Assembly (NCBI GenBank): GCA_031266805.1
Contig: JAISAH010000084.1
Coordinates: 4,952 to 68,951 of the forward strand
DNA: 64,000 nucleotides
From: Gracilibacteraceae bacterium
Lineage (GTDB): Bacteria > Bacillota > Desulfitobacteriia > Desulfitobacteriales > Syntrophobotulaceae
Direction: 5' to 3'
Shown here piece after piece: positions 1 through 64,000 of this stretch (position 1 is its first letter; each line of letters starts with the position of its first letter). The notes beneath the pieces were generated by a model. The model was not told the origin of the DNA, did not search any database, and was given only the letters and a program-made list of their open reading frames with translations. A program made the translations under genes and the position numbers.

Positions 1-248
1 AGCAAGATCCCGAGCGGCACGGCCAGCGTCAGCGCCAAAACCGTACTGACAAGGATGCGGGCGGCGCTGACCAGAAAATGCCGGGCCAGATCCCCGGCGA
101 GCAGCAGGTGGACAAAAGCGGCCAGAGCGGCGGCGGGAGGCGGCAAAAACGGTTTGGCCAGAGCGAGACTGCCCGCCTGCCATGCCAGCAGTAACAGCGC
201 CGTCCCCAGCAGCGCCCCCAGGAAGCCGTATTTACCTTTTTTTACCAT
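1..248 (-). CDS. ABC transporter permease (NitT/TauT/ThiX-like), N-terminal part only; runs off the window edge
   Basis: Reverse translation from the ATG at 248 reads MVKKGKYGFLGALLGTALLLLAWQAGSLALAKPFLPPPAAALAAFVHLLLAGDLARHFLVSAARILVSTVLALTLAVPLGIL. This is the typical N-terminus of sulfonate/nitrate/HMP-type permeases. It is absent from the ORF track because it is truncated by the window. Confidence 0.65.
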   Translation of the reverse strand, partial: MVKKGKYGFLGALLGTALLLLAWQAGSLALAKPFLPPPAAALAAFVHLLLAGDLARHFLVSAARILVSTVLALTLAVPLGIL

Positions 249-309
249 GCCAGCCTCCTTCTGGATCTCTCTCCTTCGTCATTCCATCCCTGACGGGGGT
301 CACTCAACC

Positions 310-774
310 CTAATCAAAAAAGCGCAGGGGAAAATCATATACATTATGCCCTGTCGCCGGCGTTTCTCCCTCTATCGTGAGCGTGATCTCACTTTGCTCA
401 AAATGGGTGAGCAAAGTGTTGACCAAAGAGCCGAGCAGCTGATACTCCGCCGACGTGCCCTGGCCGAGGGACGCTCCGTAGGCGGCGTTCATATCGGCCC
501 GGCAGCTTCCGTCGCCGTCAATGGTAAAATCAAGCAGGGCGGACCCCTCTGGCAGCGCTTTCTCGCGGACCAGCCAAGAAACGATATCTTCCGGCGTTCC
601 GTCGGTCAAAACGGTCGCGGTGGTAAACCCGATCGCGTTTTCGCCGGGAAGATAGAGCGTCGCCGGAACGGCGGGCGTTTCAGCGGGGGGAGGCGAGGGA
701 GCGCTGCCGCAGGCGGCCAGAAGCGGTATCAGCGCCGCTGCGCAAATCCATATTGTAATTCTTTTTATCACCAT
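310..774 (-). CDS. GerMN-domain lipoprotein
   Basis: Signal peptide with lipobox (LLAAC GS). The C-terminal portion resembles GerMN (LYLPGENA...GSLVNTLL...ITLTIEGE). The ORF-track start at 786 is a TTG that lies inside the RBS, so the ATG at 774 is preferred. Confidence 0.55.
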   Translation of the reverse strand: MVIKRITIWICAAALIPLLAACGSAPSPPPAETPAVPATLYLPGENAIGFTTATVLTDGTPEDIVSWLVREKALPEGSALLDFTIDGDGSCRADMNAAYGASLGQGTSAEYQLLGSLVNTLLTHFEQSEITLTIEGETPATGHNVYDFPLRFFD

Positions 775-825
775 GTCACCTCTCAACTGTAATTTCAGTA
801 CAATGTGTTACTATTCAGAGATGGT

Positions 826-849
826 CATTCCGGCTTTATGCCGGAATCC
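826..849. repeat. REP-like palindromic element, copy 1 (CATTCCGGC-TTTAT-GCCGGAATCC)
   Basis: 8-9 bp GC-rich hairpin. Same family as 863-886, 2788-2811 and 51524-51547, but in the opposite orientation. Confidence 0.7.
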
Positions 850-862
850 ATCCCTGTTTTTT

Positions 863-886
863 GGATTCCGGGACAAGCCCGGAATG
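863..886. repeat. REP-like palindromic element, copy 2 (GGATTCCGGGACAAGCCCGGAATG)
   Basis: Identical 24-mer to 2788-2811. Preceded by CTGTTTTTTGG, as is the copy at 51524. Confidence 0.75.
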
Positions 887-998
887 CAGGTACGAGACTG
901 CCGCTAAAGCGGCATAGTCGAGTCCGTACTGTGGTTTAGAGCGCCTTGTGCCGTAGGCGCTTAGGCGCTCTTGCCAACAGTGACGAGAAGGGATTGTA

Positions 999-1748
999 TC
1001 AACCTCGCAGTAAAGACCGCAAGCTTCGGCAGCAGGCGTCATACGCGGCAGTGCCGCGATAATTCTGAGTGCGAGCGCCATTATTTTCCAAAACGCGGCC
1101 GACGCTCCCCGGCTCTCCCTTGCCCCAGATGATTATTTTTTCGCCGAGAAACGCCGCTTCCTCGATGCTGTGCGTCACCAGCAGAAAAGTCAGGCCCTCC
1201 GCGCACAAGGCCCGCACGGTCTCCTGCAAGGTCTCCCGCGTCAGGGCGTCCAGGGCGGAAAACGGCTCGTCCATGAGCAAAAGGCGCGGTGAGCTGACGA
1301 TAGCCCGGGCGATGGCCACCCGCTGTCTTTGCCCTCCGGAAAGGCGGCTCGGGTATTTATCCCGCTGCTCCCAGAGGCCGAGTTCCCGCAGCGCGCTCTC
1401 CGCCTCCGCTTTGGCCCGCGCCGCCGGCCAGCCTCTGATCAGCAGGGGGAGCGCCGCGTTGGCCATGACGGTTTTCCAGGGAAAAAGGCCGTATTCCTGC
1501 AAAATAACGCTGATATCCGCGTGCGGGCCGGAGAGCGGTTCCCCGGCCAGATAAACGGCGCCGGTCAGCGGCCGGAGCAGCCCGGCCGCCAAGTGGAGAA
1601 ACGTGGTTTTGCCGCAGCCGGACGGGCCGATGACCGCCCAGCGCTCGCCCCGGGCGACCGTCAAAGAAACGCCGCGCAAGAGCAGATCGCCCGCGTCGCC
1701 GCCTTTGGCCGCGCCGTAGCCGAAACTCACGTTTTCCAAACGCAGCAT
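999..1748 (-). CDS. ABC transporter ATP-binding protein (NitT/TauT family)
   Basis: Starts MLRLENVSFGY. Walker A GPSGCGKTT, signature LSGGQRQR, Walker B LLLMDEPFSALD. The ATG at 1748 overlaps the upstream stop as ATGA. The longer ORF-track N-terminus is an arginine-rich artefact. Confidence 0.88.
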   Translation of the reverse strand: MLRLENVSFGYGAAKGGDAGDLLLRGVSLTVARGERWAVIGPSGCGKTTFLHLAAGLLRPLTGAVYLAGEPLSGPHADISVILQEYGLFPWKTVMANAALPLLIRGWPAARAKAEAESALRELGLWEQRDKYPSRLSGGQRQRVAIARAIVSSPRLLLMDEPFSALDALTRETLQETVRALCAEGLTFLLVTHSIEEAAFLGEKIIIWGKGEPGSVGRVLENNGARTQNYRGTAAYDACCRSLRSLLRG

Positions 1749-2842
1749 CAGTCCGCTCCGGCAATAAGGGCCGCGGCCAGAGCTGTGTCCACTGTTTCCG
1801 CGTATGAGTAAGCTTCGGCTAATAGTCCGCGCTCCACCAGCCAGTCCATCACCCGGGTCAGGTCTTCCTCCGCCGGCAGAGCGCCCGGCGTGTAAGAGGG
1901 GGTGGGATAAGTCGCGCTGAGTTCCGCCGGCACATTGGCCGTCTCCAGGCAAAAATCCCGGTAAGCGTCCGGATTTTCGTTGATTAGGCGCATCGCGGCA
2001 AAATAAGCGGCCAGCACCCGGCTGACCTCGTCCCGGCGTTCCCTGAGCGCGGTCTCGGTCGCCAGCGTCACGGACTGGGATAAATTCACGCCCAGCGCCG
2101 TATCGTCTATCAGCACGGGGCAGCCGGCCTGTACGGCGTAAGCGGCCAGCGGATCAGGCAAAATGGCCATCTGGACGTCCCGGCCTTCGATCAAGGCCTC
2201 CACCCGGAGCATCAGATTCGGCATGCTGACGATCTGCACGTCGGATAGATCCGGGGCGAAAAACCCCAGGGCGGCGAATTGGGACAGGAGAAAATCCATC
2301 ATCGTATTGCTGGATATAGCCACCGTCTTGCCCGCGACGCCGGCGATCCTGCCGTCCGCTCCGCCGGGAGAGGGCGCCGTCAGAGCGCTCCCGGGCGCGC
2401 CCACGAGCAGAAAACGCCCTTCCGCCGGCGTCGCGCCAAAAGCGACGGCTACGACCTTGGTGTCCGTCCCGCCTTTGCGCATCAGCGCCTGCACGATCAG
2501 GTCGTTCATCGCCATATCCAATTCGCCGGCCTCCATGGCCTGGGCCTGGTCGGCGCTGCTGTTGAACGGCACGAGCCGGACCGTGACGCCGTGGGCGGCG
2601 AATAGTCCTTCTTTTTCCGCCACATAAAAAGGAACGGAGTCGTCGATGCGCAAAAGCCCGATTTTGATCACCGCGGCGCTCGGATCAGCCGAGGGCGTTT
2701 CCAGCCCGGCGGGGCCGCCGCAGGCCGCAAGAAGTAAAACCAGCAGCGCCGGGATCAAGACCCGCAGGCTCTTTGCTGCTGGCCGATGGATTCCGGGACA
2801 AGCCCGGAATGACGAGAGGAAAAATACCGTCAATGATCTCAT
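1748..2842 (-). CDS. NMT1/THI5-like ABC substrate-binding lipoprotein (ThiY/SsuA-like)
   Basis: Lipobox LLLAAC GG, then IKIGLLRIDDSVPFYVAEKEGLF..., typical of NMT1/THI5-type binding proteins. Lies between thiC and the ATPase. The start forms an ATGA overlap with the upstream stop. Confidence 0.78.
   Translation of the reverse strand: MRSLTVFFLSSFRACPGIHRPAAKSLRVLIPALLVLLLAACGGPAGLETPSADPSAAVIKIGLLRIDDSVPFYVAEKEGLFAAHGVTVRLVPFNSSADQAQAMEAGELDMAMNDLIVQALMRKGGTDTKVVAVAFGATPAEGRFLLVGAPGSALTAPSPGGADGRIAGVAGKTVAISSNTMMDFLLSQFAALGFFAPDLSDVQIVSMPNLMLRVEALIEGRDVQMAILPDPLAAYAVQAGCPVLIDDTALGVNLSQSVTLATETALRERRDEVSRVLAAYFAAMRLINENPDAYRDFCLETANVPAELSATYPTPSYTPGALPAEEDLTRVMDWLVERGLLAEAYSYAETVDTALAAALIAGAD
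2788..2811. repeat. REP-like palindromic element, copy 3, inside the 5' end of the binding-protein ORF
   Basis: GGATTCCGGGACAAGCCCGGAATG, identical to 863-886. It translates on the minus strand as part of SFRACPGIHRP. Confidence 0.75.
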
Positions 2843-3987
2843 TCCGCTTCCTCCAGATAATCCGCGCTGACCCAGGCTAGCTGCGGATAACGCGAAAAGC
2901 CGACGTAGGCCCAGCCGTCCCGGCGGGCGTGTACGAGGGCCATATCGTCCCTATTCAGGCGGCCGCTGATGGCAAAATTCGTTCCCGGCCCCGTCCGCGT
3001 GTTGAGGACGCTGTCCACCCCGCGCACCCGCGCCCAGCGCGGCGGCGTTAATTCGGCTGTTTCCGGCGTCACTTCCGGCGACGGCATCGACGACCCTGGC
3101 CACGAGGCGACCGACGCCCCGTATTTGGCGAGATAGGCCAGCGGGTAATCCTCCGCGCCGCTCAGCTGAAAACGCAGGACCAGACGCGACCAGATCACCG
3201 GGACCAGCGCGGGATCCGCCCCAGTGACCAGGTCGGTCAGCGCCCGCTCGTAGAGGGCCTGATTGACCGAATACGAACTGTATAAGGAATCGTCCCTTTC
3301 CACGATTTCCGGATAGGCCCGCACGAGCACCTGTAAATTGCCGCTGGGATCCAGGAAGTCCGGACTTTCCTCGAAATAGATCACATCGGCAAAAGCGGTG
3401 AAAACGCCGTCTTCCTCCGTCAGCGCGGTCAGGCGGTAATAACTCATGCCATTAAAATCCCAGCCGCCGGTGCTGCTGTAAAGCCCGTCTTTGAAGGCAA
3501 AAGGCTTGGAAGAATGATCGGTGTAAACGAAAGCGGGCATAAGAGAGTTCGTCAGACGCCTGAACTCGGCGGCTGGTATGACGCCGCCTATCGGAGATCC
3601 GTCTTGCTCCATCGACAATTCCAACCAAATATACCTGGTCAGCGCGTCCCAATCAGGAGGGGCCGCCGGGCTGAAAACGGGCATGGCATAGATTTCATAA
3701 TGGCGAGCGCGAGCGGCATAATAGCGGTAGAACGCTTCCGTGAGCAACTTAGCATCCGCCTCGCCCCGGCTCAGATAAAGGGGCCAGTCGCTCTCGCTCA
3801 CAGCCGATGGCGGCGGTGTTTCCGGTGGAGGCGGGACGGACGGCGGCGCGGGATCTGTTTCCGCCGCGGCGGGCGGATCGGCCGGGATCACCGGGGGCGT
3901 TTCCACCCCGGCGGGACCGCCGCAGGCCGCAAGGAGTAACACCAGCAGCGCCGGGATTAGTGGTAATCGTTTACAAAACATCCACAT
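2839..3987 (-). CDS. Lipoprotein with Pro-rich linker and C-terminal SH3b domain
   Basis: Lipobox LLLAAC GG, then a PPxxP-rich linker. The C-terminus [45 protein letters not shown]...AWVSADYL is SH3b-like. Confidence 0.65.
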
Positions 3988-5272
3988 AATCCCCGGCCAG
4001 GGCCTTGTTCATGCTGCGGATGGCGCAAAACTTACCGCACATGGAGCAGGTGTCCTCCTCCGCCGGCGCGGCCGCCGCCCGGTAAGCCCGCGCTTTTTCC
4101 CCGTCCAGGGCCAGCGCGAACTGCGCCTCCCAGTCCAGCGCTCGCCGCGCTTCGGCCATGCGCCGGTCCGCCTCCCGCGCCCCGGGGACGCCTTTGGCGA
4201 TATCGCCGGCGTGGGCGGCAATCCTAGCGGCCATGATCCCGTCTTTCATATCCTGCAGATCCGGCAGGGCCAAATGTTCCGCCGGGGTGACATAACAGAG
4301 AAAAGCCGCGCCCGCCGCCGCCGCGACCGCGCCGCCGATGGCGGAAGTGATATGGTCATAGCCGGGGGCGATATCCGTGACCAGCGGGCCGAGGACGTAA
4401 AACGGCGCGCCTTTACAAATCGTCTGCTGCAGCTTCATATTAGCGGCGATCTGGTCGAGCGGCATATGCCCTGGCCCCTCCACCATGACCTGCACGTCCC
4501 GCGCCCAGGCCCTCTCCGTCAGCTCGCCCAGCCGCACCAGTTCCTCGATCTGGCAGCGGTCGGAAGCGTCCTCGATACAGCCGGGCCGGCAGGCGTCGCC
4601 CAAACTGACCGTCACGTCGTACTCGCGGCAGATATCCAGCAGTTCGTCAAAATACTCGTAAAAAGGATTTTCCTCCCCCGTCGCCGCCATCCAGGCAAAA
4701 ACCAGCGAGCCGCCGCGGGAAACTATATTCAGCAGACGCTTGTTTTCTTTGATCTGGGCGACGGTTTTCCGCGTGATGCCGCAGTGCAAAGTGGCAAAAT
4801 CCACGCCGTCCTCGGCGTGAGCGCGGACCACGGCCAGAAAATCCCGCGCCGTCAGCTCGTCCAGCGGCCGCTGAAAACGGATGACGGCGTCATACACCGG
4901 CACCGTCCCGATAGCGGCGGGACAATCCCGCACCAGCCGGCGGCGAAACTCGCGCGTATCGCCATGCGAGCTCAGGTCCATGATGGCGTGCGCGCCCATG
5001 GCGACGGCGGCGCTCACCTTTTCTATTTCCATATCATAATCTTTGCGGTCTTTGGACACGCCCAGATTCACGTTGATCTTGGTCCGCAGCATGGAGCCGA
5101 CGCCTTCCGCGCTCAGCGCTGCATGGCCGCGGTTAGCGGGAATGACCACGACCCCCTTGGCCGCGAGCGCCCTGATCTCCTCCGCGGTCCGCCCCTCTTT
5201 TCCGGCGACCGTTTCTATTTCCTTGGTGATGCAGCCGCGCCGGGCCGCTTCCATTTGCGTCGCGTAACGCAT
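3971..5272 (-). CDS. thiC: Phosphomethylpyrimidine synthase
   Basis: 433 aa with hallmark ThiC motifs ([40 protein letters not shown]). Confidence 0.95.
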
Positions 5273-5284
5273 GTCGTTCCTCCC

Positions 5285-5944
5285 TTACTTTCTTCGACCG
5301 GCGAGTTCCGCCGCCACCTCCGCCAGGCTCAGGCCCTGCTGGGCCAGCAGCACCAGCAGATGGTAAAACAAATCCGCGGTCTCGTAGCGGAGTTCCGCCG
5401 GCACGCGGTTTTTGGCGGCGATGATCACCTCCGCGCTCTCCTCGCCCACTTTTTTCAGGATCTTATCCAACCCTTGCTCAAACAAATACGTCGTGTAAGC
5501 GCCGGGGGGCATTTCCCGCCGCCGCTCGTCTATCAGCGCCGCCAGCGCCTCCAGCACGGGCCCCAGCGCCAGAGGCGGGACTTCCCCCGCCGCGCCGAGC
5601 GTCAGCCAACCGCCGTCCGCCATTTCTGGTGGTAAATTATGGAAACAAGAAAAATGCCCTTCATGGCAGGCGACGCCGCTTTGGCGCACGATGAGCAAAA
5701 CGCTGTCTTTGTCACAGTCCAGCCGCAGGGCGCGCAATTCCTGAAAATGCCCGGAGGTTTCCCCTTTGCGCCACAACTCGCCCCGGCTGCGGCTGTAATA
5801 ACAGGCCCGGCCTTCCCGCAGCGTCGCCGCCAGCGCTTCCCGGTTCATCCAGGCCAGCATGAGTACGGCCCCGCTCTCCTCGTCCTGCGCCACGGCGGGA
5901 ATCAGCCCCTCGGCGTTCCATTTTATATCGTCCATCCAGATCAT
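5285..5944 (-). CDS. hisI: Bifunctional phosphoribosyl-AMP cyclohydrolase / phosphoribosyl-ATP pyrophosphatase
   Basis: [21 protein letters not shown]...CHEG (HisI part) followed by [12 protein letters not shown]...[17 protein letters not shown] (HisE part). The ATG at 5944 overlaps the hisF stop as ATGA. Confidence 0.9.
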
Positions 5945-6714
5945 ACCGGCGCCTCCATCCGTCTCACGGCCACGCCCCGCGCCGCCAGATACTCCTTGCA
6001 CTCGCGGATACTGTACTCGCCGTAGTGAAAAATCGACGCCGCCAGCGCCGCGTCGGCCTCGCCCGCCAAAAAACCTTCCGCCAGATCTTCCGGAGCGCCG
6101 ACCCCGCCGCTGGCGATGAGCGGCAGACGTGTCAGACGGCTGACGGCGCGGTTCAGCTCGTTGTCATAGCCTTCCTTGGTGCCGTCTCTGTCCATCGAGG
6201 TCAGGAGGATCTCGCCCGCGCCGAGCTGTTCCGCCCGTTTTATCCATTCCAGGGCGTCCAGCCCCGTCGGCGTGCGGCCGCCGTTGATATAGACCTCCCA
6301 TTCCCCCGGCCCGCGCCGCCGCGCGTCCACGGCCAAAACAATACATTGGCTGCCAAAAGCGCGCGCCCCCTCGCCGATGAGACGCGGATCCCGCACCGCC
6401 GCCGTATTGAGGGACACCTTGTCGGCGCCGGCCCGCAACAGGCGGCGAATATCTTCGATCGCGCGAATGCCGCCCCCGACGGTAAAAGGGATGTAGACGT
6501 TTTCCGCCGTGCGGCGCGCCACGTCCGCCATGGTAGCCCGCCCCTCCGCCGAAGCGGAAATATCCAGGAAAACCAGCTCGTCCGCGCCTTCCCGGTCGTA
6601 GAGCGCCGCCAATTCCACCGGATCGCCCGCGTCGCGCAGATTGACAAAATTCGTTCCTTTGACCACGCGCCCCTCATGCACGTCCAGACAGGGGATGATC
6701 CGTTTCGCTAACAC
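5941..6714 (-). CDS. hisF: Imidazole glycerol phosphate synthase cyclase subunit
   Basis: [23 protein letters not shown]...[10 protein letters not shown]...IASGG. GTG start at 6714. The upstream part of the ORF-track entry is an Arg/Gly-rich artefact. Confidence 0.92.
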
Positions 6715-7457
6715 GCCCGCTCTCCTTCCCGCCACAGACTGAGCGCCTCTGGCAGCGTAAAAGCCCCGCCGTATAGGGCCCGGCCGACGATAACGCCGTC
6801 CAGCCCCGCCCCGCCGGCCGCGGCCGCGCATACGCGGCGCAGATCCTCCAGCGCGGAGACGCCGCCGCTCACGATCACCCGCAGCCCGGTTTCCGCCGCC
6901 AAGCGGACGGAAGCCTCGATATTCGGCCCCGTCAGCATCCCGTCCCGGGCGATATCCGTATAAACAGCCACGGCCGCCCCGCATTCCTTCATGATCCGTC
7001 CCAGCTCCGCCGCGGTCAGGCCCTCGTCCGCCCCCCAGCCCTGGACCCGGACGCGCCCGTCCTGGGCGTCGATGCCCGCGACTATATGTTCCGGGCCGAA
7101 GCGGCGCACGGCTTCCCGCATCAATTCCGGGTCCCTAGCGGCGGCCGTGCCGAGCACCACCCGCTCCACGCCCAAAGCCAGCAGTTCCTCCGCCCGGGCC
7201 AGCGTGCGGACGCCGCCGCCGGTCTGCACTTTGAGAGGCGCGGCCGCGACGACGGCGCGCAGAGCCGCGTCGTTCACCGGTTGGCCGGCAAAAGCCCCGT
7301 CCAGATCCACCACATGCAAAAACTCGGCGCCGGCGGCGGCAAACTCGCGCGCGACCGCCGCCGGGTCGGCGGCGTAAACGGTCGCCGTTTCCATTTTACC
7401 CTGCGCCAGCCGCACGACCTGTCCGTCTTTTAAATCAATGGCCGGGTATAGGCGCAC
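6708..7457 (-). CDS. hisA: ProFAR isomerase
   Basis: [20 protein letters not shown]...[13 protein letters not shown]...GVIVGRALY. The GTG at 7457 was chosen by homology logic; it overlaps the hisH 3' end by 23 nt, so the exact start is uncertain. Confidence 0.85.
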
Positions 7458-8064
7458 CGCTCTCCACCCACTTTCCAAAATTATCCAATACACGCAGCCC
7501 CCAGCGGCTTGATTTTTCGGGATGAAACTGCGTCCCCCAGACGTTGTCCCGGCCGACCAGCGCCGCGAATTCCCCGCCGTAAGCGCAGACGCCGGCGCAG
7601 CAGTCCGCCTCAGAGGGGGCCGCGTAAAAAGAATGGACAAAATAAAAAAACGAATCCTGCGGGATCCCGGCGAACAGAGGGTTTTCCCTGACGATCCGCA
7701 GATTGTTCCAGCCCATATGCGGCACTTTGAGAGCGGAGGCGAAGCGCACGACCCGGCCGGGCAAGAGGCCCAGCCCCGCGTGTTCCCCGTGTTCCTCCCC
7801 CGCGTCGAACAAAATCTGCATACCGAGGCAGATGCCGAAAAACGGGCGGCCCGAGCGGACAAAATCATGCAGCGGCTCGATCCAGCCCCTGCCGGTCAGA
7901 GCGCCCATGGCGTCGGCAAAAGCGCCGACCCCGGGCAAGATCAGACCGCGGACGGCGGCGGCTTCCGCCGGTTCCCGCAGGATACGCGCCTCATAGCCTA
8001 GGCGTCGCAAAGCCTTATACACGCTGTGCAGATTACCGCGGTCGTAATCCACGATCCCGATCAT
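7435..8064 (-). CDS. hisH: Imidazole glycerol phosphate synthase glutaminase subunit
   Basis: MIGIVDYDRGNLHSVYKAL...LPGVGAF...GICLGMQ...VPHMGWN...FYFVHSF...QFHPEKS. Confidence 0.92.
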   Translation of the reverse strand: MIGIVDYDRGNLHSVYKALRRLGYEARILREPAEAAAVRGLILPGVGAFADAMGALTGRGWIEPLHDFVRSGRPFFGICLGMQILFDAGEEHGEHAGLGLLPGRVVRFASALKVPHMGWNNLRIVRENPLFAGIPQDSFFYFVHSFYAAPSEADCCAGVCAYGGEFAALVGRDNVWGTQFHPEKSSRWGLRVLDNFGKWVESGAPIPGH

Positions 8065-8107
8065 AGCGCCCTCCCAGCCGCCGCCGCTCTCCCCGCCGTT
8101 GCCGCCG

Positions 8108-8716
8108 TCACAGAACGCCTTTCGTGGAAAACACGCCGCGCACGCGCGGATCAAGGGCCGCGGCCTCGCCCATCGCCAAACCGGTGCCTTTGAATATGCT
8201 TTCCAAAATATGATGCCGGTTCCGCCCGGCCTGAAGGGTAATGTGCAGCGTGGCGCCCGCGTTCACGGCCAGCGCCCGGAAAAATTCCTCGGCCAGTTCG
8301 CAGGGAAAAGCCCCCGCCGTCCCGGTGAGCGGCGGGACATTCCAGGCGAGAAATCCCCTGCCGGAAAAATCCACCGCTACTTGCGCCAGCGCCTCATCCA
8401 TCGGCAAAAGAGCGCCGGCAACCCGCCGCACGCCTTTTTTTTCGCCTAGGGCGTCCGCGAGCAGCCGCCCTAGGACGATCCCGCAGTCTTCCACCGTGTG
8501 ATGGGCGTCCACCGCCAGATCCCCCCGCGCTTTCAGTTCCAGATCGAACAGGGCGAAGCGGCACCAGGCCGTGAGCATATGGTCAAAAAAACCGATCCCC
8601 GTGTCGGCCGCCGCCTCCCCGCCGCCGTCCAAACGCAGCCGCGCGCTGATCTCCGTCTCCAGCGTCCGGCGCTCCAATTTCGCTTCCCGCATCAAGATCC
8701 CCCCTTCACCCGTCAT
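8108..8716 (-). CDS. hisB: Imidazoleglycerol-phosphate dehydratase
   Basis: RRTLETEISARLRLDG...GIGFFDHML...HHTVED...RNRHHILESIFKG. The ATG at 8716 gives an ATGA overlap with the hisC stop. An ATG at 8692 is an alternative. Confidence 0.88.
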   Translation of the reverse strand: MTGEGGILMREAKLERRTLETEISARLRLDGGGEAAADTGIGFFDHMLTAWCRFALFDLELKARGDLAVDAHHTVEDCGIVLGRLLADALGEKKGVRRVAGALLPMDEALAQVAVDFSGRGFLAWNVPPLTGTAGAFPCELAEEFFRALAVNAGATLHITLQAGRNRHHILESIFKGTGLAMGEAAALDPRVRGVFSTKGVL

Positions 8717-9807
8717 TCCGGGCCCCGCCCGGAATCCACGCACCCCTTGTCGGTCTGGGCTATACTGGCGGCCGCCCGCAAAAACGCCCCGGTTTCCTCC
8801 GGCGTCCCGGCGCTGACGCGCAGGCACGAGCCCAGTCCCGGCAAACCCTCCAGCAGCCGCACGGCAAACCCGCGGGCGCGCAGGGCCTCGCTCCACCCGG
8901 CCGCGTCCCCGGGCCGAAAAAGGACGAAATTCGCCCGCGTCGGCCAGACTTTCAGGCCGGGCAGCGCCTTGAGCCCCAGATATAGCCTCTCCGTTTCCGC
9001 CCGCAGCAGGGCGACCTGCTCCTCATAGGCCGCCGCCCGCCGGAGGACCGCCAGACCGGCCTTTTGGGTGAAAGAGTTCACGTTGAAGGTCTGCCGCGCC
9101 CGGTTCAGCATGGCCACCGCCGCCGCCGGCCCGCAAATATAACCGAGCCGCAGGCCCGCCATGCCGAACGCCTTGGAAAACGTTTTCATTATAAGTAAAT
9201 TTTGGTATTTATGGATAAAAGGGAGCATGGAGGCCTCCGCCCCGGCAAACTCGCCGTAAGCCTCATCCGCCACCACCAGCGCCCCGCTTTCCCGGAGCAG
9301 GCGCTCTATCTCCTCCCGGGGAAACAAGGCCCCGGTCGGGTTGTTCGGGTTGCAGACGATTATGACCGCCACCGGGTTTTCCCGGCAGAGAGCGAGCATT
9401 TTATCCAGATCCAGCGCCTGCCCCTCCGCAGCCAGCGGCGCCTCTAAGAGCGGCGTCTCGGTCACGGCGGCCGAGATCGCGTAAACGCCGAAAGTCGGCG
9501 GCTGGATGAGCAGGGCCCGCCCCGGGCCGCCGAAAGTCTGCAAGACGAGAGCAATCAACTCGTCCAAACCGTTGCCCGCGATGATCTCCTCCCGCCGCAA
9601 ACCGAAGCGCGCCGCCAAAGCCTCGCGCAGCGCGATGGCCCCGCCGTCCGGATAGCGGTTCGGCTCCAGACCGGCCGCGATCTCCGCCGCCAGGCCCTCC
9701 GGCCAGGGAAACGGGTTCTCGTTGGCGTCCAGCTTGATTCCGCCGCCCGCGCCCGGGCTGTACGGCTTCAGGGTCCGTATATTCGGCCGCAGCCGTTCAG
9801 TTAGCAT
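8713..9807 (-). CDS. hisC: Histidinol-phosphate aminotransferase
   Basis: 364 aa class-II aminotransferase with PLP-lysine context (MKTFSKAFGMAGLRLGY), in his operon position. Confidence 0.9.
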   Translation of the reverse strand: MLTERLRPNIRTLKPYSPGAGGGIKLDANENPFPWPEGLAAEIAAGLEPNRYPDGGAIALREALAARFGLRREEIIAGNGLDELIALVLQTFGGPGRALLIQPPTFGVYAISAAVTETPLLEAPLAAEGQALDLDKMLALCRENPVAVIIVCNPNNPTGALFPREEIERLLRESGALVVADEAYGEFAGAEASMLPFIHKYQNLLIMKTFSKAFGMAGLRLGYICGPAAAVAMLNRARQTFNVNSFTQKAGLAVLRRAAAYEEQVALLRAETERLYLGLKALPGLKVWPTRANFVLFRPGDAAGWSEALRARGFAVRLLEGLPGLGSCLRVSAGTPEETGAFLRAAASIAQTDKGCVDSGRGPE

Positions 9808-11087
9808 CGCGCTCCCCTCCTCCGTTCCACGGCCCTAGCGTGCGCCTCCAGTCCCTCGCTCCGCGCCAGCAGGGCGATCTGGCCCTCGGCGGCTTGCAGG
9901 GCTTCCGGCGAGTAATGCAGGACGCTGATTTTTTTCAGAAAAGTATCCACGTCCAATACGGAGTGAAAACGCGCCGTTCCGCCGGTCGGCAAAATATGAT
10001 CAGGCCCGGCAAAATAATCCCCAACCGGTTCCGGCGTGTGCGCGCCGAGAAAAACCGCTCCGGCGCTCCGCACCCGCCCCAGCCAGACGAAAGGGTCCGC
10101 CACGGCCAGCTCCAGGTGTTCCGGCGCGAGGGCGTTGACCAGATCCAGGCACTGGGCGAGCGAATCGGCCCAGATCAGGGCGCCGTTATCCTCCCAGGAA
10201 CGGCGGGCGATATTTTCCCGCGGCAGCCCGGTCAGCTGCGTTTCCACTTCCGCCGCCACCGCCCGCAGCAAGGGGAGGCGCGGCGAAATGCAGACGGCGC
10301 AGGCGCGGGCGTCATGCTCGGCCTGGGCCAGGAGGTCGGCGGCCAAAAAGGCCGGATCGCCCGTTTCATCGGCCAGAATGACGATCTCGCTCGGACCGGC
10401 CAGCATGTCGATATCCACGCGCCCGTAGACCTGTTTTTTGGCCTGGGTCACATATACGTTGCCCGGCCCCGTTATTTTATCCACCGGGGCGACGGCCGGC
10501 GTGCCAAAAGCGAGGGCGGCTATGGCCTGCGCCCCGCCGATCTTGTAGATTTCCGCCACGCCGCATTCCCGCGCGGCCACAAGCACTTCCGCGCTCAGCG
10601 TCCCGTCCCGCCGCGGCGGCGAAGTCATGACGACGCGCGCCACTCCGGCCACGGCCGCCGGCACGGCGTTCATCAGCACCGACGAGGGATACGACGCCTG
10701 GCCGCCGGGCACATAGATCCCCACGCTCTCAAGCGGGCGGACGAGCTGCCCGAGCATGGCGCCGCCGGCCGCCGGTTCCAGCCAGGAAACGCGCTTTTGT
10801 TTTTCATGGTAAGAGCGGATATTCTTCAGCGCCGCGCGCAAGGCGGCCAGCCATTCCTCCGTTACCGCGGCGTAGGCCCGCGCGGTTTCCTCCTCCGTCA
10901 CGCGTAGACCGGTTTTCCGCAGATCGGCCCCGTCGAAAAGCGCGGTCAGCTCGTAGAGCGCCTCGTCTTTTTGCGCAGCCACGCGGGCCAGAATACCGGC
11001 GACCGTCTCCGCCACCTCAGCCTCGTCCGCATAGGCCCCCCGCATCGCCGCCGGGTCCCAGTCGGCGAGTCTGACGATCTCCTTCAT
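9801..11087 (-). CDS. hisD: Histidinol dehydrogenase
   Basis: 428 aa with ...[16 protein letters not shown]...GPGNVYV...AGPSE...QAEHD... Confidence 0.95.
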
Positions 11088-11770
11088 CCCGCTTTCACCT
11101 CCGTCTCGGGGCCGCCCAGCTGCTCACGCAGGCCGTCGCTCAGGGCGCGGATCGCGTCAAACCGCAGGCGGTACGTCACCCGATTGGCGATCAGCCGGGT
11201 CGTGGCCTCGAAAATCGGCGCTATTTCCACCAGCCGGTTTTCTTTCAGCGTGGCCCCCGAAGAAACGATGTCCACGATCATCTCCGCCAGCCCCACCTTC
11301 GGCGCCAGCTCGATATTGCCGTGCAGCTTGATGGTCGTCACCTGCATCCCCTGTTCGTTAAAAAACAGCCTGGCGACCCGGGGGAATTTTGTGGCGACGC
11401 GCATCCGGTTGAACGCTTTCAGATCATAGCTTCCGTCAGGCCGGCGCGGCGGCAGCGATTCTTCCGGCGCCGCCACCATAAAACGGCAGGCCCCGAATTT
11501 CAGATCCAGCAATTCCGCCACATCCCGGTTCTGCTCCACGATGGTGTCTTTTCCCACAAATCCGGCGTCGGCCGCCCCGTATTCCACATAAGTCGGGATA
11601 TCCGTCGGCCGGCAAATGATGAGCCGCGTCCGGCGCGCCGGGAAATCGAATGTCAGCCGGCGCGATTCCCGCGCCACGCCGGCGCAGGGGATACCGCATC
11701 CCTGCAGCAGCTCCAGCGACCGCGCCAGCAGTTTACCCTTGGGCAAGGCTATCGTCAATATTTCTTTCAT
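11084..11770 (-). CDS. hisG: ATP phosphoribosyltransferase, short (HisG-S) form
   Basis: 228 aa: [14 protein letters not shown]...[22 protein letters not shown]...[12 protein letters not shown]. No C-terminal regulatory domain. Confidence 0.9.
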
Positions 11771-11824
11771 AACCGCCTCTCTCCTGACAGCGCTTCCCGC
11801 CGCGGATGATCAATGTATGCGCTA

Positions 11825-11853
11825 AGTATAACTCATTGCCGCGCATTATTCAA
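11825..11853 (-). promoter_or_regulatory. Candidate sigma-A promoter of the his operon
   Basis: On the minus strand: TTGAAT, 17 nt, TATACT. The leader to the hisG ATG is only about 50 nt. Confidence 0.45.
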
Positions 11854-11889
11854 GACGCCGATAATTACATTTATTTCCTGCCGGGCGGC

Positions 11890-11918
11890 TTGACAATATC
11901 AGTAAAATAATGTAGACT
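11890..11918 (+). promoter_or_regulatory. Candidate sigma-A promoter of leuA
   Basis: TTGACA, 17 nt, TAGACT, about 50 nt upstream of the leuA ATG. Confidence 0.5.
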
Positions 11919-11970
11919 GAACGATAATTTAATAGAGCGTTTAGACGCTTGGCGAAAGGATAACACAGCC

Positions 11971-13659
11971 ATGAAAAATCACCAAAAATACCGCCGGGGT
12001 TATTTCATGCCCCCGGTGAACGCATACAGGTGGGCGCGGGAAGAATATATCACGCGGGCGCCGGCTTGGTGCAGCGTCGATTTGCGCGACGGCAATCAGG
12101 CTCTGGTCGTGCCGATGAGCCTAGCGGAAAAACTGGAGTTTTTCAGCTTCCTCGTCCGTCTCGGCTTCAAGGAGATCGAAGTGGGTTTTCCGGCCTCTTC
12201 CGACACGGAGTACGCCTTTCTGCGCGCGCTGATCGAGCGGGATCTGATCCCGGCGGACGTGACCGTGCAGGTGCTGACCCAGTCGCGGGAGCATATCATA
12301 GATAAAACTTTTGCCGCTCTGCGCGGCGTAAAAAAAGCCGTCGTCCATCTTTACAACTCCACTTCCCTCGCCCAGCGGGAACAGGTTTTCCAAAAACCGC
12401 GGGCGGAAATAACCGAGATCGCCGTTAGCGGCGCCCGTCTTCTGGCGGAGTACGCGCGGCAAACGCCGGGGGAATTCCGTTTTGAGTATTCGCCCGAGAG
12501 TTTTACGGGGACGGAGATGGAATACGCGCTGGAGATCTGCAACGCCGTGCTGGACATCTGGCGGCCGGCGGCGGACAGCCCGGTCATCATCAATCTGCCC
12601 GTGACCGTTTCCATGTCGCTGCCGCATGTTTACGCTTCCCAGATCGAGTTTATGAGCGATAATATGAAATACCGCCCCCACGTCGTCCTCTCCCAGCATC
12701 CGCATAACGACCGCGGCTGCGCTGTGGCGGACACGGAACTCGGGCTGCTGGCCGGCGCGCAGCGGGTGGAGGGCACGCTGTTCGGCAACGGGGAGCGCAC
12801 GGGCAACGTCGATATTGTGACTTTGGCCCTGAATATGTACGCTCACGGCGTCGATCCCCTCCTCGATCTGGAAAACATGCCGGAAGTCGTCGCCATGTAT
12901 GAAAAACTGACGGGGATGCGCGTGTACGAACGCCAGCCCTACGGCGGCAAGCTGGTGTTCGCCGCTTTTTCCGGCTCGCATCAGGACGCCATCGCCAAGG
13001 GGATGAAATGGCATGAGGAGCATTTGACCGAGCATTGGGCCGTGCCCTATCTGCCCATCGACCCCCAGGACATCGGCCGGGAATACGAAGGCGACGTGAT
13101 CCGCATCAACAGCCAGTCAGGCAAAGGCGGCGTCGCTTATGTGCTGGAGCAGCAGTTCGGTCTGGAACTGCCCGCCAAACTGCGCGAGGAACTGGGCTAT
13201 CTGGTCAAGGGCGTCTCCGACCGGGAACGCCGCGAACTCTTGCCGCAGGATGTTTATGATATTTTCCGGGCGGAATATATAAATCTGGAAGAACCCGTCC
13301 GCGCCGCCGATTACCAATTCCAGCGCAACGATCACATGCGCGCGCGGCTGGAACTGGAACGGCAGGGGGAAAAACTGGCGGGCGAGGGCAGCGGCAACGG
13401 GCGGTTTGACGCCATAAGCAACGCCGTGCAGTCTTTGCTGGGCATCCGCTATACGGATCTGACCTATAAGGAACACGCGCTGGGCGAAGGCTCCACGGCC
13501 CAGGCCATCGCCTATGTGAGCGTCCGGGACGAAGACGGGCGAACCTACTGGGGCGCCGGCGTACACACGGATATCATGGCGGCGTCCGTCAACGCGCTGA
13601 TTAGCGCCGTCAACCGTAAATTGCGGGAGGGAACGAGAGAGTTGAGAGTTGAGAATTGA
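11971..13659 (+). CDS. leuA: 2-isopropylmalate synthase (long, LeuA type 2)
   Basis: 562 aa: ...WCSVDLRDGNQALVVPMS...EVGFPASS...HPHNDRGCAVA...GNGERTGNVD..., with a C-terminal LeuA dimerisation/regulatory domain. Confidence 0.92.
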   Translation: MKNHQKYRRGYFMPPVNAYRWAREEYITRAPAWCSVDLRDGNQALVVPMSLAEKLEFFSFLVRLGFKEIEVGFPASSDTEYAFLRALIERDLIPADVTVQVLTQSREHIIDKTFAALRGVKKAVVHLYNSTSLAQREQVFQKPRAEITEIAVSGARLLAEYARQTPGEFRFEYSPESFTGTEMEYALEICNAVLDIWRPAADSPVIINLPVTVSMSLPHVYASQIEFMSDNMKYRPHVVLSQHPHNDRGCAVADTELGLLAGAQRVEGTLFGNGERTGNVDIVTLALNMYAHGVDPLLDLENMPEVVAMYEKLTGMRVYERQPYGGKLVFAAFSGSHQDAIAKGMKWHEEHLTEHWAVPYLPIDPQDIGREYEGDVIRINSQSGKGGVAYVLEQQFGLELPAKLREELGYLVKGVSDRERRELLPQDVYDIFRAEYINLEEPVRAADYQFQRNDHMRARLELERQGEKLAGEGSGNGRFDAISNAVQSLLGIRYTDLTYKEHALGEGSTAQAIAYVSVRDEDGRTYWGAGVHTDIMAASVNALISAVNRKLREGTRELRVEN

Positions 13660-13671
13660 GAGAGGCGAGTT

Positions 13672-13695
13672 GGGCAAGGAGTAATTCCCTTGCCC
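13672..13695. terminator. Hairpin between convergent leuA and the dehydrogenase gene
   Basis: GGGCAAGG-8 nt loop-CCTTGCCC. No clear T-run on either strand. Confidence 0.3.
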
Positions 13696-13724
13696 CACGA
13701 GGACTTCTGGTTTGGTTCAACCGC

Positions 13725-15248
13725 TTATAAGCTTCCGCCAACTGATCCTTCCCAGGAATCAATTTGAGTGGCTTTTTTATCATCTTCGTTAAACCAGTGC
13801 GTGGTAACGACCTTGGTTTCAGTGAAGAAGCTAACCCCATCTTTACCGAGGCAATGAAGATCGCCAAAAAATGAGTCTTTGTGTCCTGAGAAAGGAAAAA
13901 TGCCGACCGGAACAGGGATTCCGACATTGATTCCTACAAGACCGCCATCTGTTCGGCGAACGAATTCTCGGGCGTAAAGGCCGTTCTGAGTGTAGATGAC
14001 AGAGCCGTTGGCGAAAGGGTTGCGGTTCATCATAGCTAACCCCTCTTCGAAATCGCGGCAGCGTTTAACACAAAGCACCGGGCCAAAAATCTCTTCTTGT
14101 CCCACGCTCATTTCCTCAGTTACATGATCAAAAATTGTTGGGCCCAGATAAAAACCGTTTTCAAAACCAGGGACAATAATGTTTCGCCCATCCAGAACGA
14201 GTTCCGCGCCTTCAGCGACGCCTTTCGCGATCCAGTCGCATACCCGAGCTTTATGAGCGGCGTCTACCACAGGACCCAATTCGGTAGTTTGTTCATAAGC
14301 CGGCCCGATTTTAAGTGCCTGCGCATATTCTTTGATGAGAGTAACCAGTTTGTCAGCGACGCTTTCCTGAGCAACGACGACTGGCAAGGCCATGCAGCGT
14401 TCGCCGGCGCACCCATACGCAGCGTTAATAATCCCGCGGGCGGTTCGTTCCAATGGCGTATCTTCCAGCACCAAGGCATGATTCTTGGCTTCGGTTTGCG
14501 CTTGTACCCGTTTCCCGTGGGCGGCGGCGATACCATAGATGTGTTTGCCAACGGCAGTGGTTCCCACAAAACAGATTCCCTTGACGCTGGGATGAGTAAG
14601 GAAAATCTCTGATTCGCGCCGGCTGCAAGTAACAATATTCAGTACTCCATCTGGTAAACCGGCTTCCTGCCACAGTTCAGCCAGACGCAGCGCTGTGAGC
14701 GGGGTTTTGGACGCCGCTTTTATGACTATCGTGTTACCGGTGCCAATGCAAAGCGGAGTCATCCAACCCATAGGAATCATACCCGGGAAGTTAAAGGGGG
14801 CGATGCCCGCGAAAACCCCCAGCGGTTCCCGATAAGAGACCGAATCATAACCTGAGGACGTATCCATCATGCTCTCGCCCATAATTAAAGAAGGCAGACC
14901 GCAGACCAGTTCGACGGGTTCTTTTACTTTGGCCAGATCGCCGGCTGCTTCCGACCAGCATTTTCCATGTTCGCGCGCGCATAATTCCGTCAGCTCGTCA
15001 AAATGTTCATTAAGGAGTTCCCTAAACTTATACATAATCTGAACTCGTTTCATAACCGGAACATCACGCCAGCCCGGAAAGGCTTTTTTCGCGCAAGCGA
15101 TGGCAAATTCTACTTCTTCAACGGAGCAGCTGGGAATTTCCGCCTGCTTATCGCCAGTACTCGGATTATACACCGGCGTATATTGTCCGGTTTTTGATTC
15201 CAGCCATTGACCTCCAGCCAAAAATTTCATGCGCTTCAACTCGCTCAT
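13725..15248 (-). CDS. CoA-acylating methylmalonate/malonate-semialdehyde dehydrogenase-like aldehyde dehydrogenase
   Basis: MSELKRMKFLAGGQW...NPSTG...FPGW..., GAIAPFNFPGMIP, catalytic-Cys context CMALPVVV, and the MmsA-type tail FPFSGHKDSFFGD. GAGGAGG lies 9 nt before the ATG at 15248. The ORF-track TTG start lies in the RBS. Confidence 0.85.
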   Translation of the reverse strand: MSELKRMKFLAGGQWLESKTGQYTPVYNPSTGDKQAEIPSCSVEEVEFAIACAKKAFPGWRDVPVMKRVQIMYKFRELLNEHFDELTELCAREHGKCWSEAAGDLAKVKEPVELVCGLPSLIMGESMMDTSSGYDSVSYREPLGVFAGIAPFNFPGMIPMGWMTPLCIGTGNTIVIKAASKTPLTALRLAELWQEAGLPDGVLNIVTCSRRESEIFLTHPSVKGICFVGTTAVGKHIYGIAAAHGKRVQAQTEAKNHALVLEDTPLERTARGIINAAYGCAGERCMALPVVVAQESVADKLVTLIKEYAQALKIGPAYEQTTELGPVVDAAHKARVCDWIAKGVAEGAELVLDGRNIIVPGFENGFYLGPTIFDHVTEEMSVGQEEIFGPVLCVKRCRDFEEGLAMMNRNPFANGSVIYTQNGLYAREFVRRTDGGLVGINVGIPVPVGIFPFSGHKDSFFGDLHCLGKDGVSFFTETKVVTTHWFNEDDKKATQIDSWEGSVGGSL

Positions 15249-15268
15249 CTGCTTTAACCTCCTCAATT

Positions 15269-16471
15269 TTATAAGCTTTCAAACGCCATAGACATACCCA
15301 GACCACCGGCGGCGCAAATTGTTCCCAACCCTAACCGCGAATTGCGTTTGCGCATTTCATGGATAAGAGTACAACAAATCCGCAGACCGGAACACCCAAT
15401 TGGATGACCCAAAGCGATTGCTCCGCCGTTTACATTCACTTTTTCCGGCTCAAGGTTTAATTCACGAATACAGGCTAGTGCCTGCGCCGCGAAGGCTTCG
15501 TTGATCTCTATCAATTCAAAATCCGACAAGTCAATCCCCTGAGACGAGAGAAGTTTTTTCATCAAAAGTTTAGTCGAGGCTACCGGCCCGATGCCCATGA
15601 CACGTGGATCAACGCCGGCAGCGCAGCCAGCGATAAGGCGAGCCAGCGGGCGTAAATGGTATTGTTTGGCTTTTTCTGGTGTCATGAGCAGAGCCGCCGC
15701 CGCTCCGTCATTGCGACCGGAAGCGTTTCCGGCAGTCGTCACTCCCCCGTTAAAAATCGACTTCAATTTTTTCATTTTTTCCAGATCCACGTCTCGCTTC
15801 GGGTATTCATCGGTATTGAAAAGCTTGGATTCCCCTTTGATTTGCGGTATAGTAACCGGAATAATCTCCGTCTCAAAGCGGCCGCTGTCGGTTGCCAAAA
15901 CAGCCTTTTTTTGACTGCAAAGGGAAAACTCATCGCACTCTTCGCGGCTAATCTGGTATAATTCCGCTATTCGATCGGCAGTTTGGATCATATTAAAAGA
16001 GCCATAAACTGAAACAGGCTGACTGCGGGGCTGACTCTCAGTATTAGGATCCAAAAATTCACAATTCCCATTGCCGATCCCAAAACGAGCGTTGCGGAGA
16101 TAAAACGAAGCAGTACTCATGCTCTCTACGCCGCCAACTAATACTATTTCCGAATACCCGCATTGAATTTGCTGCTGGGCGGAAAGCAAGGCTTGCATAC
16201 TGGAGGCACACTGGCGATGCACCGTAAAGGCGGGCGTATCTTCGGGCAATCCGGCCAATAAAGCTGACAGCCGGGCAATATTCGGCTGATCCGAACTCTG
16301 TTTGGCTTGACCGGCAATTACTTCATCGACAGTGTGCGGCGCCAGATTCGTTCTCTGCATTATTGCTGTGAAAGCTGCCGCCAGCAGGGTTTCCGGCTGA
16401 ACATTTTTCAAAGAGCCACCGATTGTACCGATAGGAGTTCGGACAAAATCAACTATTACCGCTTCATTCAT
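15269..16471 (-). CDS. Acetyl-CoA C-acyl/acetyltransferase (thiolase)
   Basis: 400 aa: [11 protein letters not shown]..., [40 protein letters not shown]. Confidence 0.92.
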
Positions 16472-16500
16472 TATTTTGCCTCAATTCATTAGTTATACGG

Positions 16501-17169
16501 TTAAGGAAGCATGGTTTCCAATTTAGCTGCGCATAAGAATTCCAGTTCCGTAGTTTGTCTGATTTGCTCGATCGTGGCGTCTGCAGCTATTTTCCTTAGG
16601 ATATAATGACCGTCTTCATAGAAAAAGACGCCCATTTCTGTAACGACGATATCGGCTTCTGTGAATCCGGTGACGGGCAGTGAACACTCCCTAACCAACT
16701 TGCTTTTACCGTTATTGGCATGAGTCATGGCGATCACGACTTGTTTGGCCCCCGCAACCAAATCCATAGCGCCGCCGACGCCAAGCTGCTTGCCGCCGGG
16801 TATGATCCAGTTGGCTATATTACCGTGTTGGTCCACTTGAAACGCACCCAACACGGTGGCGTCCACCCGACCGCTGCGGATTAGGCCAAAGGCCTCGGCG
16901 CTGTCCAGATAAACACAGCCTGGTGTTTCGCGTACCAGTTGACGGCTGGCGTTAATCAACTGAGGATGAGCTTCCTCTGGCGTTGCTGATTTTCCTGTCC
17001 CAATCATGCCGTTCTCCGTCATAACGAATATATTCTCATTCGTTACATAATCAGCGACCAGTGTCGGAATGCCAACCCCAAGGTTCATAACAAAGGTATC
17101 ACTAACCTCATTGAAGAGAGCGGCCGCATTTCTGGCAATCCTCGCCGGAACCTCAGCGGGTTGAGTCAT
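16501..17169 (-). CDS. 3-oxoacid CoA-transferase subunit B
   Basis: 222 aa: ...NLGVGIPTLV...MTENGMIG...GGAMDLV...; ATGA-type overlap with subunit A. Confidence 0.88.
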   Translation of the reverse strand: MTQPAEVPARIARNAAALFNEVSDTFVMNLGVGIPTLVADYVTNENIFVMTENGMIGTGKSATPEEAHPQLINASRQLVRETPGCVYLDSAEAFGLIRSGRVDATVLGAFQVDQHGNIANWIIPGGKQLGVGGAMDLVAGAKQVVIAMTHANNGKSKLVRECSLPVTGFTEADIVVTEMGVFFYEDGHYILRKIAADATIEQIRQTTELEFLCAAKLETMLP

Positions 17170-17828
17170 GCGTGTTCCTCCTTGACAATAGCGTTCACAT
17201 AGACATGGGGCGTTACAATTACCTCCGGGTCAAGGGCGCCCAACTCCACGATTTCTTGAACCTGCGCAATAGTGTATGAAGCGGCGGCGGCCATCAGCGG
17301 GTTAAAATTGCGCGCGGTTTTGCAATAAACCAGATTGCCAAGCGGATCAGCGACGCGGGCTTCAATAAGAGCAACATCAGCTCTAAGCGCTTCTTCCAGC
17401 ACATAGGTTCGCTGGTTGAATATCCTTGTTTCTTTGTCTTTGCCCAGTTCCGTGCCGGCTGAGGCTAAAGTATAGTAAGCCGGTATGCCCGCGCCTGCGG
17501 ATCGGATGGACTCACTGAAGGTGCCCTGCGGCATAAGTTTGACTTGAATGGCTCCCTCGTTATAAGCTTTTATTGCTTCGGGATTCCAATTATAAAAACT
17601 GCCGATCAGGGAACTAACTTGACCGCCGTTTAGTAACAACCCCAAGCCTTCGCGCGGCGATCCCAGATCATTAGAAATAATAGTTAAACCCATGCGCCCT
17701 GACTCAACCAGAGCTTGCACCAAAGCAAACGGTGTGCCGCTGCGACCAAAACCGCCCACCATGACGGTCTGGTTGTCTCTAATATTAGCAACGGCTTGCG
17801 CCGCGCTCATTATTTTGCTTTTCCGCAT
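17166..17828 (-). CDS. 3-oxoacid CoA-transferase subunit A
   Basis: 220 aa: ...VMVGGFG.SGTP...; typical AtoD/ScoA/PcaI family architecture. Confidence 0.88.
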   Translation of the reverse strand: MRKSKIMSAAQAVANIRDNQTVMVGGFGRSGTPFALVQALVESGRMGLTIISNDLGSPREGLGLLLNGGQVSSLIGSFYNWNPEAIKAYNEGAIQVKLMPQGTFSESIRSAGAGIPAYYTLASAGTELGKDKETRIFNQRTYVLEEALRADVALIEARVADPLGNLVYCKTARNFNPLMAAAASYTIAQVQEIVELGALDPEVIVTPHVYVNAIVKEEHA

Positions 17829-17838
17829 GACTATTTCC

Positions 17839-19494
17839 TTATTTTGGCTGAGGGATAGGGGTTTCTACGTCTGTTATGGCCTCAATCAGCGCGGGCTTGC
17901 TTGAGGCGAAGGCAGATTGTAACGCGGCGGCCACTTCTTGGGCTTCAGTAACTCTTTGCGCGTAAAAACCCATTTCCGCCGCTATTTTCGTGAAATTGAC
18001 GGGAGTGAATTCATACCGGCGGGCACATTGTTCAGAATCGGTGAATACGGTCTGCAAATCAGGAACGCATTGACCGAGCGCGTTATTGTTGTTGACGATG
18101 GTAACGGTGCGAATGCCATATCTGGCGGCGGTCTCCATTTCGCTGAGGTGATAATAAAAACCGCCGTCGCCTGTGAAACAAAGAACCGGTCTGTCAGGAG
18201 CGCCGCATTTTACCCCTAGGGAAGCAGGGAAAGCCCAGCCTAGGGTTCCCGCGGAGCGCAAATATTTTTGGGTCGTTTTTAGTCGCATCATCGTCGCCGT
18301 CCAAATAGCGGAATATCCGGTATCCGAAACGATGACCGCGTTGTCTGGCAATACTCTGCCAATCTCGGCGCACAATCTGTCCGGTCTTAATTTGGGAGAT
18401 ATTGCCAGAAACCTTTTTTCATAATCGCGGCAAGTTTCTTGGTAATAAGTGCGCAAGACCGTACACCATTCCGCCCGGTCTTGGGCAGGAATCAATTCTG
18501 TCAATTGCCGGGCTACTGTTCCGGCGTCTCCCAGCAGGGCGATTGTATTCGGGTAATTACGCCCCAGTTCACTGGGCTCAATATCAACCTGGATTATTTT
18601 TGTGCCGGGCAAAGGGCATTGCCAATTAAGAGTAGTTTGATCCGATATCTGGCTGCCAAAATAAATCACAAGATCAGCTTCCGCAATAGCGCGGTTTGCG
18701 CAATTCATACCATAGTCGCCGCAGATCCCGATCCAAAGTTCATGATTTTCATCGACTGCTGTTTTTCCGTCAGGGGTCGCCGCCATCGGTATGCTCGCCT
18801 TGACGGCTAAATCCTTGATGGCGCCGCCGGCTTCAGAAATAAGGACGCCTCGGCCAATCACCAAAATCGGCTTCCGAGCTGTCGCGAGCGCAGATGAAGC
18901 TTCAATCAGGCTGGCCTCATCCGCGCCGGGTCTAAAGGCCGGACAGCGCTTATACATAGGATCAATCAATAAATCTTCAGGGACTGCCGCTTTTTCTGTG
19001 GTTCGCCCCATCCGGTTGGGAATATCCAAGTGGACCGGACGGGGTTTCCCAGTCGTCGCGGCGCGAAAGCACTGCCGAATCAGGTATGGCAGTTGCTCCG
19101 GCGTATCGACGCAAGCATTGAATTTAGTGATGGCCTCAAAAAATAAACGGTGATCTGATTCCTGATAGGCATTTCGATGCTGCTGAAACGGGAGTTTCTT
19201 TCCTGTCATGACGATGACCGGCGAGCAGGCGAGGTAGGCGTCCATGATCGCCCCTGCCATATTAGCCGCGCCAACAGATTGAGCCAGACATATCCCCGGC
19301 TTGCCGGTTATTCGCGCATATCCGTCAGCCATATAGCCCGCCCCGGCCTCGCTGTGCGCAAGGATCGGCGTTATCCCTAAATTTTCCATTTCTCGAAGGG
19401 ACAGGCGCAGCATGGCCTCCATGTGAAAAACATGGGAAACATCATATTCTTTTAACATATTGGCTAGGTATTCATAAGCGAAAAGCTGTTGCAT
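17839..19494 (-). CDS. Thiamine-diphosphate-dependent enzyme of the acetolactate-synthase/oxalyl-CoA-decarboxylase/diketone-hydrolase superfamily
   Basis: 551 aa with N-terminal Pyr domain (HSEAGAGYMADGYAR) and C-terminal PP domain (GDGGFYYHLSEMETAARYGI...VNNN). The specific reaction cannot be assigned by eye. Confidence 0.85.
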   Translation of the reverse strand: MQQLFAYEYLANMLKEYDVSHVFHMEAMLRLSLREMENLGITPILAHSEAGAGYMADGYARITGKPGICLAQSVGAANMAGAIMDAYLACSPVIVMTGKKLPFQQHRNAYQESDHRLFFEAITKFNACVDTPEQLPYLIRQCFRAATTGKPRPVHLDIPNRMGRTTEKAAVPEDLLIDPMYKRCPAFRPGADEASLIEASSALATARKPILVIGRGVLISEAGGAIKDLAVKASIPMAATPDGKTAVDENHELWIGICGDYGMNCANRAIAEADLVIYFGSQISDQTTLNWQCPLPGTKIIQVDIEPSELGRNYPNTIALLGDAGTVARQLTELIPAQDRAEWCTVLRTYYQETCRDYEKRFLAISPKLRPDRLCAEIGRVLPDNAVIVSDTGYSAIWTATMMRLKTTQKYLRSAGTLGWAFPASLGVKCGAPDRPVLCFTGDGGFYYHLSEMETAARYGIRTVTIVNNNNALGQCVPDLQTVFTDSEQCARRYEFTPVNFTKIAAEMGFYAQRVTEAQEVAAALQSAFASSKPALIEAITDVETPIPQPK

Positions 19495-19571
19495 TTAGCC
19501 TCCTGTTCTGATATAATTTTTTTTAACAATACTGGTTTTGCGGCGGGTGACAGAATGGAAAGGCGCACGGA

Positions 19572-20576
19572 ATGACACTTAAAGATATTCTGTATGTCAC
19601 TAAAGTAGCGGAGTTTTCCAGTTTTAGCCAGGCGGCCGAGTCGTTATACATCAGTCAGCCTGCTCTCAGCCAGTACATTATTCGGCTGGAAAAAGAATTG
19701 GGTGTGACTCTCTTTAACAGGGCCAAAAACAGTTGCCTGAGTCTTACTCCGGCCGGCGACCTCTTGGTCAGCGAAGGCGCAAACCTGTTGAAACACGCGC
19801 AAGAATTGCAATATAAACTGACGCATTTTGATACACAAGGCAAGGCTGTTTTGCACGTTGGGACGACCCGGCTTTATAGCCGGCATTATCTATCCCGGGT
19901 CTTATCCTCCTTCCATCTTGTTTCCCAGGCGGAAGTCTGCGTGGAGGATATGGTTTCCGCGCTGGAAGCAGAAAAAATGACAGCCTCCTTTGATTTGGAT
20001 CTCTGTTTAGTTCCCTCGCCGGTTATCGTGGACGGATTAGATTACCAAACAATATCTCAAGAAGAAGTATTTTTGGCTATTCCCAATAAACAGATTGAAA
20101 AACTCCAATTAAGCGATTGCTCTGCAATCCAGTCTGTTCCAGCCATTGATCTTTCTCAACTCAGGGAGGCGCCGTTCATTTTTTTAAAAAAGCATTCACG
20201 CTTTACGGCTCAAGCCTTGGAGTTATGCCATGAGGCGGGGTTTGTCCCCAATATTGTTTTTGAGACGGTCAGTTGGGATACTCTTTACTCATACGTAATG
20301 AATGGTCTGGGCGTCGGCTTTGTTCCCGAAGTACTTATTGATCAACGGAACAGTGACGCTGTCACTTTCTGCCGCTTGCGCGAAAAAAGAATCCTTCGGT
20401 CGCTGGTCATGGCTTACCCGGGAAGCACCCCTCCTTCTTTGGCTGCGTTGGAGTTTATCGAAACTGCGAAAACTGTTATTGGGCGAATCATGATGGAGAA
20501 GCAAAATTCGGTTTCTTTTGCAAAAAGCGATTCAGAATCAGGGACATCACGCCGATCAAAACGCCGAAAAGACTGA
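19572..20576 (+). CDS. LysR-family transcriptional regulator, divergent from the catabolic genes
   Basis: N-terminal HTH (FSQAAESLYISQPALSQYIIRLEKELGVTLFNR). The last 30 or so codons are antisense to the TRAP permease 3' end, so the tail is probably non-native. Confidence 0.85.
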   Translation: MTLKDILYVTKVAEFSSFSQAAESLYISQPALSQYIIRLEKELGVTLFNRAKNSCLSLTPAGDLLVSEGANLLKHAQELQYKLTHFDTQGKAVLHVGTTRLYSRHYLSRVLSSFHLVSQAEVCVEDMVSALEAEKMTASFDLDLCLVPSPVIVDGLDYQTISQEEVFLAIPNKQIEKLQLSDCSAIQSVPAIDLSQLREAPFIFLKKHSRFTAQALELCHEAGFVPNIVFETVSWDTLYSYVMNGLGVGFVPEVLIDQRNSDAVTFCRLREKRILRSLVMAYPGSTPPSLAALEFIETAKTVIGRIMMEKQNSVSFAKSDSESGTSRRSKRRKD

Positions 20577-22377
20577 TGTACCAAGATGGATATAAAAGCA
20601 GGAGACCGCCTGCCACGCTGCAAAAGCGCAATGGCATTTTGATTAATCGATCGAAGAATCCAACCATACCAACACCAATGAAATATACGCCGACCACCGC
20701 GGTTACGACGGCGATCAGGTTTTCTACCGGAGTACTCCTTAGCAGCAGCGCTTCGTTTTGCACAAAGAAAAAGGGGACTACAAAGGCGGGAAGGGCAATC
20801 CCCACAGCGGTAAACCCGGTTTTTACCCAATTGGCGCCGGATATAGCCGAAGCCATGTAGACCGCTGAACAAACAGGCGGGGTAATCGTAGCCAGCGCTG
20901 AGAAATAGATCATGAACATGTGAGCGACAAAAGTATTTACTCCCAAGGAACTCAAGGGCGGCACCAAAATGGCGGCGGCAATCACATAGACAGCGGCTGT
21001 CGGCAGTCCCATGCCAAGAATGATGCAAACGATCATGGAAAAGAAAAGACACAGGAAAAGGCTCGATTGACCCAACCCAACAATCCAGTCTGATATTTTG
21101 ATGCCAATACCTGTAGTATTGATTAATGAGATACTAATCTGCGCTCCTGTCATTAGAACTGTCATATCCACTATATTTTTGGCGCCGTTGTTCGATAAAT
21201 TGTAAAGCATACCGCCTGTTTTTACAGCAATAGCTTTCGGGTTCTTCTCCGCAGACAGGAAGACTGCGATATAGGTGGCAATGCCCAACAACGTCGCGTA
21301 ATACGCGGAGTACATGACGCTGTAACCGCGAAAAACAAAAAACATAAACATGGTGAGCGGCAGCAGGATTACTAAAAGCTCTCTGACATTAATTTTTTCT
21401 TTGGCGTCAATACCCATTATCCCATGGCGTTTTGCGTAATAATGGACGCAAATAAACACGCTGCCAAAGTAAAGCAGCGCCGGCACAATGGCCGCCTTCG
21501 CTATTGACAAATAACTTATTCCTAAAAGCGAAGCCATAATGAAAGCGGAAGAAGCCATGATCGGCGGCATTATCTGCCCGCCGGTCGATACCACCGCTTC
21601 CACGGCCCCCGCCCAAACCGATTTGAAGCCGGCTTTCTTCATCAGCGGGATAGTGAACGTCCCAACCGCCACCACATTTCCCATTGCGCTGCCGGAAACC
21701 ATCCCAAAAAGACAACTCGCAACCACAGCAACTTTACCCGGCCCGCCCACCATTCTTCCTGTAGCCATCAACCCCAGCTTGATGAATGTGTCAGCTCCGC
21801 CGGTTATGCTCAACATAGCGGCAAAAATACCGAACATAGCCAGCAAAGTAGCGGCTAATCCCACCATTGACCCCCAAAAACCGTTTGACATATGATATAA
21901 AAACTGAAAGAGATAATCAAAAGAAAAGCCTTTATGCCGCCAGCCGGGAGGGAAATATATGCCATATTTTGCATAAATCAGCAGCACGGCGCCCATTATC
22001 GGAAAGATCCAGCCAATCGCCCGCCGGCTTGCTTCCAAAATCAGTATAAATAAAAGGATCGCCCAAGCTTTATCAAAATAGCTGAACCACTGCAAAGGTC
22101 TGAGCAATAGATCTTTATTGTGGAATACAATATAGAGGCAGGCAATGATCGATAACAATGACAACGCGATGTCATAAGCCGGCACTTTCTTATTATCGGC
22201 GCTTTTTTTATTAATCGGCTTCAAGATAAAGCACATTCCGAGTACAAAAGCTAAATGGATAGGTCTTTGAATCAGGTCTGACAGAAGCCCTGTGGCGGTG
22301 ACATAGAATTGAAACAAGACCAGTGCGACAGAAGCTATGCCGATGATTAATTTCCAATTTTTGCTTAATTCTCGCAT
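20488..22377 (-). CDS. TRAP transporter fused permease (TAXI-type, DctQM-like)
   Basis: 629 aa, highly hydrophobic multi-span protein. Adjacent to a TAXI-type binding protein. Confidence 0.85.
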   Translation of the reverse strand: MRELSKNWKLIIGIASVALVLFQFYVTATGLLSDLIQRPIHLAFVLGMCFILKPINKKSADNKKVPAYDIALSLLSIIACLYIVFHNKDLLLRPLQWFSYFDKAWAILLFILILEASRRAIGWIFPIMGAVLLIYAKYGIYFPPGWRHKGFSFDYLFQFLYHMSNGFWGSMVGLAATLLAMFGIFAAMLSITGGADTFIKLGLMATGRMVGGPGKVAVVASCLFGMVSGSAMGNVVAVGTFTIPLMKKAGFKSVWAGAVEAVVSTGGQIMPPIMASSAFIMASLLGISYLSIAKAAIVPALLYFGSVFICVHYYAKRHGIMGIDAKEKINVRELLVILLPLTMFMFFVFRGYSVMYSAYYATLLGIATYIAVFLSAEKNPKAIAVKTGGMLYNLSNNGAKNIVDMTVLMTGAQISISLINTTGIGIKISDWIVGLGQSSLFLCLFFSMIVCIILGMGLPTAAVYVIAAAILVPPLSSLGVNTFVAHMFMIYFSALATITPPVCSAVYMASAISGANWVKTGFTAVGIALPAFVVPFFFVQNEALLLRSTPVENLIAVVTAVVGVYFIGVGMVGFFDRLIKMPLRFCSVAGGLLLLYPSWYISLFGVLIGVMSLILNRFLQKKPNFASPS

Positions 22378-22443
22378 TTAAAGCACTTCTCCTTTGGGTT
22401 TCCTCTTAGGTTTCCTCCGAAAAAAGGCGCGAGGAACCAGACC

Positions 22444-22473
22444 GCAGCTGCCGCTATGCCGCGCGGCAACTGC
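22444..22473 (-). other. Intercistronic stem-loop between the TAXI binding-protein and permease genes
   Basis: GCAGCTGCCGC-8 nt-GCGGCAACTGC (one mismatch). On the minus strand a T-run follows about 18 nt downstream (plus-strand A-run near 22420-22425). Confidence 0.3.
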
Positions 22474-22504
22474 TGACCTGATTTTCTAAAAAGCTTAGTT
22501 CAGT

Positions 22505-23542
22505 TCACTTCACAGGCTGGTATTCGGGAGGTATCAATTCTGCGGGAACGTCACGCCCGTTTTCCACTAACCATTGGACAGCCCCGGCGTGCAGCGGGAT
22601 CGGCGAATTCAATAACAGTTCGACTTCATCCTCGGCGGCATAAGCGGGAGTGATTTCCGCCCAGACGCTTTTGCCGTCGCCATAAACGGCTTTAATAAAC
22701 TTGTATCCATCTTCCTGAGACACGGCGGCGGAAGACTGGCAACCCTGCATCACCCTCACTGTCCGCACATCTTCGGTCAGGTCGTCATATTCTCCGGCTT
22801 TTATAACTCCGGGTACCAGAAATGGCATCGCGTCAAGACATTTAGCCATCAGTTCGTCAGATACAGGCAGAATGCGAACAGGAATCACTGACGCCATTTG
22901 CAGATGCGTGCTATTGGGTATGGAACCGGAAACTGCCAACCCAACGATCTGTTTGTTGCCGTAGGCGTCTACCGCATCATTCTTATTGCTTTCATAAGGG
23001 AGAACCTTGGCGCCGGAGATGTCAATGATTTGTTCAGTGATTTGAGCCATGGAGGTTCCAACGCCGCCAAAATTATAGCGTTGTCCATCCAACTCAGAAA
23101 AAGTCGTTATCCCGGATTCTTGAGATACAAGCACCTCAATTACCGTCATGCCATAGTACCATAGCACGCGGCTGTCCTTATTGGGATCTCCCTCAAAGGC
23201 TCCTGTTCCCATGTAGTTTTCAAAATCTGAGGAAGCTACGCCATTACCAAAATCCACCTCGCCAGAACGAATTCGATTTGCGATGTCCATAGCCCCCTGG
23301 GTCTCTGAAACTGTAAACTCATATTCCGGGTAAACTGAAGAGATTGCTTTGCCAATGGCCACCCAGTAAGGGTAAATAGCTGTTGTGGCCGCACCGGAAC
23401 CAATAGTCATATACTTGGTTTGCACAGTCGTACCTGAGTCTTGGCCGCCAGAGTTTGCCGGGCCGCTGCCGGCGCTCGTACCGCAAGCCGTTAGAGCGAC
23501 GGCTGTAATGATAACAAACAGCAAGATAGCTATCCTTTTCAT
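22505..23542 (-). CDS. TAXI-family TRAP solute-binding lipoprotein
   Basis: Lipobox ALTAC GT, then MTIGSGAATTAIYPYWVAIGKAIS...SETQGAMDIANRIRSGEVDFG, typical of TAXI. TAGGAGG lies 6 nt before the ATG at 23542. The ORF-track TTG start lies in the RBS. Confidence 0.8.
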   Translation of the reverse strand: MKRIAILLFVIITAVALTACGTSAGSGPANSGGQDSGTTVQTKYMTIGSGAATTAIYPYWVAIGKAISSVYPEYEFTVSETQGAMDIANRIRSGEVDFGNGVASSDFENYMGTGAFEGDPNKDSRVLWYYGMTVIEVLVSQESGITTFSELDGQRYNFGGVGTSMAQITEQIIDISGAKVLPYESNKNDAVDAYGNKQIVGLAVSGSIPNSTHLQMASVIPVRILPVSDELMAKCLDAMPFLVPGVIKAGEYDDLTEDVRTVRVMQGCQSSAAVSQEDGYKFIKAVYGDGKSVWAEITPAYAAEDEVELLLNSPIPLHAGAVQWLVENGRDVPAELIPPEYQPVK

Positions 23543-23552
23543 CCGTAACCTC

Positions 23553-24266
23553 CTAATCAACTCTCAGACATACTGGGTTTTGTCCATTTACAGTCATGCC
23601 GCCGTCAAAGACAAACTTGACTTCATTTTCTTCCATAGGCACAACTTCACGACTAAGCTCATTAATCCTTAGGCGGCAGTCATGGCCAGGCAGCAACACA
23701 TTCGCTTCGGGCATTATTTTCTGCAAATTCCGGCTAACGGCAGAGTTGTTTGTAAGCCCGGATTGCAACTCTCCGCGATTCTTTATCGCGTCGCCAAGTA
23801 TGGCCATCTTGTCAGAACCGCAATCCAAAACATAGGTTACGCTGCCTGGAGTATGCCCCGGTGTAAAGAGTGCTTTAACCCCAGGAATTATGGTCTCATG
23901 GTCCTTCTTTAACAGTTGCTTTTGAAAACTGTTCAAAGCTTGAATGCTCCACTTAGAAATGGCAGTGTCCTCACTTGAGTTTGCGTAAATCCACTCTGTT
24001 TCGGAGAATACATAAAGGGCGTCGGGAAAGAGGTCGCAATTCATAATGTGGTCATAATGCAAATGTGTGAGAAGGATCATGTTGATTTCTTGTAACGAAA
24101 TACTTCTTTTTGCCAGTTCGCGCAGAAGAGGCCGTCTGGCCATAGGAGCGCCCAGATCAACCAGGATTTTGTACTTATCAATGGAACAGAGAACAATTGA
24201 GGACCATGAAAGACCGCACCGATCAGGAACACCAGGGAAGCCCATGAGCAACAATTCCGCCGTCAA
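23553..24266 (-). CDS. MBL-fold metallo-hydrolase
   Basis: LLTHLHYDH motif with downstream TPGHTPGS. TTG start preceded by GAGGAGG. Confidence 0.8.
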   Translation of the reverse strand: MTAELLLMGFPGVPDRCGLSWSSIVLCSIDKYKILVDLGAPMARRPLLRELAKRSISLQEINMILLTHLHYDHIMNCDLFPDALYVFSETEWIYANSSEDTAISKWSIQALNSFQKQLLKKDHETIIPGVKALFTPGHTPGSVTYVLDCGSDKMAILGDAIKNRGELQSGLTNNSAVSRNLQKIMPEANVLLPGHDCRLRINELSREVVPMEENEVKFVFDGGMTVNGQNPVCLRVD

Positions 24267-24305
24267 TGTTTCACCTCCTCTTCTTTGCCTTGATAGCTGG
24301 TGTTA

Positions 24306-24605
24306 TTAGACGTCAATTTCCAGCAAAAATTGGCTGAGCGTCTTTCCATGCGGGTCAATAGCCAGCGACCGGGTAACACCTCCTCCTAACGCACCATGCA
24401 TAACAAAGTTCAAGGCGCCAATGGAAGGGATCTCATACCGCAAAACATCTCCGTGAACGATATCTTTAAAGAAGTTTTTGACTCGCGTCGCCGTGATTTT
24501 GTCAGCAATCAGTTCATAGTCTTTCATATTGTAAACGATTACTGAAATATTAGAAATATCGCCTTTGTCACCCGTTCGCGAATGAGCAATTTCGAGCAAT
24601 TTCAT
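24306..24605 (-). CDS. DUF4387-like small partner protein of the AtuA-like protein
   Basis: 99 aa: MKLLEIAHSRTGDKGDISNISV.... Directly abuts the stop of the upstream 447-aa gene. This pairing is the usual DUF1446/DUF4387 arrangement. Confidence 0.6.
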   Translation of the reverse strand: MKLLEIAHSRTGDKGDISNISVIVYNMKDYELIADKITATRVKNFFKDIVHGDVLRYEIPSIGALNFVMHGALGGGVTRSLAIDPHGKTLSQFLLEIDV

Positions 24606-25949
24606 TTAAACCTCCATATACTCCACATTGATGTTCACGTCTTCACCCGGAATCAAAATCGACAGAACGCTAACCACTCTTTTTACGCTTTCAACGCGCC
24701 CGCCACCTCCGCCTGGGCCGTTTAAGACATTGGAACCGCATTCATATATTATTTCTTCTGCTATTCTTTTATTCTTAACTCTTATGCTTACTCGCGCTCG
24801 CACTTCAGAAAGCGCTTGTTCACATGGCGGTCTCCTGCCTGGCAGCAAGGAATTGATTCCCATAATGTCGCTTCGCAGTTCTTGTACGGATTCCCCATAC
24901 ATTGCTTCCACCCGTTTTTTAACGCTCGCGACTAGGAGTTCGGCCCGTTCAACGCATTTCCAGCCGCCGTAACTGACCTCAATAGTGGCGATATAGCTGT
25001 CCAGATAGCCCACGGAGACCTTGAGGGTATCCGGTTTAGGCTTGCCAGTCACACCGGTCACTTTCACTCTGTCTTTTGCGATTTCCTCAAAAGATATTTT
25101 GCTGCAGTCAGCAATAACATCCGGAGTTAAATAATTTGCCGGATCATGGATTTCATATAATAGCTGCTCTTTGCAAGTCGCTGTTGTCACACAACCGCCG
25201 GCTTCTTCCAGCTTGGTTATAAAAACTTCTCCCCGCTCATTTATTTCAGCAATTGGAAACCCAAGATTCCAGAGATCTGGAACTTCTTTTTTTCCGGGTA
25301 CAGCGAAATATCCGCCCGAAACCTGAGCGGAACACTCTATCAAGTGACCGGCGATAGCGCAAGTCGCGGTCTTATCTAAAGAGTTCCGCCAACCAAATCG
25401 GTATATCGCGGGCGCCATAAAAAGCGCTGTATCTGTGCTGCGTCCGGTGATGACCACATCAGCGCCGTTCTCTAAGGCTTCATAAATACCTTCATAACCA
25501 ATATACGCATTTGCTGATACAATATAGTCTTTCAGATCTCCTAGTTTCAGATTCGGTTTTTCCATGAGCGGACACTCATAGTATTTATCAATTCTGCTAA
25601 AAATATCATCCCCATAGACAGCTGCAACTTTTAACGGCAGTTGATGTTTGGCGGCAATCTTGACAGCCAGCTCCGCCGCCGCTCGAACATTTGCCGCCCC
25701 CATATTTGTTATGACTTTGACATTGTGCTGATAAGCCAAGGGCAGTGCTTTTTCCAAGCGATATTCAAGCATCGTGTTATAGCCTTTGCTCGGATCTTCG
25801 AGCTTTCTCAGTTGCGCTAAAGAAATCGTTCTTTCCGCAAGGCATTCGAAAACAATGTAGTCTATATTGCCTTTAACAATTAGGTCCAGTGCCGGCTGAA
25901 GACGATCGGTTTCCATCCCCGCTCCCGCGCCAATGCGAATTGTTTCCAA
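24606..25949 (-). CDS. AtuA-like (DUF1446, acyclic terpene utilisation family) protein
   Basis: 447 aa: IRIGAGAGMETDRLQPALDLIVKGNIDYIVFECLAERTI.... Size and N-terminal pattern fit DUF1446. TTG start after AGGAGG. Confidence 0.65.
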   Translation of the reverse strand: METIRIGAGAGMETDRLQPALDLIVKGNIDYIVFECLAERTISLAQLRKLEDPSKGYNTMLEYRLEKALPLAYQHNVKVITNMGAANVRAAAELAVKIAAKHQLPLKVAAVYGDDIFSRIDKYYECPLMEKPNLKLGDLKDYIVSANAYIGYEGIYEALENGADVVITGRSTDTALFMAPAIYRFGWRNSLDKTATCAIAGHLIECSAQVSGGYFAVPGKKEVPDLWNLGFPIAEINERGEVFITKLEEAGGCVTTATCKEQLLYEIHDPANYLTPDVIADCSKISFEEIAKDRVKVTGVTGKPKPDTLKVSVGYLDSYIATIEVSYGGWKCVERAELLVASVKKRVEAMYGESVQELRSDIMGINSLLPGRRPPCEQALSEVRARVSIRVKNKRIAEEIIYECGSNVLNGPGGGGGRVESVKRVVSVLSILIPGEDVNINVEYMEV

Positions 25950-26124
25950 TGTTTACCTCCTGTGTTCATGAACAGTTTTCCTTGTGTCGAAAGAATTATG
26001 ACAGTCTTTTCGAACTATTGCAAATATTAAAATTCAATGCTGGATATAACACAGAGTTATACTGAGAGTTTCATTCACACGATAACGCCGCGGCCGCATG
26101 GTTATTTTTTCCACAAACAAAGTA

Positions 26125-26154
26125 TTGCGTTTAGCCTGTAAATGATGTTATAAT
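26125..26154 (+). promoter_or_regulatory. Candidate promoter of the His-rich/cooT/EBP operon
   Basis: TTGCGT, 18 nt, extended -10 TGtTATAAT. Confidence 0.45.
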
Positions 26155-26158
26155 AATC

Positions 26159-26178
26159 TTGAGTATCAGTATACTCAA
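26159..26178. promoter_or_regulatory. Perfect 8-4-8 palindrome TTGAGTAT-CAGT-ATACTCAA at the predicted transcription start
   Basis: Read directly. It sits 5 nt after the -10 element, in operator position. Confidence 0.35.
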
Positions 26179-26207
26179 AAGTTATATTAGGCGAGCGAGG
26201 AGACGGC

Positions 26208-26735
26208 ATGAATAAACCTGAACACTCACATGAGCATAATCATGAACACTCGCATGAGCATAATCATGGACATTCGCATGAGTGCGGTCATAATCACGAA
26301 CACCCGCATGAGCATAATCATGGGCAGTGCGGTCGCACCCACGCAAGTGTTTATTCTCACGGCCATGGGCATGAACACTCGCACGAACACAGTCATGAGC
26401 ATGAGCATTTTCATGAGCATGACGGCGAACAGCACGCTCACGGGCATAGCCACGCGCACGGGCATGATCACACACACAGCCATGCGCACGACCACGATCA
26501 CGAGCACAAACATGAGGCTGAATCCGAGGAAATAACGCGGATCCGGGCTATGATGAAATATTTGCTGGTCCACAACCAAGAACATGCCGCCGAACTGACG
26601 GATATGGCGAGCGTTTTGCGCGGCGCCGGGCATACGGCGGCGGCGGCCAAACTGACTGACGGCGCCGAGGGACTGAGGCGCGGCAGCGGCGCGCTGGCGG
26701 AGGCGCTGGCGTTACTGGGAGGGGGAGAAGGCTGA
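26208..26735 (+). CDS. Histidine-rich metal-binding protein (CooJ/Hpn-like by composition)
   Basis: About 100 N-terminal residues are almost entirely H-x-H repeats (HSHEHNHEHSHEHNHGHSHECGHNHEHPHEHNH...). A helical C-terminal domain of about 70 aa follows. The DNA is a degenerate tandem repeat of about 24 nt. The stop overlaps the cooT ATG. Confidence 0.8.
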   Translation: MNKPEHSHEHNHEHSHEHNHGHSHECGHNHEHPHEHNHGQCGRTHASVYSHGHGHEHSHEHSHEHEHFHEHDGEQHAHGHSHAHGHDHTHSHAHDHDHEHKHEAESEEITRIRAMMKYLLVHNQEHAAELTDMASVLRGAGHTAAAAKLTDGAEGLRRGSGALAEALALLGGGEG

Positions 26736-26929
26736 TGTGTTTGTCGGCGGTGTATACGACCGAGACGGACGGACAGCGCAATTTGGTGTGCGAGAGCGTC
26801 AGCGAGGTAGACGTAAAAGGGGATACGGTCGTTTTGACCGATATACTCGGCCGGGACGTCACGGTGCGCGGCGTCATCACCAAAATCGACCTTATCAGGA
26901 ATAACATTTTAATAGGAAAACCGGTCTGA
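26735..26929 (+). CDS. cooT: CooT-family nickel-binding protein
   Basis: 64 aa beginning Met-Cys (MCLSAVY...), with the pattern ...V.EV.V.GD.V.L.D.LG....V.G.I..IDL..N.I.I shared with Rhodospirillum CooT. Confidence 0.72.
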   Translation: MCLSAVYTTETDGQRNLVCESVSEVDVKGDTVVLTDILGRDVTVRGVITKIDLIRNNILIGKPV

Positions 26930-26938
26930 TAAAGACGT

Positions 26939-28897
26939 ATGAACCAGCCTGTCCGCACGAAGGAAGAGTGGGCGCGCCTGCATAGCCGGCCTGAGCGCTG
27001 GGGGATGTTGGGCGAAACGGTTCGGGCGGCCTGGGAGCGCAGCGCCGGTTACAATATAGATTTTATGAACGCGCTGCCGAAGAAATTGCCGGCGGCGAAT
27101 TATGAGCAGATCAAACGTCAGACCAAGCGGCTTTTTGTTTATGCCAACAGTGTTTTGGAGCCGTTGGCTCGAAGCGATTTGCTGGAAAATGTTGGCATCA
27201 TCCTGTTTGCTAATAACGGCGCCTTGTTGCGCCTGTACGGCGGCGAGCGTTTTTTGACTTGGGCGGCGGCCAGCCGGATTGAAGCGCGAACCAAGTGGGC
27301 GGAAGATCAGATCGGCGCGAATGTTTTTTCCGTCGGGATGCGTCAAGGCGCTTGCTTGCAGATGTCGGGCTTTGAGCATTACGCCGCTTTTCTCACCGGG
27401 GCCGCCTTTGTGTTCGCCCCGATGCGGCTGAACAACGGCGACATTATGTGCAGCATCGTATTGGCCGCGCCGGTAAAATACGCGAGCGAACTGTCGCCGG
27501 CTCTGGCGGTCTCTATCGTGCGCGGCATAGAACTGCAGCTGTTTTGGTTCACTCAGGTCGATAACACCGCCGACGCTGCCGAGGGTGTCGGCAACATTTC
27601 CCTGGATCAGTCCATCGGCGGCAACCGCATCCTGACTCTTAGCGAGGAAGTGAAAAAGATGCTGTCGCTGCCGCGGCGGGACTATTTTTACGAGGCGCTG
27701 GACGACGTCATCGAGCGAAGGCCGGAAAATAAACAGTTTTGGGATATCATCAACAACCGCGTGCGCGTGAATGAAAAAGCGGTCCAGCTGCTGCAGGGCG
27801 GCAAAAACGTTTTTTTCTATATGAGTACGGCGCCCTATAACGAAGAAGGGTTCCACATCAAGGGCATAAGCGTTTCCATGAATTCGCTCAAACATGTCGC
27901 CAAATTGGTGACGAGAGTCCACGGCGACGCCGCCAGCTACAGTTTTGACGACGTGGTGCATGAGTGCGAGGCGATGGCGGACGTGATCCGCAGCGCTAAA
28001 ATGGCGGCGGCCACGGACAGCAGCATCTTGCTGATGGGAGAAAGCGGAGTGGGAAAGGATGTCCTGGCCCAGGCCATCCACCGGGGCAGCAGGCGCGCCG
28101 CCAGACCGTTTGTGGCCATCAATTGCGCCTCGTTTTCCAAGGATCTGATCGCCAGCGAATTATTCGGCTACGAGCCGGGCGCTTTTACCGGCGCCCGCAA
28201 GGAAGGCAGTATCGGCAAATTTGAGCTGGCTAACACCGGCACGCTGTTTTTGGATGAAATCGGCGATATGCCGCTGGATTTGCAGGCGCTGCTGCTGCGG
28301 ATCCTGGAGGAGCGCAGTTTTCGCCGCGTGGGCGGCAATAATCTCATAGCGACCGATGTGCGCGTTATCACCGCGACCAATAAGAAGCTATGGGAATCCA
28401 TTGAAACCGGCATGTTTCGGGAGGATCTTTTTTACCGCCTGGGCGTCGCGCGCATTCAGATACCTCCTTTGCGCAGCAGAAACTCGGATATCGTCCTGCT
28501 GATCAATCACGCTTTGACCCGCATCTGCGCCCGGCTTGACAAACCGGCGGTCAGCATGGGGGAGGACGCGATCGCTTTTTGTAAGCGTTATACGTGGCCG
28601 GGCAATGTGCGGGAGCTGTTTAATCTTTTGGAAGGCATTATCAGCACCTCCGCCTCGGCGGTCATCAGCGAAGCGGAAATCAGGCGATACCTCGGCGCCG
28701 GTGATTTTGCGGCCGCCGCGCCGCCGCGCTCTTTCCCGCCGGAACGGGAAGATGAGGCGCCCACGCTCTATGACGAGAGACGGGATTTCGCTCAGATGCT
28801 GAAATTATGCCGCAATAATAAGACAAAGGCGGCGCGGAATTTGGGAGTGCCGCTCAGGACGTTTTACCGTAAACTGAAACGATACGGCATGATGTAG
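26939..28897 (+). CDS. Sigma-54-dependent enhancer-binding protein with AcoR/GAF-like sensor domain
   Basis: AAA+ core GESGVGKDVLAQAIH, GAFTGA motif (ELFGYEPGAFTGA), FLDEIGDMPLDLQALLLRILEE. C-terminal Fis-type HTH (NKTKAARNLGVPLRTFYRKLKRYG). No receiver domain. Confidence 0.92.
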   Translation: MNQPVRTKEEWARLHSRPERWGMLGETVRAAWERSAGYNIDFMNALPKKLPAANYEQIKRQTKRLFVYANSVLEPLARSDLLENVGIILFANNGALLRLYGGERFLTWAAASRIEARTKWAEDQIGANVFSVGMRQGACLQMSGFEHYAAFLTGAAFVFAPMRLNNGDIMCSIVLAAPVKYASELSPALAVSIVRGIELQLFWFTQVDNTADAAEGVGNISLDQSIGGNRILTLSEEVKKMLSLPRRDYFYEALDDVIERRPENKQFWDIINNRVRVNEKAVQLLQGGKNVFFYMSTAPYNEEGFHIKGISVSMNSLKHVAKLVTRVHGDAASYSFDDVVHECEAMADVIRSAKMAAATDSSILLMGESGVGKDVLAQAIHRGSRRAARPFVAINCASFSKDLIASELFGYEPGAFTGARKEGSIGKFELANTGTLFLDEIGDMPLDLQALLLRILEERSFRRVGGNNLIATDVRVITATNKKLWESIETGMFREDLFYRLGVARIQIPPLRSRNSDIVLLINHALTRICARLDKPAVSMGEDAIAFCKRYTWPGNVRELFNLLEGIISTSASAVISEAEIRRYLGAGDFAAAAPPRSFPPEREDEAPTLYDERRDFAQMLKLCRNNKTKAARNLGVPLRTFYRKLKRYGMM

Positions 28898-28927
28898 CAA
28901 GCAGGGCCGTTTGAGTCCTAGGCGCTT

Positions 28928-28945
28928 CGCCGCCTGAGCCAATAC
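28928..28945. repeat. Dispersed repeat family 2, copy A (CGCCGCCTGAGCCAATAC)
   Basis: The identical 18-mer recurs at 58960-58977. A GGGACG...CGTCCC hairpin follows. Confidence 0.6.
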
Positions 28946-28990
28946 ACGGGACGTCGAGGACGCCGTCCCTTACGAATACGGGTCTTTCGC

Positions 28991-29046
28991 GGCGCGTTAT
29001 GGCACTATATGGCGCGTTATGGCATGATATTGGCGTGAAATGGCAC
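28991..29046 (+). promoter_or_regulatory. Three direct repeats GGCG(C/T)G(T/A)(T/A)ATGGCA(C/T) at 20-21 bp phasing; candidate enhancer (UAS) for the EBP
   Basis: Copies at 28991-29005, 29011-29025 and 29032-29046, lying 80-135 bp upstream of the -24/-12 promoter. Confidence 0.4.
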
Positions 29047-29125
29047 GGTGTGTTTGTCCTGAGTGTCGTCCGGGGGAAACCTTTGCCTGCGGAGCAGGGG
29101 GCTTTTGAGCGGTGTTTCACAATGT

Positions 29126-29141
29126 TGGCATGAGAATTGCA
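29126..29141 (+). promoter_or_regulatory. Sigma-54 (-24/-12) promoter
   Basis: TGGCAT-GAGAA-TTGCA matches the TGGCAC-N5-TTGCA consensus. It is 85 nt before the first operon gene and directly downstream of an EBP gene. Confidence 0.72.
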
Positions 29142-29225
29142 ATTACTGCAATATCAAAGGGAAAAGTTTCTAGAAAGAATTTTCGCAATTTTCACAAATA
29201 TGACTGAAGCGGAAAGGACGATAAT

Positions 29226-30017
29226 ATGATCACAGTGGGAATCGACAGCGGCAGTCAAAATATAAAAGCGGTGGCGCTGCAGGACGGCGCGGTCGTCGCC
29301 AGAGCCAAGATCCTGGCGGAATTTGACGCGGTGAAAGCGGCGGAAGCGGTTTACGAACTGGTCTTGCGGCAGGCGGGCCTGACTGAGAGCGATGTGGAGG
29401 CGGTGGCGGCGACCGGAGCGGGACGCGCCCTTGTGCCGTTTGCCGTTTTATGTATCAACGAAGTCAGTTCCGCCTCCAAAGGGGCGCGCATGGTCAGGCC
29501 CGGCGCGGAGGTGGTGATCGACCTTGGGGCGGAGAGCAGCCGCGCCATCCGCCTCCAGCCGGACGGCAAGGTCAAAAAATACGAGATCAACGATAAATGC
29601 GCTTCCGGCGCCGGGACGTTCATCGAAACGATGGCCCGCGCCCTGCAGATGGAAATCGAGGACATGGGGCCTTATTCGCTCCGGCATACGCGGGAAGTGC
29701 CCATGAACGCTCAATGCGTCGTTTTCGCGGAATCGGAAGTCGTCTCGCTGATCCATCAGCAAGAGTCCAAGGAAAATATCGCCTACGCCATCCATATGGG
29801 CATCGCCAACCGGGTCGGCGCGCTGTTCCGCCGTCTGGGACTCTCTGACGAACTGGTCCTGATCGGCGGCCCGGCCCTCAATGTGGGTCTGGTCGAATGT
29901 ATGGGCAAGGAATCGGGCCGGAAAATATTCGTGCCCGAGTATCCGGATTTTATCAGCGCTATGGCCGCGGCCGCGGCGGCGGCCGAAAACGCGCGGGGAG
30001 GTGTCGCCGGTGGCTGA
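29226..30017 (+). CDS. BcrAD/BadFG/HgdC-family ATPase (electron-activating component), subunit 1
   Basis: 263 aa: MITVGIDSGSQNIKAV...NDKCASGAGTFIE.... ASKHA fold with cluster-bridging Cys context. Confidence 0.87.
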   Translation: MITVGIDSGSQNIKAVALQDGAVVARAKILAEFDAVKAAEAVYELVLRQAGLTESDVEAVAATGAGRALVPFAVLCINEVSSASKGARMVRPGAEVVIDLGAESSRAIRLQPDGKVKKYEINDKCASGAGTFIETMARALQMEIEDMGPYSLRHTREVPMNAQCVVFAESEVVSLIHQQESKENIAYAIHMGIANRVGALFRRLGLSDELVLIGGPALNVGLVECMGKESGRKIFVPEYPDFISAMAAAAAAAENARGGVAGG

Positions 30018-30921
30018 CGGGCATATCGAGAAAGTAGAATATTGGCGCTGGGAGGAATCTCGGTGGAAAAATCCGGAAATCCCGGACTGGCGCGGCTCTT
30101 TGGTGACGGCGGGCGTAGATATAGGTTCCACCAGCACTCAGGCCGCGATCATGACGGACGGCCAGCTTTACGCTTACGCCAGCATCCGGACGGGTTCCAA
30201 TAGCCCCTCGTCCGCCGTGGACGCCATGAACTGGGCGCTGGAGGGCACGGAGCTGACGCCGGCAGATTTGCACTATACGGTGGGCACGGGCTACGGACGG
30301 GTCAACGTGCCTTTTGCCGACAGCACCGTGACCGAGATCACCTGCCACGCCAAAGGGGCCAACTATATCTACGGGCCGACGGTGCGGACGCTGCTGGATA
30401 TGGGCGGGCAGGACTGCAAGGCCATCCACTGTGACGAAAACGGCGCCGTTACCTCGTTCATGATGAATGACAAATGTGCCGCCGGCACCGGGCGCGGCAT
30501 GGAGGTCATCGCCAATCTGCTGGCCGTCCACGTGGAGGATATCGGGGAGATGTCTTTCCGCATCGACGCCGAGCCGCCGCCGGTGTCCAGCATCTGCGTG
30601 ATTTTCGCCAAAACGGAGGCCACCAACCTGATGCGTTCGGGCTGGTCCAAGGAAAAAGTGCTGGCCGCTTACTGTCACGCGATGGCGCTGCGCGTCGCGC
30701 GTCTGCTGGAGAGAAACGAAATGCAGCTGGATTTTGCCATCACCGGCGGCATCGCCAAAAACAGCGGCGTGGTGAAGCGCATCGAGCGGCTGATCGGCGC
30801 GGAGGCGCTGCGGACCGATTACGACGCGCAGATTGCCGGCGCTCTGGGCGCGGCGCTGATGGGGAAAGCGCTGCACGAAAAAAAGGGCGGTAAGTCCGGG
30901 CGACGAAGGGAGGGCGGCTGA
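30010..30921 (+). CDS. BcrAD/BadFG/HgdC-family ATPase, subunit 2 (distinct paralog with an N-terminal extension of about 35 aa)
   Basis: ...LVTAGVDIGSTSTQAAI...NDKCAAGTGRGMEV...ITGGIAKN. The GTG at 30010 follows GGAGG and overlaps the upstream stop. The exact start is uncertain; 30001 is an alternative. Confidence 0.8.
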   Translation: MADGHIEKVEYWRWEESRWKNPEIPDWRGSLVTAGVDIGSTSTQAAIMTDGQLYAYASIRTGSNSPSSAVDAMNWALEGTELTPADLHYTVGTGYGRVNVPFADSTVTEITCHAKGANYIYGPTVRTLLDMGGQDCKAIHCDENGAVTSFMMNDKCAAGTGRGMEVIANLLAVHVEDIGEMSFRIDAEPPPVSSICVIFAKTEATNLMRSGWSKEKVLAAYCHAMALRVARLLERNEMQLDFAITGGIAKNSGVVKRIERLIGAEALRTDYDAQIAGALGAALMGKALHEKKGGKSGRRREGG

Positions 30922-30923
30922 AG

Positions 30924-31208
30924 ATGATCGCCAATTACGGCTGCGAAGACGGTTCCGGAGTATATTATATCCGGATCGACACGGGAAAATGCGGGGATTG
31001 CCAGCTCCGCGGCTGCGTGGGCGGATGTCCGCGGGAGCTGTTTGTGATAGAGGAGGATGATTGGGGCGACGAGATGGCCGTCGTGCGGGAAGACAGGCGC
31101 CGGACCCTGCAAGCCGCCTGCGCGGCCTGCAAACCCCAGGATCGCCCGCCGGACCCTTTGCCTTGCCAGAGCGCCTGCGGCAGACAGGCGATCGAACACA
31201 GCTGGTAA
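30924..31208 (+). CDS. Small ferredoxin-like Cys-rich protein
   Basis: 94 aa with C-x2-C-x4-C-x3-CP, then CAAC-x11-C-x3-C. Plausibly a 2x[4Fe-4S]-type protein with non-canonical spacing. Confidence 0.55.
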   Translation: MIANYGCEDGSGVYYIRIDTGKCGDCQLRGCVGGCPRELFVIEEDDWGDEMAVVREDRRRTLQAACAACKPQDRPPDPLPCQSACGRQAIEHSW

Positions 31209-31269
31209 ATAGTGGATATCTAAATACTCAGTGAGTTTTAGAGACATCCCAAGTGAGGAGGATATCAAA

Positions 31270-32058
31270 ATGGACATGAAGACGGAGTACCGGAGCATCA
31301 AGTATGAGACGGCTGACCGCGTCGCCACGGTCACTATGTGCGTTCCGGAAAAGATGAACGCTCTGGACGCGAGACTGGGGGAAGAACTGGCGTCGGCGCT
31401 GGCGCGGGCCAAAGCGGACGCCGCGGTCAAAGTCGTCGTGCTGACTGGGATGGGGAACGCTTTTTGCGCCGGCGGCGACTTGACGGGTTTTCCGGCGCTG
31501 GATCTCCAGACCGCCGCCGAAGGCATCCGTGATTCGGCCCGGTCGCTGGTCGGCGCTTTTACCAAATTGCCGAAACCGATCATCGCCGCGGTCAACGGTT
31601 TTGCCGTGGGGGCGGGATTGTCTCTGGCCCTGATCAGTGACATCGTGCTGGCTTCGGACAAGGCTGTGTTCGGCGCCGCTTTTGTCAATGTGGGCCTGAT
31701 CCCGGACATCGGCTCGCTCTTTTATCTGCCGCGGCTGATCGGGCTGCCCAGAGCGAAAGAACTGGCTTTTACCGGGCGCAATCTCAGCGCGCAGGAAGCT
31801 CTGACGATGGGCATCGTCAACCGGGTGACGGAAAACGACGCGCTGGCGGCGGAGGCGGCGAAACTGGCCGGGAAACTGGCGAGGCAGCCGGCCCTGGCGA
31901 TGGCGCAGGCCAAAGCGCTGCTCCACGCCAGTCTGGAGATCGGCGTCGACGAACTCATCGAGCTGGAGGGCATGGCCCAGGGGATCTGTATGCAGTCGGA
32001 AGATTCCCGTGAAGGCGTCGACGCGTTTTTGCACAAAAGGAAACCAAATTTTAAATAA
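31270..32058 (+). CDS. Enoyl-CoA hydratase/isomerase (crotonase) family protein
   Basis: ...VVVLTGMGNAFCAGGDL...PIIAAVNGFAVGAGLSLAL.SDI.... GAGGAGG lies 8 nt before the ATG at 31270. Confidence 0.88.
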   Translation: MDMKTEYRSIKYETADRVATVTMCVPEKMNALDARLGEELASALARAKADAAVKVVVLTGMGNAFCAGGDLTGFPALDLQTAAEGIRDSARSLVGAFTKLPKPIIAAVNGFAVGAGLSLALISDIVLASDKAVFGAAFVNVGLIPDIGSLFYLPRLIGLPRAKELAFTGRNLSAQEALTMGIVNRVTENDALAAEAAKLAGKLARQPALAMAQAKALLHASLEIGVDELIELEGMAQGICMQSEDSREGVDAFLHKRKPNFK

Positions 32059-32072
32059 CCGGGAGGGCACAA

Positions 32073-33212
32073 ATGAGTACGGAAACATTGTTTGAAAAAG
32101 CCGAACTGCGAAATTCCTCCGTGAAGGCCTGGAAAGAGCAGGGCAAAAAAATCATCGGCACGGTCTGCTGTCATGTGCCGGAGGAGATACTGCACGCCGC
32201 CGGCGCGATGCCTTATCGCCTGCGGGCCACGGGAGTCACGGATCTGAGCGAAGGCGACACATGGATGTCCACTTTTACCTGCAGCTACGCCCGCGGGACT
32301 CTGCAGTATCTGATCGACGGAACATTCGACTTCATGGACGGCGTGATTTCTTCGGACGGCTGCCTGATGGCCGGGCGTATTTTCGATAATTGGAAATATG
32401 TGGATGGCAACGCGGAGAAAAAGGAATTCTATTTGAAACAGATCGCGGCCCCGCGCATGAATAACGAAAACGCCGTCAGATATTACCGCGACTATCTGGA
32501 CCAGATGCGGACCGAACTGGGCGCTTATATGGGCGTGGAGATCACCGATGAGAAGATCCGGGCCTCCGTCGCCCTTTACAACGAGACCCGCCGGCTGATC
32601 CGCGCCCTGTACGATCTGAGCAAAAGCGACGCTCCCGTCGTCAGCGGGACCGAGCGCCTGAAACTCATCCTAGCCGCGTCCTCAATGCCCAAGGAAGAAT
32701 ACAATGAGATGCTGAAAGACTTTTTGGCAAGGGCCGGGAGCAGAGCCCCGATCAAGAACTATCGCGCCCGGATCATGCTCGTCGGCAGCGCGCTGGACGA
32801 CCCGGAGTATATCAAAGTCATCGAGGATAAGGGCGGTCTGGTGGTCACTGACGCCCTGTGTTTCGGCACCCGCTATCTCTGGGAGCCGGTCGAGCTGGAA
32901 GGCGGCGACGTCCTGACCTCCATTGCCGCTTCTTACCTGAAACGCCCCGTATGTCCGCGGATGGTGGATCTGCACGACGAGTTCGGGGATCTGATAGTTA
33001 ATTTTTGCCAGGATTTCAAAGTGGACGGCATCATCTACGAGCGCGTCAAATACTGTGAGATCTGGGGCGGCGAGGGTCTGTATTTCGGCGAGCACAAGGG
33101 CATGAAGGAAGCGGACGTCCCGCTGATCTTGCTGGAGCGCGAGGAGATCATGACCAATATCGGCCAGCTGGCCGTGCGCGCCGAAGCGTTTATCGAAATG
33201 ATCGAGAAATAA
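32073..33212 (+). CDS. HGD-D family subunit (BcrC/BzdN or HgdB/HadC-like)
   Basis: 379 aa: ...KIIGTVCCHVPEEILHAAGAMPYRL...; conserved Cys at VCCH, FTCSY, DGCLM and PVCPRM. Confidence 0.85.
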   Translation: MSTETLFEKAELRNSSVKAWKEQGKKIIGTVCCHVPEEILHAAGAMPYRLRATGVTDLSEGDTWMSTFTCSYARGTLQYLIDGTFDFMDGVISSDGCLMAGRIFDNWKYVDGNAEKKEFYLKQIAAPRMNNENAVRYYRDYLDQMRTELGAYMGVEITDEKIRASVALYNETRRLIRALYDLSKSDAPVVSGTERLKLILAASSMPKEEYNEMLKDFLARAGSRAPIKNYRARIMLVGSALDDPEYIKVIEDKGGLVVTDALCFGTRYLWEPVELEGGDVLTSIAASYLKRPVCPRMVDLHDEFGDLIVNFCQDFKVDGIIYERVKYCEIWGGEGLYFGEHKGMKEADVPLILLEREEIMTNIGQLAVRAEAFIEMIEK

Positions 33213-33236
33213 CCGAGTAAACTAGGAGGAAAAACC

Positions 33237-34490
33237 ATGAGCAATTTGATTGGGACTATTTCGCGTCAAGTTGACAGCGTCATCGAACACGCCAAGGAAA
33301 AATACGCGGATCAGATGTGGATGTTCGATGTGCAGAAAGCGTCCTGGGACGCCGTTTACCACGCCCATGACGAGGGCAAACGCCTGATCTATGTCGGCGC
33401 CTGCGCCCCGGTCGAACTGATTTACGCCTTTGACTGCGTGCCGTTCGTGCTGGACATGATCCCCACCCGTCTGGCCTCCACGCCGGAAGTAGCCGCCCGG
33501 TATATCGATCTGGCGGAGAAATATATCGCGCCGACGATGTGCGGCATCGATAAAGTGGATATCGGCGCCATCCTCTCCGGGGACATGCCGGACAAACCGG
33601 ACGCTTTTATCTATTCCACCGTTCCCTGCGACAACTCCCGCGTGGCCTACCCCTTCATCTGCGATCGGCTGGGATGTCCGTCCTATTGCATCGACGTCCC
33701 TTTCCGCAAAAACGAAATGGGTTTTGACTATATGGCCAGGCAGTATAAGGAAATCATCGTCTTCCTGGAAAAACTGACCGGCAAGAAGCTGGACTGGGAT
33801 AAGTTCCAGGAGATCATGACGATTTCCAACCAGACAAACGATCTGATGAACAAGATCGCCGACCTGCGCAGGATCACGCCCTGCCCGCTGCCGGGGCGCC
33901 TCTTGGTCCTGAATGAGATGATCCCGGGCATGGTGGGGCATCCGGCTATGCTTTCCTATCTGGAAGCGCAGTACGCCATCGGTCAGGACGCGGTCGCCAA
34001 AGGCCTGGGCGCGGTCAAAGAGGAAAAATACCGCGTATCCTGGCTGCAAAACATGCTGTGGTCCAACGTGGGCATCCTCGACTGGATGGAGCGGAAGTTC
34101 GGGGCGGTCCTGGTCATGGACGCCTTTGGCTATCAGCGCGGGCATGTTTTCCGGGATATAGACGATCTGGACACGATCTGCGTCGATTTTGCCAAAAAAG
34201 GGCTGGCCCTGCCCATGATCCATGGCGCCTCCGGCCCGGTCGAGGACTATATCGATCTGGTGGAAAACACGATGGGCGACTACAATGTCAGCGTATCCAT
34301 GTTCATCGGCCACGTGGGCTGCAAACACACCTGGGCCGCCGCCAAGATCATCACGGACATGATCCAGGAAAAATTCGGTCTGCCGACTTTATATCTGGAT
34401 GTGGACGCCGTGGACGGACGTTACAAGAAGACGGATGAGATCAGGGCCCTTATCACCGAATATATGGAAACAATAGAAGAAAATAAGTGA
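33237..34490 (+). CDS. HGD-D family subunit (BcrB/BzdO or HgdA/HadB-like)
   Basis: 417 aa: ...LIYVGACAPVELIYAFDCVPFVLD...TMCGIDK...VPCDNS.... Paralog of the previous gene. Confidence 0.85.
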   Translation: MSNLIGTISRQVDSVIEHAKEKYADQMWMFDVQKASWDAVYHAHDEGKRLIYVGACAPVELIYAFDCVPFVLDMIPTRLASTPEVAARYIDLAEKYIAPTMCGIDKVDIGAILSGDMPDKPDAFIYSTVPCDNSRVAYPFICDRLGCPSYCIDVPFRKNEMGFDYMARQYKEIIVFLEKLTGKKLDWDKFQEIMTISNQTNDLMNKIADLRRITPCPLPGRLLVLNEMIPGMVGHPAMLSYLEAQYAIGQDAVAKGLGAVKEEKYRVSWLQNMLWSNVGILDWMERKFGAVLVMDAFGYQRGHVFRDIDDLDTICVDFAKKGLALPMIHGASGPVEDYIDLVENTMGDYNVSVSMFIGHVGCKHTWAAAKIITDMIQEKFGLPTLYLDVDAVDGRYKKTDEIRALITEYMETIEENK

Positions 34491-34497
34491 GAGACGT

Positions 34498-35253
34498 ATG
34501 GACAGAGTAAGATCAATAGCGGTGACCGGTAAAGGCGGTACGGGAAAAACCGTGCTGGCGACTTTGCTGATCAGGCTGCTGGCGGAGCGTTTTCCGGGCC
34601 GGGTGCTGGCCATAGACGCCGATTCGGCCATGAGCCTGCCTTATACCTTGGGACTGGAGCTAAAGGGTACGGTGAGCGAGGTCCGGAAGAACATCATCGG
34701 TTCCCGCGAAGCCAAGGAAAAACTAAATGATGGCCCGACCAAGTCCGTGATGCGCGGTATACTCACCAGCGGCGGCGGGTTTGACCTGCTGGTCATGGGC
34801 CGGCCGGAGGAACCCGGTTGTTTCTGCGCCGTGAACGAATTGCTGCGCTATGGGATAGATACGCTGATCACGGACTACGAAGCGGTGGTGATCGACGGGG
34901 AAGCGGGACCGGAGCAGCTGAACCGGCGCGTTCTGAAAAGCATCGACGTCCTGCTGGTGGCGGCGGATATGTCGGCGCGCAGTCTGGAGACGGCGGCCGG
35001 CATCATCCGGGTGGCGAACAGCTATGAAGACGGTCTGCGCGTGGGGCGAGCCGGGCTGATCCTCAACCGGGTGAGGGGCGACCGGCCGGCGGAGGAGGTT
35101 TTGCGGCGGATCGGATTGGAAATTTTTGGAACTTTGCCGGAGGATGATCTGCTGAACGAGTATGACAGGGAAGGTCGCTCGCTCCTGGAACTGCCGCTGG
35201 ATTCGCCCTGTCCGCTGGCGGCGCGGGAGATACTCGACCGGATATATGAATGA
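34498..35253 (+). CDS. CooC/AcsF-type MinD-family metallochaperone ATPase with CxC motif
   Basis: Deviant Walker A GKGGTGKT, the CooC metal-binding CxC in GCFCAVNE, and EAGPEQL (CooC GAGIEHL equivalent). 251 aa. Confidence 0.8.
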   Translation: MDRVRSIAVTGKGGTGKTVLATLLIRLLAERFPGRVLAIDADSAMSLPYTLGLELKGTVSEVRKNIIGSREAKEKLNDGPTKSVMRGILTSGGGFDLLVMGRPEEPGCFCAVNELLRYGIDTLITDYEAVVIDGEAGPEQLNRRVLKSIDVLLVAADMSARSLETAAGIIRVANSYEDGLRVGRAGLILNRVRGDRPAEEVLRRIGLEIFGTLPEDDLLNEYDREGRSLLELPLDSPCPLAAREILDRIYE

Positions 35254-35267
35254 AGGAGGAATGTATT

Positions 35268-36572
35268 ATGCCGGATTGGAAAAAATTTGTTGAAGAGAGA
35301 ACTGTTTCTGTTGAGGAAGCGGCCGCCACAGTCGAGTCAGGCGATCGGATCTGGATGGGCAGCACGATCTGCGTGCCTTACGGCGTGCTGGACGCTCTGG
35401 CGGAGCGTTATGAAGAACTGAGGGACGTGCTTTTGATTGCCAGTATGTATCTGGCGCCGTTTAAGATTTTGAACGATCCCAAATACAAAAAAGCGTTTCA
35501 TACCATGAGCATCTTTCCCAACGTGCTGGAACGCGCGTCCGCCAAAATCGGCACCATTGATTTTCATTCCGTCCCGTACACCTATTGGGAACGCGCGGCG
35601 CAGGAAGTTTACAAAGTCAACTCCGTCATTACGGAAGTCTGTGAGCCGGACGAGGAGGGCTATGTTAATCTGAGCGCCCTGGGCGTAGGTTGGACCCCCA
35701 ATATCATGCGTAACGCCCCCAAACTTATCGCGGTCATAAACAAATACAATAAGCCGATCCGGGGCGACGCCGTCAAGGTCAAAGTTCCGGTCAGCCGCTT
35801 TCAGTACTTTGTCCGTCACGATCACCCGCTTCCTTCCCTGCCCACCAACCCGCCGGAGGAAATTGACGAGAAGATCGCTTCGTATATTTTACCGCATATT
35901 AATCAGGGAACCACGTTCCAGATCGGCATGGGCGGTTTGGGCGACAGTATCGGCCTGGGTTTGCGGGAAAAGAAGGGCTTGACCATTCGCACCGAGATCA
36001 TGACCAACTGCATGGTGGATTTGCTGGAAAGCGGCTCTGTGGATCATATCTACGCGGCGGGCGCGTTTGGCGATCAGCGTTTGTATGATATATTCGACGA
36101 TCCGCGAGTGACGTTCAGCGACTGCTGGGATCAGCTGGAGCCGGAATCCATCGGCAAAGTACCCAATTTTGTCTCGATCAACGCCACGATGATGACGGAT
36201 ATCATCGGCCAGTGCTGCTCCGAGGCGATCGGCGTCACTCAGTATTCCGCCATGGGCGGGCAGATCGACTTTGTGCGCGGCGCGGCTAAATCCAGAGGCG
36301 GCAAATCATTTATGTGTCTGCGCTCCACCCGGAAGGACAAGGAAGGCAAAGTCCATTCCAACATTGTGGCCAAACTTCCGGAAGGTTCCATTGTCAGCAC
36401 GCCGCGCTATGACGTCATGTATCTTGTCACTGAATACGGCGTCGCCGACGTATTCCTGCGCAGCAATAAAGAGCGGATCAAAGCCATCATCAGCATCGCG
36501 CATCCTGATTTTCGCGAAGAGCTCAAAGCCCAGGCCATCGCCCAAGGCAATATCTTCGCGGACGATTTTTGA
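35268..36572 (+). CDS. Family-I CoA-transferase (acetyl-CoA hydrolase/transferase, 4-hydroxybutyrate / butyryl-CoA:acetate type)
   Basis: ...INATMMTDIIGQCCSEAIGVTQYSAMGGQIDFVRGA.... GGAGGA lies 8 nt before the ATG at 35268. Confidence 0.82.
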   Translation: MPDWKKFVEERTVSVEEAAATVESGDRIWMGSTICVPYGVLDALAERYEELRDVLLIASMYLAPFKILNDPKYKKAFHTMSIFPNVLERASAKIGTIDFHSVPYTYWERAAQEVYKVNSVITEVCEPDEEGYVNLSALGVGWTPNIMRNAPKLIAVINKYNKPIRGDAVKVKVPVSRFQYFVRHDHPLPSLPTNPPEEIDEKIASYILPHINQGTTFQIGMGGLGDSIGLGLREKKGLTIRTEIMTNCMVDLLESGSVDHIYAAGAFGDQRLYDIFDDPRVTFSDCWDQLEPESIGKVPNFVSINATMMTDIIGQCCSEAIGVTQYSAMGGQIDFVRGAAKSRGGKSFMCLRSTRKDKEGKVHSNIVAKLPEGSIVSTPRYDVMYLVTEYGVADVFLRSNKERIKAIISIAHPDFREELKAQAIAQGNIFADDF

Positions 36573-36591
36573 TTTTGGAGGAAACAAGGTA

Positions 36592-37725
36592 ATGTACGAT
36601 TTGACACAGGAAGAGCAGCTCATCATCCAGAGCGTGCGCGAGTACGCGGAAAACGTCATGGCCCCGGCGGCCAAGGAAGCCGACGTCACGGGCGAGTTTC
36701 CCTGGGAGGTGATAAACAAGGGGATCGAGCTGGGGCTGCACGCCCTGTCGATCCCGGAGGAATACGGCGGCCCCGGTATGTCGGCCCTGATGTCGGCCGT
36801 CATATCCGAGGAATTATCCAAGGCCTGCGCCGGTATGGCCACGACGCTGGGGGCCACGGGGCTGTCCTGCTACCCGGTTTTGATCGCGGGTACGGACGAG
36901 CAGAAAAAACTTTATTTTGACATCATTCAGTCCGGAAAACTGGGCGCTTTTTGCCTGACCGAGCCCGGCGCCGGTTCCGACTCCGGCTCGGTGGCCGCGA
37001 CCGCCGTGCGCGAAGGCGGCGAGTATGTGCTGAACGGCAATAAGACATTTATTACCAACGGCGCCGTGGCCAGCGTTTACACGGTGTTTGCCACGGTGGA
37101 CCGCGCCAAGGGTTTGAAGGGACTGAGCGCTTTTATCGTGGAGCGTGACCGGGCCGGCGTCAGCGTGGGCAAAGAAGAAAACAAGATGGGCATCCGCGCC
37201 TCCAACACCACGGACGTGATTTTCACGAACGTGCGGATACCGGCGGGCCATCTTCTCGGCAAAGAAGGCGACGGATTCAAGATCGCCATGAAAACGCTGG
37301 ACTCCTCCCGCGCGGGCGTAGGGGCCCAAGCCGTGGGTATATGTCAGGCGGCGCTGGAAGCTTCCATCCGCTACGCGAACGAGCGCAAGCAGTTCGGCGC
37401 GCCTATCTCCGCCAACCAGGGCATCCAGTTCATGCTGGCGGATATGGCTATCCAGACGGAGGCGGCCAGAGCGCTGGTGCGTCACGCCTGCCGCCTGCAG
37501 GACGCCGGTCAGCCTTACGGCAAGGAAGCGGCCATGTGCAAGACCTTTGCCGGCGACACCGCCATGAAAGTGACGACCGACGCCGTGCAGATATTCGGCG
37601 GTTACGGCTACAGCCGCGATTACCCGATCGAAAAACTGATGCGCGACGCGAAGATCATGCAGATTTTTGAGGGCACCAATCAGATCCAGCGGGTCGTCGT
37701 CGCCGGCCATATACTGAGACCATAG
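36592..37725 (+). CDS. Acyl-CoA dehydrogenase (Bcd/AcdB-like)
   Basis: MYDLTQEEQLIIQSVREYAE...CLTEPGAGSD...ERKQFG...IFEGTNQIQR. The ORF-track N-terminus is read-through from the previous gene frame. Confidence 0.92.
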   Translation: MYDLTQEEQLIIQSVREYAENVMAPAAKEADVTGEFPWEVINKGIELGLHALSIPEEYGGPGMSALMSAVISEELSKACAGMATTLGATGLSCYPVLIAGTDEQKKLYFDIIQSGKLGAFCLTEPGAGSDSGSVAATAVREGGEYVLNGNKTFITNGAVASVYTVFATVDRAKGLKGLSAFIVERDRAGVSVGKEENKMGIRASNTTDVIFTNVRIPAGHLLGKEGDGFKIAMKTLDSSRAGVGAQAVGICQAALEASIRYANERKQFGAPISANQGIQFMLADMAIQTEAARALVRHACRLQDAGQPYGKEAAMCKTFAGDTAMKVTTDAVQIFGGYGYSRDYPIEKLMRDAKIMQIFEGTNQIQRVVVAGHILRP

Positions 37726-37747
37726 AGAGACCATAGAGAGGTCATAG
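37715..37747 (+). repeat. 3 x 11-nt tandem repeat (TGAGACCATAG AGAGACCATAG AGAGGTCATAG) spanning the acyl-CoA dehydrogenase stop
   Basis: Read directly. Each unit ends in TAG, so the three TAGs fall in all three frames. Confidence 0.8.
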
Positions 37748-37805
37748 AGAAACGGCGGGAAAGAAGGGGCGCGCGCCGCTCCTTCGCCCTGCCGCGAGGA
37801 GTATT

Positions 37806-38573
37806 ATGAAGATCATTGTTTGTTATAAATGGACTTTGGACGAAGCGGATATTCGGGTCGACGCCGCCACGCGGGCGGTATTGAAAGAGCGGGCCAAGTA
37901 CCGGATCAGCCCCTATGACCGCAACGCCGTGGAATGCGGCGTGCGCCTCGCGGGAAAGAGCGGCGGCGAAGTCGTGGCCCTGAGCGTGGGTACAGCCGAA
38001 TTGGGAAATTCTGCCAAAGATATTCTCTCCCGCGGCGTCACGCGGCTGGCCTGGCTCGGCTGCCAGGAATTAGAAGACGCGGACGCGGCCGGCACGGCCC
38101 GTGCGTTAGCCGCCGCCGCGCGTAAAATCGGCGATTATGACCTTATTGTTTGCGGCGAGGGTTCCAGCGACAGCTATTCCCAGCAGACGGGCCCGCGCCT
38201 GGCGGAACTGCTGGATATTCCCGTCGTCACCTGCGCCAGTGAAATATCCCTGGACGGGAGCAGACTCACGGTGAAACGCAAACTGGAAGAAGGTTTTGAA
38301 ATAACGGAAACGACGCTCCCTGCTCTGATCACGGTGCTGCCGGATATCAACGAACCGCGCATCCCCGGGCTCAAAGAGATATTGGGGGCGAGCAAAAAAC
38401 CGGCGGAACGGTTTTCAGCGGAGGATCTGGGACTGGACCCGGAGACGCTCAAACCGCTGGCGCGCCGGGACAGCCTGCTGGGCACGGCGACGGACCGCCG
38501 CCGGATCGTGCTGAAAGGGGAGGGCGCGGCGGCGGAACTTTTAACTATTCTGAAACAGGAAGGTTTTTGCTGA
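37806..38573 (+). CDS. etfB: Electron transfer flavoprotein beta subunit
   Basis: MKIIVCYKWTLDEADIRV...ISPYDRNAVE...VCGEGSSDSYSQQTGP... Confidence 0.92.
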   Translation: MKIIVCYKWTLDEADIRVDAATRAVLKERAKYRISPYDRNAVECGVRLAGKSGGEVVALSVGTAELGNSAKDILSRGVTRLAWLGCQELEDADAAGTARALAAAARKIGDYDLIVCGEGSSDSYSQQTGPRLAELLDIPVVTCASEISLDGSRLTVKRKLEEGFEITETTLPALITVLPDINEPRIPGLKEILGASKKPAERFSAEDLGLDPETLKPLARRDSLLGTATDRRRIVLKGEGAAAELLTILKQEGFC

Positions 38574-38592
38574 AAAAGGAGGTGATCGGGAC

Positions 38593-39507
38593 ATGGCGGA
38601 TTTTTGGGTGATCGCGGACAAGCCGGGCGTCGCCTGTGAACTGCTGGCGTGCGCCAAGGAGCTGGTCCGGGGCGAAACGCTCGTATGCCTGACCGGTGAT
38701 CAGGAAACGGCGGCGGAAGCGGCCGCGTGCGGCGCGGATCGCGTCGCCTTGTTTGAGGGCGGGGCGCGGCCGGAATCATATGTGGCCGATTGGAGCGAGA
38801 AAGCGCGGCGGGAGCAGCCGGCGGCCATTTTGCTGGGGGCCGGCCGGCGGGACAAGGAGATCGCCGCCCGGCTGGCGGCGCGGCTGGAGGCCGGACTCAT
38901 TTCCGACTGCGTGAAACTGGAGCGCGGTCAGGGCGGTTTTTACTCTGAGCGCTATATGTACGGCGGTCTGTGTTTGGCCGGGGAAACGACCGCACGGACT
39001 CCCTTCATGGCGACGATGGCGGCGAGGGGGACCGAGCCTCTCCCGGCGGGCGCCGCGGCGCCGGTGGAAAAAACGGCGGCGGCGCGGGAGGATCCGGTCA
39101 AACTGGTGGAGCTGCAGCCTCATCAGAGCGCCTCGAATCTCATGTCCGCCAAAGTGATAGTCTGCGTGGGCCGCGGCCTCGCGCAAAAAGAAGATCTAAA
39201 GCTGGCTGAGGATCTGGCGCGGGCTCTGGGCGGCGAAGTGGGCTGCACCCGGCCTGTGGCGGAAGAGCGCCACTGGTTGCCGGAGGAAAGCTATATCGGC
39301 ATAACCGGGAAAAAACCGGCGCCGGACCTATATCTCACCTTGGGCGTTTCCGGCCAGATCCAACATTTGTCAGGCGTGCGCGACAGCAAGTTCATCGTGG
39401 CGGTGGAAAAAAACGAAACCGCGCCGATCGCGGAATCAGCCGACTACACGGTCGTCGGCGATCTGTACGACGTCGTGCCGCGGCTGCTGGCGGGACTCAA
39501 GGCGTGA
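38593..39507 (+). CDS. etfA: Electron transfer flavoprotein alpha subunit
   Basis: ...VIVCVGRGL...GCTRPV...ITGKKPAPDLYLTLGVSGQIQHLSG...IVAVEKNETAPI.... Confidence 0.92.
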   Translation: MADFWVIADKPGVACELLACAKELVRGETLVCLTGDQETAAEAAACGADRVALFEGGARPESYVADWSEKARREQPAAILLGAGRRDKEIAARLAARLEAGLISDCVKLERGQGGFYSERYMYGGLCLAGETTARTPFMATMAARGTEPLPAGAAAPVEKTAAAREDPVKLVELQPHQSASNLMSAKVIVCVGRGLAQKEDLKLAEDLARALGGEVGCTRPVAEERHWLPEESYIGITGKKPAPDLYLTLGVSGQIQHLSGVRDSKFIVAVEKNETAPIAESADYTVVGDLYDVVPRLLAGLKA

Positions 39508-39555
39508 AACGCCGCGCTTTGGCCTGACGGCGCGCCCGTGAAGGAGGAGACGAGT

Positions 39556-41136
39556 ATGTTTGCGCAGAATAAGGTTGTTGATCTGGGGCGGTTCCGAGCG
39601 ACCTGCTCCGGCAGGAGGGAAGCTGTTTGCGATTTTGACACCGGACGGCGCTACACATTTGCCGAGCTCGACCGGCGAGCGGACAGCATGGCCGCGTTTC
39701 TGACCGAGGTGACCGGTCTCCGCGCCGGCGACCGCGTGGCGTTTTGCTCGGAAAACAACGTGGCCTTCCTTGACGCTTTTTTGATGTCCTATAAAACCGG
39801 GATCATCATTACTTCTTACAACTGCATGATGGGGAAAAAAGAGCTGCTCAGCCTTGTCGCGCAGGAAACGCCCAAAGTGGTTTTTTATTCCGGCGACAGA
39901 CGCGGCGTCATGGAACCTTTCCGGACGGACGGGACGGAGAGGGAGTATGTGGCCATTCGCGGCGAGGCGGACGAGCGGGACCGGTATGCTTATGAAAACG
40001 TGATCAGCTACCGCCCCGCCCAGGCCGTTCATTATGAAACGCCGGAATATGAGGATATCCAAATGCTGATCCACACCGGCGGCACGACCGGCCGGCCCAA
40101 AGCGGCGATGATGAGTTATCGCGCCTTGCTGTGCAACGCCGTCAGTTCTATTCTGACGGTGGGCGTCAGCGAGCGCGACTGCCAGCTGCAGCTGCTGCCG
40201 TTTTTTCACACCGCCGGCTGGAATTCCCTGATGCTGCCGGTTTTTGTGGCCGGAGGCCGAACCGTCTACACCTCCGAATTTGAGGCGGGCAAGGTTTTGC
40301 GCGCCGTCGCCGCGGAACAGCCGACGGTCTGTATCGGGGTGGAGACCATGTACAAACGTTTGGCCGACCACGCGGATTTTCCGGCCGTCGATCTGTCGAG
40401 CTTTCGCTGGATGGTCAACGGAGCGGCGCCGATTTCCCGGCAGACGCTGGAAACCTATTGGCGGAAAAGGGTAAAACTGATCAACGCCTACGGAATGACG
40501 GAGATCGGACCGGAAAACCTGGTGCCGCCCGTGGACGCCATGACGTTGGAGGAAATACGGGACAAGTGGGAATCCGTGGGCAGGGCCATGCTGTTTAACC
40601 AGATGAAAATAATCGACGAAGAAGGGCGGGAAGCGCAAAGCGGCGAGCGGGGGGAGATGCTCTTCCGCGGCCCGCTGACTTTTTCCGGTTACTGGCGGAA
40701 CGAGGAACAGACCGGGAGCGTGGTGAAAAACGGCTGGATCCATACGGGAGATATAGCCTATTGTGACCCGGACGGGTTTTACTATATCTGCGGCCGCAAG
40801 AAAAATATGTTCATATCGGGGGGAGAGAACATTTATCCCGTGGAGATCGAATACGCCCTGGCCGGACATCCGGCGGTGGATTTCGCCTGTGTTATCGGGG
40901 TGGCGGACGAACAGTGGGGCGAGGTCGGCAAAGCCCTGATCGTCCTGAAACCGGGGGCGGCGGCGACAGAAAACGAGCTGCGGCGCCTGGTCAAAGAGGA
41001 ATGCACCAGCATCAAAGTTCCCAAATATATCCAATTTGTGGATAAAATCCCCCGCACTTCGGTCGGCAAATTAGACATGACAGAAATCCGCCGCCTCTAT
41101 GGATCATGTTCAGGGCGTCCCCCAGACGAATCTTAA
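39556..41136 (+). CDS. AMP-forming acyl-CoA ligase
   Basis: AMP-binding motifs IHTGGTTGRPKAAM, YGMTE, WIHTGDIAY, and PRTSVGKLD near the C-terminus. AGGAGG precedes the ATG at 39556. Confidence 0.88.
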   Translation: MFAQNKVVDLGRFRATCSGRREAVCDFDTGRRYTFAELDRRADSMAAFLTEVTGLRAGDRVAFCSENNVAFLDAFLMSYKTGIIITSYNCMMGKKELLSLVAQETPKVVFYSGDRRGVMEPFRTDGTEREYVAIRGEADERDRYAYENVISYRPAQAVHYETPEYEDIQMLIHTGGTTGRPKAAMMSYRALLCNAVSSILTVGVSERDCQLQLLPFFHTAGWNSLMLPVFVAGGRTVYTSEFEAGKVLRAVAAEQPTVCIGVETMYKRLADHADFPAVDLSSFRWMVNGAAPISRQTLETYWRKRVKLINAYGMTEIGPENLVPPVDAMTLEEIRDKWESVGRAMLFNQMKIIDEEGREAQSGERGEMLFRGPLTFSGYWRNEEQTGSVVKNGWIHTGDIAYCDPDGFYYICGRKKNMFISGGENIYPVEIEYALAGHPAVDFACVIGVADEQWGEVGKALIVLKPGAAATENELRRLVKEECTSIKVPKYIQFVDKIPRTSVGKLDMTEIRRLYGSCSGRPPDES

Positions 41137-41159
41137 AATTTAGGAGGTAACTGATAATT

Positions 41160-42410
41160 ATGGCGCAAAACGGTAAAGGAATCTATTTCGGATGGTATAT
41201 TGTTCTGACTTGTTTTTTGCTGATGGCGCTGGCTTACGCGCCCAGTACGACGCTGGTCGGGCAGTTTCTGGTCCCGATGGCGACGGATTTTGATATAAGC
41301 GTAACCGTTTCCTCAACGATCGTGACGATCGGTATGCTGGCGGCGATGATCGCCTCGCCCATCGCCGGAAAACTGCTGACCAAATACGGCATACGCAAAC
41401 TCGTAGTGGCGATGCTGCTCATCAGCGCCGTCAGCAACGCCGGTATGTGTTTTGCCCCCAAATTTGTCTTGATCAACATTTTTGCCGCTTTCCGCGGCGT
41501 CGCTCTGGCTTTTGTCGGGATGGTGCCCATTTCCATGATGGTCATGACTTGGTTCGGCAAGAGCGCGCAGGGCCGCGCCATGGCCTTTGCCACTATCGGC
41601 AGCGGTATAGGGGCCATGGCGGTCAGCCCCCTTTTGGCGGTCATCATCGCGGATATCAGCTGGCGTTATGGCTATCTGCTGTTCGCCGTCCTCAGTTTGA
41701 TCTGCGTGCCGCTGGTTATGGCGACATTCGCCCCGTCTCCGGCGGCTAAGGGGTTGACCCGTCTGGGCGACGATCCCGGCGCTCAGGCGTCAGGCGCGCC
41801 GCTTACCGGCATGACCGGCGGCGAAGCCATGAAAAGCGGTATGTTCTGGATGGTGCTGCTCGGTTTCATTTTTGTCTCCGGCGTCTGCCAGACCTGGGTG
41901 AATAACGCGCCGGGTTTTTACAGCGGCAAACTGGGCCTCACGGCCATCATGGTTGGCACTCTGATCGCGGTCACGGCTCTGACCTTGACTTTGGGCAAGA
42001 TCGGGCTGGGCATATTCTGCGACAAATTCGGCGTCAAACTCGGTTTTCTGGTCAGCGTCGCCTGCCTGGGCGTCACCTATGCGCTGGGTATCGTGGGTGA
42101 GGTCGGCGTTGTCGTCAGCATGGGCGTTGTTTGCGCCGTCGTCATGGGTCTCGGCCAATCCAGCCTCAATATCACCATGCCGCTGGTGGTCAACCAGATC
42201 TGCGGCAATAAAGATTACGGCGTCTGTATGGGTTATGTGCAGGCCGGCACGGCCATCGGCGCCGGGTTTCTGCCCCTGGGGACCACGATCTTTCTCGATC
42301 AGACCGGCAATTACGCCACGACTTTCGTTATCGCCGGCGCGTTGGCGGTCGCGGCTATCGGCCTGATATTCGGCGCCTACGCGCTGCACGGAAAAAAAGT
42401 CACCATTTGA
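41160..42410 (+). CDS. MFS transporter
   Basis: 416 aa with about 12 predicted hydrophobic spans. Strong RBS (TAGGAGG). Confidence 0.85.
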   Translation: MAQNGKGIYFGWYIVLTCFLLMALAYAPSTTLVGQFLVPMATDFDISVTVSSTIVTIGMLAAMIASPIAGKLLTKYGIRKLVVAMLLISAVSNAGMCFAPKFVLINIFAAFRGVALAFVGMVPISMMVMTWFGKSAQGRAMAFATIGSGIGAMAVSPLLAVIIADISWRYGYLLFAVLSLICVPLVMATFAPSPAAKGLTRLGDDPGAQASGAPLTGMTGGEAMKSGMFWMVLLGFIFVSGVCQTWVNNAPGFYSGKLGLTAIMVGTLIAVTALTLTLGKIGLGIFCDKFGVKLGFLVSVACLGVTYALGIVGEVGVVVSMGVVCAVVMGLGQSSLNITMPLVVNQICGNKDYGVCMGYVQAGTAIGAGFLPLGTTIFLDQTGNYATTFVIAGALAVAAIGLIFGAYALHGKKVTI

Positions 42411-42437
42411 CCTTGATTAGCCGCCGTCGGCGGCTGA

Positions 42438-42830
42438 TCACGCCCGCAAAGCGCGCATAGCGTTAAGGACGGCGATAAAAGTTACGCCCACGTCCCCGAA
42501 AACGGCGGCCCACATGGAAGCGAGGCCGAGGGCGCCGAGGACGAGGATTACGGCTTTAACGCCGAGGGCGAAAACGATATTTTGCCGGGCGATGCGAACG
42601 GTTTGCCTGGCGATGCGGATGGCGTCCACGAGTTTGGAGGGCTTGTCCGTCTGCGCCGCCACATCGGCGGCGGGCGGCGCCGCCAGCTCCACCGTCAGGC
42701 GCTGCCCGGCAAAATCCAGGACGGCGCGCGAGACGCCGCTGATCTTCCCGGCTTCGCGCTCTATTTTTGCCGCGCAATTAGCGCAACAGAGACCGGCGAG
42801 CAGAAATTCCCTTTTTATTACAGCTTCCAT
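42438..42830 (-). pseudogene. Internally deleted heavy-metal P1B-type ATPase (cadA/zntA-like) remnant: HMA domain fused in frame to the last two TM helices
   Basis: N-terminus LAGLCCANCAAKIEREAGKISGV (HMA CxxC) joins after about 65 aa to ...SKLVDAIRIARQTVRIARQNIVFALGVKAVILVLGALGLASMWAAVFGDVGVTFIAVLNAMRAL (the extreme C-terminus of CadA-type pumps). The A, P and N domains and TM1-6 are absent. Confidence 0.7.
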
Positions 42831-42870
42831 TTGTTATTCCCTCCCTGTTTGCCGCAACATAGCTGCGCTC

Positions 42871-43239
42871 TCATTCGCTGACGTGGAGCAGCCCCTGACG
42901 GAATATGGTGCCGATGTGGTCGTCGTCAAGCGAGTAGTAGACGATTTTGCCGTCGCGGCGGTTTTTGACCAGCTTGGTCTGCCGCAGCGTGCGGAGCTGG
43001 TGAGAGATGGACGATTTGGACATGCCGAGCAGGGCGGCTATATCGCAGACGCACATCTCCGAGTATTGCAGGGCGCAGAGGATCTTGACGCGGGTGGAAT
43101 CGCCGAAAACCTTGAACAGATCGGCCAGATCCAGCAGCAGTTCCTCGTCCGGCATCCGCCCCCGCACGGCGGCGACCACCTCGTCGTGGATCGTGCCGCA
43201 GTCGCAGCGGTCGTTTTCTGACAGGTTTTGAATGAGCAT
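42871..43239 (-). CDS. ArsR/SmtB-family metalloregulator (CadC-like)
   Basis: MLIQNLSENDRCDCG...LFKVFGDSTRVKILCAL...CVCDIA...SSISHQLRTLRQ..LV...R.GK.VYYSL. Confidence 0.88.
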   Translation of the reverse strand: MLIQNLSENDRCDCGTIHDEVVAAVRGRMPDEELLLDLADLFKVFGDSTRVKILCALQYSEMCVCDIAALLGMSKSSISHQLRTLRQTKLVKNRRDGKIVYYSLDDDHIGTIFRQGLLHVSE

Positions 43240-43303
43240 ATGGCGCCTCCTGAAATATCGGCCGGCTCGTACCAGCGAGCCAGACGGTTGATAGGTTGAA
43301 CAG

Positions 43304-43353
43304 TTGAACATGTATTCAATCGTTATTATAGAACAGCGCCGAAGGCTTGTCAA
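43304..43353 (-). promoter_or_regulatory. cadC promoter (TTGACA-17-TATAAT) followed by an imperfect TTGAA-N6-TTCAA operator-like palindrome
   Basis: Minus strand: -35 at 43348-43353, -10 at 43325-43330, palindrome TTGAATACATGTTCAA at 43304-43319. Confidence 0.55.
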
Positions 43354-43382
43354 GAGGTTTTGGGAAAAAAATTGCTAACCCG

Positions 43383-44939
43383 TCATTCGGGCGTTCTGAC
43401 GACCCAATGGCCGCCCTTGGCGGGGCCGACGCGCTTGACCGAGCCTGTCGCTTTTAGCGTTTGAATGTGAGCTTGGACATTGCGCGGCGCTATGCCGATC
43501 TCGTTGGCGATGGATTTTGCGGTTATCCTCGGCTCGGATTGCATCAGTTCCAGTATCTTGATCTGAACAGAGTTTACGCCGACGTTTTCTGCGATGCTTT
43601 CTCCGTTTTCTACGATGTTTTCTACGATGCTTTCTGTGTTTTCTACGATGCTTCCTCTGTTTTCTTCGATGTTTTCTACGATGTTTTCCCCGTTTTCTAC
43701 GATGCTTTTTATGGTTTCTACGATGCTTTTTGTGTTTTCTACGATGTATCCTCCGTTTTCTACGATGTTTTCTCCGATGGTTGCTCCTTCTCCGATGCTT
43801 TCTACGATGTTTTCTCCGATGCCGGTATCGGTGTTAAACCCGATCATGACGTAGTTTGAGTGTACTTCGTAAAATGGCTCCGCCTTGCCCCAAGACTTGC
43901 AGGAGTCGGTGATTTTCTCAATGCCGCGCCCCCAAGCCTCGATCTGTCCGGAACGGAAAAACGCGCCCGCAATGAGCGGGTTGTACGGCATCGAAGTGTG
44001 GGTGGCAAACAGTTTGTCGACAGTCCAATTTTCAGGCAATCTGCCGTCGTTGTATATCAGCACTTTATCCGGGTATATATGAATGTGGATCGGATTCCCG
44101 GTGCTGTAGTCCCTATGCTGGATAGCATTCAAAACGGCCTCGCGAAAAGCCCGCCTCGGCACAGGAAACGTCTCTATCCGCTGCAACCCTTCATAACTGA
44201 TGAAGCCTTTGAAATACTTCGTATAGACCAAATCCTCGACCTTATCCGCCATCGTGATGAGCGGGCCGTGGATTTCATCCTGATAGAGAATGTCGGCGGC
44301 GTTCTCGAAAAGACCTACTTTAACATACGCTCCCGGCACCCAATTCTCAGGGTCCTGATGGAAAATGAGCAGCGCCGCGCGCTTCAGGTAGTCACCCTCG
44401 ACAAGGCGCAGATTTTTCAAAAGCACCTCGTCAGTTATCTCCAGATCCTGAGTCGTCAGGCGGGCGCTGGCTATAGCTTTGCGCCGGAACACTTTAAAAG
44501 CGTCGCGCTCGAAGTCGTCGAACTTCACATACGGCATGGGCACGCCGTCCCAGGTCCTGCCCTGTTTGCGGAGCATAAACCCGTCGAGCGCGCTGCCTGT
44601 GAGTTCCTGCGTCGTGCTGCCGGAGCGGATGTAATAAACGCCGTGATAGCTGATGGGAAACGGGTACGCCCCCACGGTTATGGTGATGTATTTCTGGCCG
44701 TCCGCTTCATGGGCGGCGATATGGGGGATGATCGCCATCGCGTTCTTGATCTTGTTCGGCAAATCCTCCAAGAGTTTGGCCGTATCCTTGACGCCGACGA
44801 CCACGCCGCCGTCGTCGCGTCCGACTTCCAAAGTCCCGCCGGATGCGTTGGCAAAAGCGCAGAGCGTTTTCATATATTCATCGCGCCAAGTCTCTTTCCA
44901 CTCAAGGTTTTGGCTTTCCACGCCCAATCCTCCCGTCAT
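43383..44939 (-). CDS. AlbA_2 (Schlafen-like) / HATPase_c_4 / C-terminal winged-HTH protein with an internal IVEN repeat tract
   Basis: N-terminus ESQNLEWKETWRDEYMKTLCAFANASGGTLEVGRDD is the AlbA_2 signature. The middle part has ...FREAVLNAIQHRDY.... The C-terminus ILELMQSEPRITAKSIANEIGIAPRNVQAHIQTLKA is an HTH. The start (ATG 44939) is uncertain. Confidence 0.75.
   Translation of the reverse strand: MTGGLGVESQNLEWKETWRDEYMKTLCAFANASGGTLEVGRDDGGVVVGVKDTAKLLEDLPNKIKNAMAIIPHIAAHEADGQKYITITVGAYPFPISYHGVYYIRSGSTTQELTGSALDGFMLRKQGRTWDGVPMPYVKFDDFERDAFKVFRRKAIASARLTTQDLEITDEVLLKNLRLVEGDYLKRAALLIFHQDPENWVPGAYVKVGLFENAADILYQDEIHGPLITMADKVEDLVYTKYFKGFISYEGLQRIETFPVPRRAFREAVLNAIQHRDYSTGNPIHIHIYPDKVLIYNDGRLPENWTVDKLFATHTSMPYNPLIAGAFFRSGQIEAWGRGIEKITDSCKSWGKAEPFYEVHSNYVMIGFNTDTGIGENIVESIGEGATIGENIVENGGYIVENTKSIVETIKSIVENGENIVENIEENRGSIVENTESIVENIVENGESIAENVGVNSVQIKILELMQSEPRITAKSIANEIGIAPRNVQAHIQTLKATGSVKRVGPAKGGHWVVRTPE
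43581..43835 (-). repeat. Intragenic tandem repeat tract; about 13 copies of the core CATCGTAGAAAA (I-V-E-N) at variable 15-27 nt spacing
   Basis: The plus strand shows GTTTTCTACGATG recurring. The protein reads GENIVES..GENIVENGGYIVENTKSIVETIKSIVENGENIVENIEENRGSIVENTESIVENIVENGESIAEN. Confidence 0.85.
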
Positions 44940-45115
44940 TGGCGATCCTTTCACGCAAATCATAGCACGAGCCGTGGACTTTGTCCATATCAACACACCG
45001 TCCTCTGGGCATGTCTCCTTGCGGGAGAGTATTTTCTATTGTGAAAATAATCGCAATAAAAAATTTTTCTACGAGCCGAAATATTGCGTTTTGTGACCGC
45101 CGTGAGACCGGGCGA

Positions 45116-45124
45116 TGATATAAT
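45116..45124 (+). promoter_or_regulatory. Candidate extended -10 promoter (TGaTATAAT) for the giant wall-protein gene
   Basis: Read directly. No good -35 at 17 bp. It lies 18 nt upstream of the left inverted repeat. Confidence 0.4.
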
Positions 45125-45141
45125 GGCCTTGGATGATGTGT

Positions 45142-45163
45142 CATTTTACCTAAACTGTTACAT
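45142..45163. repeat. Left inverted repeat (CATTTTACCTAAACTGTTACAT) of a candidate invertible switch
   Basis: Its reverse complement matches 45281-45302 at 21 of 22 positions. Confidence 0.8.
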
Positions 45164-45223
45164 ATCGGCTGAAACCCTGATTTTCTCTGCCTTTCCGCAC
45201 CCCCCTTAAACCCGGATTTCCTG

Positions 45224-45248
45224 CCGCCGGCGCTCCCGGCGGTTTTTT
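45224..45248 (+). terminator. Intrinsic terminator inside the inverted-repeat-flanked segment
   Basis: CCGCCGG-CGCTC-CCGGCGG followed by TTTTTT. No plus-strand gene ends upstream of it, so it sits in the leader of the wall-protein gene. Confidence 0.6.
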
Positions 45249-45280
45249 GTTTGCCTGATTTGTCAACGGTTCCCGCAGGA

Positions 45281-45302
45281 ATGTAACAGTTTAGGTAAAC
45301 TG
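45281..45302. repeat. Right inverted repeat (ATGTAACAGTTTAGGTAAACTG); 45281-45308 is also self-palindromic
   Basis: ATGTAACAGTTT-AGGT-AAACTGTTACAT is a 12-4-12 palindrome. It pairs with 45142-45163. Confidence 0.8.
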
Positions 45303-45507
45303 TTACATTCGGACCGGCGGTGATCCTGCCGGCGAAGGGCGTCAAAAGCTGGCAGAGCGCGGGTTCAGGCGAATTCAGGCCGGTTTCGTCCGCGGGGCGG
45401 AGGGCGCCGGCGCGTAAAGGGGAAGGTTCCCCCCATAATTCCCGGAAACGGTTAACATAGATGGATCTGTATCATGATTCAAAAGAAATTATGGAGGTAT
45501 AGAACAA

Positions 45508-48500
45508 ATGAGACGAAAGCTAATGGCAAGTCTGCTCGTATTCCTCATGCTGCTCACGGTGCTGCCGGTCGCGGTATTTGCAGATGGGCCGGAACCGGAA
45601 CCAGAACCGACTTTAGCAGAACAATTGGCTGAGGTGAGGTCGCACATTAGCGTACTGCAAGCTGAATTAGCAGTAGCAGATCCAGAAGATGTAGATGATA
45701 CTCAAAAAGCACTTCTTAACGCAATTGTTTCAGCAAATGAAAATCTTTACCAGCGACTTTTTGGCGATGCTTATAATATTGCAGTTACAAGCGACGCTAA
45801 ATTTGTCATTAATTATTTCCTCGGTACTACCACTATAGATTTCCCATTTTTGTTCACCTATGTGGGATCTCATCTCTTACTACAGCACGATATACAAGTA
45901 ACTGCTGGCGTTTCTCGTGATGGTTCGTCCTATGGTTCAGAGGCAGAATCTCTGGTCAATATATCCAAACAAAGCGACAATGCTATTGATGCTGCGTATG
46001 ACCTCTGCCTGTATGTGAGCAAATACGTTGAAGCCACGCTGGCTTTGGAGTTAAACAATAACTTAGATTCTGGCGAGGCAGCTGATTATTACAATACAGT
46101 GACTGCTTATAATAACGACAATGAAGTGGCTAATCTGAAAGACGTCTTAATTGGAGGAGTTGCTCAGGAGAATAAACAGGTCAATATTAAAGAAGCTACT
46201 GTCATCGGTACTGGCATTGCAGCGCAAACTCACACAATCGACATGAAAAAAGTGGTTGGCGGCGCAGTTGATTTGTTTGAACTTGAGATGGGTGTAATCA
46301 GCGGAATAAATGATTTGCTTGATGGCGCGGGGGATATAATTGAAGGATTGTTCGGAGAAGACATCGCTGATATCGAAGCGCTTCTTAATCTTGACAATTA
46401 TAACATCGAGGCGCTTCAAGACGACCTTGATAACGCGACCACTGCTGAGGAAGCTTTAGCAATAAGAAATCAAGCCTTAACTGACAAGGGATTATTAGAT
46501 GGGGCTGTGGAAAGCGCTGAAACATTGATAACAGCGTTGAGAACAAATTTTGGCGATTTGATACCTGCAGAGATTTATGAGGGGCTGGAGGGTGAAGATA
46601 GCGCCCTTTCAGCCGCGAAAAACTTGGCGACTGGTTTTGGCACTCTGGCAAGTGACGCTTCTGACAAATATCTTGAATTACTTGCCGAAGACGGCGATAT
46701 GGCTACAAAAGCCTTTATCGAAAAAACAAAAGAACTCTCAAATGCCGCGCAGCAAGTGTCACAGCAGGCAGCCGACTTCAAGAGTGAACTGTCTGGAACA
46801 GTGACCGAAGCAAAAAGGGATAAAGCGCAGGCATTTATAGATGACCAAACGGCGGATAGAGCGAAAACTAAACTTGCGGCAACAAAAAGCGACCTGAGTT
46901 TGGAGGCCGCGCTTAGCGCGTTAATAGGTTCCTATGGTGAAGACACGGCAGCCGCAGATGTCGCGAACGCTAAGGGAACTGCCGCGTTAGAGCTTGCAAA
47001 TGGCAACTATAATGATGCCGTGATTGCTATGAATGAAGCCCTTGAGTTTGCAAAAAAAGTCGTCGGGGATTATGACACCATACAGGGCAGCAAAGATATA
47101 ATTGCTGATTTCAATAAAGTTGCGGCTCTGTTAGGTAATATCGGTGCTATGCTCAGTAATTACGCCGGCATTGATTTCAGCAATGCGGACGCCGGTGTAA
47201 ATACGACCTTGGATTTTTTGGAAGCAGACCTCAAGACCATTAAAGAGGCCATAGAAAGCGCTAATAGGGTGAGCGATTGGTTGCTGGCTGCTAATCCGAC
47301 TGTAGTTGATCTTATTGAAACGACTTTAGGCATTGATTTAAGCGACGCCGACTTGAGCGCGGTCATCGCCGGAGCGCTTAGCGCCGCCGTGCCGCAAGTC
47401 AAAGATACCATCAGCGGTTTGCTTAACGGCGGCGGTCTTGAATCCAGCCAGGTGAATAGTATCATCTCCGCCTTGGAAGGTTTGATCGACACCGACAATT
47501 TATTCTCGCTGGACGATCTGGCCAGCAATATCGACGATGCCCTTGTGATCATTGGTAATATAAAGATAGATTACCAATTCGGCACTGACGTCAAATTGCA
47601 GGAAATGATTGATTTTACCAACTCCATCATTGACGGCGGCATCGCGGCCAGATATGAGAATCTGGACATTGATTCTTTGAAAGATGTGGGCGTCCTGCTC
47701 GAATATATCCGGGAGGATCTGGACACGGCGATATCCGTCGTCATGTCCGCGGATATCATCGACAAAAACCTTCGAACCCTTCTCGGCGACAACACGGTCT
47801 CCGGCGTTGTGTTCGGTTTTCTGAGCGATACTTTGCCCGGTCTGATCGACGGTCTGCTGGACAGCGCTGATCTGGATGATTATATTGATCTGAGCGGCAC
47901 CGGCAGTATTGTGAAAGATCTGCTCAGTACGCTGGCGGACGCGGATGTTGACGCGACGGGTACGGCGCTGGAGTATCTGGGTTATGTATCCGAGGCGCTG
48001 GATGATGTAATTGACATCTACGGAGAAATCACGGAACTTTTCACTTATAACGGCGAATATATCCAGGGATTGGATCTGCCGGACGTGCTGGACGCGCTCG
48101 GCCTGGACGGCGAGGCTCTGGTCAAGCTGTTTGACGGTATTCTGGACGCGGCGGCCGGCAGCGTGGCCGGTATTCTGGACGAAGTCGGGATAGACGCCGA
48201 CGAGAAAAAAGCGCAAATCCGAGCGGAACTGGCGCAACTGATTGACAACCTGAATGATTTCGGCGATTTCGTCACTCAGCTGGAAGCTATCGCCGGCGAG
48301 TTGAACGGCCTGTACGATTTAGCGGCGGGCTATCTGACCGAGACCGAGATCGAGCAAATCGCGGCTGATATCTGGCAGTATTGGGGCGACGATATTACAG
48401 CCGAGCTTTGGAAACTTCTGGAAAGCGAGGCCAGTCTCACTCAAAAGGACATTGACGACTTTATAGAACGGGTCGCCCAAGGAACCGCTGAGTTTTACGA

Positions 48501-51426
48501 AAATAATGTAAAACCTTATGTGGATATCATTGCGTACTTTTCCACACTCACAGACGTTGAGTTGAGGGCCGAGGCCATCAAGGCCGTGACCGATTTGTAC
48601 AAGACTTATCTGGAAGACCGGGTCAACGGCGTGATTGCCGACTATCAGCTTGATGAGGCGTGGAGAACCCTGCAGGACGTTTATGCGGGATTCCTGAGCG
48701 CGCTGGAAAAAGCTCAAAAAATTTACGACTGCATTGACGGGATCAGCAACGAGGACGTCAAGGCGTTCCTGCAAGAGTTGGCCGACAGATTGGTACAGGC
48801 GGCCATCGATGAATTGACAAATTTTGCCAACGAATTGAAAGATCTCACCTGGGCGGAAATCCAGAACTTAGCGCGGGAGATCAGCGCGGATCTGCGGGCC
48901 GTCGCCCAGACGCTGGAGTACGTGTACGACCTCGCGGCTGGCGCGACACAGGAACTGATCAGCGAATTGAAAGCTCTGATCAGGGATAACTACGATCCCG
49001 AATGGGCGAGCGCGGCCGGAGCCCTGATTGAAGAAGCTCTAAGCCGGGCTTGGGAAGATATTTCCGCGGCGGCGATCGCTTTCTGGCATGACGGCGACGT
49101 GACCGCGTTCCGCGAAACGGTGGAAGCGCGGGCGAATCAAGTTTACGGCGGTCTCAAGTATGTCGCCGACTATATTAAGGCGAACGGCGAAATCAGCATA
49201 GCCGCCGAGAACGGAACAGGCGACGTGTTCTATACGCTGTCCGCGAACTATGATGAACTGCTGAACGCGGATTTCTTCGGCGAGCCGGTTCTCGGCAGCG
49301 CGGTTGAACTGCTGAACAAACTCGGCTTCACGCTGGAATACCGGCTGGACGCGGCGAGCGCAGCGGCAGGATTCAGCATTGCCAATGGCAATGAAATCGT
49401 CGGCCTCGGCGCGGCGGCGGGTTCGTACGATGTCGGGATTGAGTATTATCTCGTATACGGCGCCAAGAACCAGGAGTGGAAGCTGGCGGCGACAGAAGTA
49501 CAAATTTCGATAGTACAGACCCACACCGTCACATTCGTGGACTATGACGACACAGTATTGAAAACCGAGACCGTTAATCACGGCGACGCGGCCACGGCTC
49601 CGGCTGACCCGACACGTGACGGTTACACTTTCACTGGCTGGAATGTTCCTTTCGCCAACATCACATCAGACCTTACAGTCACGGCGACTTACACGCCAGT
49701 CGCCACACCGCCCGCCACCACTTACACCGTAACGGTGATTAACGGCACGGCGGACAACAGCAGTTACGCCGCTGGCGACACTGTGACCGTCACCGCCAAC
49801 GCCGCGCCTGCCGGACAGCGGTTCAGAGCGTGGACGTCCCCATCCGTGACCTTCACCGACTCCACGAGCGAAACAACTACTTTCACCATGCCGGCATACG
49901 CCGTCACAGTCACGGCGAATTATGAGCCGATCCCCGTTCCCTCCGCCGGAGCCTACAGGGTAGACCCCGACACCACCCTTTCCTTCGGCACGGTCTCGGT
50001 CGGCTACGCCCCTGTCGCCCCGCAAACCGTCACTGTCTACAACACCGGCGGCACGGCCTGGACAAATGTGAGCCTGACCCTTACCGGCGCTGACCCGGCT
50101 GCTTTCGCGATACCGGCAGGTGCGTTTGACGTGTCGGCAAACGGCTATACGTCCTTCGAAGTCAGTCCTGTAAACGGACTGCCTGTGGGATCCTATAGCG
50201 TCAGCCTGATTATCAGCAACGGCAATGAAACCCTTTCCGTCACGCTATCCTTTACAGTGGCGCCCCTGCCTGTAAGCGTCAGCGAGATCACTCTCCCCGC
50301 CCCAGTCAGAGGCGCGGCCCCTGCCCTTAGCATCGACAACGACCAGTTCAGCGGGACTGTGACCTGGAGTCCGGCCGTGGGCGCGACTTTTGCCACCCGC
50401 ACCTCTTACACGGCCACCATCACGCTGATCGCAAAAGACGGTTACACTTTAGACGGTATTGACGCAAACTTCTTCACTATCCCCGGCGCGACAAGCGTCA
50501 CCTATGACCCGGCTACCCGGACGATCACCGCGGTATTCCCACAGACAGCCGGTACTTCTAGCAGCGGCGGCAGCGGCGGGGGCTTAAGCACCGTCATAGA
50601 CGAAGAAACGCCTCTGGCCGCTCTGCCGAGCGTCAGCTATATCTACGGCGCGGACAGGGTGGAAACAGCCATCGCCATCTCGAAAGCCGGCTGGACCTCC
50701 GCTGAGGCCGTGATCCTCGCCCCCGGCGACAACGACCATATCATCGACGCTCTCTCTGTTTCTTCCCTCGCCGGACAGGACGACGCCCCGATTTTACTCG
50801 TATTAAATAACAGCATCCGCGAAAGCGTGTTCACGGAGATCGCGCGGCTCGGCGCCAGCAAAGCCTATGTAGTGGGCTCGCTGGGTCAGGGCGTGGCCGA
50901 TCAGCTCAAAGCGCGCTTCCCGGCCATTGAGATCATAGTGCTGCAAGGCGCGAACCGGGTGGAGACGGCTAAACTGATCAACGCCCGCGTCACGGCTCCG
51001 CAGGGCACGTTTGTCGTAGGTTACAGCGCCATAGCCGACGCGGTGTCCGCGGCCTCGTTCGCGGCGGCCAACGGTTATGTGATCCAGATCGCCGCTTCGG
51101 GTGGGGTATTCAGCGGCGACGCCTCCCTCGGCGGCTACGTCCTGGGCGGCCCGACTCTCGTGCAGGATGTGAGCGGCCTGACCCGGATCTACGGCGCGGA
51201 CCGCTACGCTACAAACCAAGGTATGCGCGATTCCCTCACCTTTATGTATGACAATGTGTATTTCGCGAACGGCGTCACGCTGGTAGACGCGCTGACCGGT
51301 TCGGCCCTGGCGGCCAAGAGCCGGGCGGTCATCCTCCTCACGCCGCAGAACGACCCGACTAATTTGAACCTCGGCCCCGTGACTCCGGAAACCAGAGTCT
51401 ACGGTTTCGGCGGCCCGGCGGCCTGA
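45508..51426 (+). CDS. Giant secreted cell-wall protein: signal peptide, acidic helical region of about 1280 aa, Listeria-Bacteroides (Flg_new) repeats, Ig-like region, three C-terminal CWB2 repeats
   Basis: Signal peptide MRRKLMASLLVFLMLLTVLPVAVFA. HTVTFVDYDDTVLKTETVNHGDAATAPADPTRDGYTFTGWN is a Flg_new repeat. The C-terminus has three units of the YGADR(V/Y)ETA... type, typical of CWB2. Confidence 0.85.
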   Translation: MRRKLMASLLVFLMLLTVLPVAVFADGPEPEPEPTLAEQLAEVRSHISVLQAELAVADPEDVDDTQKALLNAIVSANENLYQRLFGDAYNIAVTSDAKFVINYFLGTTTIDFPFLFTYVGSHLLLQHDIQVTAGVSRDGSSYGSEAESLVNISKQSDNAIDAAYDLCLYVSKYVEATLALELNNNLDSGEAADYYNTVTAYNNDNEVANLKDVLIGGVAQENKQVNIKEATVIGTGIAAQTHTIDMKKVVGGAVDLFELEMGVISGINDLLDGAGDIIEGLFGEDIADIEALLNLDNYNIEALQDDLDNATTAEEALAIRNQALTDKGLLDGAVESAETLITALRTNFGDLIPAEIYEGLEGEDSALSAAKNLATGFGTLASDASDKYLELLAEDGDMATKAFIEKTKELSNAAQQVSQQAADFKSELSGTVTEAKRDKAQAFIDDQTADRAKTKLAATKSDLSLEAALSALIGSYGEDTAAADVANAKGTAALELANGNYNDAVIAMNEALEFAKKVVGDYDTIQGSKDIIADFNKVAALLGNIGAMLSNYAGIDFSNADAGVNTTLDFLEADLKTIKEAIESANRVSDWLLAANPTVVDLIETTLGIDLSDADLSAVIAGALSAAVPQVKDTISGLLNGGGLESSQVNSIISALEGLIDTDNLFSLDDLASNIDDALVIIGNIKIDYQFGTDVKLQEMIDFTNSIIDGGIAARYENLDIDSLKDVGVLLEYIREDLDTAISVVMSADIIDKNLRTLLGDNTVSGVVFGFLSDTLPGLIDGLLDSADLDDYIDLSGTGSIVKDLLSTLADADVDATGTALEYLGYVSEALDDVIDIYGEITELFTYNGEYIQGLDLPDVLDALGLDGEALVKLFDGILDAAAGSVAGILDEVGIDADEKKAQIRAELAQLIDNLNDFGDFVTQLEAIAGELNGLYDLAAGYLTETEIEQIAADIWQYWGDDITAELWKLLESEASLTQKDIDDFIERVAQGTAEFYENNVKPYVDIIAYFSTLTDVELRAEAIKAVTDLYKTYLEDRVNGVIADYQLDEAWRTLQDVYAGFLSALEKAQKIYDCIDGISNEDVKAFLQELADRLVQAAIDELTNFANELKDLTWAEIQNLAREISADLRAVAQTLEYVYDLAAGATQELISELKALIRDNYDPEWASAAGALIEEALSRAWEDISAAAIAFWHDGDVTAFRETVEARANQVYGGLKYVADYIKANGEISIAAENGTGDVFYTLSANYDELLNADFFGEPVLGSAVELLNKLGFTLEYRLDAASAAAGFSIANGNEIVGLGAAAGSYDVGIEYYLVYGAKNQEWKLAATEVQISIVQTHTVTFVDYDDTVLKTETVNHGDAATAPADPTRDGYTFTGWNVPFANITSDLTVTATYTPVATPPATTYTVTVINGTADNSSYAAGDTVTVTANAAPAGQRFRAWTSPSVTFTDSTSETTTFTMPAYAVTVTANYEPIPVPSAGAYRVDPDTTLSFGTVSVGYAPVAPQTVTVYNTGGTAWTNVSLTLTGADPAAFAIPAGAFDVSANGYTSFEVSPVNGLPVGSYSVSLIISNGNETLSVTLSFTVAPLPVSVSEITLPAPVRGAAPALSIDNDQFSGTVTWSPAVGATFATRTSYTATITLIAKDGYTLDGIDANFFTIPGATSVTYDPATRTITAVFPQTAGTSSSGGSGGGLSTVIDEETPLAALPSVSYIYGADRVETAIAISKAGWTSAEAVILAPGDNDHIIDALSVSSLAGQDDAPILLVLNNSIRESVFTEIARLGASKAYVVGSLGQGVADQLKARFPAIEIIVLQGANRVETAKLINARVTAPQGTFVVGYSAIADAVSAASFAAANGYVIQIAASGGVFSGDASLGGYVLGGPTLVQDVSGLTRIYGADRYATNQGMRDSLTFMYDNVYFANGVTLVDALTGSALAAKSRAVILLTPQNDPTNLNLGPVTPETRVYGFGGPAA

Positions 51427-51477
51427 GGCCCAGGCAAGCACAGACAAGCAGCTGAATAAGTAAGACCCGTAAGACGC

Positions 51478-51523
51478 AAGAGACCCGCCCCGAGTAAAGG
51501 GGGTGGGTCTCTTGCTGTTTTTT
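51478..51523 (+). terminator. Intrinsic terminator of the wall-protein gene
   Basis: AAGAGACCCGCCCC-loop-GGGGTGGGTCTCTT, then GCTGTTTTTT. Confidence 0.7.
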
Positions 51524-51547
51524 GGATTCCGGCATGGAGCCGGAATG
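51524..51547. repeat. REP-like palindromic element, copy 4 (GGATTCCGGCATGGAGCCGGAATG)
   Basis: Same family as 826, 863 and 2788. It shares the CTGTTTTTTGG prefix with copy 2. Confidence 0.7.
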
Positions 51548-51658
51548 ACGGCGAGGCAGGGGGTGGATTTTCCATGATTTTATGCTATACTATTTTATAT
51601 GAAAACGGCTTTGTTTCCTTGTAAATTTGCTCATAGAAACGGTTAGGAGGAGATACCT

Positions 51659-52426
51659 GTGAAAAAAATGAAACGTAAGATACCCGGGCGCGGACTTATT
51701 TTGGCGGCGGCCCTCATGTTCGCCCTCGCCCTGAGCGCTTGCGGCGCGGGCGCTCAGTCGCCGCCGCCGCAAACCCCTCCCGCAAGCGGCGGCACGGACG
51801 CTAAAATCGCCGTGATGACGCAAGAGTATGAAGGGGATAATATCGCTGAAATACTGAAAATCGAATATGAAGGCGAAAACCCGGAAATCAGCGCCATCAA
51901 CAGCGACATTTCCCAGGAGATCTATCAGCGGTACAGTGATTTCAAGACCGGCGGCGAGCAAGGGGATTCTTGGATGGAGACTCGCGCTTATCCCTTTACC
52001 GGCGACGATTATCTGCAAATCGTCATGACGCAAGTGGAATATCCAATATATGGAACAGACGGCGAGATCTGGAGTTACAATTTTGACCGCCGGGAGAACG
52101 CGCGCGTCTTGCTGGCGGATGTAATGAACGGCTTGGAACTGACCGAGGACGCGCTCACCCAAAGGGTAAAAGAGCTGTATGCGCCGGAATCCCCCTCTCA
52201 ATCGGTGGGCGCCGTCAGCGCCAGGGGTTTCCTGATCCTTCCCGGCGGCCAAACCCAATTGCTTTTGCGGGTGACCGTCGAAAATTCGGAAGCGGAGCCC
52301 TGGGATTCCTTTTATGGGTTCAGCCCTCAGACGGGCGAGCTTTTGCCGCTGAACAAAGAATGTTTGTTCGCGCCGGAGGAAATGGATCGGATGGATCCGC
52401 CGCTTTCCTATGACAGAACGCAATGA
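51659..52426 (+). CDS. Lipoprotein of unknown function
   Basis: MKKMKRKIPGRGLILAAALMFALALSAC G lipobox. AGGAGG lies 8 nt before the GTG at 51659. Preferred over the antisense ORF 51590-52423. Confidence 0.65.
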   Translation: MKKMKRKIPGRGLILAAALMFALALSACGAGAQSPPPQTPPASGGTDAKIAVMTQEYEGDNIAEILKIEYEGENPEISAINSDISQEIYQRYSDFKTGGEQGDSWMETRAYPFTGDDYLQIVMTQVEYPIYGTDGEIWSYNFDRRENARVLLADVMNGLELTEDALTQRVKELYAPESPSQSVGAVSARGFLILPGGQTQLLLRVTVENSEAEPWDSFYGFSPQTGELLPLNKECLFAPEEMDRMDPPLSYDRTQ

Positions 52427-52460
52427 AAATCAATATATCATGAAGTTTGAGAATATGAAA

Positions 52461-52493
52461 GAGCAATCCCTTAAACAGGACTGCTCTTTTTTT
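52461..52493 (+). terminator. Intrinsic terminator
   Basis: GAGCAATCC-8 nt-GGACTGCTC followed by TTTTTTT, between convergent lipoprotein genes. Confidence 0.6.
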
Positions 52494-52517
52494 ACATTCG
52501 TAAGTTAGGGGAGCTTC

Positions 52518-53153
52518 TTACCCCTTTGACTCCTGCGTGACAAAGAACTCGGCAAAATCCGGCAGCACGCTGGGTTCCACTACCGGGTCGAGCGCCAGCG
52601 AAGCGGAGACGCCGGCGCCGCCGTCCGCGATATTTTCGTTATACCACAAGATCAGGGCGGGACCGGTGCCTTCGCTTGTGTACACCGTGATCTGCTGTCC
52701 GCCGCTGAGCTCCGCCGTTTCCGTTTTCGGATAAGAGTTAAAATCGCCGGAGATCGCGAGCGCCTCGTCCGTTTCGGTCCTAGACGCGCGGTAAACGACG
52801 TTGACCGGGCCTTTGCCGGTTTCCATCACATAGGTCATCGACGCCACTTTATCGCCGATCATGCTGTATTGAGCGCTTTTCGCGAATTCATCCGGCGCGT
52901 AGAAATCAAAGCCCAGTTTGCCGCTAATCTCGTCCCCCGTCGATTCTACCAACGGATTGGGCACATCGACTGCGTCGTCCGGCGTTATTTCCGGTGTTTC
53001 GCCCGGCGTTACCTCCGGTGTTTCGCCGGACGTCTGCGGCGCGGCGGGAGGGGCCGAAGAGCCGCAAGCGGCGAACGCGAACCCTATGGCGGCGATGAGC
53101 GCCAAAATTCCCAGTTTAGTGAGGGCAGAATACTTCTTCATTTGAATATGCAT
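52518..53153 (-). CDS. Lipoprotein of unknown function
   Basis: ...LGILALIAAIGFAFAAC GSS lipobox followed by a (G)ETPE(V/I)TP repeat linker. The start (53153 or 53141) is uncertain. Confidence 0.6.
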   Translation of the reverse strand: MHIQMKKYSALTKLGILALIAAIGFAFAACGSSAPPAAPQTSGETPEVTPGETPEITPDDAVDVPNPLVESTGDEISGKLGFDFYAPDEFAKSAQYSMIGDKVASMTYVMETGKGPVNVVYRASRTETDEALAISGDFNSYPKTETAELSGGQQITVYTSEGTGPALILWYNENIADGGAGVSASLALDPVVEPSVLPDFAEFFVTQESKG

Positions 53154-53568
53154 ATCTTTTCTTTTTTTCTCCTTGTCTGTTTTCCAGAAATTACGAGTTG
53201 GACCCGTAAATATTATATCACGAATATAGCGATTTGTGAAATATTAATAAGCGACCGATGGGCGTGCGACAAATTTGGAGGTGCCGCGAAGCGGCGGAGG
53301 GGTCGCAATTGACAAACAGCCGTATTCGCGGTATCGTTAACATGACCCAGACTACGAACTCGCGCGCGCAGCGGATCACAAGGCGAGGGGATTGGAGTTT
53401 TACAGAAAATGGGTTAAACAATAATTCGCCGCGGCCTTTATGGAAAAATTTGGGACGGGCGTTTCCTTTTTTTCGGTTGCAAAAAAACCGCGGATATGAT
53501 ACACTTCAAAACGAAGCGGACGTTTGGGGGATCCCGGACTCCGTACACTAAACCGGGAGCGGAATAAA

Positions 53569-54177
53569 ATGGATAGATGGATAAGATGGGCCGGCACCGC
53601 CGCTTGGGTCATAGTGGCTCTGTTGATCGGGATAATGATCGGATTCAGCGTAGCGCCCAAGGTGATGCAACAACCCGGCCCCAGCGCGGCGCGGGAAGAA
53701 CCGGCGGCGGTGACCGCGCCGCCTCCCGCCGCGAACAGTGGCGCCGCGCCTTCCACGGTGACCGCGCCGCCGGAGGACGGTTTCGTCGCGCCGCCGAGTT
53801 CCGTGATCATGAACGCTATGGCCAACACCATCCGGGGCGGAGTGGTGCGCGATGATCCCAGCGGCGCGGGCGTCTCTGGCGGGACCCCTGCCATCGGCGG
53901 CGGCAGCTCTGCGGAAAGCGGCGCGAACACCGGCGACGGCTCGGCCACTGACGGCGCGGCGGAAAACGGCGCGGGCGCCGACAACCCATCCGCTGATAAC
54001 CCGGCGGACGGGACGCAGCCCGCCGCGCCGCCGGACAGCGGCACGGGCGCTGAGGGCGGAGCGGATACCGGCGGAGCGGGCGCGGCGGAAACACAAACGC
54101 CGCCGCCCGTCCAGTCGATCATCGGCGGCTTCGGCAGTTCCGGCGGTAATAACGGAAACACGGAGAATAATGATTAA
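53569..54177 (+). CDS. Single-pass membrane protein with a long Ala/Gly/Pro/Asp low-complexity tail
   Basis: MDRWIRWAGTAAWVIVALLIGIMIGF TM helix, then low complexity. The stop overlaps the hom ATG by 8 nt. Coding status is moderately uncertain because several frames are open in this GC-rich stretch. Confidence 0.45.
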   Translation: MDRWIRWAGTAAWVIVALLIGIMIGFSVAPKVMQQPGPSAAREEPAAVTAPPPAANSGAAPSTVTAPPEDGFVAPPSSVIMNAMANTIRGGVVRDDPSGAGVSGGTPAIGGGSSAESGANTGDGSATDGAAENGAGADNPSADNPADGTQPAAPPDSGTGAEGGADTGGAGAAETQTPPPVQSIIGGFGSSGGNNGNTENND

Positions 54178-55456
54178 TCAGAACATCAATATCGGTTTAT
54201 TGGGATTCGGCACGGTAGGCGGCGGCGTAGCCGCCGTTCTGGCGAAAAACGCCGCCGCCATCAACGCGCGGGCGGGCTGTAATTTGCGCATCAAAGCGGC
54301 CCTAGTGCGGGACCTGAGTAAAAACCGCGAAGCGGCGGGGACGCCTCTGACGACGGCGGCGGCGGATATCCTTCGCGACGACGACGTGCATATCGTCGCG
54401 GAGCTGATGGGGGGCGTGGAACCGGCGCGGACTTACGTGCTGGAAGCCCTGCGCCGCAAGAAAAGCGTCGTCACAGCCAACAAGGATCTTCTGGCTCTGC
54501 ACGCGGAGGAAATATTCCGCGTGGCGGAGGAAAACGGTCAGGACGTGTATTTTGAGGGCGCGGTCGCCGGCGGGATTCCGATCATAGCCGCCATACGCGC
54601 TTCTCTCACCGCCAATGACATTTCTTCCGTCATGGGCATCATCAACGGCACCACGAATTACATCCTGACGGCCATGACCGAGCAGGGCCGCGAGTTTGCG
54701 GCGGTGCTGCGCGAAGCGCAGGAACTCGGTTACGCCGAAAGCGACCCGACCGCCGACGTCGCGGGGCTGGACGCGGCGCGCAAACTGGCTATTTTAGCCA
54801 CACTGGCTTTCCATACCCAGGTGAGTCTGACCGATGTTTATGTGGAAGGCATAACGGATATCACCGCCTCTGATATAAGTTATGCCCGGGAGTTAGGCTG
54901 CGTCATAAAATTGCTGGCCATCGCTCGAAAAACCGATGAAGGCGTGGAGGCGCGCGTTCATCCGGCGCTTTTGCCGGAGCGGCACCCGCTGGCGACGGTG
55001 CGGGACGTGTTCAACGCCGTATACGTGGTCGGGGACGCTTTGGGCGAAAGCATGTTTTACGGCCGCGGCGCCGGCGCTTTGCCCACGGCCAGCGCCGTCC
55101 TGAGCGATATCATCCAGGTGGCGCGCAACCGGAATACCGGCGGACAGGGCCGTCTCGGTCTGGACGCCGACCAGCGGCTGCCGGTAAAACCAGCCCGCGA
55201 TTACCGGAGCAGCTATTACATCCGTTTGAAAGTCAAAGACGAACCCCGGGTTTTCGCCAGTTTAGCCTCGTTTTTTGCCGAGGCGGACATAAGTTTCGCT
55301 TCCATCATCCAGAAACCGCGGCGGGGCGGCGCCGCGGAAATCGTGCTGATGACGCACCCCTGCCGGGAAAGTCAGCTGGAGCAGGCGCTGACCTCCATGC
55401 GCGCTTACAGTAAATTGGATAAAATATACAACAAAATCCGCGTTTTACACGATTGA
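54170..55456 (+). CDS. hom: Homoserine dehydrogenase
   Basis: MINQNINIGLLGFGTVGGGV...NGTTNYILT...AESDPTADV.G.D...KL.IL.... C-terminal ACT domain. Confidence 0.92.
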   Translation: MINQNINIGLLGFGTVGGGVAAVLAKNAAAINARAGCNLRIKAALVRDLSKNREAAGTPLTTAAADILRDDDVHIVAELMGGVEPARTYVLEALRRKKSVVTANKDLLALHAEEIFRVAEENGQDVYFEGAVAGGIPIIAAIRASLTANDISSVMGIINGTTNYILTAMTEQGREFAAVLREAQELGYAESDPTADVAGLDAARKLAILATLAFHTQVSLTDVYVEGITDITASDISYARELGCVIKLLAIARKTDEGVEARVHPALLPERHPLATVRDVFNAVYVVGDALGESMFYGRGAGALPTASAVLSDIIQVARNRNTGGQGRLGLDADQRLPVKPARDYRSSYYIRLKVKDEPRVFASLASFFAEADISFASIIQKPRRGGAAEIVLMTHPCRESQLEQALTSMRAYSKLDKIYNKIRVLHD

Positions 55457-55486
55457 GTTCGCCGGCGATCTACGGGGGTAATTTTA

Positions 55487-56386
55487 ATGCTTGAGGTAAA
55501 GGTGCCCGCCACGTCAGCTAATCTGGGCGCCGGTTTTGACTGTATGGGTCTGGCCGTTCAACTTTACAACAGTTTTACCGCCGCGCCCGCCGACGCGCCG
55601 GAATTCATCCTCAAAGGCGATTATACCGCCGGCATAGCCGCGGGAGAGGACAATCTGCTCTGGCGGTCGGCCTGTTATTTATGGAAAAAATTGGATATAC
55701 AGCCCGTGCCCTTGCGGATCTGCTGTGAAAATCACGTACCGCCGGCCCGCGGTTTGGGTAGCAGTTCCACCGCGGTGGTAGGCGGGCTGCTCACGGCCAA
55801 TTATTTTTCCGGCGAGCCACTGAGCCGGTTCGAACTGCTGGAAATGGCCACGGACATAGAGGGGCATCCCGATAATGTAGCGCCGGCGCTGTACGGCGGG
55901 GTAACTCTGACGGTGAAGACGGAAAAAAGCGTTGTTTTTCGCGGGCTGGGGCGCGCTCCCGGACTCAGTCTCGCGGTGATCGTGCCGGAATACACCGTCG
56001 AAACAGAGAAGGCCCGCGCCCTCCTCCCCGCCAAGGTGTCCCGCGCCGACGCCGTATTCAACGCTTCCCGCGTCGGTTTGCTCACGGACGCTTTTTTGCG
56101 CGGGGAATACTCTCTGCTCAGCGTGGGGACGGAGGACAGATTGCATCAGCGCCAGCGGGCCTCTTTGACGCCCGGTCTGGAGACGCTGCTCGGCAAAGCG
56201 GAGGCTATGGGCGCTTACGGGGCGGCGCTCAGCGGTTCAGGCCCGGCGGTGATCGCTTTTTGCCGGCCCGGCGCCGGAAAGGGGGTGGCGGCAGGCATGG
56301 CCGGAGTGCTGTGGGAACTGGGTATAAACGCCAAGGCTTTTTCAACGGAAATCGACGCGGCGGGCGCGGCGACGCGAGAGGTATGA
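55487..56386 (+). CDS. thrB: Homoserine kinase
   Basis: VKVPATSANLGAGFDCMGLA...PPARGLGSSS...GHPDNVAPALYGG...SGSGPAV. Confidence 0.92.
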   Translation: MLEVKVPATSANLGAGFDCMGLAVQLYNSFTAAPADAPEFILKGDYTAGIAAGEDNLLWRSACYLWKKLDIQPVPLRICCENHVPPARGLGSSSTAVVGGLLTANYFSGEPLSRFELLEMATDIEGHPDNVAPALYGGVTLTVKTEKSVVFRGLGRAPGLSLAVIVPEYTVETEKARALLPAKVSRADAVFNASRVGLLTDAFLRGEYSLLSVGTEDRLHQRQRASLTPGLETLLGKAEAMGAYGAALSGSGPAVIAFCRPGAGKGVAAGMAGVLWELGINAKAFSTEIDAAGAATREV

Positions 56387-57576
56387 GAATGAAATCGAAG
56401 AAACCGAGGGAAATGGGGAAAATATTGCCGGCGTTGTGTATAGCGCTCCTGCTTGCGCTGACCGCGGCCGGCTGCGGCACGACCACAAGCGCAAAAACTA
56501 TGCTGGAGCTGAATCAGGAGTACAGCGCCATGACGGTCGTCGAGTCTTCGGGCGGGGTCAAAATGGACATCACCCTGTCGAATACGGTGAACGACAGGCT
56601 CGGTTCCGAAATGGAGCAGCTGCTTGACATGTTCAAGCAAATATCTTATTCCAGCAAGTCGGATCAGGTCAATATGACCGGCGATGTGGCCATACAGGCC
56701 GGCGGCAGCGAACTGCTGCGCCTCGTCATGGACGGGCCGGGCGGAGCTTATTATGTAGGTATAGCCGGTTTTATTGACATGGCCAGGAATTTTGAAGCCG
56801 CCACAGGGGACGCCGAATCCGCCTCTGAGCCCTCTCTCAGCAAAGAATTGGCAGCGGATCTGCGGGGCAATCAATGGATAAAGTTCGAGTTGCCGGACGA
56901 CTCAAAGTACCTCGCGGGCAGAGAATTGCTGGCTGATTATTTGCTTGGTTTGGATAACGAAGTGTTTACGGATTTTGACAGCGGTTTTGTGAAGGCGGTC
57001 AGCGGCGGATTTGAATTTAAGGTCACTTATGAACAACTGGGGGCCTATGTGCAGAGCCTTGGCGGCTATATTTTGGAAAATTTAGATAAATTTGTTAATT
57101 ACACAAAAACCTTTTTACAGGGTTTGACTGAGGAACAAATGTCCGCGTTTGGGTTGACCGCGGATATGCGGGATAAAGTGATCAATGAGCTGGATACTTT
57201 TGTCGCTCCGGAAAACAAAACGCTGTATGAAAATAATCTCGCCATGGCCGTTCAGGTGATTCAAACGCCGGATGTCGCTAAAATATTCGGCGGCAGCTAT
57301 ATCGACCTGAAGCTGACGAAAAGCGGGGAGACCTTCACTTGGGCTTGCGACCTGCTGGTCAACCTGAATTTTGCGGGCTCCAGCATCGGGGCGCTGTTTG
57401 GCGTTGATTTTGGCGACAATTCCATCCGTTTTACATTTGACGAACAGGCAAAACCGCTTGCCTCCTTTACTCCGGAAATACCGGCGAGCGGCGTTATCGA
57501 CGCCGGGGACACGAAATATTTCACGGTCAGCGATATGGGTTATCCCATGATTAATCCGTATGCAACCGTGGAATAA
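56383..57576 (+). CDS. Lipoprotein, tandem paralog A (unknown function)
   Basis: MRMKSKKPREMGKILPALCIALLLALTAAGC G lipobox. The ATG overlaps the thrB stop (ATGA); the ATG at 56389 is an alternative. Confidence 0.7.
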   Translation: MRMKSKKPREMGKILPALCIALLLALTAAGCGTTTSAKTMLELNQEYSAMTVVESSGGVKMDITLSNTVNDRLGSEMEQLLDMFKQISYSSKSDQVNMTGDVAIQAGGSELLRLVMDGPGGAYYVGIAGFIDMARNFEAATGDAESASEPSLSKELAADLRGNQWIKFELPDDSKYLAGRELLADYLLGLDNEVFTDFDSGFVKAVSGGFEFKVTYEQLGAYVQSLGGYILENLDKFVNYTKTFLQGLTEEQMSAFGLTADMRDKVINELDTFVAPENKTLYENNLAMAVQVIQTPDVAKIFGGSYIDLKLTKSGETFTWACDLLVNLNFAGSSIGALFGVDFGDNSIRFTFDEQAKPLASFTPEIPASGVIDAGDTKYFTVSDMGYPMINPYATVE

Positions 57577-57695
57577 ACCGAGTTGCTCGGCCCGGAAAGG
57601 AGGTGGTGGAGGCGCGGCAAATTTAGATACATCAGACAATTAACGGGTTTCAGGCGCTATGAACGGAATCGAGTAATTATGAAAAACCAGGAGGT

Positions 57696-58874
57696 ATGAG
57701 AATGAAACTGAGGAAAATGGGGAAAATACTGCCGGCGCTGTGTATAGCGCTCCTGTTTGCGCTGATCGCGGCTGGCTGCGGCCCGGCCGAAACCCCAAAA
57801 ACCATGCTGGAGCTGAATCAGGAGTACAGCGCCCTGACGGTCTTTGAGTCTTCGGGCGGGATCAACATGGACATCACCTTGTCGGATACAGTGAATGACA
57901 TGGTCGGCGGCGAATTGCAGCCGATACTTGACCTTTTCAAACAAATGACATATTCGAGTAAGTCGGACGCGGTCAATATGAGCGCCGACGCTACCGTATT
58001 GTCCGGCGGAAACGAACTGTTTCACGTCGTCATGGACGGACCGGGAGAAGCTTATTACATGGATATGACCGGCCTTATCGACGCTATGAAGAATATTGAC
58101 GCTTCCGGCGCCCCCTCCGGTTTTGACTTTTTCCCCGAAGAACTGGAAGCGGATCTGCAGGGCAATCAGTGGGTAAAGATCAACTTCCCGGACAGCTCAG
58201 TGTATGTCGCGGCCAGGGAATTGATAGCTGATTATATGCTGGGTTTAGACAACGAAGTGTTTACAAATTTTGACAGCGGTTTTGTGAAGGCGATCAGCGG
58301 CGGGTATGAATTTAAGGTCACTTATGAGCAGCTGGGCCCCTACATCCAAGCTCTCGGGACCTATGTTCTGGAAAATTTAGATGCTTTTGTCAGTTACACA
58401 AAAACCTTTTTGCAGGGTTTGACAGAGGAACAGCTGGACTCGATCGGGCTGACTGCGGATATGCGAGATGAAGCTATCGCGGGGCTGGATGATCTGGCCG
58501 CGCCGGAAAACAAAGCGCTGTATGAAAGCTCTCTCGCCTCGGCCGTCTCAACCATCCAAATGCCGGATATCGCCAGTATACTCGGCGGCAGCTATATCGA
58601 CCTGAAGCTGACGAAAAGCGGGGAGACCTTTACCTGGGCTTACGATTTTCTGATCAACCTGAATTTTGAGGGTTCCAGCCTCGGGGCGCTGTTTGGCGTT
58701 GATTTCGGCAATAACGCCATCCGCATCACGGTTGACGAACAGACAAAACCGATCGACTCCTTTACGCCGGAAATACCGACGAGCAGCATCATCGACGCCG
58801 AGGACACGGAATATTTCGCGGGCGTTGATTTAGGGCTGGGTTCCGCATTTGATCCCTACGCTTTCGGTTATTGA
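57696..58874 (+). CDS. Lipoprotein, tandem paralog B (unknown function)
   Basis: MRMKLRKMGKILPALCIALLFALIAAGC G. Roughly two-thirds identical to paralog A by eye, including the RBS-start string GAGGTATGAGAATGAAA. Confidence 0.7.
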   Translation: MRMKLRKMGKILPALCIALLFALIAAGCGPAETPKTMLELNQEYSALTVFESSGGINMDITLSDTVNDMVGGELQPILDLFKQMTYSSKSDAVNMSADATVLSGGNELFHVVMDGPGEAYYMDMTGLIDAMKNIDASGAPSGFDFFPEELEADLQGNQWVKINFPDSSVYVAARELIADYMLGLDNEVFTNFDSGFVKAISGGYEFKVTYEQLGPYIQALGTYVLENLDAFVSYTKTFLQGLTEEQLDSIGLTADMRDEAIAGLDDLAAPENKALYESSLASAVSTIQMPDIASILGGSYIDLKLTKSGETFTWAYDFLINLNFEGSSLGALFGVDFGNNAIRITVDEQTKPIDSFTPEIPTSSIIDAEDTEYFAGVDLGLGSAFDPYAFGY

Positions 58875-58903
58875 GAAACCGGGTGAACTAAACCGATTTG
58901 CTC

Positions 58904-58935
58904 TTTCGCGTCCCGGCTGTCGCCGGGACGCGAAA
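58904..58935 (+). terminator. Perfect 14-bp stem-loop after paralog B
   Basis: TTTCGCGTCCCGGC-TGTC-GCCGGGACGCGAAA. The T-run is weak. Confidence 0.45.
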
Positions 58936-58959
58936 ATTAGGGGCGGCGTCTCGACGCCC

Positions 58960-58977
58960 CGCCGCCTGAGCCAATAC
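58960..58977. repeat. Dispersed repeat family 2, copy B (CGCCGCCTGAGCCAATAC)
   Basis: Identical 18-mer to 28928-28945. Preceded by a GGGGCG...CGCCCC hairpin containing CGTCTCGACGCC, related to CGTCGAGGACGCC in copy A. Confidence 0.6.
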
Positions 58978-58984
58978 GGGGAAG

Positions 58985-59590
58985 GTGATGGAATATATGG
59001 ATAAAAAACGGGCGGTATTAAGCGTCTCAGATAAGACCGGTCTGGTGGATTTTGCCGCGGGTCTCACGGCGGCGGGCTATGAAATCGTTTCTACCGGCGG
59101 GACTCTGGCGGCGCTGCGGGCGGCGGGCGTCCCGACCGTCTATGTCAGCGACGTGACCGGTTTTCCGGAGATTCTGGACGGGCGGGTCAAAACCTTGCAT
59201 CCCCTGATCCACGGCGGCATACTGGCGCGGGACACGGAGGCCCACCGCGCTCAGTGCGCGCGGGAAGGCATCACCTTCATTGACATCGTGGCTGTGAATC
59301 TGTATCCGTTTCAGGCGGCGGCGGCCAAAAAAGACGCGACCTGGACGGAGATCATCGAAAATATCGACATCGGCGGTCCGGCCCTCGTCCGCGCCGCGGC
59401 TAAAAACCAGGAGCGGGTGACGGTGATCGTCAACCCGAGCGCCTACCCGGAAGTGCTGTCCATCCTGCGAAGCAAAGGCGCGGTCCCGCCGGAGACGCGC
59501 CGGCGGCTGGCGCTGGAAGCGTTCGCCCATACGGCCGCCTATGACAAAGCGATCGCGGATTATCTGGCCAAGGCGGAGGTCTGCCCGTGA
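58985..59590 (+). CDS. purH: Stand-alone IMP cyclohydrolase (MGS-like N-terminal domain of PurH only)
   Basis: KRAVLSVSDKTGLVDFA..L...GYEIVSTGGT...GRVKTLHPLIHGGIL...DIVAVNLYPF...IENIDIGGPALVRAAAKN. It ends after about 200 aa with no AICAR transformylase domain. The start is probably the ATG at 58997. Confidence 0.8.
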   Translation: MMEYMDKKRAVLSVSDKTGLVDFAAGLTAAGYEIVSTGGTLAALRAAGVPTVYVSDVTGFPEILDGRVKTLHPLIHGGILARDTEAHRAQCAREGITFIDIVAVNLYPFQAAAAKKDATWTEIIENIDIGGPALVRAAAKNQERVTVIVNPSAYPEVLSILRSKGAVPPETRRRLALEAFAHTAAYDKAIADYLAKAEVCP

Positions 59591-60828
59591 ATATTCTGGT
59601 GGTCGGCGGCGGCGGCCGCGAACACGCCTTAGCCTGGAAAATAGCGGCCAGCCCCCTTTGTCGCCGGCTGTACGTCGCTCCCGGCAACGGCGGCACGGCG
59701 GAATGGAATGTGCCGATTGCCGCCGGTGATATTCCCGCGCTGACGGAATTCGCCCTCCGGCAAAAAGTGGATCTGACCGTGATCGGGCCGGAGGAACCGC
59801 TGACTTTAGGGCTGGCCGACGCCCTGCGCGCGGAAAACCTGGCCGTGTTTGGGCCGGGGCGTCTGGCGGCGCGGCTGGAGGGCAGCAAGGCTTTTGCCAA
59901 GGAAGTCATGGCGGCGGCGGGAGTGCCGGCGGCGGCGAGCCGCGTCTTTACGGAGCAGGCCGCCGCCCTCGCCTATATCGACGAGACCGGCGCCCCCATC
60001 GTGATCAAGGCGGACGGTCTGGCCGCCGGCAAAGGCGTGATCGTGGCCCGGACACAGGCGGAGGCGCGGCAGGCTGTGCAGAGTATCATGGGCGGCGCTT
60101 TCGGGGCGGCCGGGGCCCGGATCTTGATCGAGGAATGCCTGACCGGCCGGGAAGTCAGTTTACTCTGTTTTTGCGACGGGGAAACGGCCCGGCCGATGGT
60201 GGCCGTGCAGGATCACAAGCGGGCCCGCGACGGCGACGAAGGGCCGAATACCGGCGGCATGGGCGTCTGCGCGCCGCCGCCTTTTTGGACGCCGGCGCTG
60301 GAAGCGGAAGCGATGGCGAAGGTGGTCCGGCCGACGCTCCTGGAAATGAAGCGGCGCGGCGCCCCTTTCACGGGAACGCTTTTTGTCGGCCTGATGCTGA
60401 CCGCGGACGGACTGCGGGTGCTGGAATACAACGTTCGTTTTGGCGATCCGGAAACCCAGGCGCTGATGATGCTCCTGCGCTCGGATATCGTGCCCCTTCT
60501 CGCGGCCTGCGCCAGCGGCGGCCTGAACATGGCGGCAGCGCTTTGGCGGCCGGAGGCGGCCGTCTGCGTCGTCATGGCGGCGCCGGGTTATCCGGGCGCT
60601 TATCCCCGAGATATCCCCATCACGCTGCCGCGGGAAATACCGGAATACGCGGCTGTTTTTCACGCCGGCACGATCTGGCGGGAGGACGCTCTCCTGAGCG
60701 CGGGCGGCCGCGTTCTCGGCGTCACGGCCCGGGGCCCCGATCTGGCGGCGGCCCGGGCCAGGGCTTACGCCCTGACGGAGGAGATCGGTTTTCCCGGCGC
60801 CCATTTTCGCCGGGATATCGCGCGATGA
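59587..60828 (+). CDS. purD: Phosphoribosylamine-glycine ligase
   Basis: VNILVVGGGGREHALAWK...VIKADGLAAGKGV...NVRFGDPETQ.... GTG start overlaps the upstream stop. Confidence 0.93.
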   Translation: MNILVVGGGGREHALAWKIAASPLCRRLYVAPGNGGTAEWNVPIAAGDIPALTEFALRQKVDLTVIGPEEPLTLGLADALRAENLAVFGPGRLAARLEGSKAFAKEVMAAAGVPAAASRVFTEQAAALAYIDETGAPIVIKADGLAAGKGVIVARTQAEARQAVQSIMGGAFGAAGARILIEECLTGREVSLLCFCDGETARPMVAVQDHKRARDGDEGPNTGGMGVCAPPPFWTPALEAEAMAKVVRPTLLEMKRRGAPFTGTLFVGLMLTADGLRVLEYNVRFGDPETQALMMLLRSDIVPLLAACASGGLNMAAALWRPEAAVCVVMAAPGYPGAYPRDIPITLPREIPEYAAVFHAGTIWREDALLSAGGRVLGVTARGPDLAAARARAYALTEEIGFPGAHFRRDIAR

Positions 60829-61892
60829 AAAAAATACTGGCCGTTGACGACAATATCGCCAATCTGAAGCAGATTTCCGCGCTGCTGGGCGGTGAATTTG
60901 CCGTGATGCTGGCGGATTCCGGGGCGATGGCCCTGCGTCTCAGCGGCGCGGAACAGCCGGATCTTATTTTGCTCGACGTGCAGATGCCGGAGATGGACGG
61001 TCTGGAAACGCTGACCCGCCTGAAAAAAGACGCCGCCTTAAGTCATATCCCCGTCATTTTCCTCACGGGGCTCAACGACGCCGAGACCGAAGTTCGGGCG
61101 CTGGCTCTGGGCGCGATGGATTTCGTTTCCAAACCGATCGACCGGGAGATCCTCCTGCACCGGATCAGGCTGCAATTGCAGTATTCCGAGTATCAGCTTT
61201 CTCTGGAGCAGACGGTAAGGGATCTGGAATATAACATCGTTGTTTCTTTTGCCGAACTGATCGAGTGCAAGGATGAAAACGTGGGCGGCCACATCATGCG
61301 CACGGGTCAATATGTCGGGCTGCTGGCCCGCCGTCTTCTGGCGGACGGCTGTTACGGCGCCCGGCTGACGGAGCGCGACGCGGAGATGATGATCCACGCG
61401 GCCCCTTTTCATGATATCGGCAAAATAGGGGTCAGCGACGTGCTGCTGCTGAAACCGGGCGAGCTGACCGACGACGAGTTCCGGGCGGTCATGCGGCACA
61501 CGACCATAGGCGCGCGGGTGATAGACACGATTTACCGCCGGACGCCGACGATGGATTTTCTGCCGATGGCGCGGCAGATGGCCGAATCGCATCACGAAAA
61601 ATGGAACGGCGCCGGCTATCCCGCCGGTCTGCGCGGGGAGGAGATCCCCCTTTGCTGCCGTATCCTCTCGGTCGCCAATGTGTACGATTCCTGCGTGACG
61701 AGCCGCAAACACCGTCCGGCCATGAGCCACGCGGAGGTGTGCGCCCTGATCGCGGCGGGCAGCGGCGCCGATTTTGATCCTCGCGTGGCAACGGCTTTCC
61801 AGGCGGTGGCCGATCAGTTTGAAAAAATCGACAAGCAATTTGAGCCCATCATTACAGTCCCTAACGAGCTGGAATGGAGTTTACTGCCGTGA
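60825..61892 (+). CDS. Response-regulator receiver fused to an HD-GYP domain (RpfG-like), paralog 1
   Basis: MKKILAVDDN...DLILLDVQMPEMDG...; HDIGKIGV and HHEKWNGAGYP motifs. The ATG overlaps the purD stop (ATGA). Confidence 0.87.
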   Translation: MKKILAVDDNIANLKQISALLGGEFAVMLADSGAMALRLSGAEQPDLILLDVQMPEMDGLETLTRLKKDAALSHIPVIFLTGLNDAETEVRALALGAMDFVSKPIDREILLHRIRLQLQYSEYQLSLEQTVRDLEYNIVVSFAELIECKDENVGGHIMRTGQYVGLLARRLLADGCYGARLTERDAEMMIHAAPFHDIGKIGVSDVLLLKPGELTDDEFRAVMRHTTIGARVIDTIYRRTPTMDFLPMARQMAESHHEKWNGAGYPAGLRGEEIPLCCRILSVANVYDSCVTSRKHRPAMSHAEVCALIAAGSGADFDPRVATAFQAVADQFEKIDKQFEPIITVPNELEWSLLP

Positions 61893-62902
61893 GGAAGATC
61901 CTCGTGGTCGACGACAATAAAACCACATTGCGCGTGATCAACGCCCAGTTGTCGGGCGAATACTATGTGGCGCTGGCGGCGTCCGGCGAGCAGGCGCTGC
62001 AGATCTGCGCGGCGGAAAAACCGGATTTGATATTGCTGGACGTTTTTATGCCCGGCATGGACGGATTTGAGACGCTGCGGCAAATCAAAGCGAACACTCA
62101 ATTCATCGGGATCCCGGTCATTTTTCTCACCGGCAGCAGCGAGACCGGGGTGGAGGTAAAGGGCCTTTCGCTGGGGGCCAAGGATTTTCTGACCAAACCG
62201 GTGGAAAAGAGCGTGCTCATCCACCGCATCGACCTGCATCTGCGTTTCGCCGCCTATCAGGCGCGCCTGGAAAAAATGGTGCGGGAACTTTCGGACAGCA
62301 TCGCCATCTCTTTCGCGGAAATGATCGAGTACCGGGATGAAAGCACCGGCGGTCATGTGGCGCGCACGGGCAATCTTGTCAGGCTGCTCGGCCTTAAACT
62401 GATCGAAACGGGGGCTTTCGGCGATGAACTCACCCCGGCGGAGCTGGATATGATGGTGCGGGCCGCGCCTTTGCACGATATCGGTAAAATAGCCATCAGC
62501 GACCGCATCCTTTTGAAGCCCGACCGGCTGGACGACGAGGAATTCGCCGTCATGAAGCGGCACGCGCCTTTAGGGGCGAGTATTTTGCAAAATATGTACC
62601 GGCGGATGCCGACCCAGCGCTGCCTTTATTACGCCAGTCTGATTGCCGCTTCCCACCATGAGCGTTACGACGGCCGGGGATATCCTTCCGGGCTGGCGGG
62701 GAAGGATATCCCGCTCTGCGGTCGCATTATGGCGGTGGCGGACGTTTATGACGCTTTGACCGACGACCGGGTGTACCGGCGGGGCATCGACCGCGCCGAG
62801 GCTTTCAATATTATTTTGGAAGGCCGGGGGACGAATTTCGACCCCCTGATCGTTGACGCCTTCGCGGCGCTGCGCCAGGATTTGGCGAACAAGGACTTGT
62901 AA
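61889..62902 (+). CDS. Response-regulator receiver fused to an HD-GYP domain, paralog 2
   Basis: (M)RKILVVDDN...DLILLDVFMPGMDG...; HDIGKIAI and HHERYDGRGYP. The GTG at 61889 gives a GTGA overlap with paralog 1. The ATG at 61874 is the ORF-track alternative. Confidence 0.85.
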   Translation: MRKILVVDDNKTTLRVINAQLSGEYYVALAASGEQALQICAAEKPDLILLDVFMPGMDGFETLRQIKANTQFIGIPVIFLTGSSETGVEVKGLSLGAKDFLTKPVEKSVLIHRIDLHLRFAAYQARLEKMVRELSDSIAISFAEMIEYRDESTGGHVARTGNLVRLLGLKLIETGAFGDELTPAELDMMVRAAPLHDIGKIAISDRILLKPDRLDDEEFAVMKRHAPLGASILQNMYRRMPTQRCLYYASLIAASHHERYDGRGYPSGLAGKDIPLCGRIMAVADVYDALTDDRVYRRGIDRAEAFNIILEGRGTNFDPLIVDAFAALRQDLANKDL

Positions 62903-62924
62903 GAGTTTAGGCTGATAATAGGAT

Positions 62925-63938
62925 CTACTCTTTCAAAGCACCTGTTTCTCTCAACAGATTGACTAAAAAATCAATTCTTTCCGGCAGTTCCGCCTGCAAC
63001 TCTGCTCCCCGCATTGGGGTCAGGACAATGCCGGCTTGTTCAGCTTCTGCGACAAAATCCGGGTCGGCAAACAGAGCCATAAAATCATCTTCCAGCTTCT
63101 GGCGAACATCTTCAGGGGTGCCTTTGCGTACCGCCAAACCGCGATCAACGCTTAAAACAATGCCTTCATAGCCAAGTTCCTCGAAAGTTGGCACATCCGG
63201 AAAAAAAGGACTGCGTTCTTTGCCGGCGACAGCAAGCACCCGGACATTGTCCTTATTTTGATAAAAGTCAGTCGTATTGCCGGAGCCGACATCAACGTGG
63301 CCGCCGTACATTGCTGACAAAACGCCGTTCATGCTGGCTTGAGGAAGATGGGTGACCGTGACCCCCGCGGCCGCTTCTATCGCCATGATCAATAGGTGGT
63401 GGGCCCCGTAGACTCCGCCCGAGCCAATCGTTATCTCTCCCGGGCGCGATTTTGCGTCGTCTATCAAGTCCTGCAAAGACTGATAAGGGCTGTCATTCGC
63501 GACGGCTATCGCCGAAGGATCAGTATTCCATAAGGCGATCGGATCAAAAGTATCAATGCTGAATTCTGTGTCGTTAACTAAAGGCATTACTATGACGTGG
63601 GGCAGGAACATGCAAGAGATGTAGTAGCTGTCTATGCCGGCTGTGGAAAACTGGTTCCATCCCACCTGCCCGCCGGCTCCCGGCACATTCTCGACTACCA
63701 GCTCAACGCCGAGGTGCGGTTTTGCATACTTGGAAATGATCCGCAGCTGCATATCGGAGGCGGCGCCCGGATCAAATGGGGTCATGACACGCACGGGTTT
63801 TGTGGGATAATCGCTGGCGGATGTCGGAGCGGCTGGACCCTCCGGACTTGATGCCGGCTGCCCGCAGGCGGAAAAAAGCATTGACAGGAGCAGTAAAGCG
63901 AAAATGAGCGCGCAGCTGTTTTTCAGTTTTCGTTTCAT
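62925..63938 (-). CDS. Tripartite tricarboxylate transporter substrate-binding lipoprotein (TctC/Bug family)
   Basis: Lipobox MLFSAC G, then ...YPTKPVRVMTPFDPGAASDMQLR...VENVPGAGGQVGW.... Confidence 0.8.
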   Translation of the reverse strand: MKRKLKNSCALIFALLLLSMLFSACGQPASSPEGPAAPTSASDYPTKPVRVMTPFDPGAASDMQLRIISKYAKPHLGVELVVENVPGAGGQVGWNQFSTAGIDSYYISCMFLPHVIVMPLVNDTEFSIDTFDPIALWNTDPSAIAVANDSPYQSLQDLIDDAKSRPGEITIGSGGVYGAHHLLIMAIEAAAGVTVTHLPQASMNGVLSAMYGGHVDVGSGNTTDFYQNKDNVRVLAVAGKERSPFFPDVPTFEELGYEGIVLSVDRGLAVRKGTPEDVRQKLEDDFMALFADPDFVAEAEQAGIVLTPMRGAELQAELPERIDFLVNLLRETGALKE

Positions 63939-64000
63939 GTTAACCTCTCCTTTTCCCTCTTTGATTTAAAGAAATAAACCTTCTGGCGTTGGCACGCCCA

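Follow-up and report, generated by a model that had tools for sequence, protein, structure and literature searches.

What does an ATPase of the CooC family, known for inserting nickel into carbon monoxide dehydrogenase (CODH), do in a catabolic operon that encodes an enzyme of another superfamily? The question is raised by a gene at 34498-35253 on the forward strand of the window, by which we mean the whole stretch of 64,000 nucleotides that was analysed. It belongs to a Gracilibacteraceae bacterium whose genome (3.38 Mb, 95% complete) was recovered from a termite-gut metagenome. The gene stands among the following features, all on the forward strand.

26208..26735, +, His-rich protein ending in a helical HNxxH domain, resembling CooJ in make-up and not by homology
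26735..26929, +, CooT, starting Met-Cys (PF10133, 67.6 bits against a cut-off of 27)
26939..28897, +, sigma-54 enhancer-binding protein
29126..29141, +, sigma-54 -24/-12 promoter TGGCATGAGAATTGCA, near-consensus, 85 nt before the operon, the sole match in the window
29226..30017, +, BcrAD/BadFG-type ATPase 1
30010..30921, +, BcrAD/BadFG-type ATPase 2, its start probably the GTG at 30010, behind GGGGAGG
30924..31208, +, Cys-rich ferredoxin-like protein of 94 aa, conserved in synteny
31231..32058, +, enoyl-CoA hydratase
32073..33212, +, BzdN-like HGD-D subunit (N-like)
33237..34490, +, BzdO/HadB-like HGD-D subunit (O-like), presumed catalytic
34498..35253, +, CooC-family ATPase of 251 aa (open ORF, translation and homologs)
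35268..36572, +, Family-I CoA-transferase (4-hydroxybutyrate/butyryl-CoA:acetate type)
36592..37725, +, acyl-CoA dehydrogenase
37806..38573, +, EtfB
38593..39507, +, EtfA
39538..41136, +, AMP-forming CoA ligase
41160..42410, +, MFS transporter

A preliminary description of this DNA, made from the sequence alone, had placed the ATPase gene between the HGD-D subunits and the CoA-transferase, 7 nt behind the second subunit. Both statements hold, with the O-like gene before and the CoA-transferase gene after, and the 7-nt spacer follows from the end of the O-like gene at 34490. It had also let the stop codon of the ATPase gene overlap the next ORF, which applies to the longest ORF (ATG at 35250, overlap ATGA at 35250-35253) and not to the likelier start at 35268. 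This later start is favoured because an AGGAGG at 35254-35259 lies 8 nt ahead of the in-frame ATG, leaving a spacer of 14 nt; even so, the ATPase and CoA-transferase genes are tightly packed. RNA support for co-transcription was not found, the sequence being held by DNA runs of the termite-gut metagenome only.

That the ORF is real and not a chance reading frame follows from its more than 2,500 database homologs, the best 120 listed being 65-100% identical and about 253 aa long. Its translation carries these motifs, of which the Walker A and CxC sequences had already been recognised, along with the length of 251 aa, in the preliminary description.

34528..34551, +, deviant Walker A GKGGTGKT, residues 11-18, with signature Lys12 and P-loop Lys17, invariant in 30 orthologs
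34615..34626, +, Switch I DADS, with Asp40 and Asp42 invariant in the 30-ortholog comparison
34819..34827, +, CxC Cys108-Phe-Cys110 within PGCFCAVNE, aligning with Cys112/Cys114 of CooC1 (3kje)
34894..34908, +, Switch II/Walker B DGEAG, invariant in the 30-ortholog comparison

The CxC sits in an invariant block, MGRPEEPGCFC, which together with a near-invariant Cys238 sets the clade of the window ATPase apart from CooC1. The Switch II region, DGEAGPEQLNRRV, is without cysteine, unlike that of NifH, and the CxxC motif of the Mrp/NBP35 type is absent from the protein.

By sequence and motif, the window ATPase is a member of the CooC family of COG3640 type, lying nearer in sequence to CooC than to MinD, ParA, NifH or ArsA. 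In HMMER searches of solved structures, its best match is CooC1 of Carboxydothermus hydrogenoformans (3kje), with E=8e-17 and 64.7 bits for the single sequence and E=1.9e-21 for a profile of 30 orthologs. The runner-up, a ParA, reaches 6e-5 and 7e-11, respectively, which leaves CooC1 a lead of at least ten orders of magnitude over the next solved structure. CooC1 alone aligns with the profile in one piece, C108-F-C110 falling on C112-Y-C114, and the profile alignments to ParA and MinD are fragmented and leave the CxC region uncovered. The earlier placement of the CxC at the CooC metal site is borne out in this way by both the single-sequence and the profile alignments. The motif is kept in 80/80 family members examined, and several homologs carry the JGI name 'CO dehydrogenase maturation factor'.

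Domain models are less specific. The Pfam scan returned the generic CbiA domain and a Fer4_NifH match below its cut-off (24.0 bits against 25), PF10609 (Mrp/NBP35/ApbC) being missing among the matches. No NCBIfam model came near its cut-off: minD_arch scored 39.6 bits against 201.75, ParA_partition 37.3 against 180 and minD_bact 24.5 against 212.9, and the BchX and BchL models gave 23-31 bits against cut-offs of 331-345. An AF2 model (pLDDT 83.8, pTM 0.87) has the generic MinD/NifH/ParA fold, and Foldseek against the PDB returned ParA, NifH, FleN and MinD chains at TM about 0.7, a ParA-family protein ranking first, NifH chains being the most numerous and 3kje lying outside the top 50. As such a fold search cannot separate CooC from ParA, NifH or MinD, it was not used to decide membership.

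CooC1 (PDB 3kje/3kjg/3kjh/3kji), the ATP-dependent nickel-insertion ATPase of Ni,Fe-CODH, is close to the window ATPase in length (254 against 251 aa) and has the deviant Walker A, Switch I, Switch II and the position of the CxC in common with it. The two are, however, distant in sequence and fall into separate clades, and the clade of the window ATPase, unlike CooC1, is never found beside CODH, occurs without CODH, and has an HGD-D heterodimer as its conserved neighbour.

The genomic association with Ni,Fe-CODH or ACS by which the family is also defined is lacking in the window ATPase. Two other CooC-family genes are present in the source genome, 39% and 37% identical to the window ATPase and outside its clade, and both flank the single CODH gene of the genome on contig C113; the window ATPase is encoded on a different contig. 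Matches in eleven further ortholog-bearing genomes are bimodal: identity is 47-69% for the orthologs (E<=1e-69) and no more than 41% for the paralogs (E>=1e-45), several of which adjoin CODH genes. In two ortholog-bearing genomes, G003 and the complete, closed 2.06-Mb chromosome G002, a PF03063 (CODH/HCP) gene was not found. The window ATPase is not the CODH helper of its genome.

Scanning one genome per prokaryotic species with patterns derived from the ATPase gave 61 loci, spread over Oscillospiraceae, Gracilibacteraceae, Anaerovoracaceae, Eubacteriaceae, Lachnospiraceae and Negativicutes (including Sporomusa silvacetica DSM 10669), with further hosts in Desulfovibrio, Syntrophobacter, Chloroflexota and Nitrospinota. 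Desulfitobacterium dichloroeliminans, Eubacteriaceae ES3 and metagenomes added three more contexts. The orthologs are 46-95% identical to the window ATPase. Where at least 1.4 kb of upstream DNA was available, an O-like gene lies directly 5' of the ATPase gene in 49/51 loci, at a median distance of 90 nt, with an N-like gene before it. The usual order has BcrAD1, BcrAD2 and the ferredoxin upstream of the ATPase gene and the CoA-transferase downstream.

In maximum-likelihood trees, in which the window ATPase groups with CODH-linked CooCs and which had no MinD/ParA outgroup, the orthologs are monophyletic (UFBoot/SH-aLRT 93/82). Their sister clade is a second CooC-like group, found in some of the genomes that carry the orthologs; the two clades are joined at 100/98, and the CODH-linked CooCs, CooC1 included, branch outside both. 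In 6/7 cases, the gene of the sister clade precedes a different HGD-D pair by about 140-170 nt, the seventh lying 1.6 kb 3' of such a pair. The whole CooC-like family is small: of 1.84 billion cluster representatives, 147 match at E<=1e-30, and the ortholog clade collapses to a handful of these. Clustered at 50% identity, CooC proteins make up roughly 750 clusters. More divergent CooC-like genes were also seen 1-3 kb from divergent HGD-D genes, in G093 and G018 (about 200-213 bits) and in G028 (181 bits).

The distribution of the two genes across genomes agrees with their linkage. Within the window's class, an ATPase ortholog (>=450 bits) is present in 4 of 112 genomes and an O-like ortholog (>=660 bits) in the same 4; within a family of the Oscillospiraceae type, the ATPase ortholog is present in 3 of 201 genomes and the O-like ortholog in the same 3. 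Both genes therefore occur in 7 of the 313 genomes, one alone in 0 and neither in 306, a count that is strong as a pattern and carries no formal probability, given the few independent gains behind it. The question of whether the enzyme occurs without the ATPase rests on these 313 genomes, the loci themselves having been gathered with ATPase-derived patterns. The preliminary description had proposed a search for a clade linked specifically to HGD-D genes, and tree, synteny and co-occurrence agree in placing the ATPase in such a well-separated clade. Judged from comparison of genes and genomes, this clade with its sister is best described as a new branch of the CooC family, dedicated to BCR/HAD/double-cubane superfamily enzymes.

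Its alignments place the uncharacterised enzyme encoded upstream in the benzoyl-CoA reductase / 2-hydroxyacyl-CoA dehydratase / double-cubane-protein superfamily. Its closest relatives are the class I benzoyl-CoA reductases BzdNOPQ/MbdONQP (PDB 8s02, 9g87) and the HadBC dehydratase (3o3m), and the BzdNOPQ-type systems have two BcrAD-type ATPases and two HGD-D subunits in common with the window operon. The N-like subunit keeps 6/6 of the double-cubane [8Fe-9S] cysteines in alignment with BzdN, in which the ligands are Cys36/73/100/263/293/327 (PMC11971306), and has an extra Cys33/His34 beside the first cluster ligand. The O-like subunit is a remote relative of both BzdO (E=2e-10) and HadB, and its Cys102/131/362 correspond to BzdO Cys95/128/380, the three cysteines of the [4Fe-4S] cluster.

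The O-like subunit differs from BzdO in carrying Ser in place of the catalytic His131 and in several additional residues. Asp132, Cys216, His329 and His364 are invariant and correspond to Cys, Ala, Gln and Gly, respectively, in BzdO; His359 is near-invariant and corresponds to Asn. The extra Cys and His are common to all O-like and N-like paralogs of the loci, whether or not the pair adjoins the ATPase gene. BzdNO with its [8Fe-9S] and [4Fe-4S] clusters has been produced active in E. coli without any helper (PMC11971306), so a CooC-type protein is not accounted for by the clusters known in the superfamily. Obvious candidates for a site that the ATPase would serve are the extra ligands, Cys216/His329/His359/His364 of the O-like subunit among them.

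We propose, with a probability of roughly 0.55, that the window ATPase is a CooC-family P-loop (MinD/NifH-class) ATPase that has specialised as a maturation factor dedicated to the enzyme whose genes directly precede its own. Since this branch always travels with a BCR-like enzyme, it is probably that enzyme's own metal-loading helper. The position of the gene had already suggested a dedicated maturase in the preliminary description, and the HGD-D-linked clade, the synteny and the co-occurrence lend support to this reading, which is drawn from comparative genomics.

By analogy with CooC1, we infer the delivery of a metal, its identity and the client site as follows. Binding of ATP, through the signature Lys12, would close the ATPase homodimer and bring Cys108/Cys110 of both chains together in a four-thiolate metal site at the dimer interface. 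The metal ion that this site would next receive is most probably Ni(II), passed on by CooT and the His-rich protein, whose genes occupy 26208-26929. Hydrolysis of ATP on the apo-enzyme would then either transfer the metal to a site in the N-like/O-like heterodimer or open up that site. The best candidate recipient would be the O-like subunit, with Cys216, His329, His359 and His364 and the three cluster cysteines that it shares with BzdO.

The neighbours of the ATPase gene suggest which metal this may be. CooT is a nickel accessory protein of CODH (PMC13056359). CooT and the His-rich HNxxH protein are encoded upstream of the operon both in the window and in a 95%-identical relative, L011. CooT is also encoded in L044, L053, L055, L056, L061 and L065, and the HNxxH protein in L044, L055, L061 and L065, without its His-rich tract in L044. 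In this last locus, from Enterocloster, the cooT and HNxxH genes are part of the operon itself, following directly on the ATPase gene and preceding that of the acyl-CoA dehydrogenase. CooT with the His-rich protein was seen in only about 8 of about 60 loci. In 26 loci, mostly of Oscillospiraceae, a gene of the InrS/CsoR/RcnR family (PF02583) starts no more than about 65 nt from where the ATPase gene ends, its product having a His-rich N-terminal extension and an x-C-H-C fingerprint, a make-up that matches the nickel sensor InrS. Which metal an InrS/CsoR-type sensor responds to cannot, however, be predicted from its W-X-Y-Z fingerprint (PMC4235346), and a metal prediction on that basis was dropped for this reason. 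A Pfam scan of the recurrent unknown neighbours in the loci found no recurring nickel importer. A single SBP_bac_5 gene was seen, in L061, and loci of the L004 type have a ZIP gene. Taking together the linkage to CooT, His-rich and InrS-like proteins, the limit of the fingerprint and the lack of a recurrent importer, nickel is the leading candidate metal and not an established one.

A bolder extension, possible rather than probable and put forward tentatively, is that the N-like/O-like enzyme depends on nickel or another heterometal, as the first of the benzoyl-CoA reductase / 2-hydroxyacyl-CoA dehydratase superfamily to do so. The CooC clade would, with CooT and the CooJ-like protein, build a Ni-Fe-S centre on Cys216/His329/His359/His364, and the InrS-like sensor would tie expression to nickel supply in many lineages. 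If this were true, CooC, CooT and CooJ would form a general nickel-cluster assembly kit reaching beyond CODH/ACS.

Other roles for the ATPase have to be weighed against that of a dedicated metal-loading factor. It may be, although this is unlikely, an Fe-S cluster carrier or an assembly or repair ATPase that handles no heterometal, the CxC thiolates of the dimer bridging a [4Fe-4S] or [2Fe-2S] cluster as in Mrp/NBP35/ApbC and the protein delivering or fusing clusters for the double-cubane or active-site cluster. The synteny and co-occurrence would fit such a carrier equally well, the SIMIBI fold is common to the ATPase, NifH and Mrp, and two cysteines per chain at a dimer interface could in principle hold a cluster. 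NifH itself, of the same fold class (TM about 0.7), offers a parallel in the maturation of the P-cluster and cofactor, where an ATPase dimer with an interfacial metal site acts on an eight-iron-cluster enzyme, much as is proposed here. It differs, however, in holding its [4Fe-4S] cluster by two separated cysteines per chain, where the window ATPase has a CxC and no Switch II cysteine. The client is moreover rich in unusual Fe-S clusters (PMC11971306). Against a pure Fe-S role, the motif is the CxC of CooC and not the CxxC of Mrp/NBP35, the clusters of BzdNO and DCCP assemble in E. coli without such a factor (PMC11971306), and the linkage to CooT, His-rich and InrS-like proteins would be left unexplained. 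It would be more surprising if the ATPase took part in the working enzyme, as a subunit or redox partner of NifH type that, as a third ATPase, controls electron transfer or stabilises the complex, and we consider this less likely than an Fe-S carrier. The place of the gene between those of the catalytic subunits and the pathway, putatively co-transcribed with them, would suit such a partner, as would the weak Fer4_NifH match and the presence of NifH among the top fold matches. The operon, however, already encodes two BcrAD-type ATPases and a ferredoxin, and the window ATPase has no cysteine in Switch II, the region that supplies the second cluster ligand in NifH. The three Oscillospiraceae-type genomes moreover have 5-6 O-like paralogs each and a single-copy ATPase gene, so that a factor acting in trans fits better than a stoichiometric subunit.

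The two remaining explanations were rejected. An ordinary CooC/AcsF for CODH/ACS that is found in this operon by accident is very improbable. The family membership, the CxC and the presence of CODH in the genome would allow it, but that CODH is flanked by two CooCs of its own, orthologs persist in genomes without a CODH/HCP gene, and the window ATPase belongs to a separate clade with O-like as its neighbour in nearly all loci. Least credible of all is a positioning or partition ATPase of the ParA/MinD type, a membership that the preliminary description had named as contrary to its reading. It would account for the generic CbiA/ParA fold and the ParA-family protein heading the Foldseek matches, but curated MinD/ParA models give 37-40 bits against cut-offs of 180-213, their alignments break up away from the CxC, and no parB, minC or minE gene was found in the neighbourhood of this chromosomal gene of a catabolic operon.

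If a dedicated metal-loading factor is indeed encoded here, it widens the range of clients of the CooC machinery. Paralogs of CooC are known to specialise on different client metalloclusters, the AcsF/CooC proteins of the acs (Wood-Ljungdahl) cluster being a precedent, and AcsF has a role with acetyl-CoA synthase. In the literature that we found, CooC, CooT and CooJ appear as helpers of carbon monoxide dehydrogenase only (PMC13056359). A CooC-type gene was not found in the BzdNOPQ, MbdONQP or HadBC systems in the literature searched, and nothing in it links CooC-type proteins to benzoyl-CoA reductase, 2-hydroxyacyl-CoA dehydratase or double-cubane enzymes. A CooC branch tied to another enzyme family, even in genomes without CODH, implies that the metal-insertion machinery has at least one more client. 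Enzymes of the BCR/dehydratase superfamily carry out some of the hardest anaerobic reductions and dehydrations with Fe-S clusters only, and a member in need of a metal chaperone would point to an undescribed type of cluster. On a practical level, heterologous expression of the N-like/O-like enzymes without the ATPase gene will probably fail.

Bacteria of the termite gut, the rumen and the gut carry the ATPase clade, as do other metagenome-assembled anaerobes, and cultured carriers include Desulfitobacterium dichloroeliminans LMG P-21439, Sporomusa silvacetica and Clostridium sediminicola.

The two HGD-D subunits encoded directly 5' of the CooC-like ATPase, a presumed catalytic BzdO/HadB-like subunit (O-like) and a BzdN-like subunit (N-like), differ from the known enzymes by additional cysteines and histidines.

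33237-34490, O-like subunit
32073-33212, N-like subunit

In alignments, the extra invariant or near-invariant residues of the O-like subunit are Cys216 (within PCP), His329 (within PMIHG) and His359-x-x-Cys362-x-His364, while the N-like subunit carries an extra Cys33-His34 beside the ligand Cys32; BzdO, BzdN and HadB lack them at the aligned positions. Judged from sequence, these residues may form an additional metal site or take part in catalysis.

Oscillospiraceae-type genomes encode 5-6 O-like paralogs each (G003, G158 and G278; also those of loci L004, L014, L016 and others), with up to three N/O pairs within one locus, whereas each genome has just a single pair of BcrAD/BadFG-type (BcrAD) ATPases in the locus and one CooC-like gene. 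This imbalance suggests that the N/O pairs are interchangeable catalytic modules, with one electron-activating module and one helper common to all. Genes for a NadB-like L-aspartate oxidase and the NadC quinolinate phosphoribosyltransferase also recur a few kb 3' of the operon in Oscillospiraceae-type loci (L036:8345-10772, L004:12178-14570 and about six others).

Metal-related genes accompany the operon in several lineages. A repressor of the CsoR/RcnR/InrS family starts at most about 65 nt past the end of the CooC-like gene in 26 related loci.

L004:9828-10250, InrS-like repressor
L014:10804-11205, InrS-like repressor
24 further loci, InrS-like repressor

These InrS-like proteins combine a His-rich N-terminal extension of 30-70 residues with the conserved motifs HVH(T)NKK, DRDC and QDHIxEC (x-C-H-C fingerprint). 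No InrS-like gene occurs in the window, which uses a sigma-54 activator instead. At a Lachnospiraceae locus, a family-5 solute-binding protein (SBP_bac_5; NikA/Opp/Dpp class; L061:17491-19176) is encoded 3 kb 3' of the InrS-like gene, the sole hint of a transporter among the loci, without recurrence elsewhere.

The second conserved association is a gene pair encoding CooT and a His-rich protein with a C-terminal helical HNxxH domain.

26208-26929, + strand, His-rich HNxxH protein and CooT, window
L011:733-1478; L044:4893-5294; L065:12338-12829; L055; L061, same pair, other loci

In the window, the stop codon of the His-rich protein gene overlaps the cooT ATG. Beside this enzyme operon, the pair recurs in Gracilibacteraceae, Enterocloster and Lachnospiraceae/Eubacterium; its position relative to the operon varies.

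The window sequence was found in DNA runs of a termite-gut metagenome, and its closest relative is a Gracilibacteraceae MAG (L011) with a 95% identical ATPase. The patchy spread of the operon across phyla suggests that it moved horizontally as a whole. Within it, the second BcrAD ATPase gene (30010-30921) probably starts at GTG 30010, with GGGGAGG 6 nt ahead of this codon, and would overlap the stop codon of the preceding ATPase gene; its relatives measure about 300 aa. The ORF-list start, ATG 29881, is less likely.

CooC-like ATPases of a sister clade share the motif GRPEAAGCYC. Six of the seven are encoded about 140-170 nt 5' of another HGD-D pair, and some genomes harbour such a gene together with the main-clade ATPase.

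G010:C20:77620-81081, sister-clade locus
G003:C1:390392-393853, sister-clade locus
G007:C1:559950-563595, sister-clade locus
and others (L084, L087-L091 and L093), sister-clade loci
L053:4783-5535, second, very divergent CooC-family gene

The L053 gene (30% identical, long branch) immediately precedes the BcrAD genes in the operon of the main-clade ATPase, in a closed 2.06-Mb Clostridia genome without a CODH/HCP gene. Immediately past the end of the window operon, a short ORF with a heavy-metal-associated (HMA) domain (42438-42830, - strand) runs on the opposite strand.

Follow-up and report, generated by a model that had tools for sequence, protein, structure and literature searches.

A candidate cwpV-type terminator inversion switch upstream of a giant CWB2 surface-protein gene in an uncultured Gracilibacteraceae bacterium

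Introduction

The locus analysed here raises the question of how RNA polymerase can transcribe a giant surface-protein gene whose leader contains a predicted intrinsic terminator in the sense orientation. The open reading frame of 1972 codons is intact, and a constitutive terminator in front of it would make no sense, so some way of bypassing the terminator must exist. In Clostridioides difficile, RecV, a tyrosine recombinase, flips the cwpV switch (Cdi1) (Emerson et al. 2009, PMC2784873). The cwpV promoter lies upstream of the left repeat, the inverted repeats are imperfect and 21 bp long, and the terminator is formed in the OFF orientation only (PMC2784873).

An earlier note on this DNA proposed a cwpV-like switch at the locus. 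The anatomy of that proposal (promoter, repeats, one-way terminator, and CWB2 gene) stands in our analysis, while the dyads in which the repeats are embedded fit a pair of operators equally well. Judged by its sequence, the locus is a good candidate for a terminator-type DNA inversion switch (inverton) of the cwpV type that would phase-vary the giant CWB2 protein, and we give this reading about an even chance of being correct.

Results

The features discussed below are located in the window, i.e., the whole 64-kb stretch of DNA that was analysed, and are as follows:

43383-44963, minus strand: gene of the AlbA_2 regulator (SLFN_AlbA_2 / HATPase_c_4 / winged HTH), divergent, with its own promoter at 44987-44959
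45116-45124, plus strand: extended -10 box TGATATAAT, a perfect match without a recognisable -35 box; predicted transcription start at ~45131
45136-45163, no strand: site 1 (IRL), an imperfect 13-2-13 dyad ATGTGTCATTTTA-CC-TAAACTGTTACAT with the core CC at 45149-45150
45164-45280, no strand: putative invertible cassette, 117 bp between sites 1 and 2
45223-45249, plus strand: predicted intrinsic terminator with an 8-bp stem (45223-45243; 7 G-C pairs), a 5-nt loop, and then T6GT3
45281-45308, no strand: site 2 (IRR), a perfect 13-2-13 dyad ATGTAACAGTTTA-GG-TAAACTGTTACAT with the core GG at 45294-45295
45309-45507, plus strand: remaining 5' leader (~200 nt) with the RBS GGAGGT at 45493-45498
45508-51426, plus strand: giant surface-protein gene (1972 aa; signal peptide, Flg_new repeats, three C-terminal CWB2 domains)

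As the earlier note had it, IRL (45142-45163, CATTTTACCTAAACTGTTACAT) and the reverse complement of IRR (45281-45302) are identical at 21 of 22 positions and enclose 117 bp. This intergenic pair ranks first among the inverted repeats of the entire 64-kb window, in which the other 14 pairs are mostly G+C-rich imperfect matches within ORFs; one of these pairs, I13, is the terminator of the giant gene. The half-site TAAACTGTTACAT is present in three exact copies, all at this locus and nowhere else in the window, and with up to two mismatches it has five matches as compared to 0.41 expected, a number that was reached in none of 100 shuffles. Taken together, four half-sites form two 28-bp dyads, which are alike at 25 of 28 positions and the centres of which are 145 bp apart. 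Three of the half-sites are identical, including the inner arm of site 1, and the outer arm of site 1 matches them at 10 of 13 positions (chance probability ~1.3e-4). Site 2 widens to 15-2-15 over 45279-45310 with flanking GA/TC (pair I4, 100% complementary); thus, the palindrome of which IRR had been described as one half is of the 13-2-13 type (15-2-15 with GA/TC) and not of the 12-4-12 type. New relative to the earlier note is that IRL is a dyad as well, and that both sites are 13-2-13 with inverted cores. These sequence features are real and beyond chance.

The two dyads are direct and inverted repeats simultaneously, and only the central CC versus GG tells these readings apart. With the cores CC and GG, sites 1 and 2 are in inverted orientation, and the non-palindromic, mutually inverted cores allow inversion and not deletion. 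A 2-bp staggered cut, as made by a serine recombinase, would leave compatible ends only in the inversion alignment, and the same is true for the 6-8-bp overlap of a tyrosine recombinase; an 11-6-11 site of a tyrosine recombinase would fit the dyads as well. Provided that the crossover falls in the cores, the predicted inverted stretch is ~45149-45295, and the flipped form would have a junction in which, e.g., TAAACTGTTACAT is directly followed by TCCTGCGGGAACC. An assignment of the dyads as dif/Xer sites (28 bp, 11-6-11) was set aside upon inspection, as their geometry is possible but the conserved bases are far from the core. In dif sites, the conserved bases adjoin the core.

As far as sequence can tell, the 13-2-13 dyad geometry is that of a recombinase crossover site and equally that of an operator of a dimeric regulator. 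We consider it unlikely that the dyads serve a dimeric DNA-binding protein as operators, in which case the DNA would not be rearranged and the terminator would be a separate feature. One dimer would then occupy ~+5 to +32 and the other a position 145 bp downstream, and repression would be exerted by roadblock or looping; the candidate binder would be the divergent AlbA_2 / winged-HTH protein or a regulator whose gene lies outside this region. The symmetry of both sites is classic operator geometry, site 1 is directly downstream of the predicted transcription start, the winged-HTH gene is transcribed divergently from the shared intergenic region, and a recombinase gene is absent nearby. However, operators need neither three half-sites that are identical at 13/13 positions nor complementary central dinucleotides. 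The distance of 145 bp corresponds to ~13.8 helical turns, which means that the sites are not in phase and argues against operators. Moreover, the operator reading leaves unexplained how the strong sense terminator is passed, despite the intact 1972-codon ORF.

The extended -10 box is located 12 bp upstream of site 1 and outside the putative cassette, in agreement with the earlier assignment of a promoter just outside IRL; the box is a perfect match, and the promoter itself is a predicted one. The pattern TGNTATAAT occurs six times in the window as compared to 0.74 expected. Of these copies, four are intergenic and face a downstream gene. The other three intergenic boxes precede start codons by 54-59 nt, whereas the copy at 45116 is 384 nt away from the ATG at 45508, which makes the leader behind it ~7 times longer than at these three boxes. 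The strong GC hairpin with T6 that had been seen inside the 117-bp segment, on the sense strand of the gene, was likewise recovered; its predicted dG is ~-15.6 kcal/mol, and it is directly followed by TTTTTTGTTTG on the plus strand. When the nascent RNA 45131-45249 is folded, the hairpin is part of the minimum-free-energy structure. It ties for the second rank among terminator-like sites in the 36-56 kb region, behind the terminator of the giant gene itself (51476-51515). For the cassette as sequenced, the scan returned one terminator (a single hairpin in four adjacent registers), sense to the downstream gene. In the in-silico flip or on the opposite strand, the hairpin is followed by AGGAAAUCC, without a U tract, and the number of terminator-like sites is 0. 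The gene upstream is divergent, and therefore no upstream gene of the plus strand needs this terminator, consistent with the earlier observation that none ends there. Inspection and a sigma-70 scan found no promoter within the 117-bp segment in either orientation, and the scan, which covered sigma-70 only, found no consensus promoter on the plus strand downstream of the terminator. Both the promoter activity and the terminator efficiency are predictions.

In the terminator inverton that we prefer, transcription would start at the extended -10 promoter (45116-45124), which lies outside the switch in either orientation. In the sequenced orientation, RNA polymerase would meet the terminator at 45223-45249 ~115 nt into the leader, and the gene would be OFF. 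The two 28-bp dyads would be bound by dimers of a site-specific recombinase whose gene is located in another part of the genome, and strand exchange at or around the central CC/GG would invert the ~145-bp stretch. In the flipped orientation, the hairpin would lack its U tract, which would permit read-through of the 200-nt leader into the gene (ON). Inversion and the recombinase, whichever its type, are putative elements of this model. With only 117 bp between the sites (145 bp from centre to centre), inversion would require sharp DNA bending.

Two further explanations retain the terminator and dispense with rearrangement of DNA. In one of them, which we regard as very improbable, a dimeric protein that bridges the dyads across 145 bp and holds the terminator DNA in a tight loop would gate the access of polymerase to the terminator or its read-through; the AlbA_2 / HATPase_c_4 / winged-HTH protein is a candidate for such a bridge. 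In the other, promoter and terminator would delimit a short independent transcript of ~118 nt (45131-45249), which may be a small RNA or else an attenuated leader controlled by a trans-acting antiterminator, e.g., a processive NusG/LoaP-like factor or an RNA-binding protein, and the repeats would act as RNA, with site 2 forming a 14-bp hairpin or with a long-range R1:L2 pairing. Long genes and operons of Firmicutes can rely on antitermination. A canonical terminator ~115 nt after a perfect extended -10 box is what such a transcript would be expected to have, and in the read-through RNA site 2 does fold as a 14-bp hairpin, while R1 pairs with L2 in the flipped fold. Nevertheless, this explanation appears clearly unlikely. 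At gathering scores, Rfam covariance models matched nowhere in the 64-kb window, and all that turned up in the region 44950-45600 with E up to 10 were chance matches to RNA families of eukaryotes, for the most part miRNA precursors; judging by these scans, a known riboswitch is absent from the leader. Inspection of the nascent RNA found no competing pairing that would sequester the terminator's 5' arm. As site 2 is transcribed only after the terminator, its RNA cannot affect the termination decision. The DNA-level architecture of four half-sites and the inverted cores would also be left unexplained. In the remaining leader, a possible anti-RBS stretch was noticed at 45430-45440 (pair I6; z = -2.2).

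The earlier note had suggested looking for tyrosine or serine recombinases and for the same repeat at other loci. The recombinase search covered the 69,939-bp contig, and none is encoded there: no recombinase domains were found in its proteins with the use of Pfam, also when the JGI gene calls were taken. NCBIfam gave no matches. As for the repeat, no dyad or pair was present elsewhere in the contig or in the genome, metagenome, or viral collections. Scans with the 19-mer TTTA(SS)TAAACTGTTACAT gave seven single matches in genome_contigs, of which the two clostridial ones were inspected and are not dyads; TTTACCTAAACTGTTACAT gave two single matches in metagenome_contigs, and the SS form gave two in viral_contigs. 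None of these matches is a dyad or is paired, and all are consistent with chance. The same scans also missed the contig of the window itself, so that either this metagenome or MAG is outside the searchable data or masking has hidden the stretch. A blastn search with 45100-45320 gave no match in the plasmid and phage collections, and a literature search for the half-site sequence led only to unrelated papers, in one of which it was a PCR primer. An exact-protein look-up of the giant protein and the regulator led to a single JGI contig, which is the window itself (0 mismatches over 21,251 bp). The Logan contigs recovered from the same run end at 43938 and resume at 51397, and none spans the switch; the orientation of the locus is thus known from one assembly only.

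The downstream gene encodes a giant CWB2 wall protein, as had been proposed: PF04122 (CWB2) matches it three times at the C terminus (E = 1.5e-28), and Flg_new repeats are present in addition. Its N-terminal region of ~1300 aa is nearly orphan: with the N-terminal 1200 aa, HMMER searched 1.84 billion representative proteins and detected the entry of the protein itself plus 15 distant relatives. Both ORFs that follow the giant gene encode lipoproteins.

The 11-kb stretch at 42.4-53.4 kb is a mosaic, is missing at the syntenic position in a related strain, and contains a P-type ATPase gene with an internal deletion as well as a regulator gene that has copies elsewhere. The G+C content dips at 44-48 kb. 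The giant gene sits in a strain-specific, low-G+C surface-protein island, and surface-modification genes are described as a class that often adjoins invertons (PMC11892184). The mosaic nature of this stretch and the drop in G+C would also be in line with a non-functional relic, i.e., a scar or a miniature remnant of a mobile element or of past recombination. The giant gene would then be driven by an unrecognised downstream promoter, e.g., one of an alternative sigma factor, which agrees with the restriction of the promoter scan to the sigma-70 consensus. We find this quite improbable. A second copy is lacking on the 70-kb contig, in the three public contig collections searched with the 19-mer, and among the plasmids and phages searched by blastn. 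Unlike in MITE termini, it is the inner arms that are best conserved, the outer arm of site 1 being the least conserved one, and the perfect identity of three 13-mers argues for ongoing constraint.

The genes of this neighbourhood also bear on the question of whether the dyads are operators. Relatives of the AlbA_2 regulator (90%-identity protein cluster; 87-89% DNA identity) are found in other genomic contexts, and none of the available flanks has the half-site, which speaks against the regulator as the binder of the dyads. This holds for the clusters of P0020 and P0021 (regulator), and the relatives of P0023 (ArsR) are likewise in other contexts lacking the half-site. An assignment of the dyads as operators of the neighbouring ArsR was rejected, as the arsR-type gene is served by a separate promoter and by a different operator, TTGAATACATGTTCAA, which is conserved in the related strain.

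Discussion

If real, the switch described here is a further case of the known cwpV-type terminator inverton. In both loci, the promoter (a predicted one here) is outside and upstream of the segment, imperfect inverted repeats of ~21-22 bp surround a short segment without a promoter or an ORF, and an intrinsic terminator (in silico here) is formed in one orientation only. The downstream protein is large and has three CWB2 domains, the recombinase gene is not adjacent to the switch (here, none is on the contig), and the orientation that was published for cwpV is OFF, as is predicted for the one that was assembled here. The differences concern mainly dimensions and details of the arrangement. The segment is 117 bp here as compared to 195 bp in cwpV, and the distance from the right repeat to the start codon is 200 nt as compared to 57 nt. 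The terminator is placed wholly within the segment here, whereas in cwpV it sits where the left repeat meets the segment, and at the present locus each repeat is a complete 28-bp dyad. At this phylogenetic distance, the repeats would not be expected to resemble the C. difficile targets of RecV. In the giant protein, the CWB2 domains are C-terminal, and the rest of it has no detected homology to known families. The host is an uncultured Gracilibacteraceae MAG, in which inversion and the recombinase are putative.

In the case of the C. difficile flagellar switch (Cdi4), located upstream of flgB, a segment of ~154 bp with 21-bp repeats is reportedly situated in the 5' leader downstream of the promoter. 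This switch is said to act after transcription initiation and to be served by the RecV recombinase, which is reportedly able to act from a chromosomal distance. The shortness of the invertible segment is shared by the locus analysed here. The OFF state of Cdi4 is described as Rho-dependent (PMC7446863), in contrast to the predicted intrinsic terminator here, and its target is the flagellar operon. More generally, recombinases of such switches can be encoded away from the switch (PMC5903667), and in the Mpi system of Bacteroides one recombinase serves distant loci (PMC5903667, PMC11602134). With fimS (FimB/FimE) and the Mpi-dependent segments, the putative cassette shares a short intergenic location between repeats upstream of a surface-structure gene (PMC5903667, PMC11602134). 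However, those segments contain a promoter, while here the promoter is outside and the cargo is a terminator.

The sites themselves resemble those of the Hin, Gin, and Cin invertases (hix, gix, cix), in which inverted half-sites surround a non-palindromic core of 2 bp and one site is inverted relative to the other. Hix sites have a 12-2-12 architecture, as compared to 13-2-13 here. Hin acts on two 26-bp hix sites, each bound by a dimer, and systems of this type have segments of ~1 kb or more and a Fis-bound 65-bp enhancer, with the invertase gene usually in or beside the segment (PMC3798978). In contrast, the 117-bp segment found here is too small for a 65-bp enhancer plus loops, and none is recognisable; no invertase gene is present within 70 kb, and there is no sequence similarity to hix. 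A novel reading, less radical than protein looping, would be a terminator inverton driven by a serine recombinase, with hix-like dyads and a very short cassette of 117 bp. If true, the cwpV logic would have arisen a second time, independently of C. difficile.

In C. difficile, CwpV provides phase-variable resistance to phages (PMC4737114), and by this analogy phase variation of the giant protein would suggest a surface structure that is costly or exposed to phages or as an antigen. If verified, the locus would be the second terminator-flipping switch, found in a distant uncultured family (Gracilibacteraceae), and would indicate that the terminator-flip logic recurs ahead of CWB2 surface proteins. 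Should there be no switch, what remains is simply a structured leader with an operator pair. The inverton surveys considered here are framed around invertible promoters; verification of the switch would be a reason for inverton finders to score terminators that depend on orientation as well. Verified, the 117-bp segment with one terminator would also be a clean, minimal cassette for synthetic use.

Organization of the locus

The intergenic region 44964-45507 separates two divergent genes, one encoding a regulator and the other a giant surface protein with three C-terminal CWB2 domains (PF04122, E = 1.5e-28). The features of the locus are as follows:

43383-44963, minus strand: regulator gene (SLFN_AlbA_2, HATPase_c_4 and winged-HTH domains)
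44987-44959, minus strand: predicted extended -10 promoter of the regulator gene
45116-45124, plus strand: extended -10 box, TGATATAAT
45136-45163: site 1, ATGTGTCATTTTA-CC-TAAACTGTTACAT
45164-45280: intervening segment (cassette), 117 bp
45223-45249, plus strand: hairpin of 8 pairs (7 G-C) with a 5-nt loop, dG ~ -15.6 kcal/mol, then TTTTTTGTTTG
45281-45308: site 2, ATGTAACAGTTTA-GG-TAAACTGTTACAT
45309-45507, plus strand: rest of the leader, 199 nt, with the RBS GGAGGT at its end
45508-51426, plus strand: giant gene, 1972 aa, with signal peptide and Flg_new and Flg_new_2 repeats

The earlier note read this region as a cwpV-like genetic switch. All its coordinates and counts hold (repeats matching at 21/22 positions, the 117-bp segment, the T6 run and the -10 box), and the observation stands, in sharpened form. 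Its interpretation has partial support: the anatomy is borne out, and the inversion itself is a candidate. New is the finding that site 1 is itself a dyad, the outer arm of which, ATGTGTCATTTTA, agrees with the half-site, the 13-mer TAAACTGTTACAT, at 10/13 positions (chance probability ~1.3e-4). Site 2 forms a perfect dyad of 13-2-13, which its flanks extend to 15-2-15 (inverted-repeat pair I4). The locus thus contains four half-sites in two 28-bp dyads, 145 bp apart from centre to centre. Arm symmetry makes the two sites direct and inverted repeats simultaneously; they are given an orientation solely by their central dinucleotides, which are CC (site 1) and GG (site 2) and mutually inverted.

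These features exceed chance. Exact copies of TAAACTGTTACAT occur three times in 64 kb, all at this locus, and with up to two mismatches there are five matches vs. 0.41 expected, a number reached in 0/100 shuffles. The site 1/site 2 pair is the top-ranked inverted repeat of the window; the 14 other pairs are mostly G+C-rich, with 71-89% matches, and located within ORFs, and one of them (I13) corresponds to the terminator of the giant gene. The same terminator (51476-51515) ranks ahead of that of the cassette, which ties for second place in 36-56 kb. The motif TGNTATAAT is present in six copies in the window vs. 0.74 expected, four of them intergenic and pointing at a gene (19509, 26146, 45116, and 53212). 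Upstream of the three other genes it likely marks promoters, and, judging from these motifs, the organism seems often to use extended -10 promoters that lack a clear -35 box. Since the copy at this locus lies 384 nt from the start codon, as compared to 54-59 nt for the three other intergenic copies, the leader here is unusually long.

Possible functions of the dyads and the terminator

By analogy, the dyad architecture is that expected of a crossover site at which a recombinase binds as a dimer. The hix sites of Hin, for instance, have a 12-2-12 arrangement about a 2-bp core. They comprise 26 bp (PMC3798978). The 28-bp sites can also be read as 11-6-11, in the fashion of tyrosine recombinases, and with either chemistry compatible ends are predicted in the inversion alignment only, and none in the deletion alignment. 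For a dimeric transcription factor, too, such symmetry would be necessary, so the dyads raise the probability of both readings. A pair of operators for a dimeric regulator would fit the dyads, the placement of site 1 right downstream of the predicted transcription start and the adjoining HTH gene; we nevertheless consider it unlikely, as it does not explain the terminator, copies of the regulator from the same 90%-identity cluster (87-89% DNA identity) are found at other loci without the half-site, and the adjacent ArsR has its own, different operator.

The terminator hairpin is present in the minimum-free-energy fold of the nascent RNA 45131-45249, with no competing structure. A scan for hairpins followed by a U tract detected one terminator in the region as sequenced and none once 45149-45295 had been inverted in silico; in the flipped form, a run of A precedes the hairpin and AGGAAAUCC follows it. 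No sigma-70-type promoter was found on the plus strand within or downstream of the cassette. The giant ORF is intact across 1972 codons, which indicates that the terminator is bypassed under some condition. The attenuation proposed in the earlier note as an alternative is weakened: site 2 is located downstream of the terminator, so its RNA comes too late for pairing with it to decide termination. The distance of the terminator from the promoter (~118 nt) would suit a short independent transcript, or a leader under trans-acting antitermination. This explanation seems quite improbable, given that the DNA-level architecture is unaccounted for, there is no antiterminator pairing, and Rfam yielded no match in the whole window at gathering scores and, at E up to 10 in 44950-45600, nothing beyond chance matches to families of eukaryotic RNAs, for the most part miRNA precursors. 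Flipping of the cassette would account for all cassette features by a single mechanism, and we give an inversion switch about an even chance.

The leader fold has a z of -2.2. Downstream of site 2, CCCCCATAATT (45430-45440) pairs with AATTATGGAGG (45487-45497), which includes the RBS of the giant gene, and could form an RBS-sequestering helix.

Relation to known systems

The closest match to the candidate is the cwpV switch (PMC2784873). In both cases, a promoter (predicted, for the candidate) is located before the left repeat, imperfect repeats (21 bp in cwpV) flank a short segment devoid of ORFs and promoters (here by a sigma-70 scan), the intrinsic terminator is confined to the OFF orientation (here in silico), the published sequence has the OFF orientation (here predicted), and a CWB2 protein gene follows. 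The segment is shorter (117 bp vs. 195 bp) and the leader beyond the right repeat longer (~200 nt vs. 57 nt) than in cwpV. Unlike in cwpV, the terminator lies entirely within the cassette, the sites are full dyads, and the CWB2 domains are C-terminal, the rest of the protein having few relatives and no detected homology to known families. That the candidate would work like cwpV rests on anatomy, and since the defining feature of the family is demonstrable inversion by a recombinase, membership is not claimed. With Hin-type systems the locus has site geometry alone in common; it differs from them in segment size, enhancer, and adjacent invertase gene.

The cwpV recombinase is encoded elsewhere; here, the search for recombinases suggested in the earlier note revealed no protein with a recombinase domain in the window or elsewhere on the contig, including the JGI Pfam calls. 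This removes a possible confirmation. C. difficile RecV and B. fragilis Mpi are, as a rule, encoded away from the switches they serve (PMC5903667), and thus the absence of a recombinase from the contig is weak evidence against the switch.

The N-terminal ~1200 aa of the giant protein (aa 27-1226; 45586-49185) appear nearly orphan by sequence: a full HMMER search of 1.84 billion representative proteins retrieved its own entry and 15 distant relatives, the best with 36-43% identity over partial stretches, and no Pfam or NCBIfam domain was found before residue 1339. A word-index protein search missed the protein's own entry, although present in the collection, so its report of no homologues is unreliable for this low-complexity, acidic protein.

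If real, the switch would be a second terminator-type inverton before a CWB2 protein gene, in a phylogenetically distant organism. As invertons are widespread, it would not surprise specialists. It is a clean, easily testable candidate, and the raw reads are public.

Genomic context

The window lies in a Gracilibacteraceae MAG (NCBI MDR13215xx) and corresponds to contig Ga0466704_340887 (69,939 bp) of JGI 3300042643, window position 1 being record position 5008. With 0 mismatches across 21,251 bp, that contig is not an independent assembly. In the Logan assembly of the same run, the recovered contigs end at 43938 and begin at 51397, and none spans the switch. Exact look-ups placed the giant protein and the regulator on Ga0466704_340887 only.

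Scans of genome, metagenome, and viral collections for the repeat at other loci, also suggested earlier, gave isolated matches, those inspected being due to chance, and no dyad or pair; blastn against plasmids and phages gave nothing. In a related population (JGI 3300042612, ~93% DNA identity), the flanks are common up to 42410 and from 53439, and other genes (RelB, PIN, NADAR) replace the 11 kb between them (42411-53438). The switch and giant gene are therefore located in a strain-specific mosaic island, and no orthologous switch is available for comparison. A relic of a mobile element or a recombination scar in such an island is very improbable: no further copy was found in any collection searched, the best-conserved arms are the inner ones and not the termini, and three 13-mers are still identical. 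The G+C content is 0.475-0.507 at 44-48 kb vs. ~0.6 over much of the window; such a mosaic, low-G+C setting suits an accessory, possibly phase-varied, surface protein.

The 11 kb comprise an HMA stub, ArsR, the AlbA_2 regulator, the switch, the giant gene, and two ORFs after it encoding lipoproteins. The nearest copies of the ArsR/HMA genes and of the regulator are found at other loci of the related population. The HMA-domain ORF 42438-42830 (130 aa), in 42425-43320, is a fused remnant of a P-type ATPase gene; compared to the locus encoding the 709-aa ATPase in the related strain (L022), ~1.7 kb are deleted (L022 positions 961-2698). In the case of ArsR, both the promoter and the TTGAATACATGTTCAA operator are conserved. 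Copies of the regulator from the same 90%-identity cluster occur in at least two other genomic contexts (L020 and L021), and the regulator carries a degenerate tandem peptide repeat (…ENIVE / SIVEN…) between HATPase_c_4 and HTH (43553-43780, minus strand).

Elsewhere in the window, 29226-34490 contains a gene set of the benzoyl-CoA-reductase / 2-hydroxyacyl-CoA-dehydratase type (BcrAD_BadFG, HGD-D), adjoined by genes for ETF, an acyl-CoA dehydrogenase and an activator of sigma-54 type. The organism seems to degrade aromatic compounds or amino acids anaerobically.
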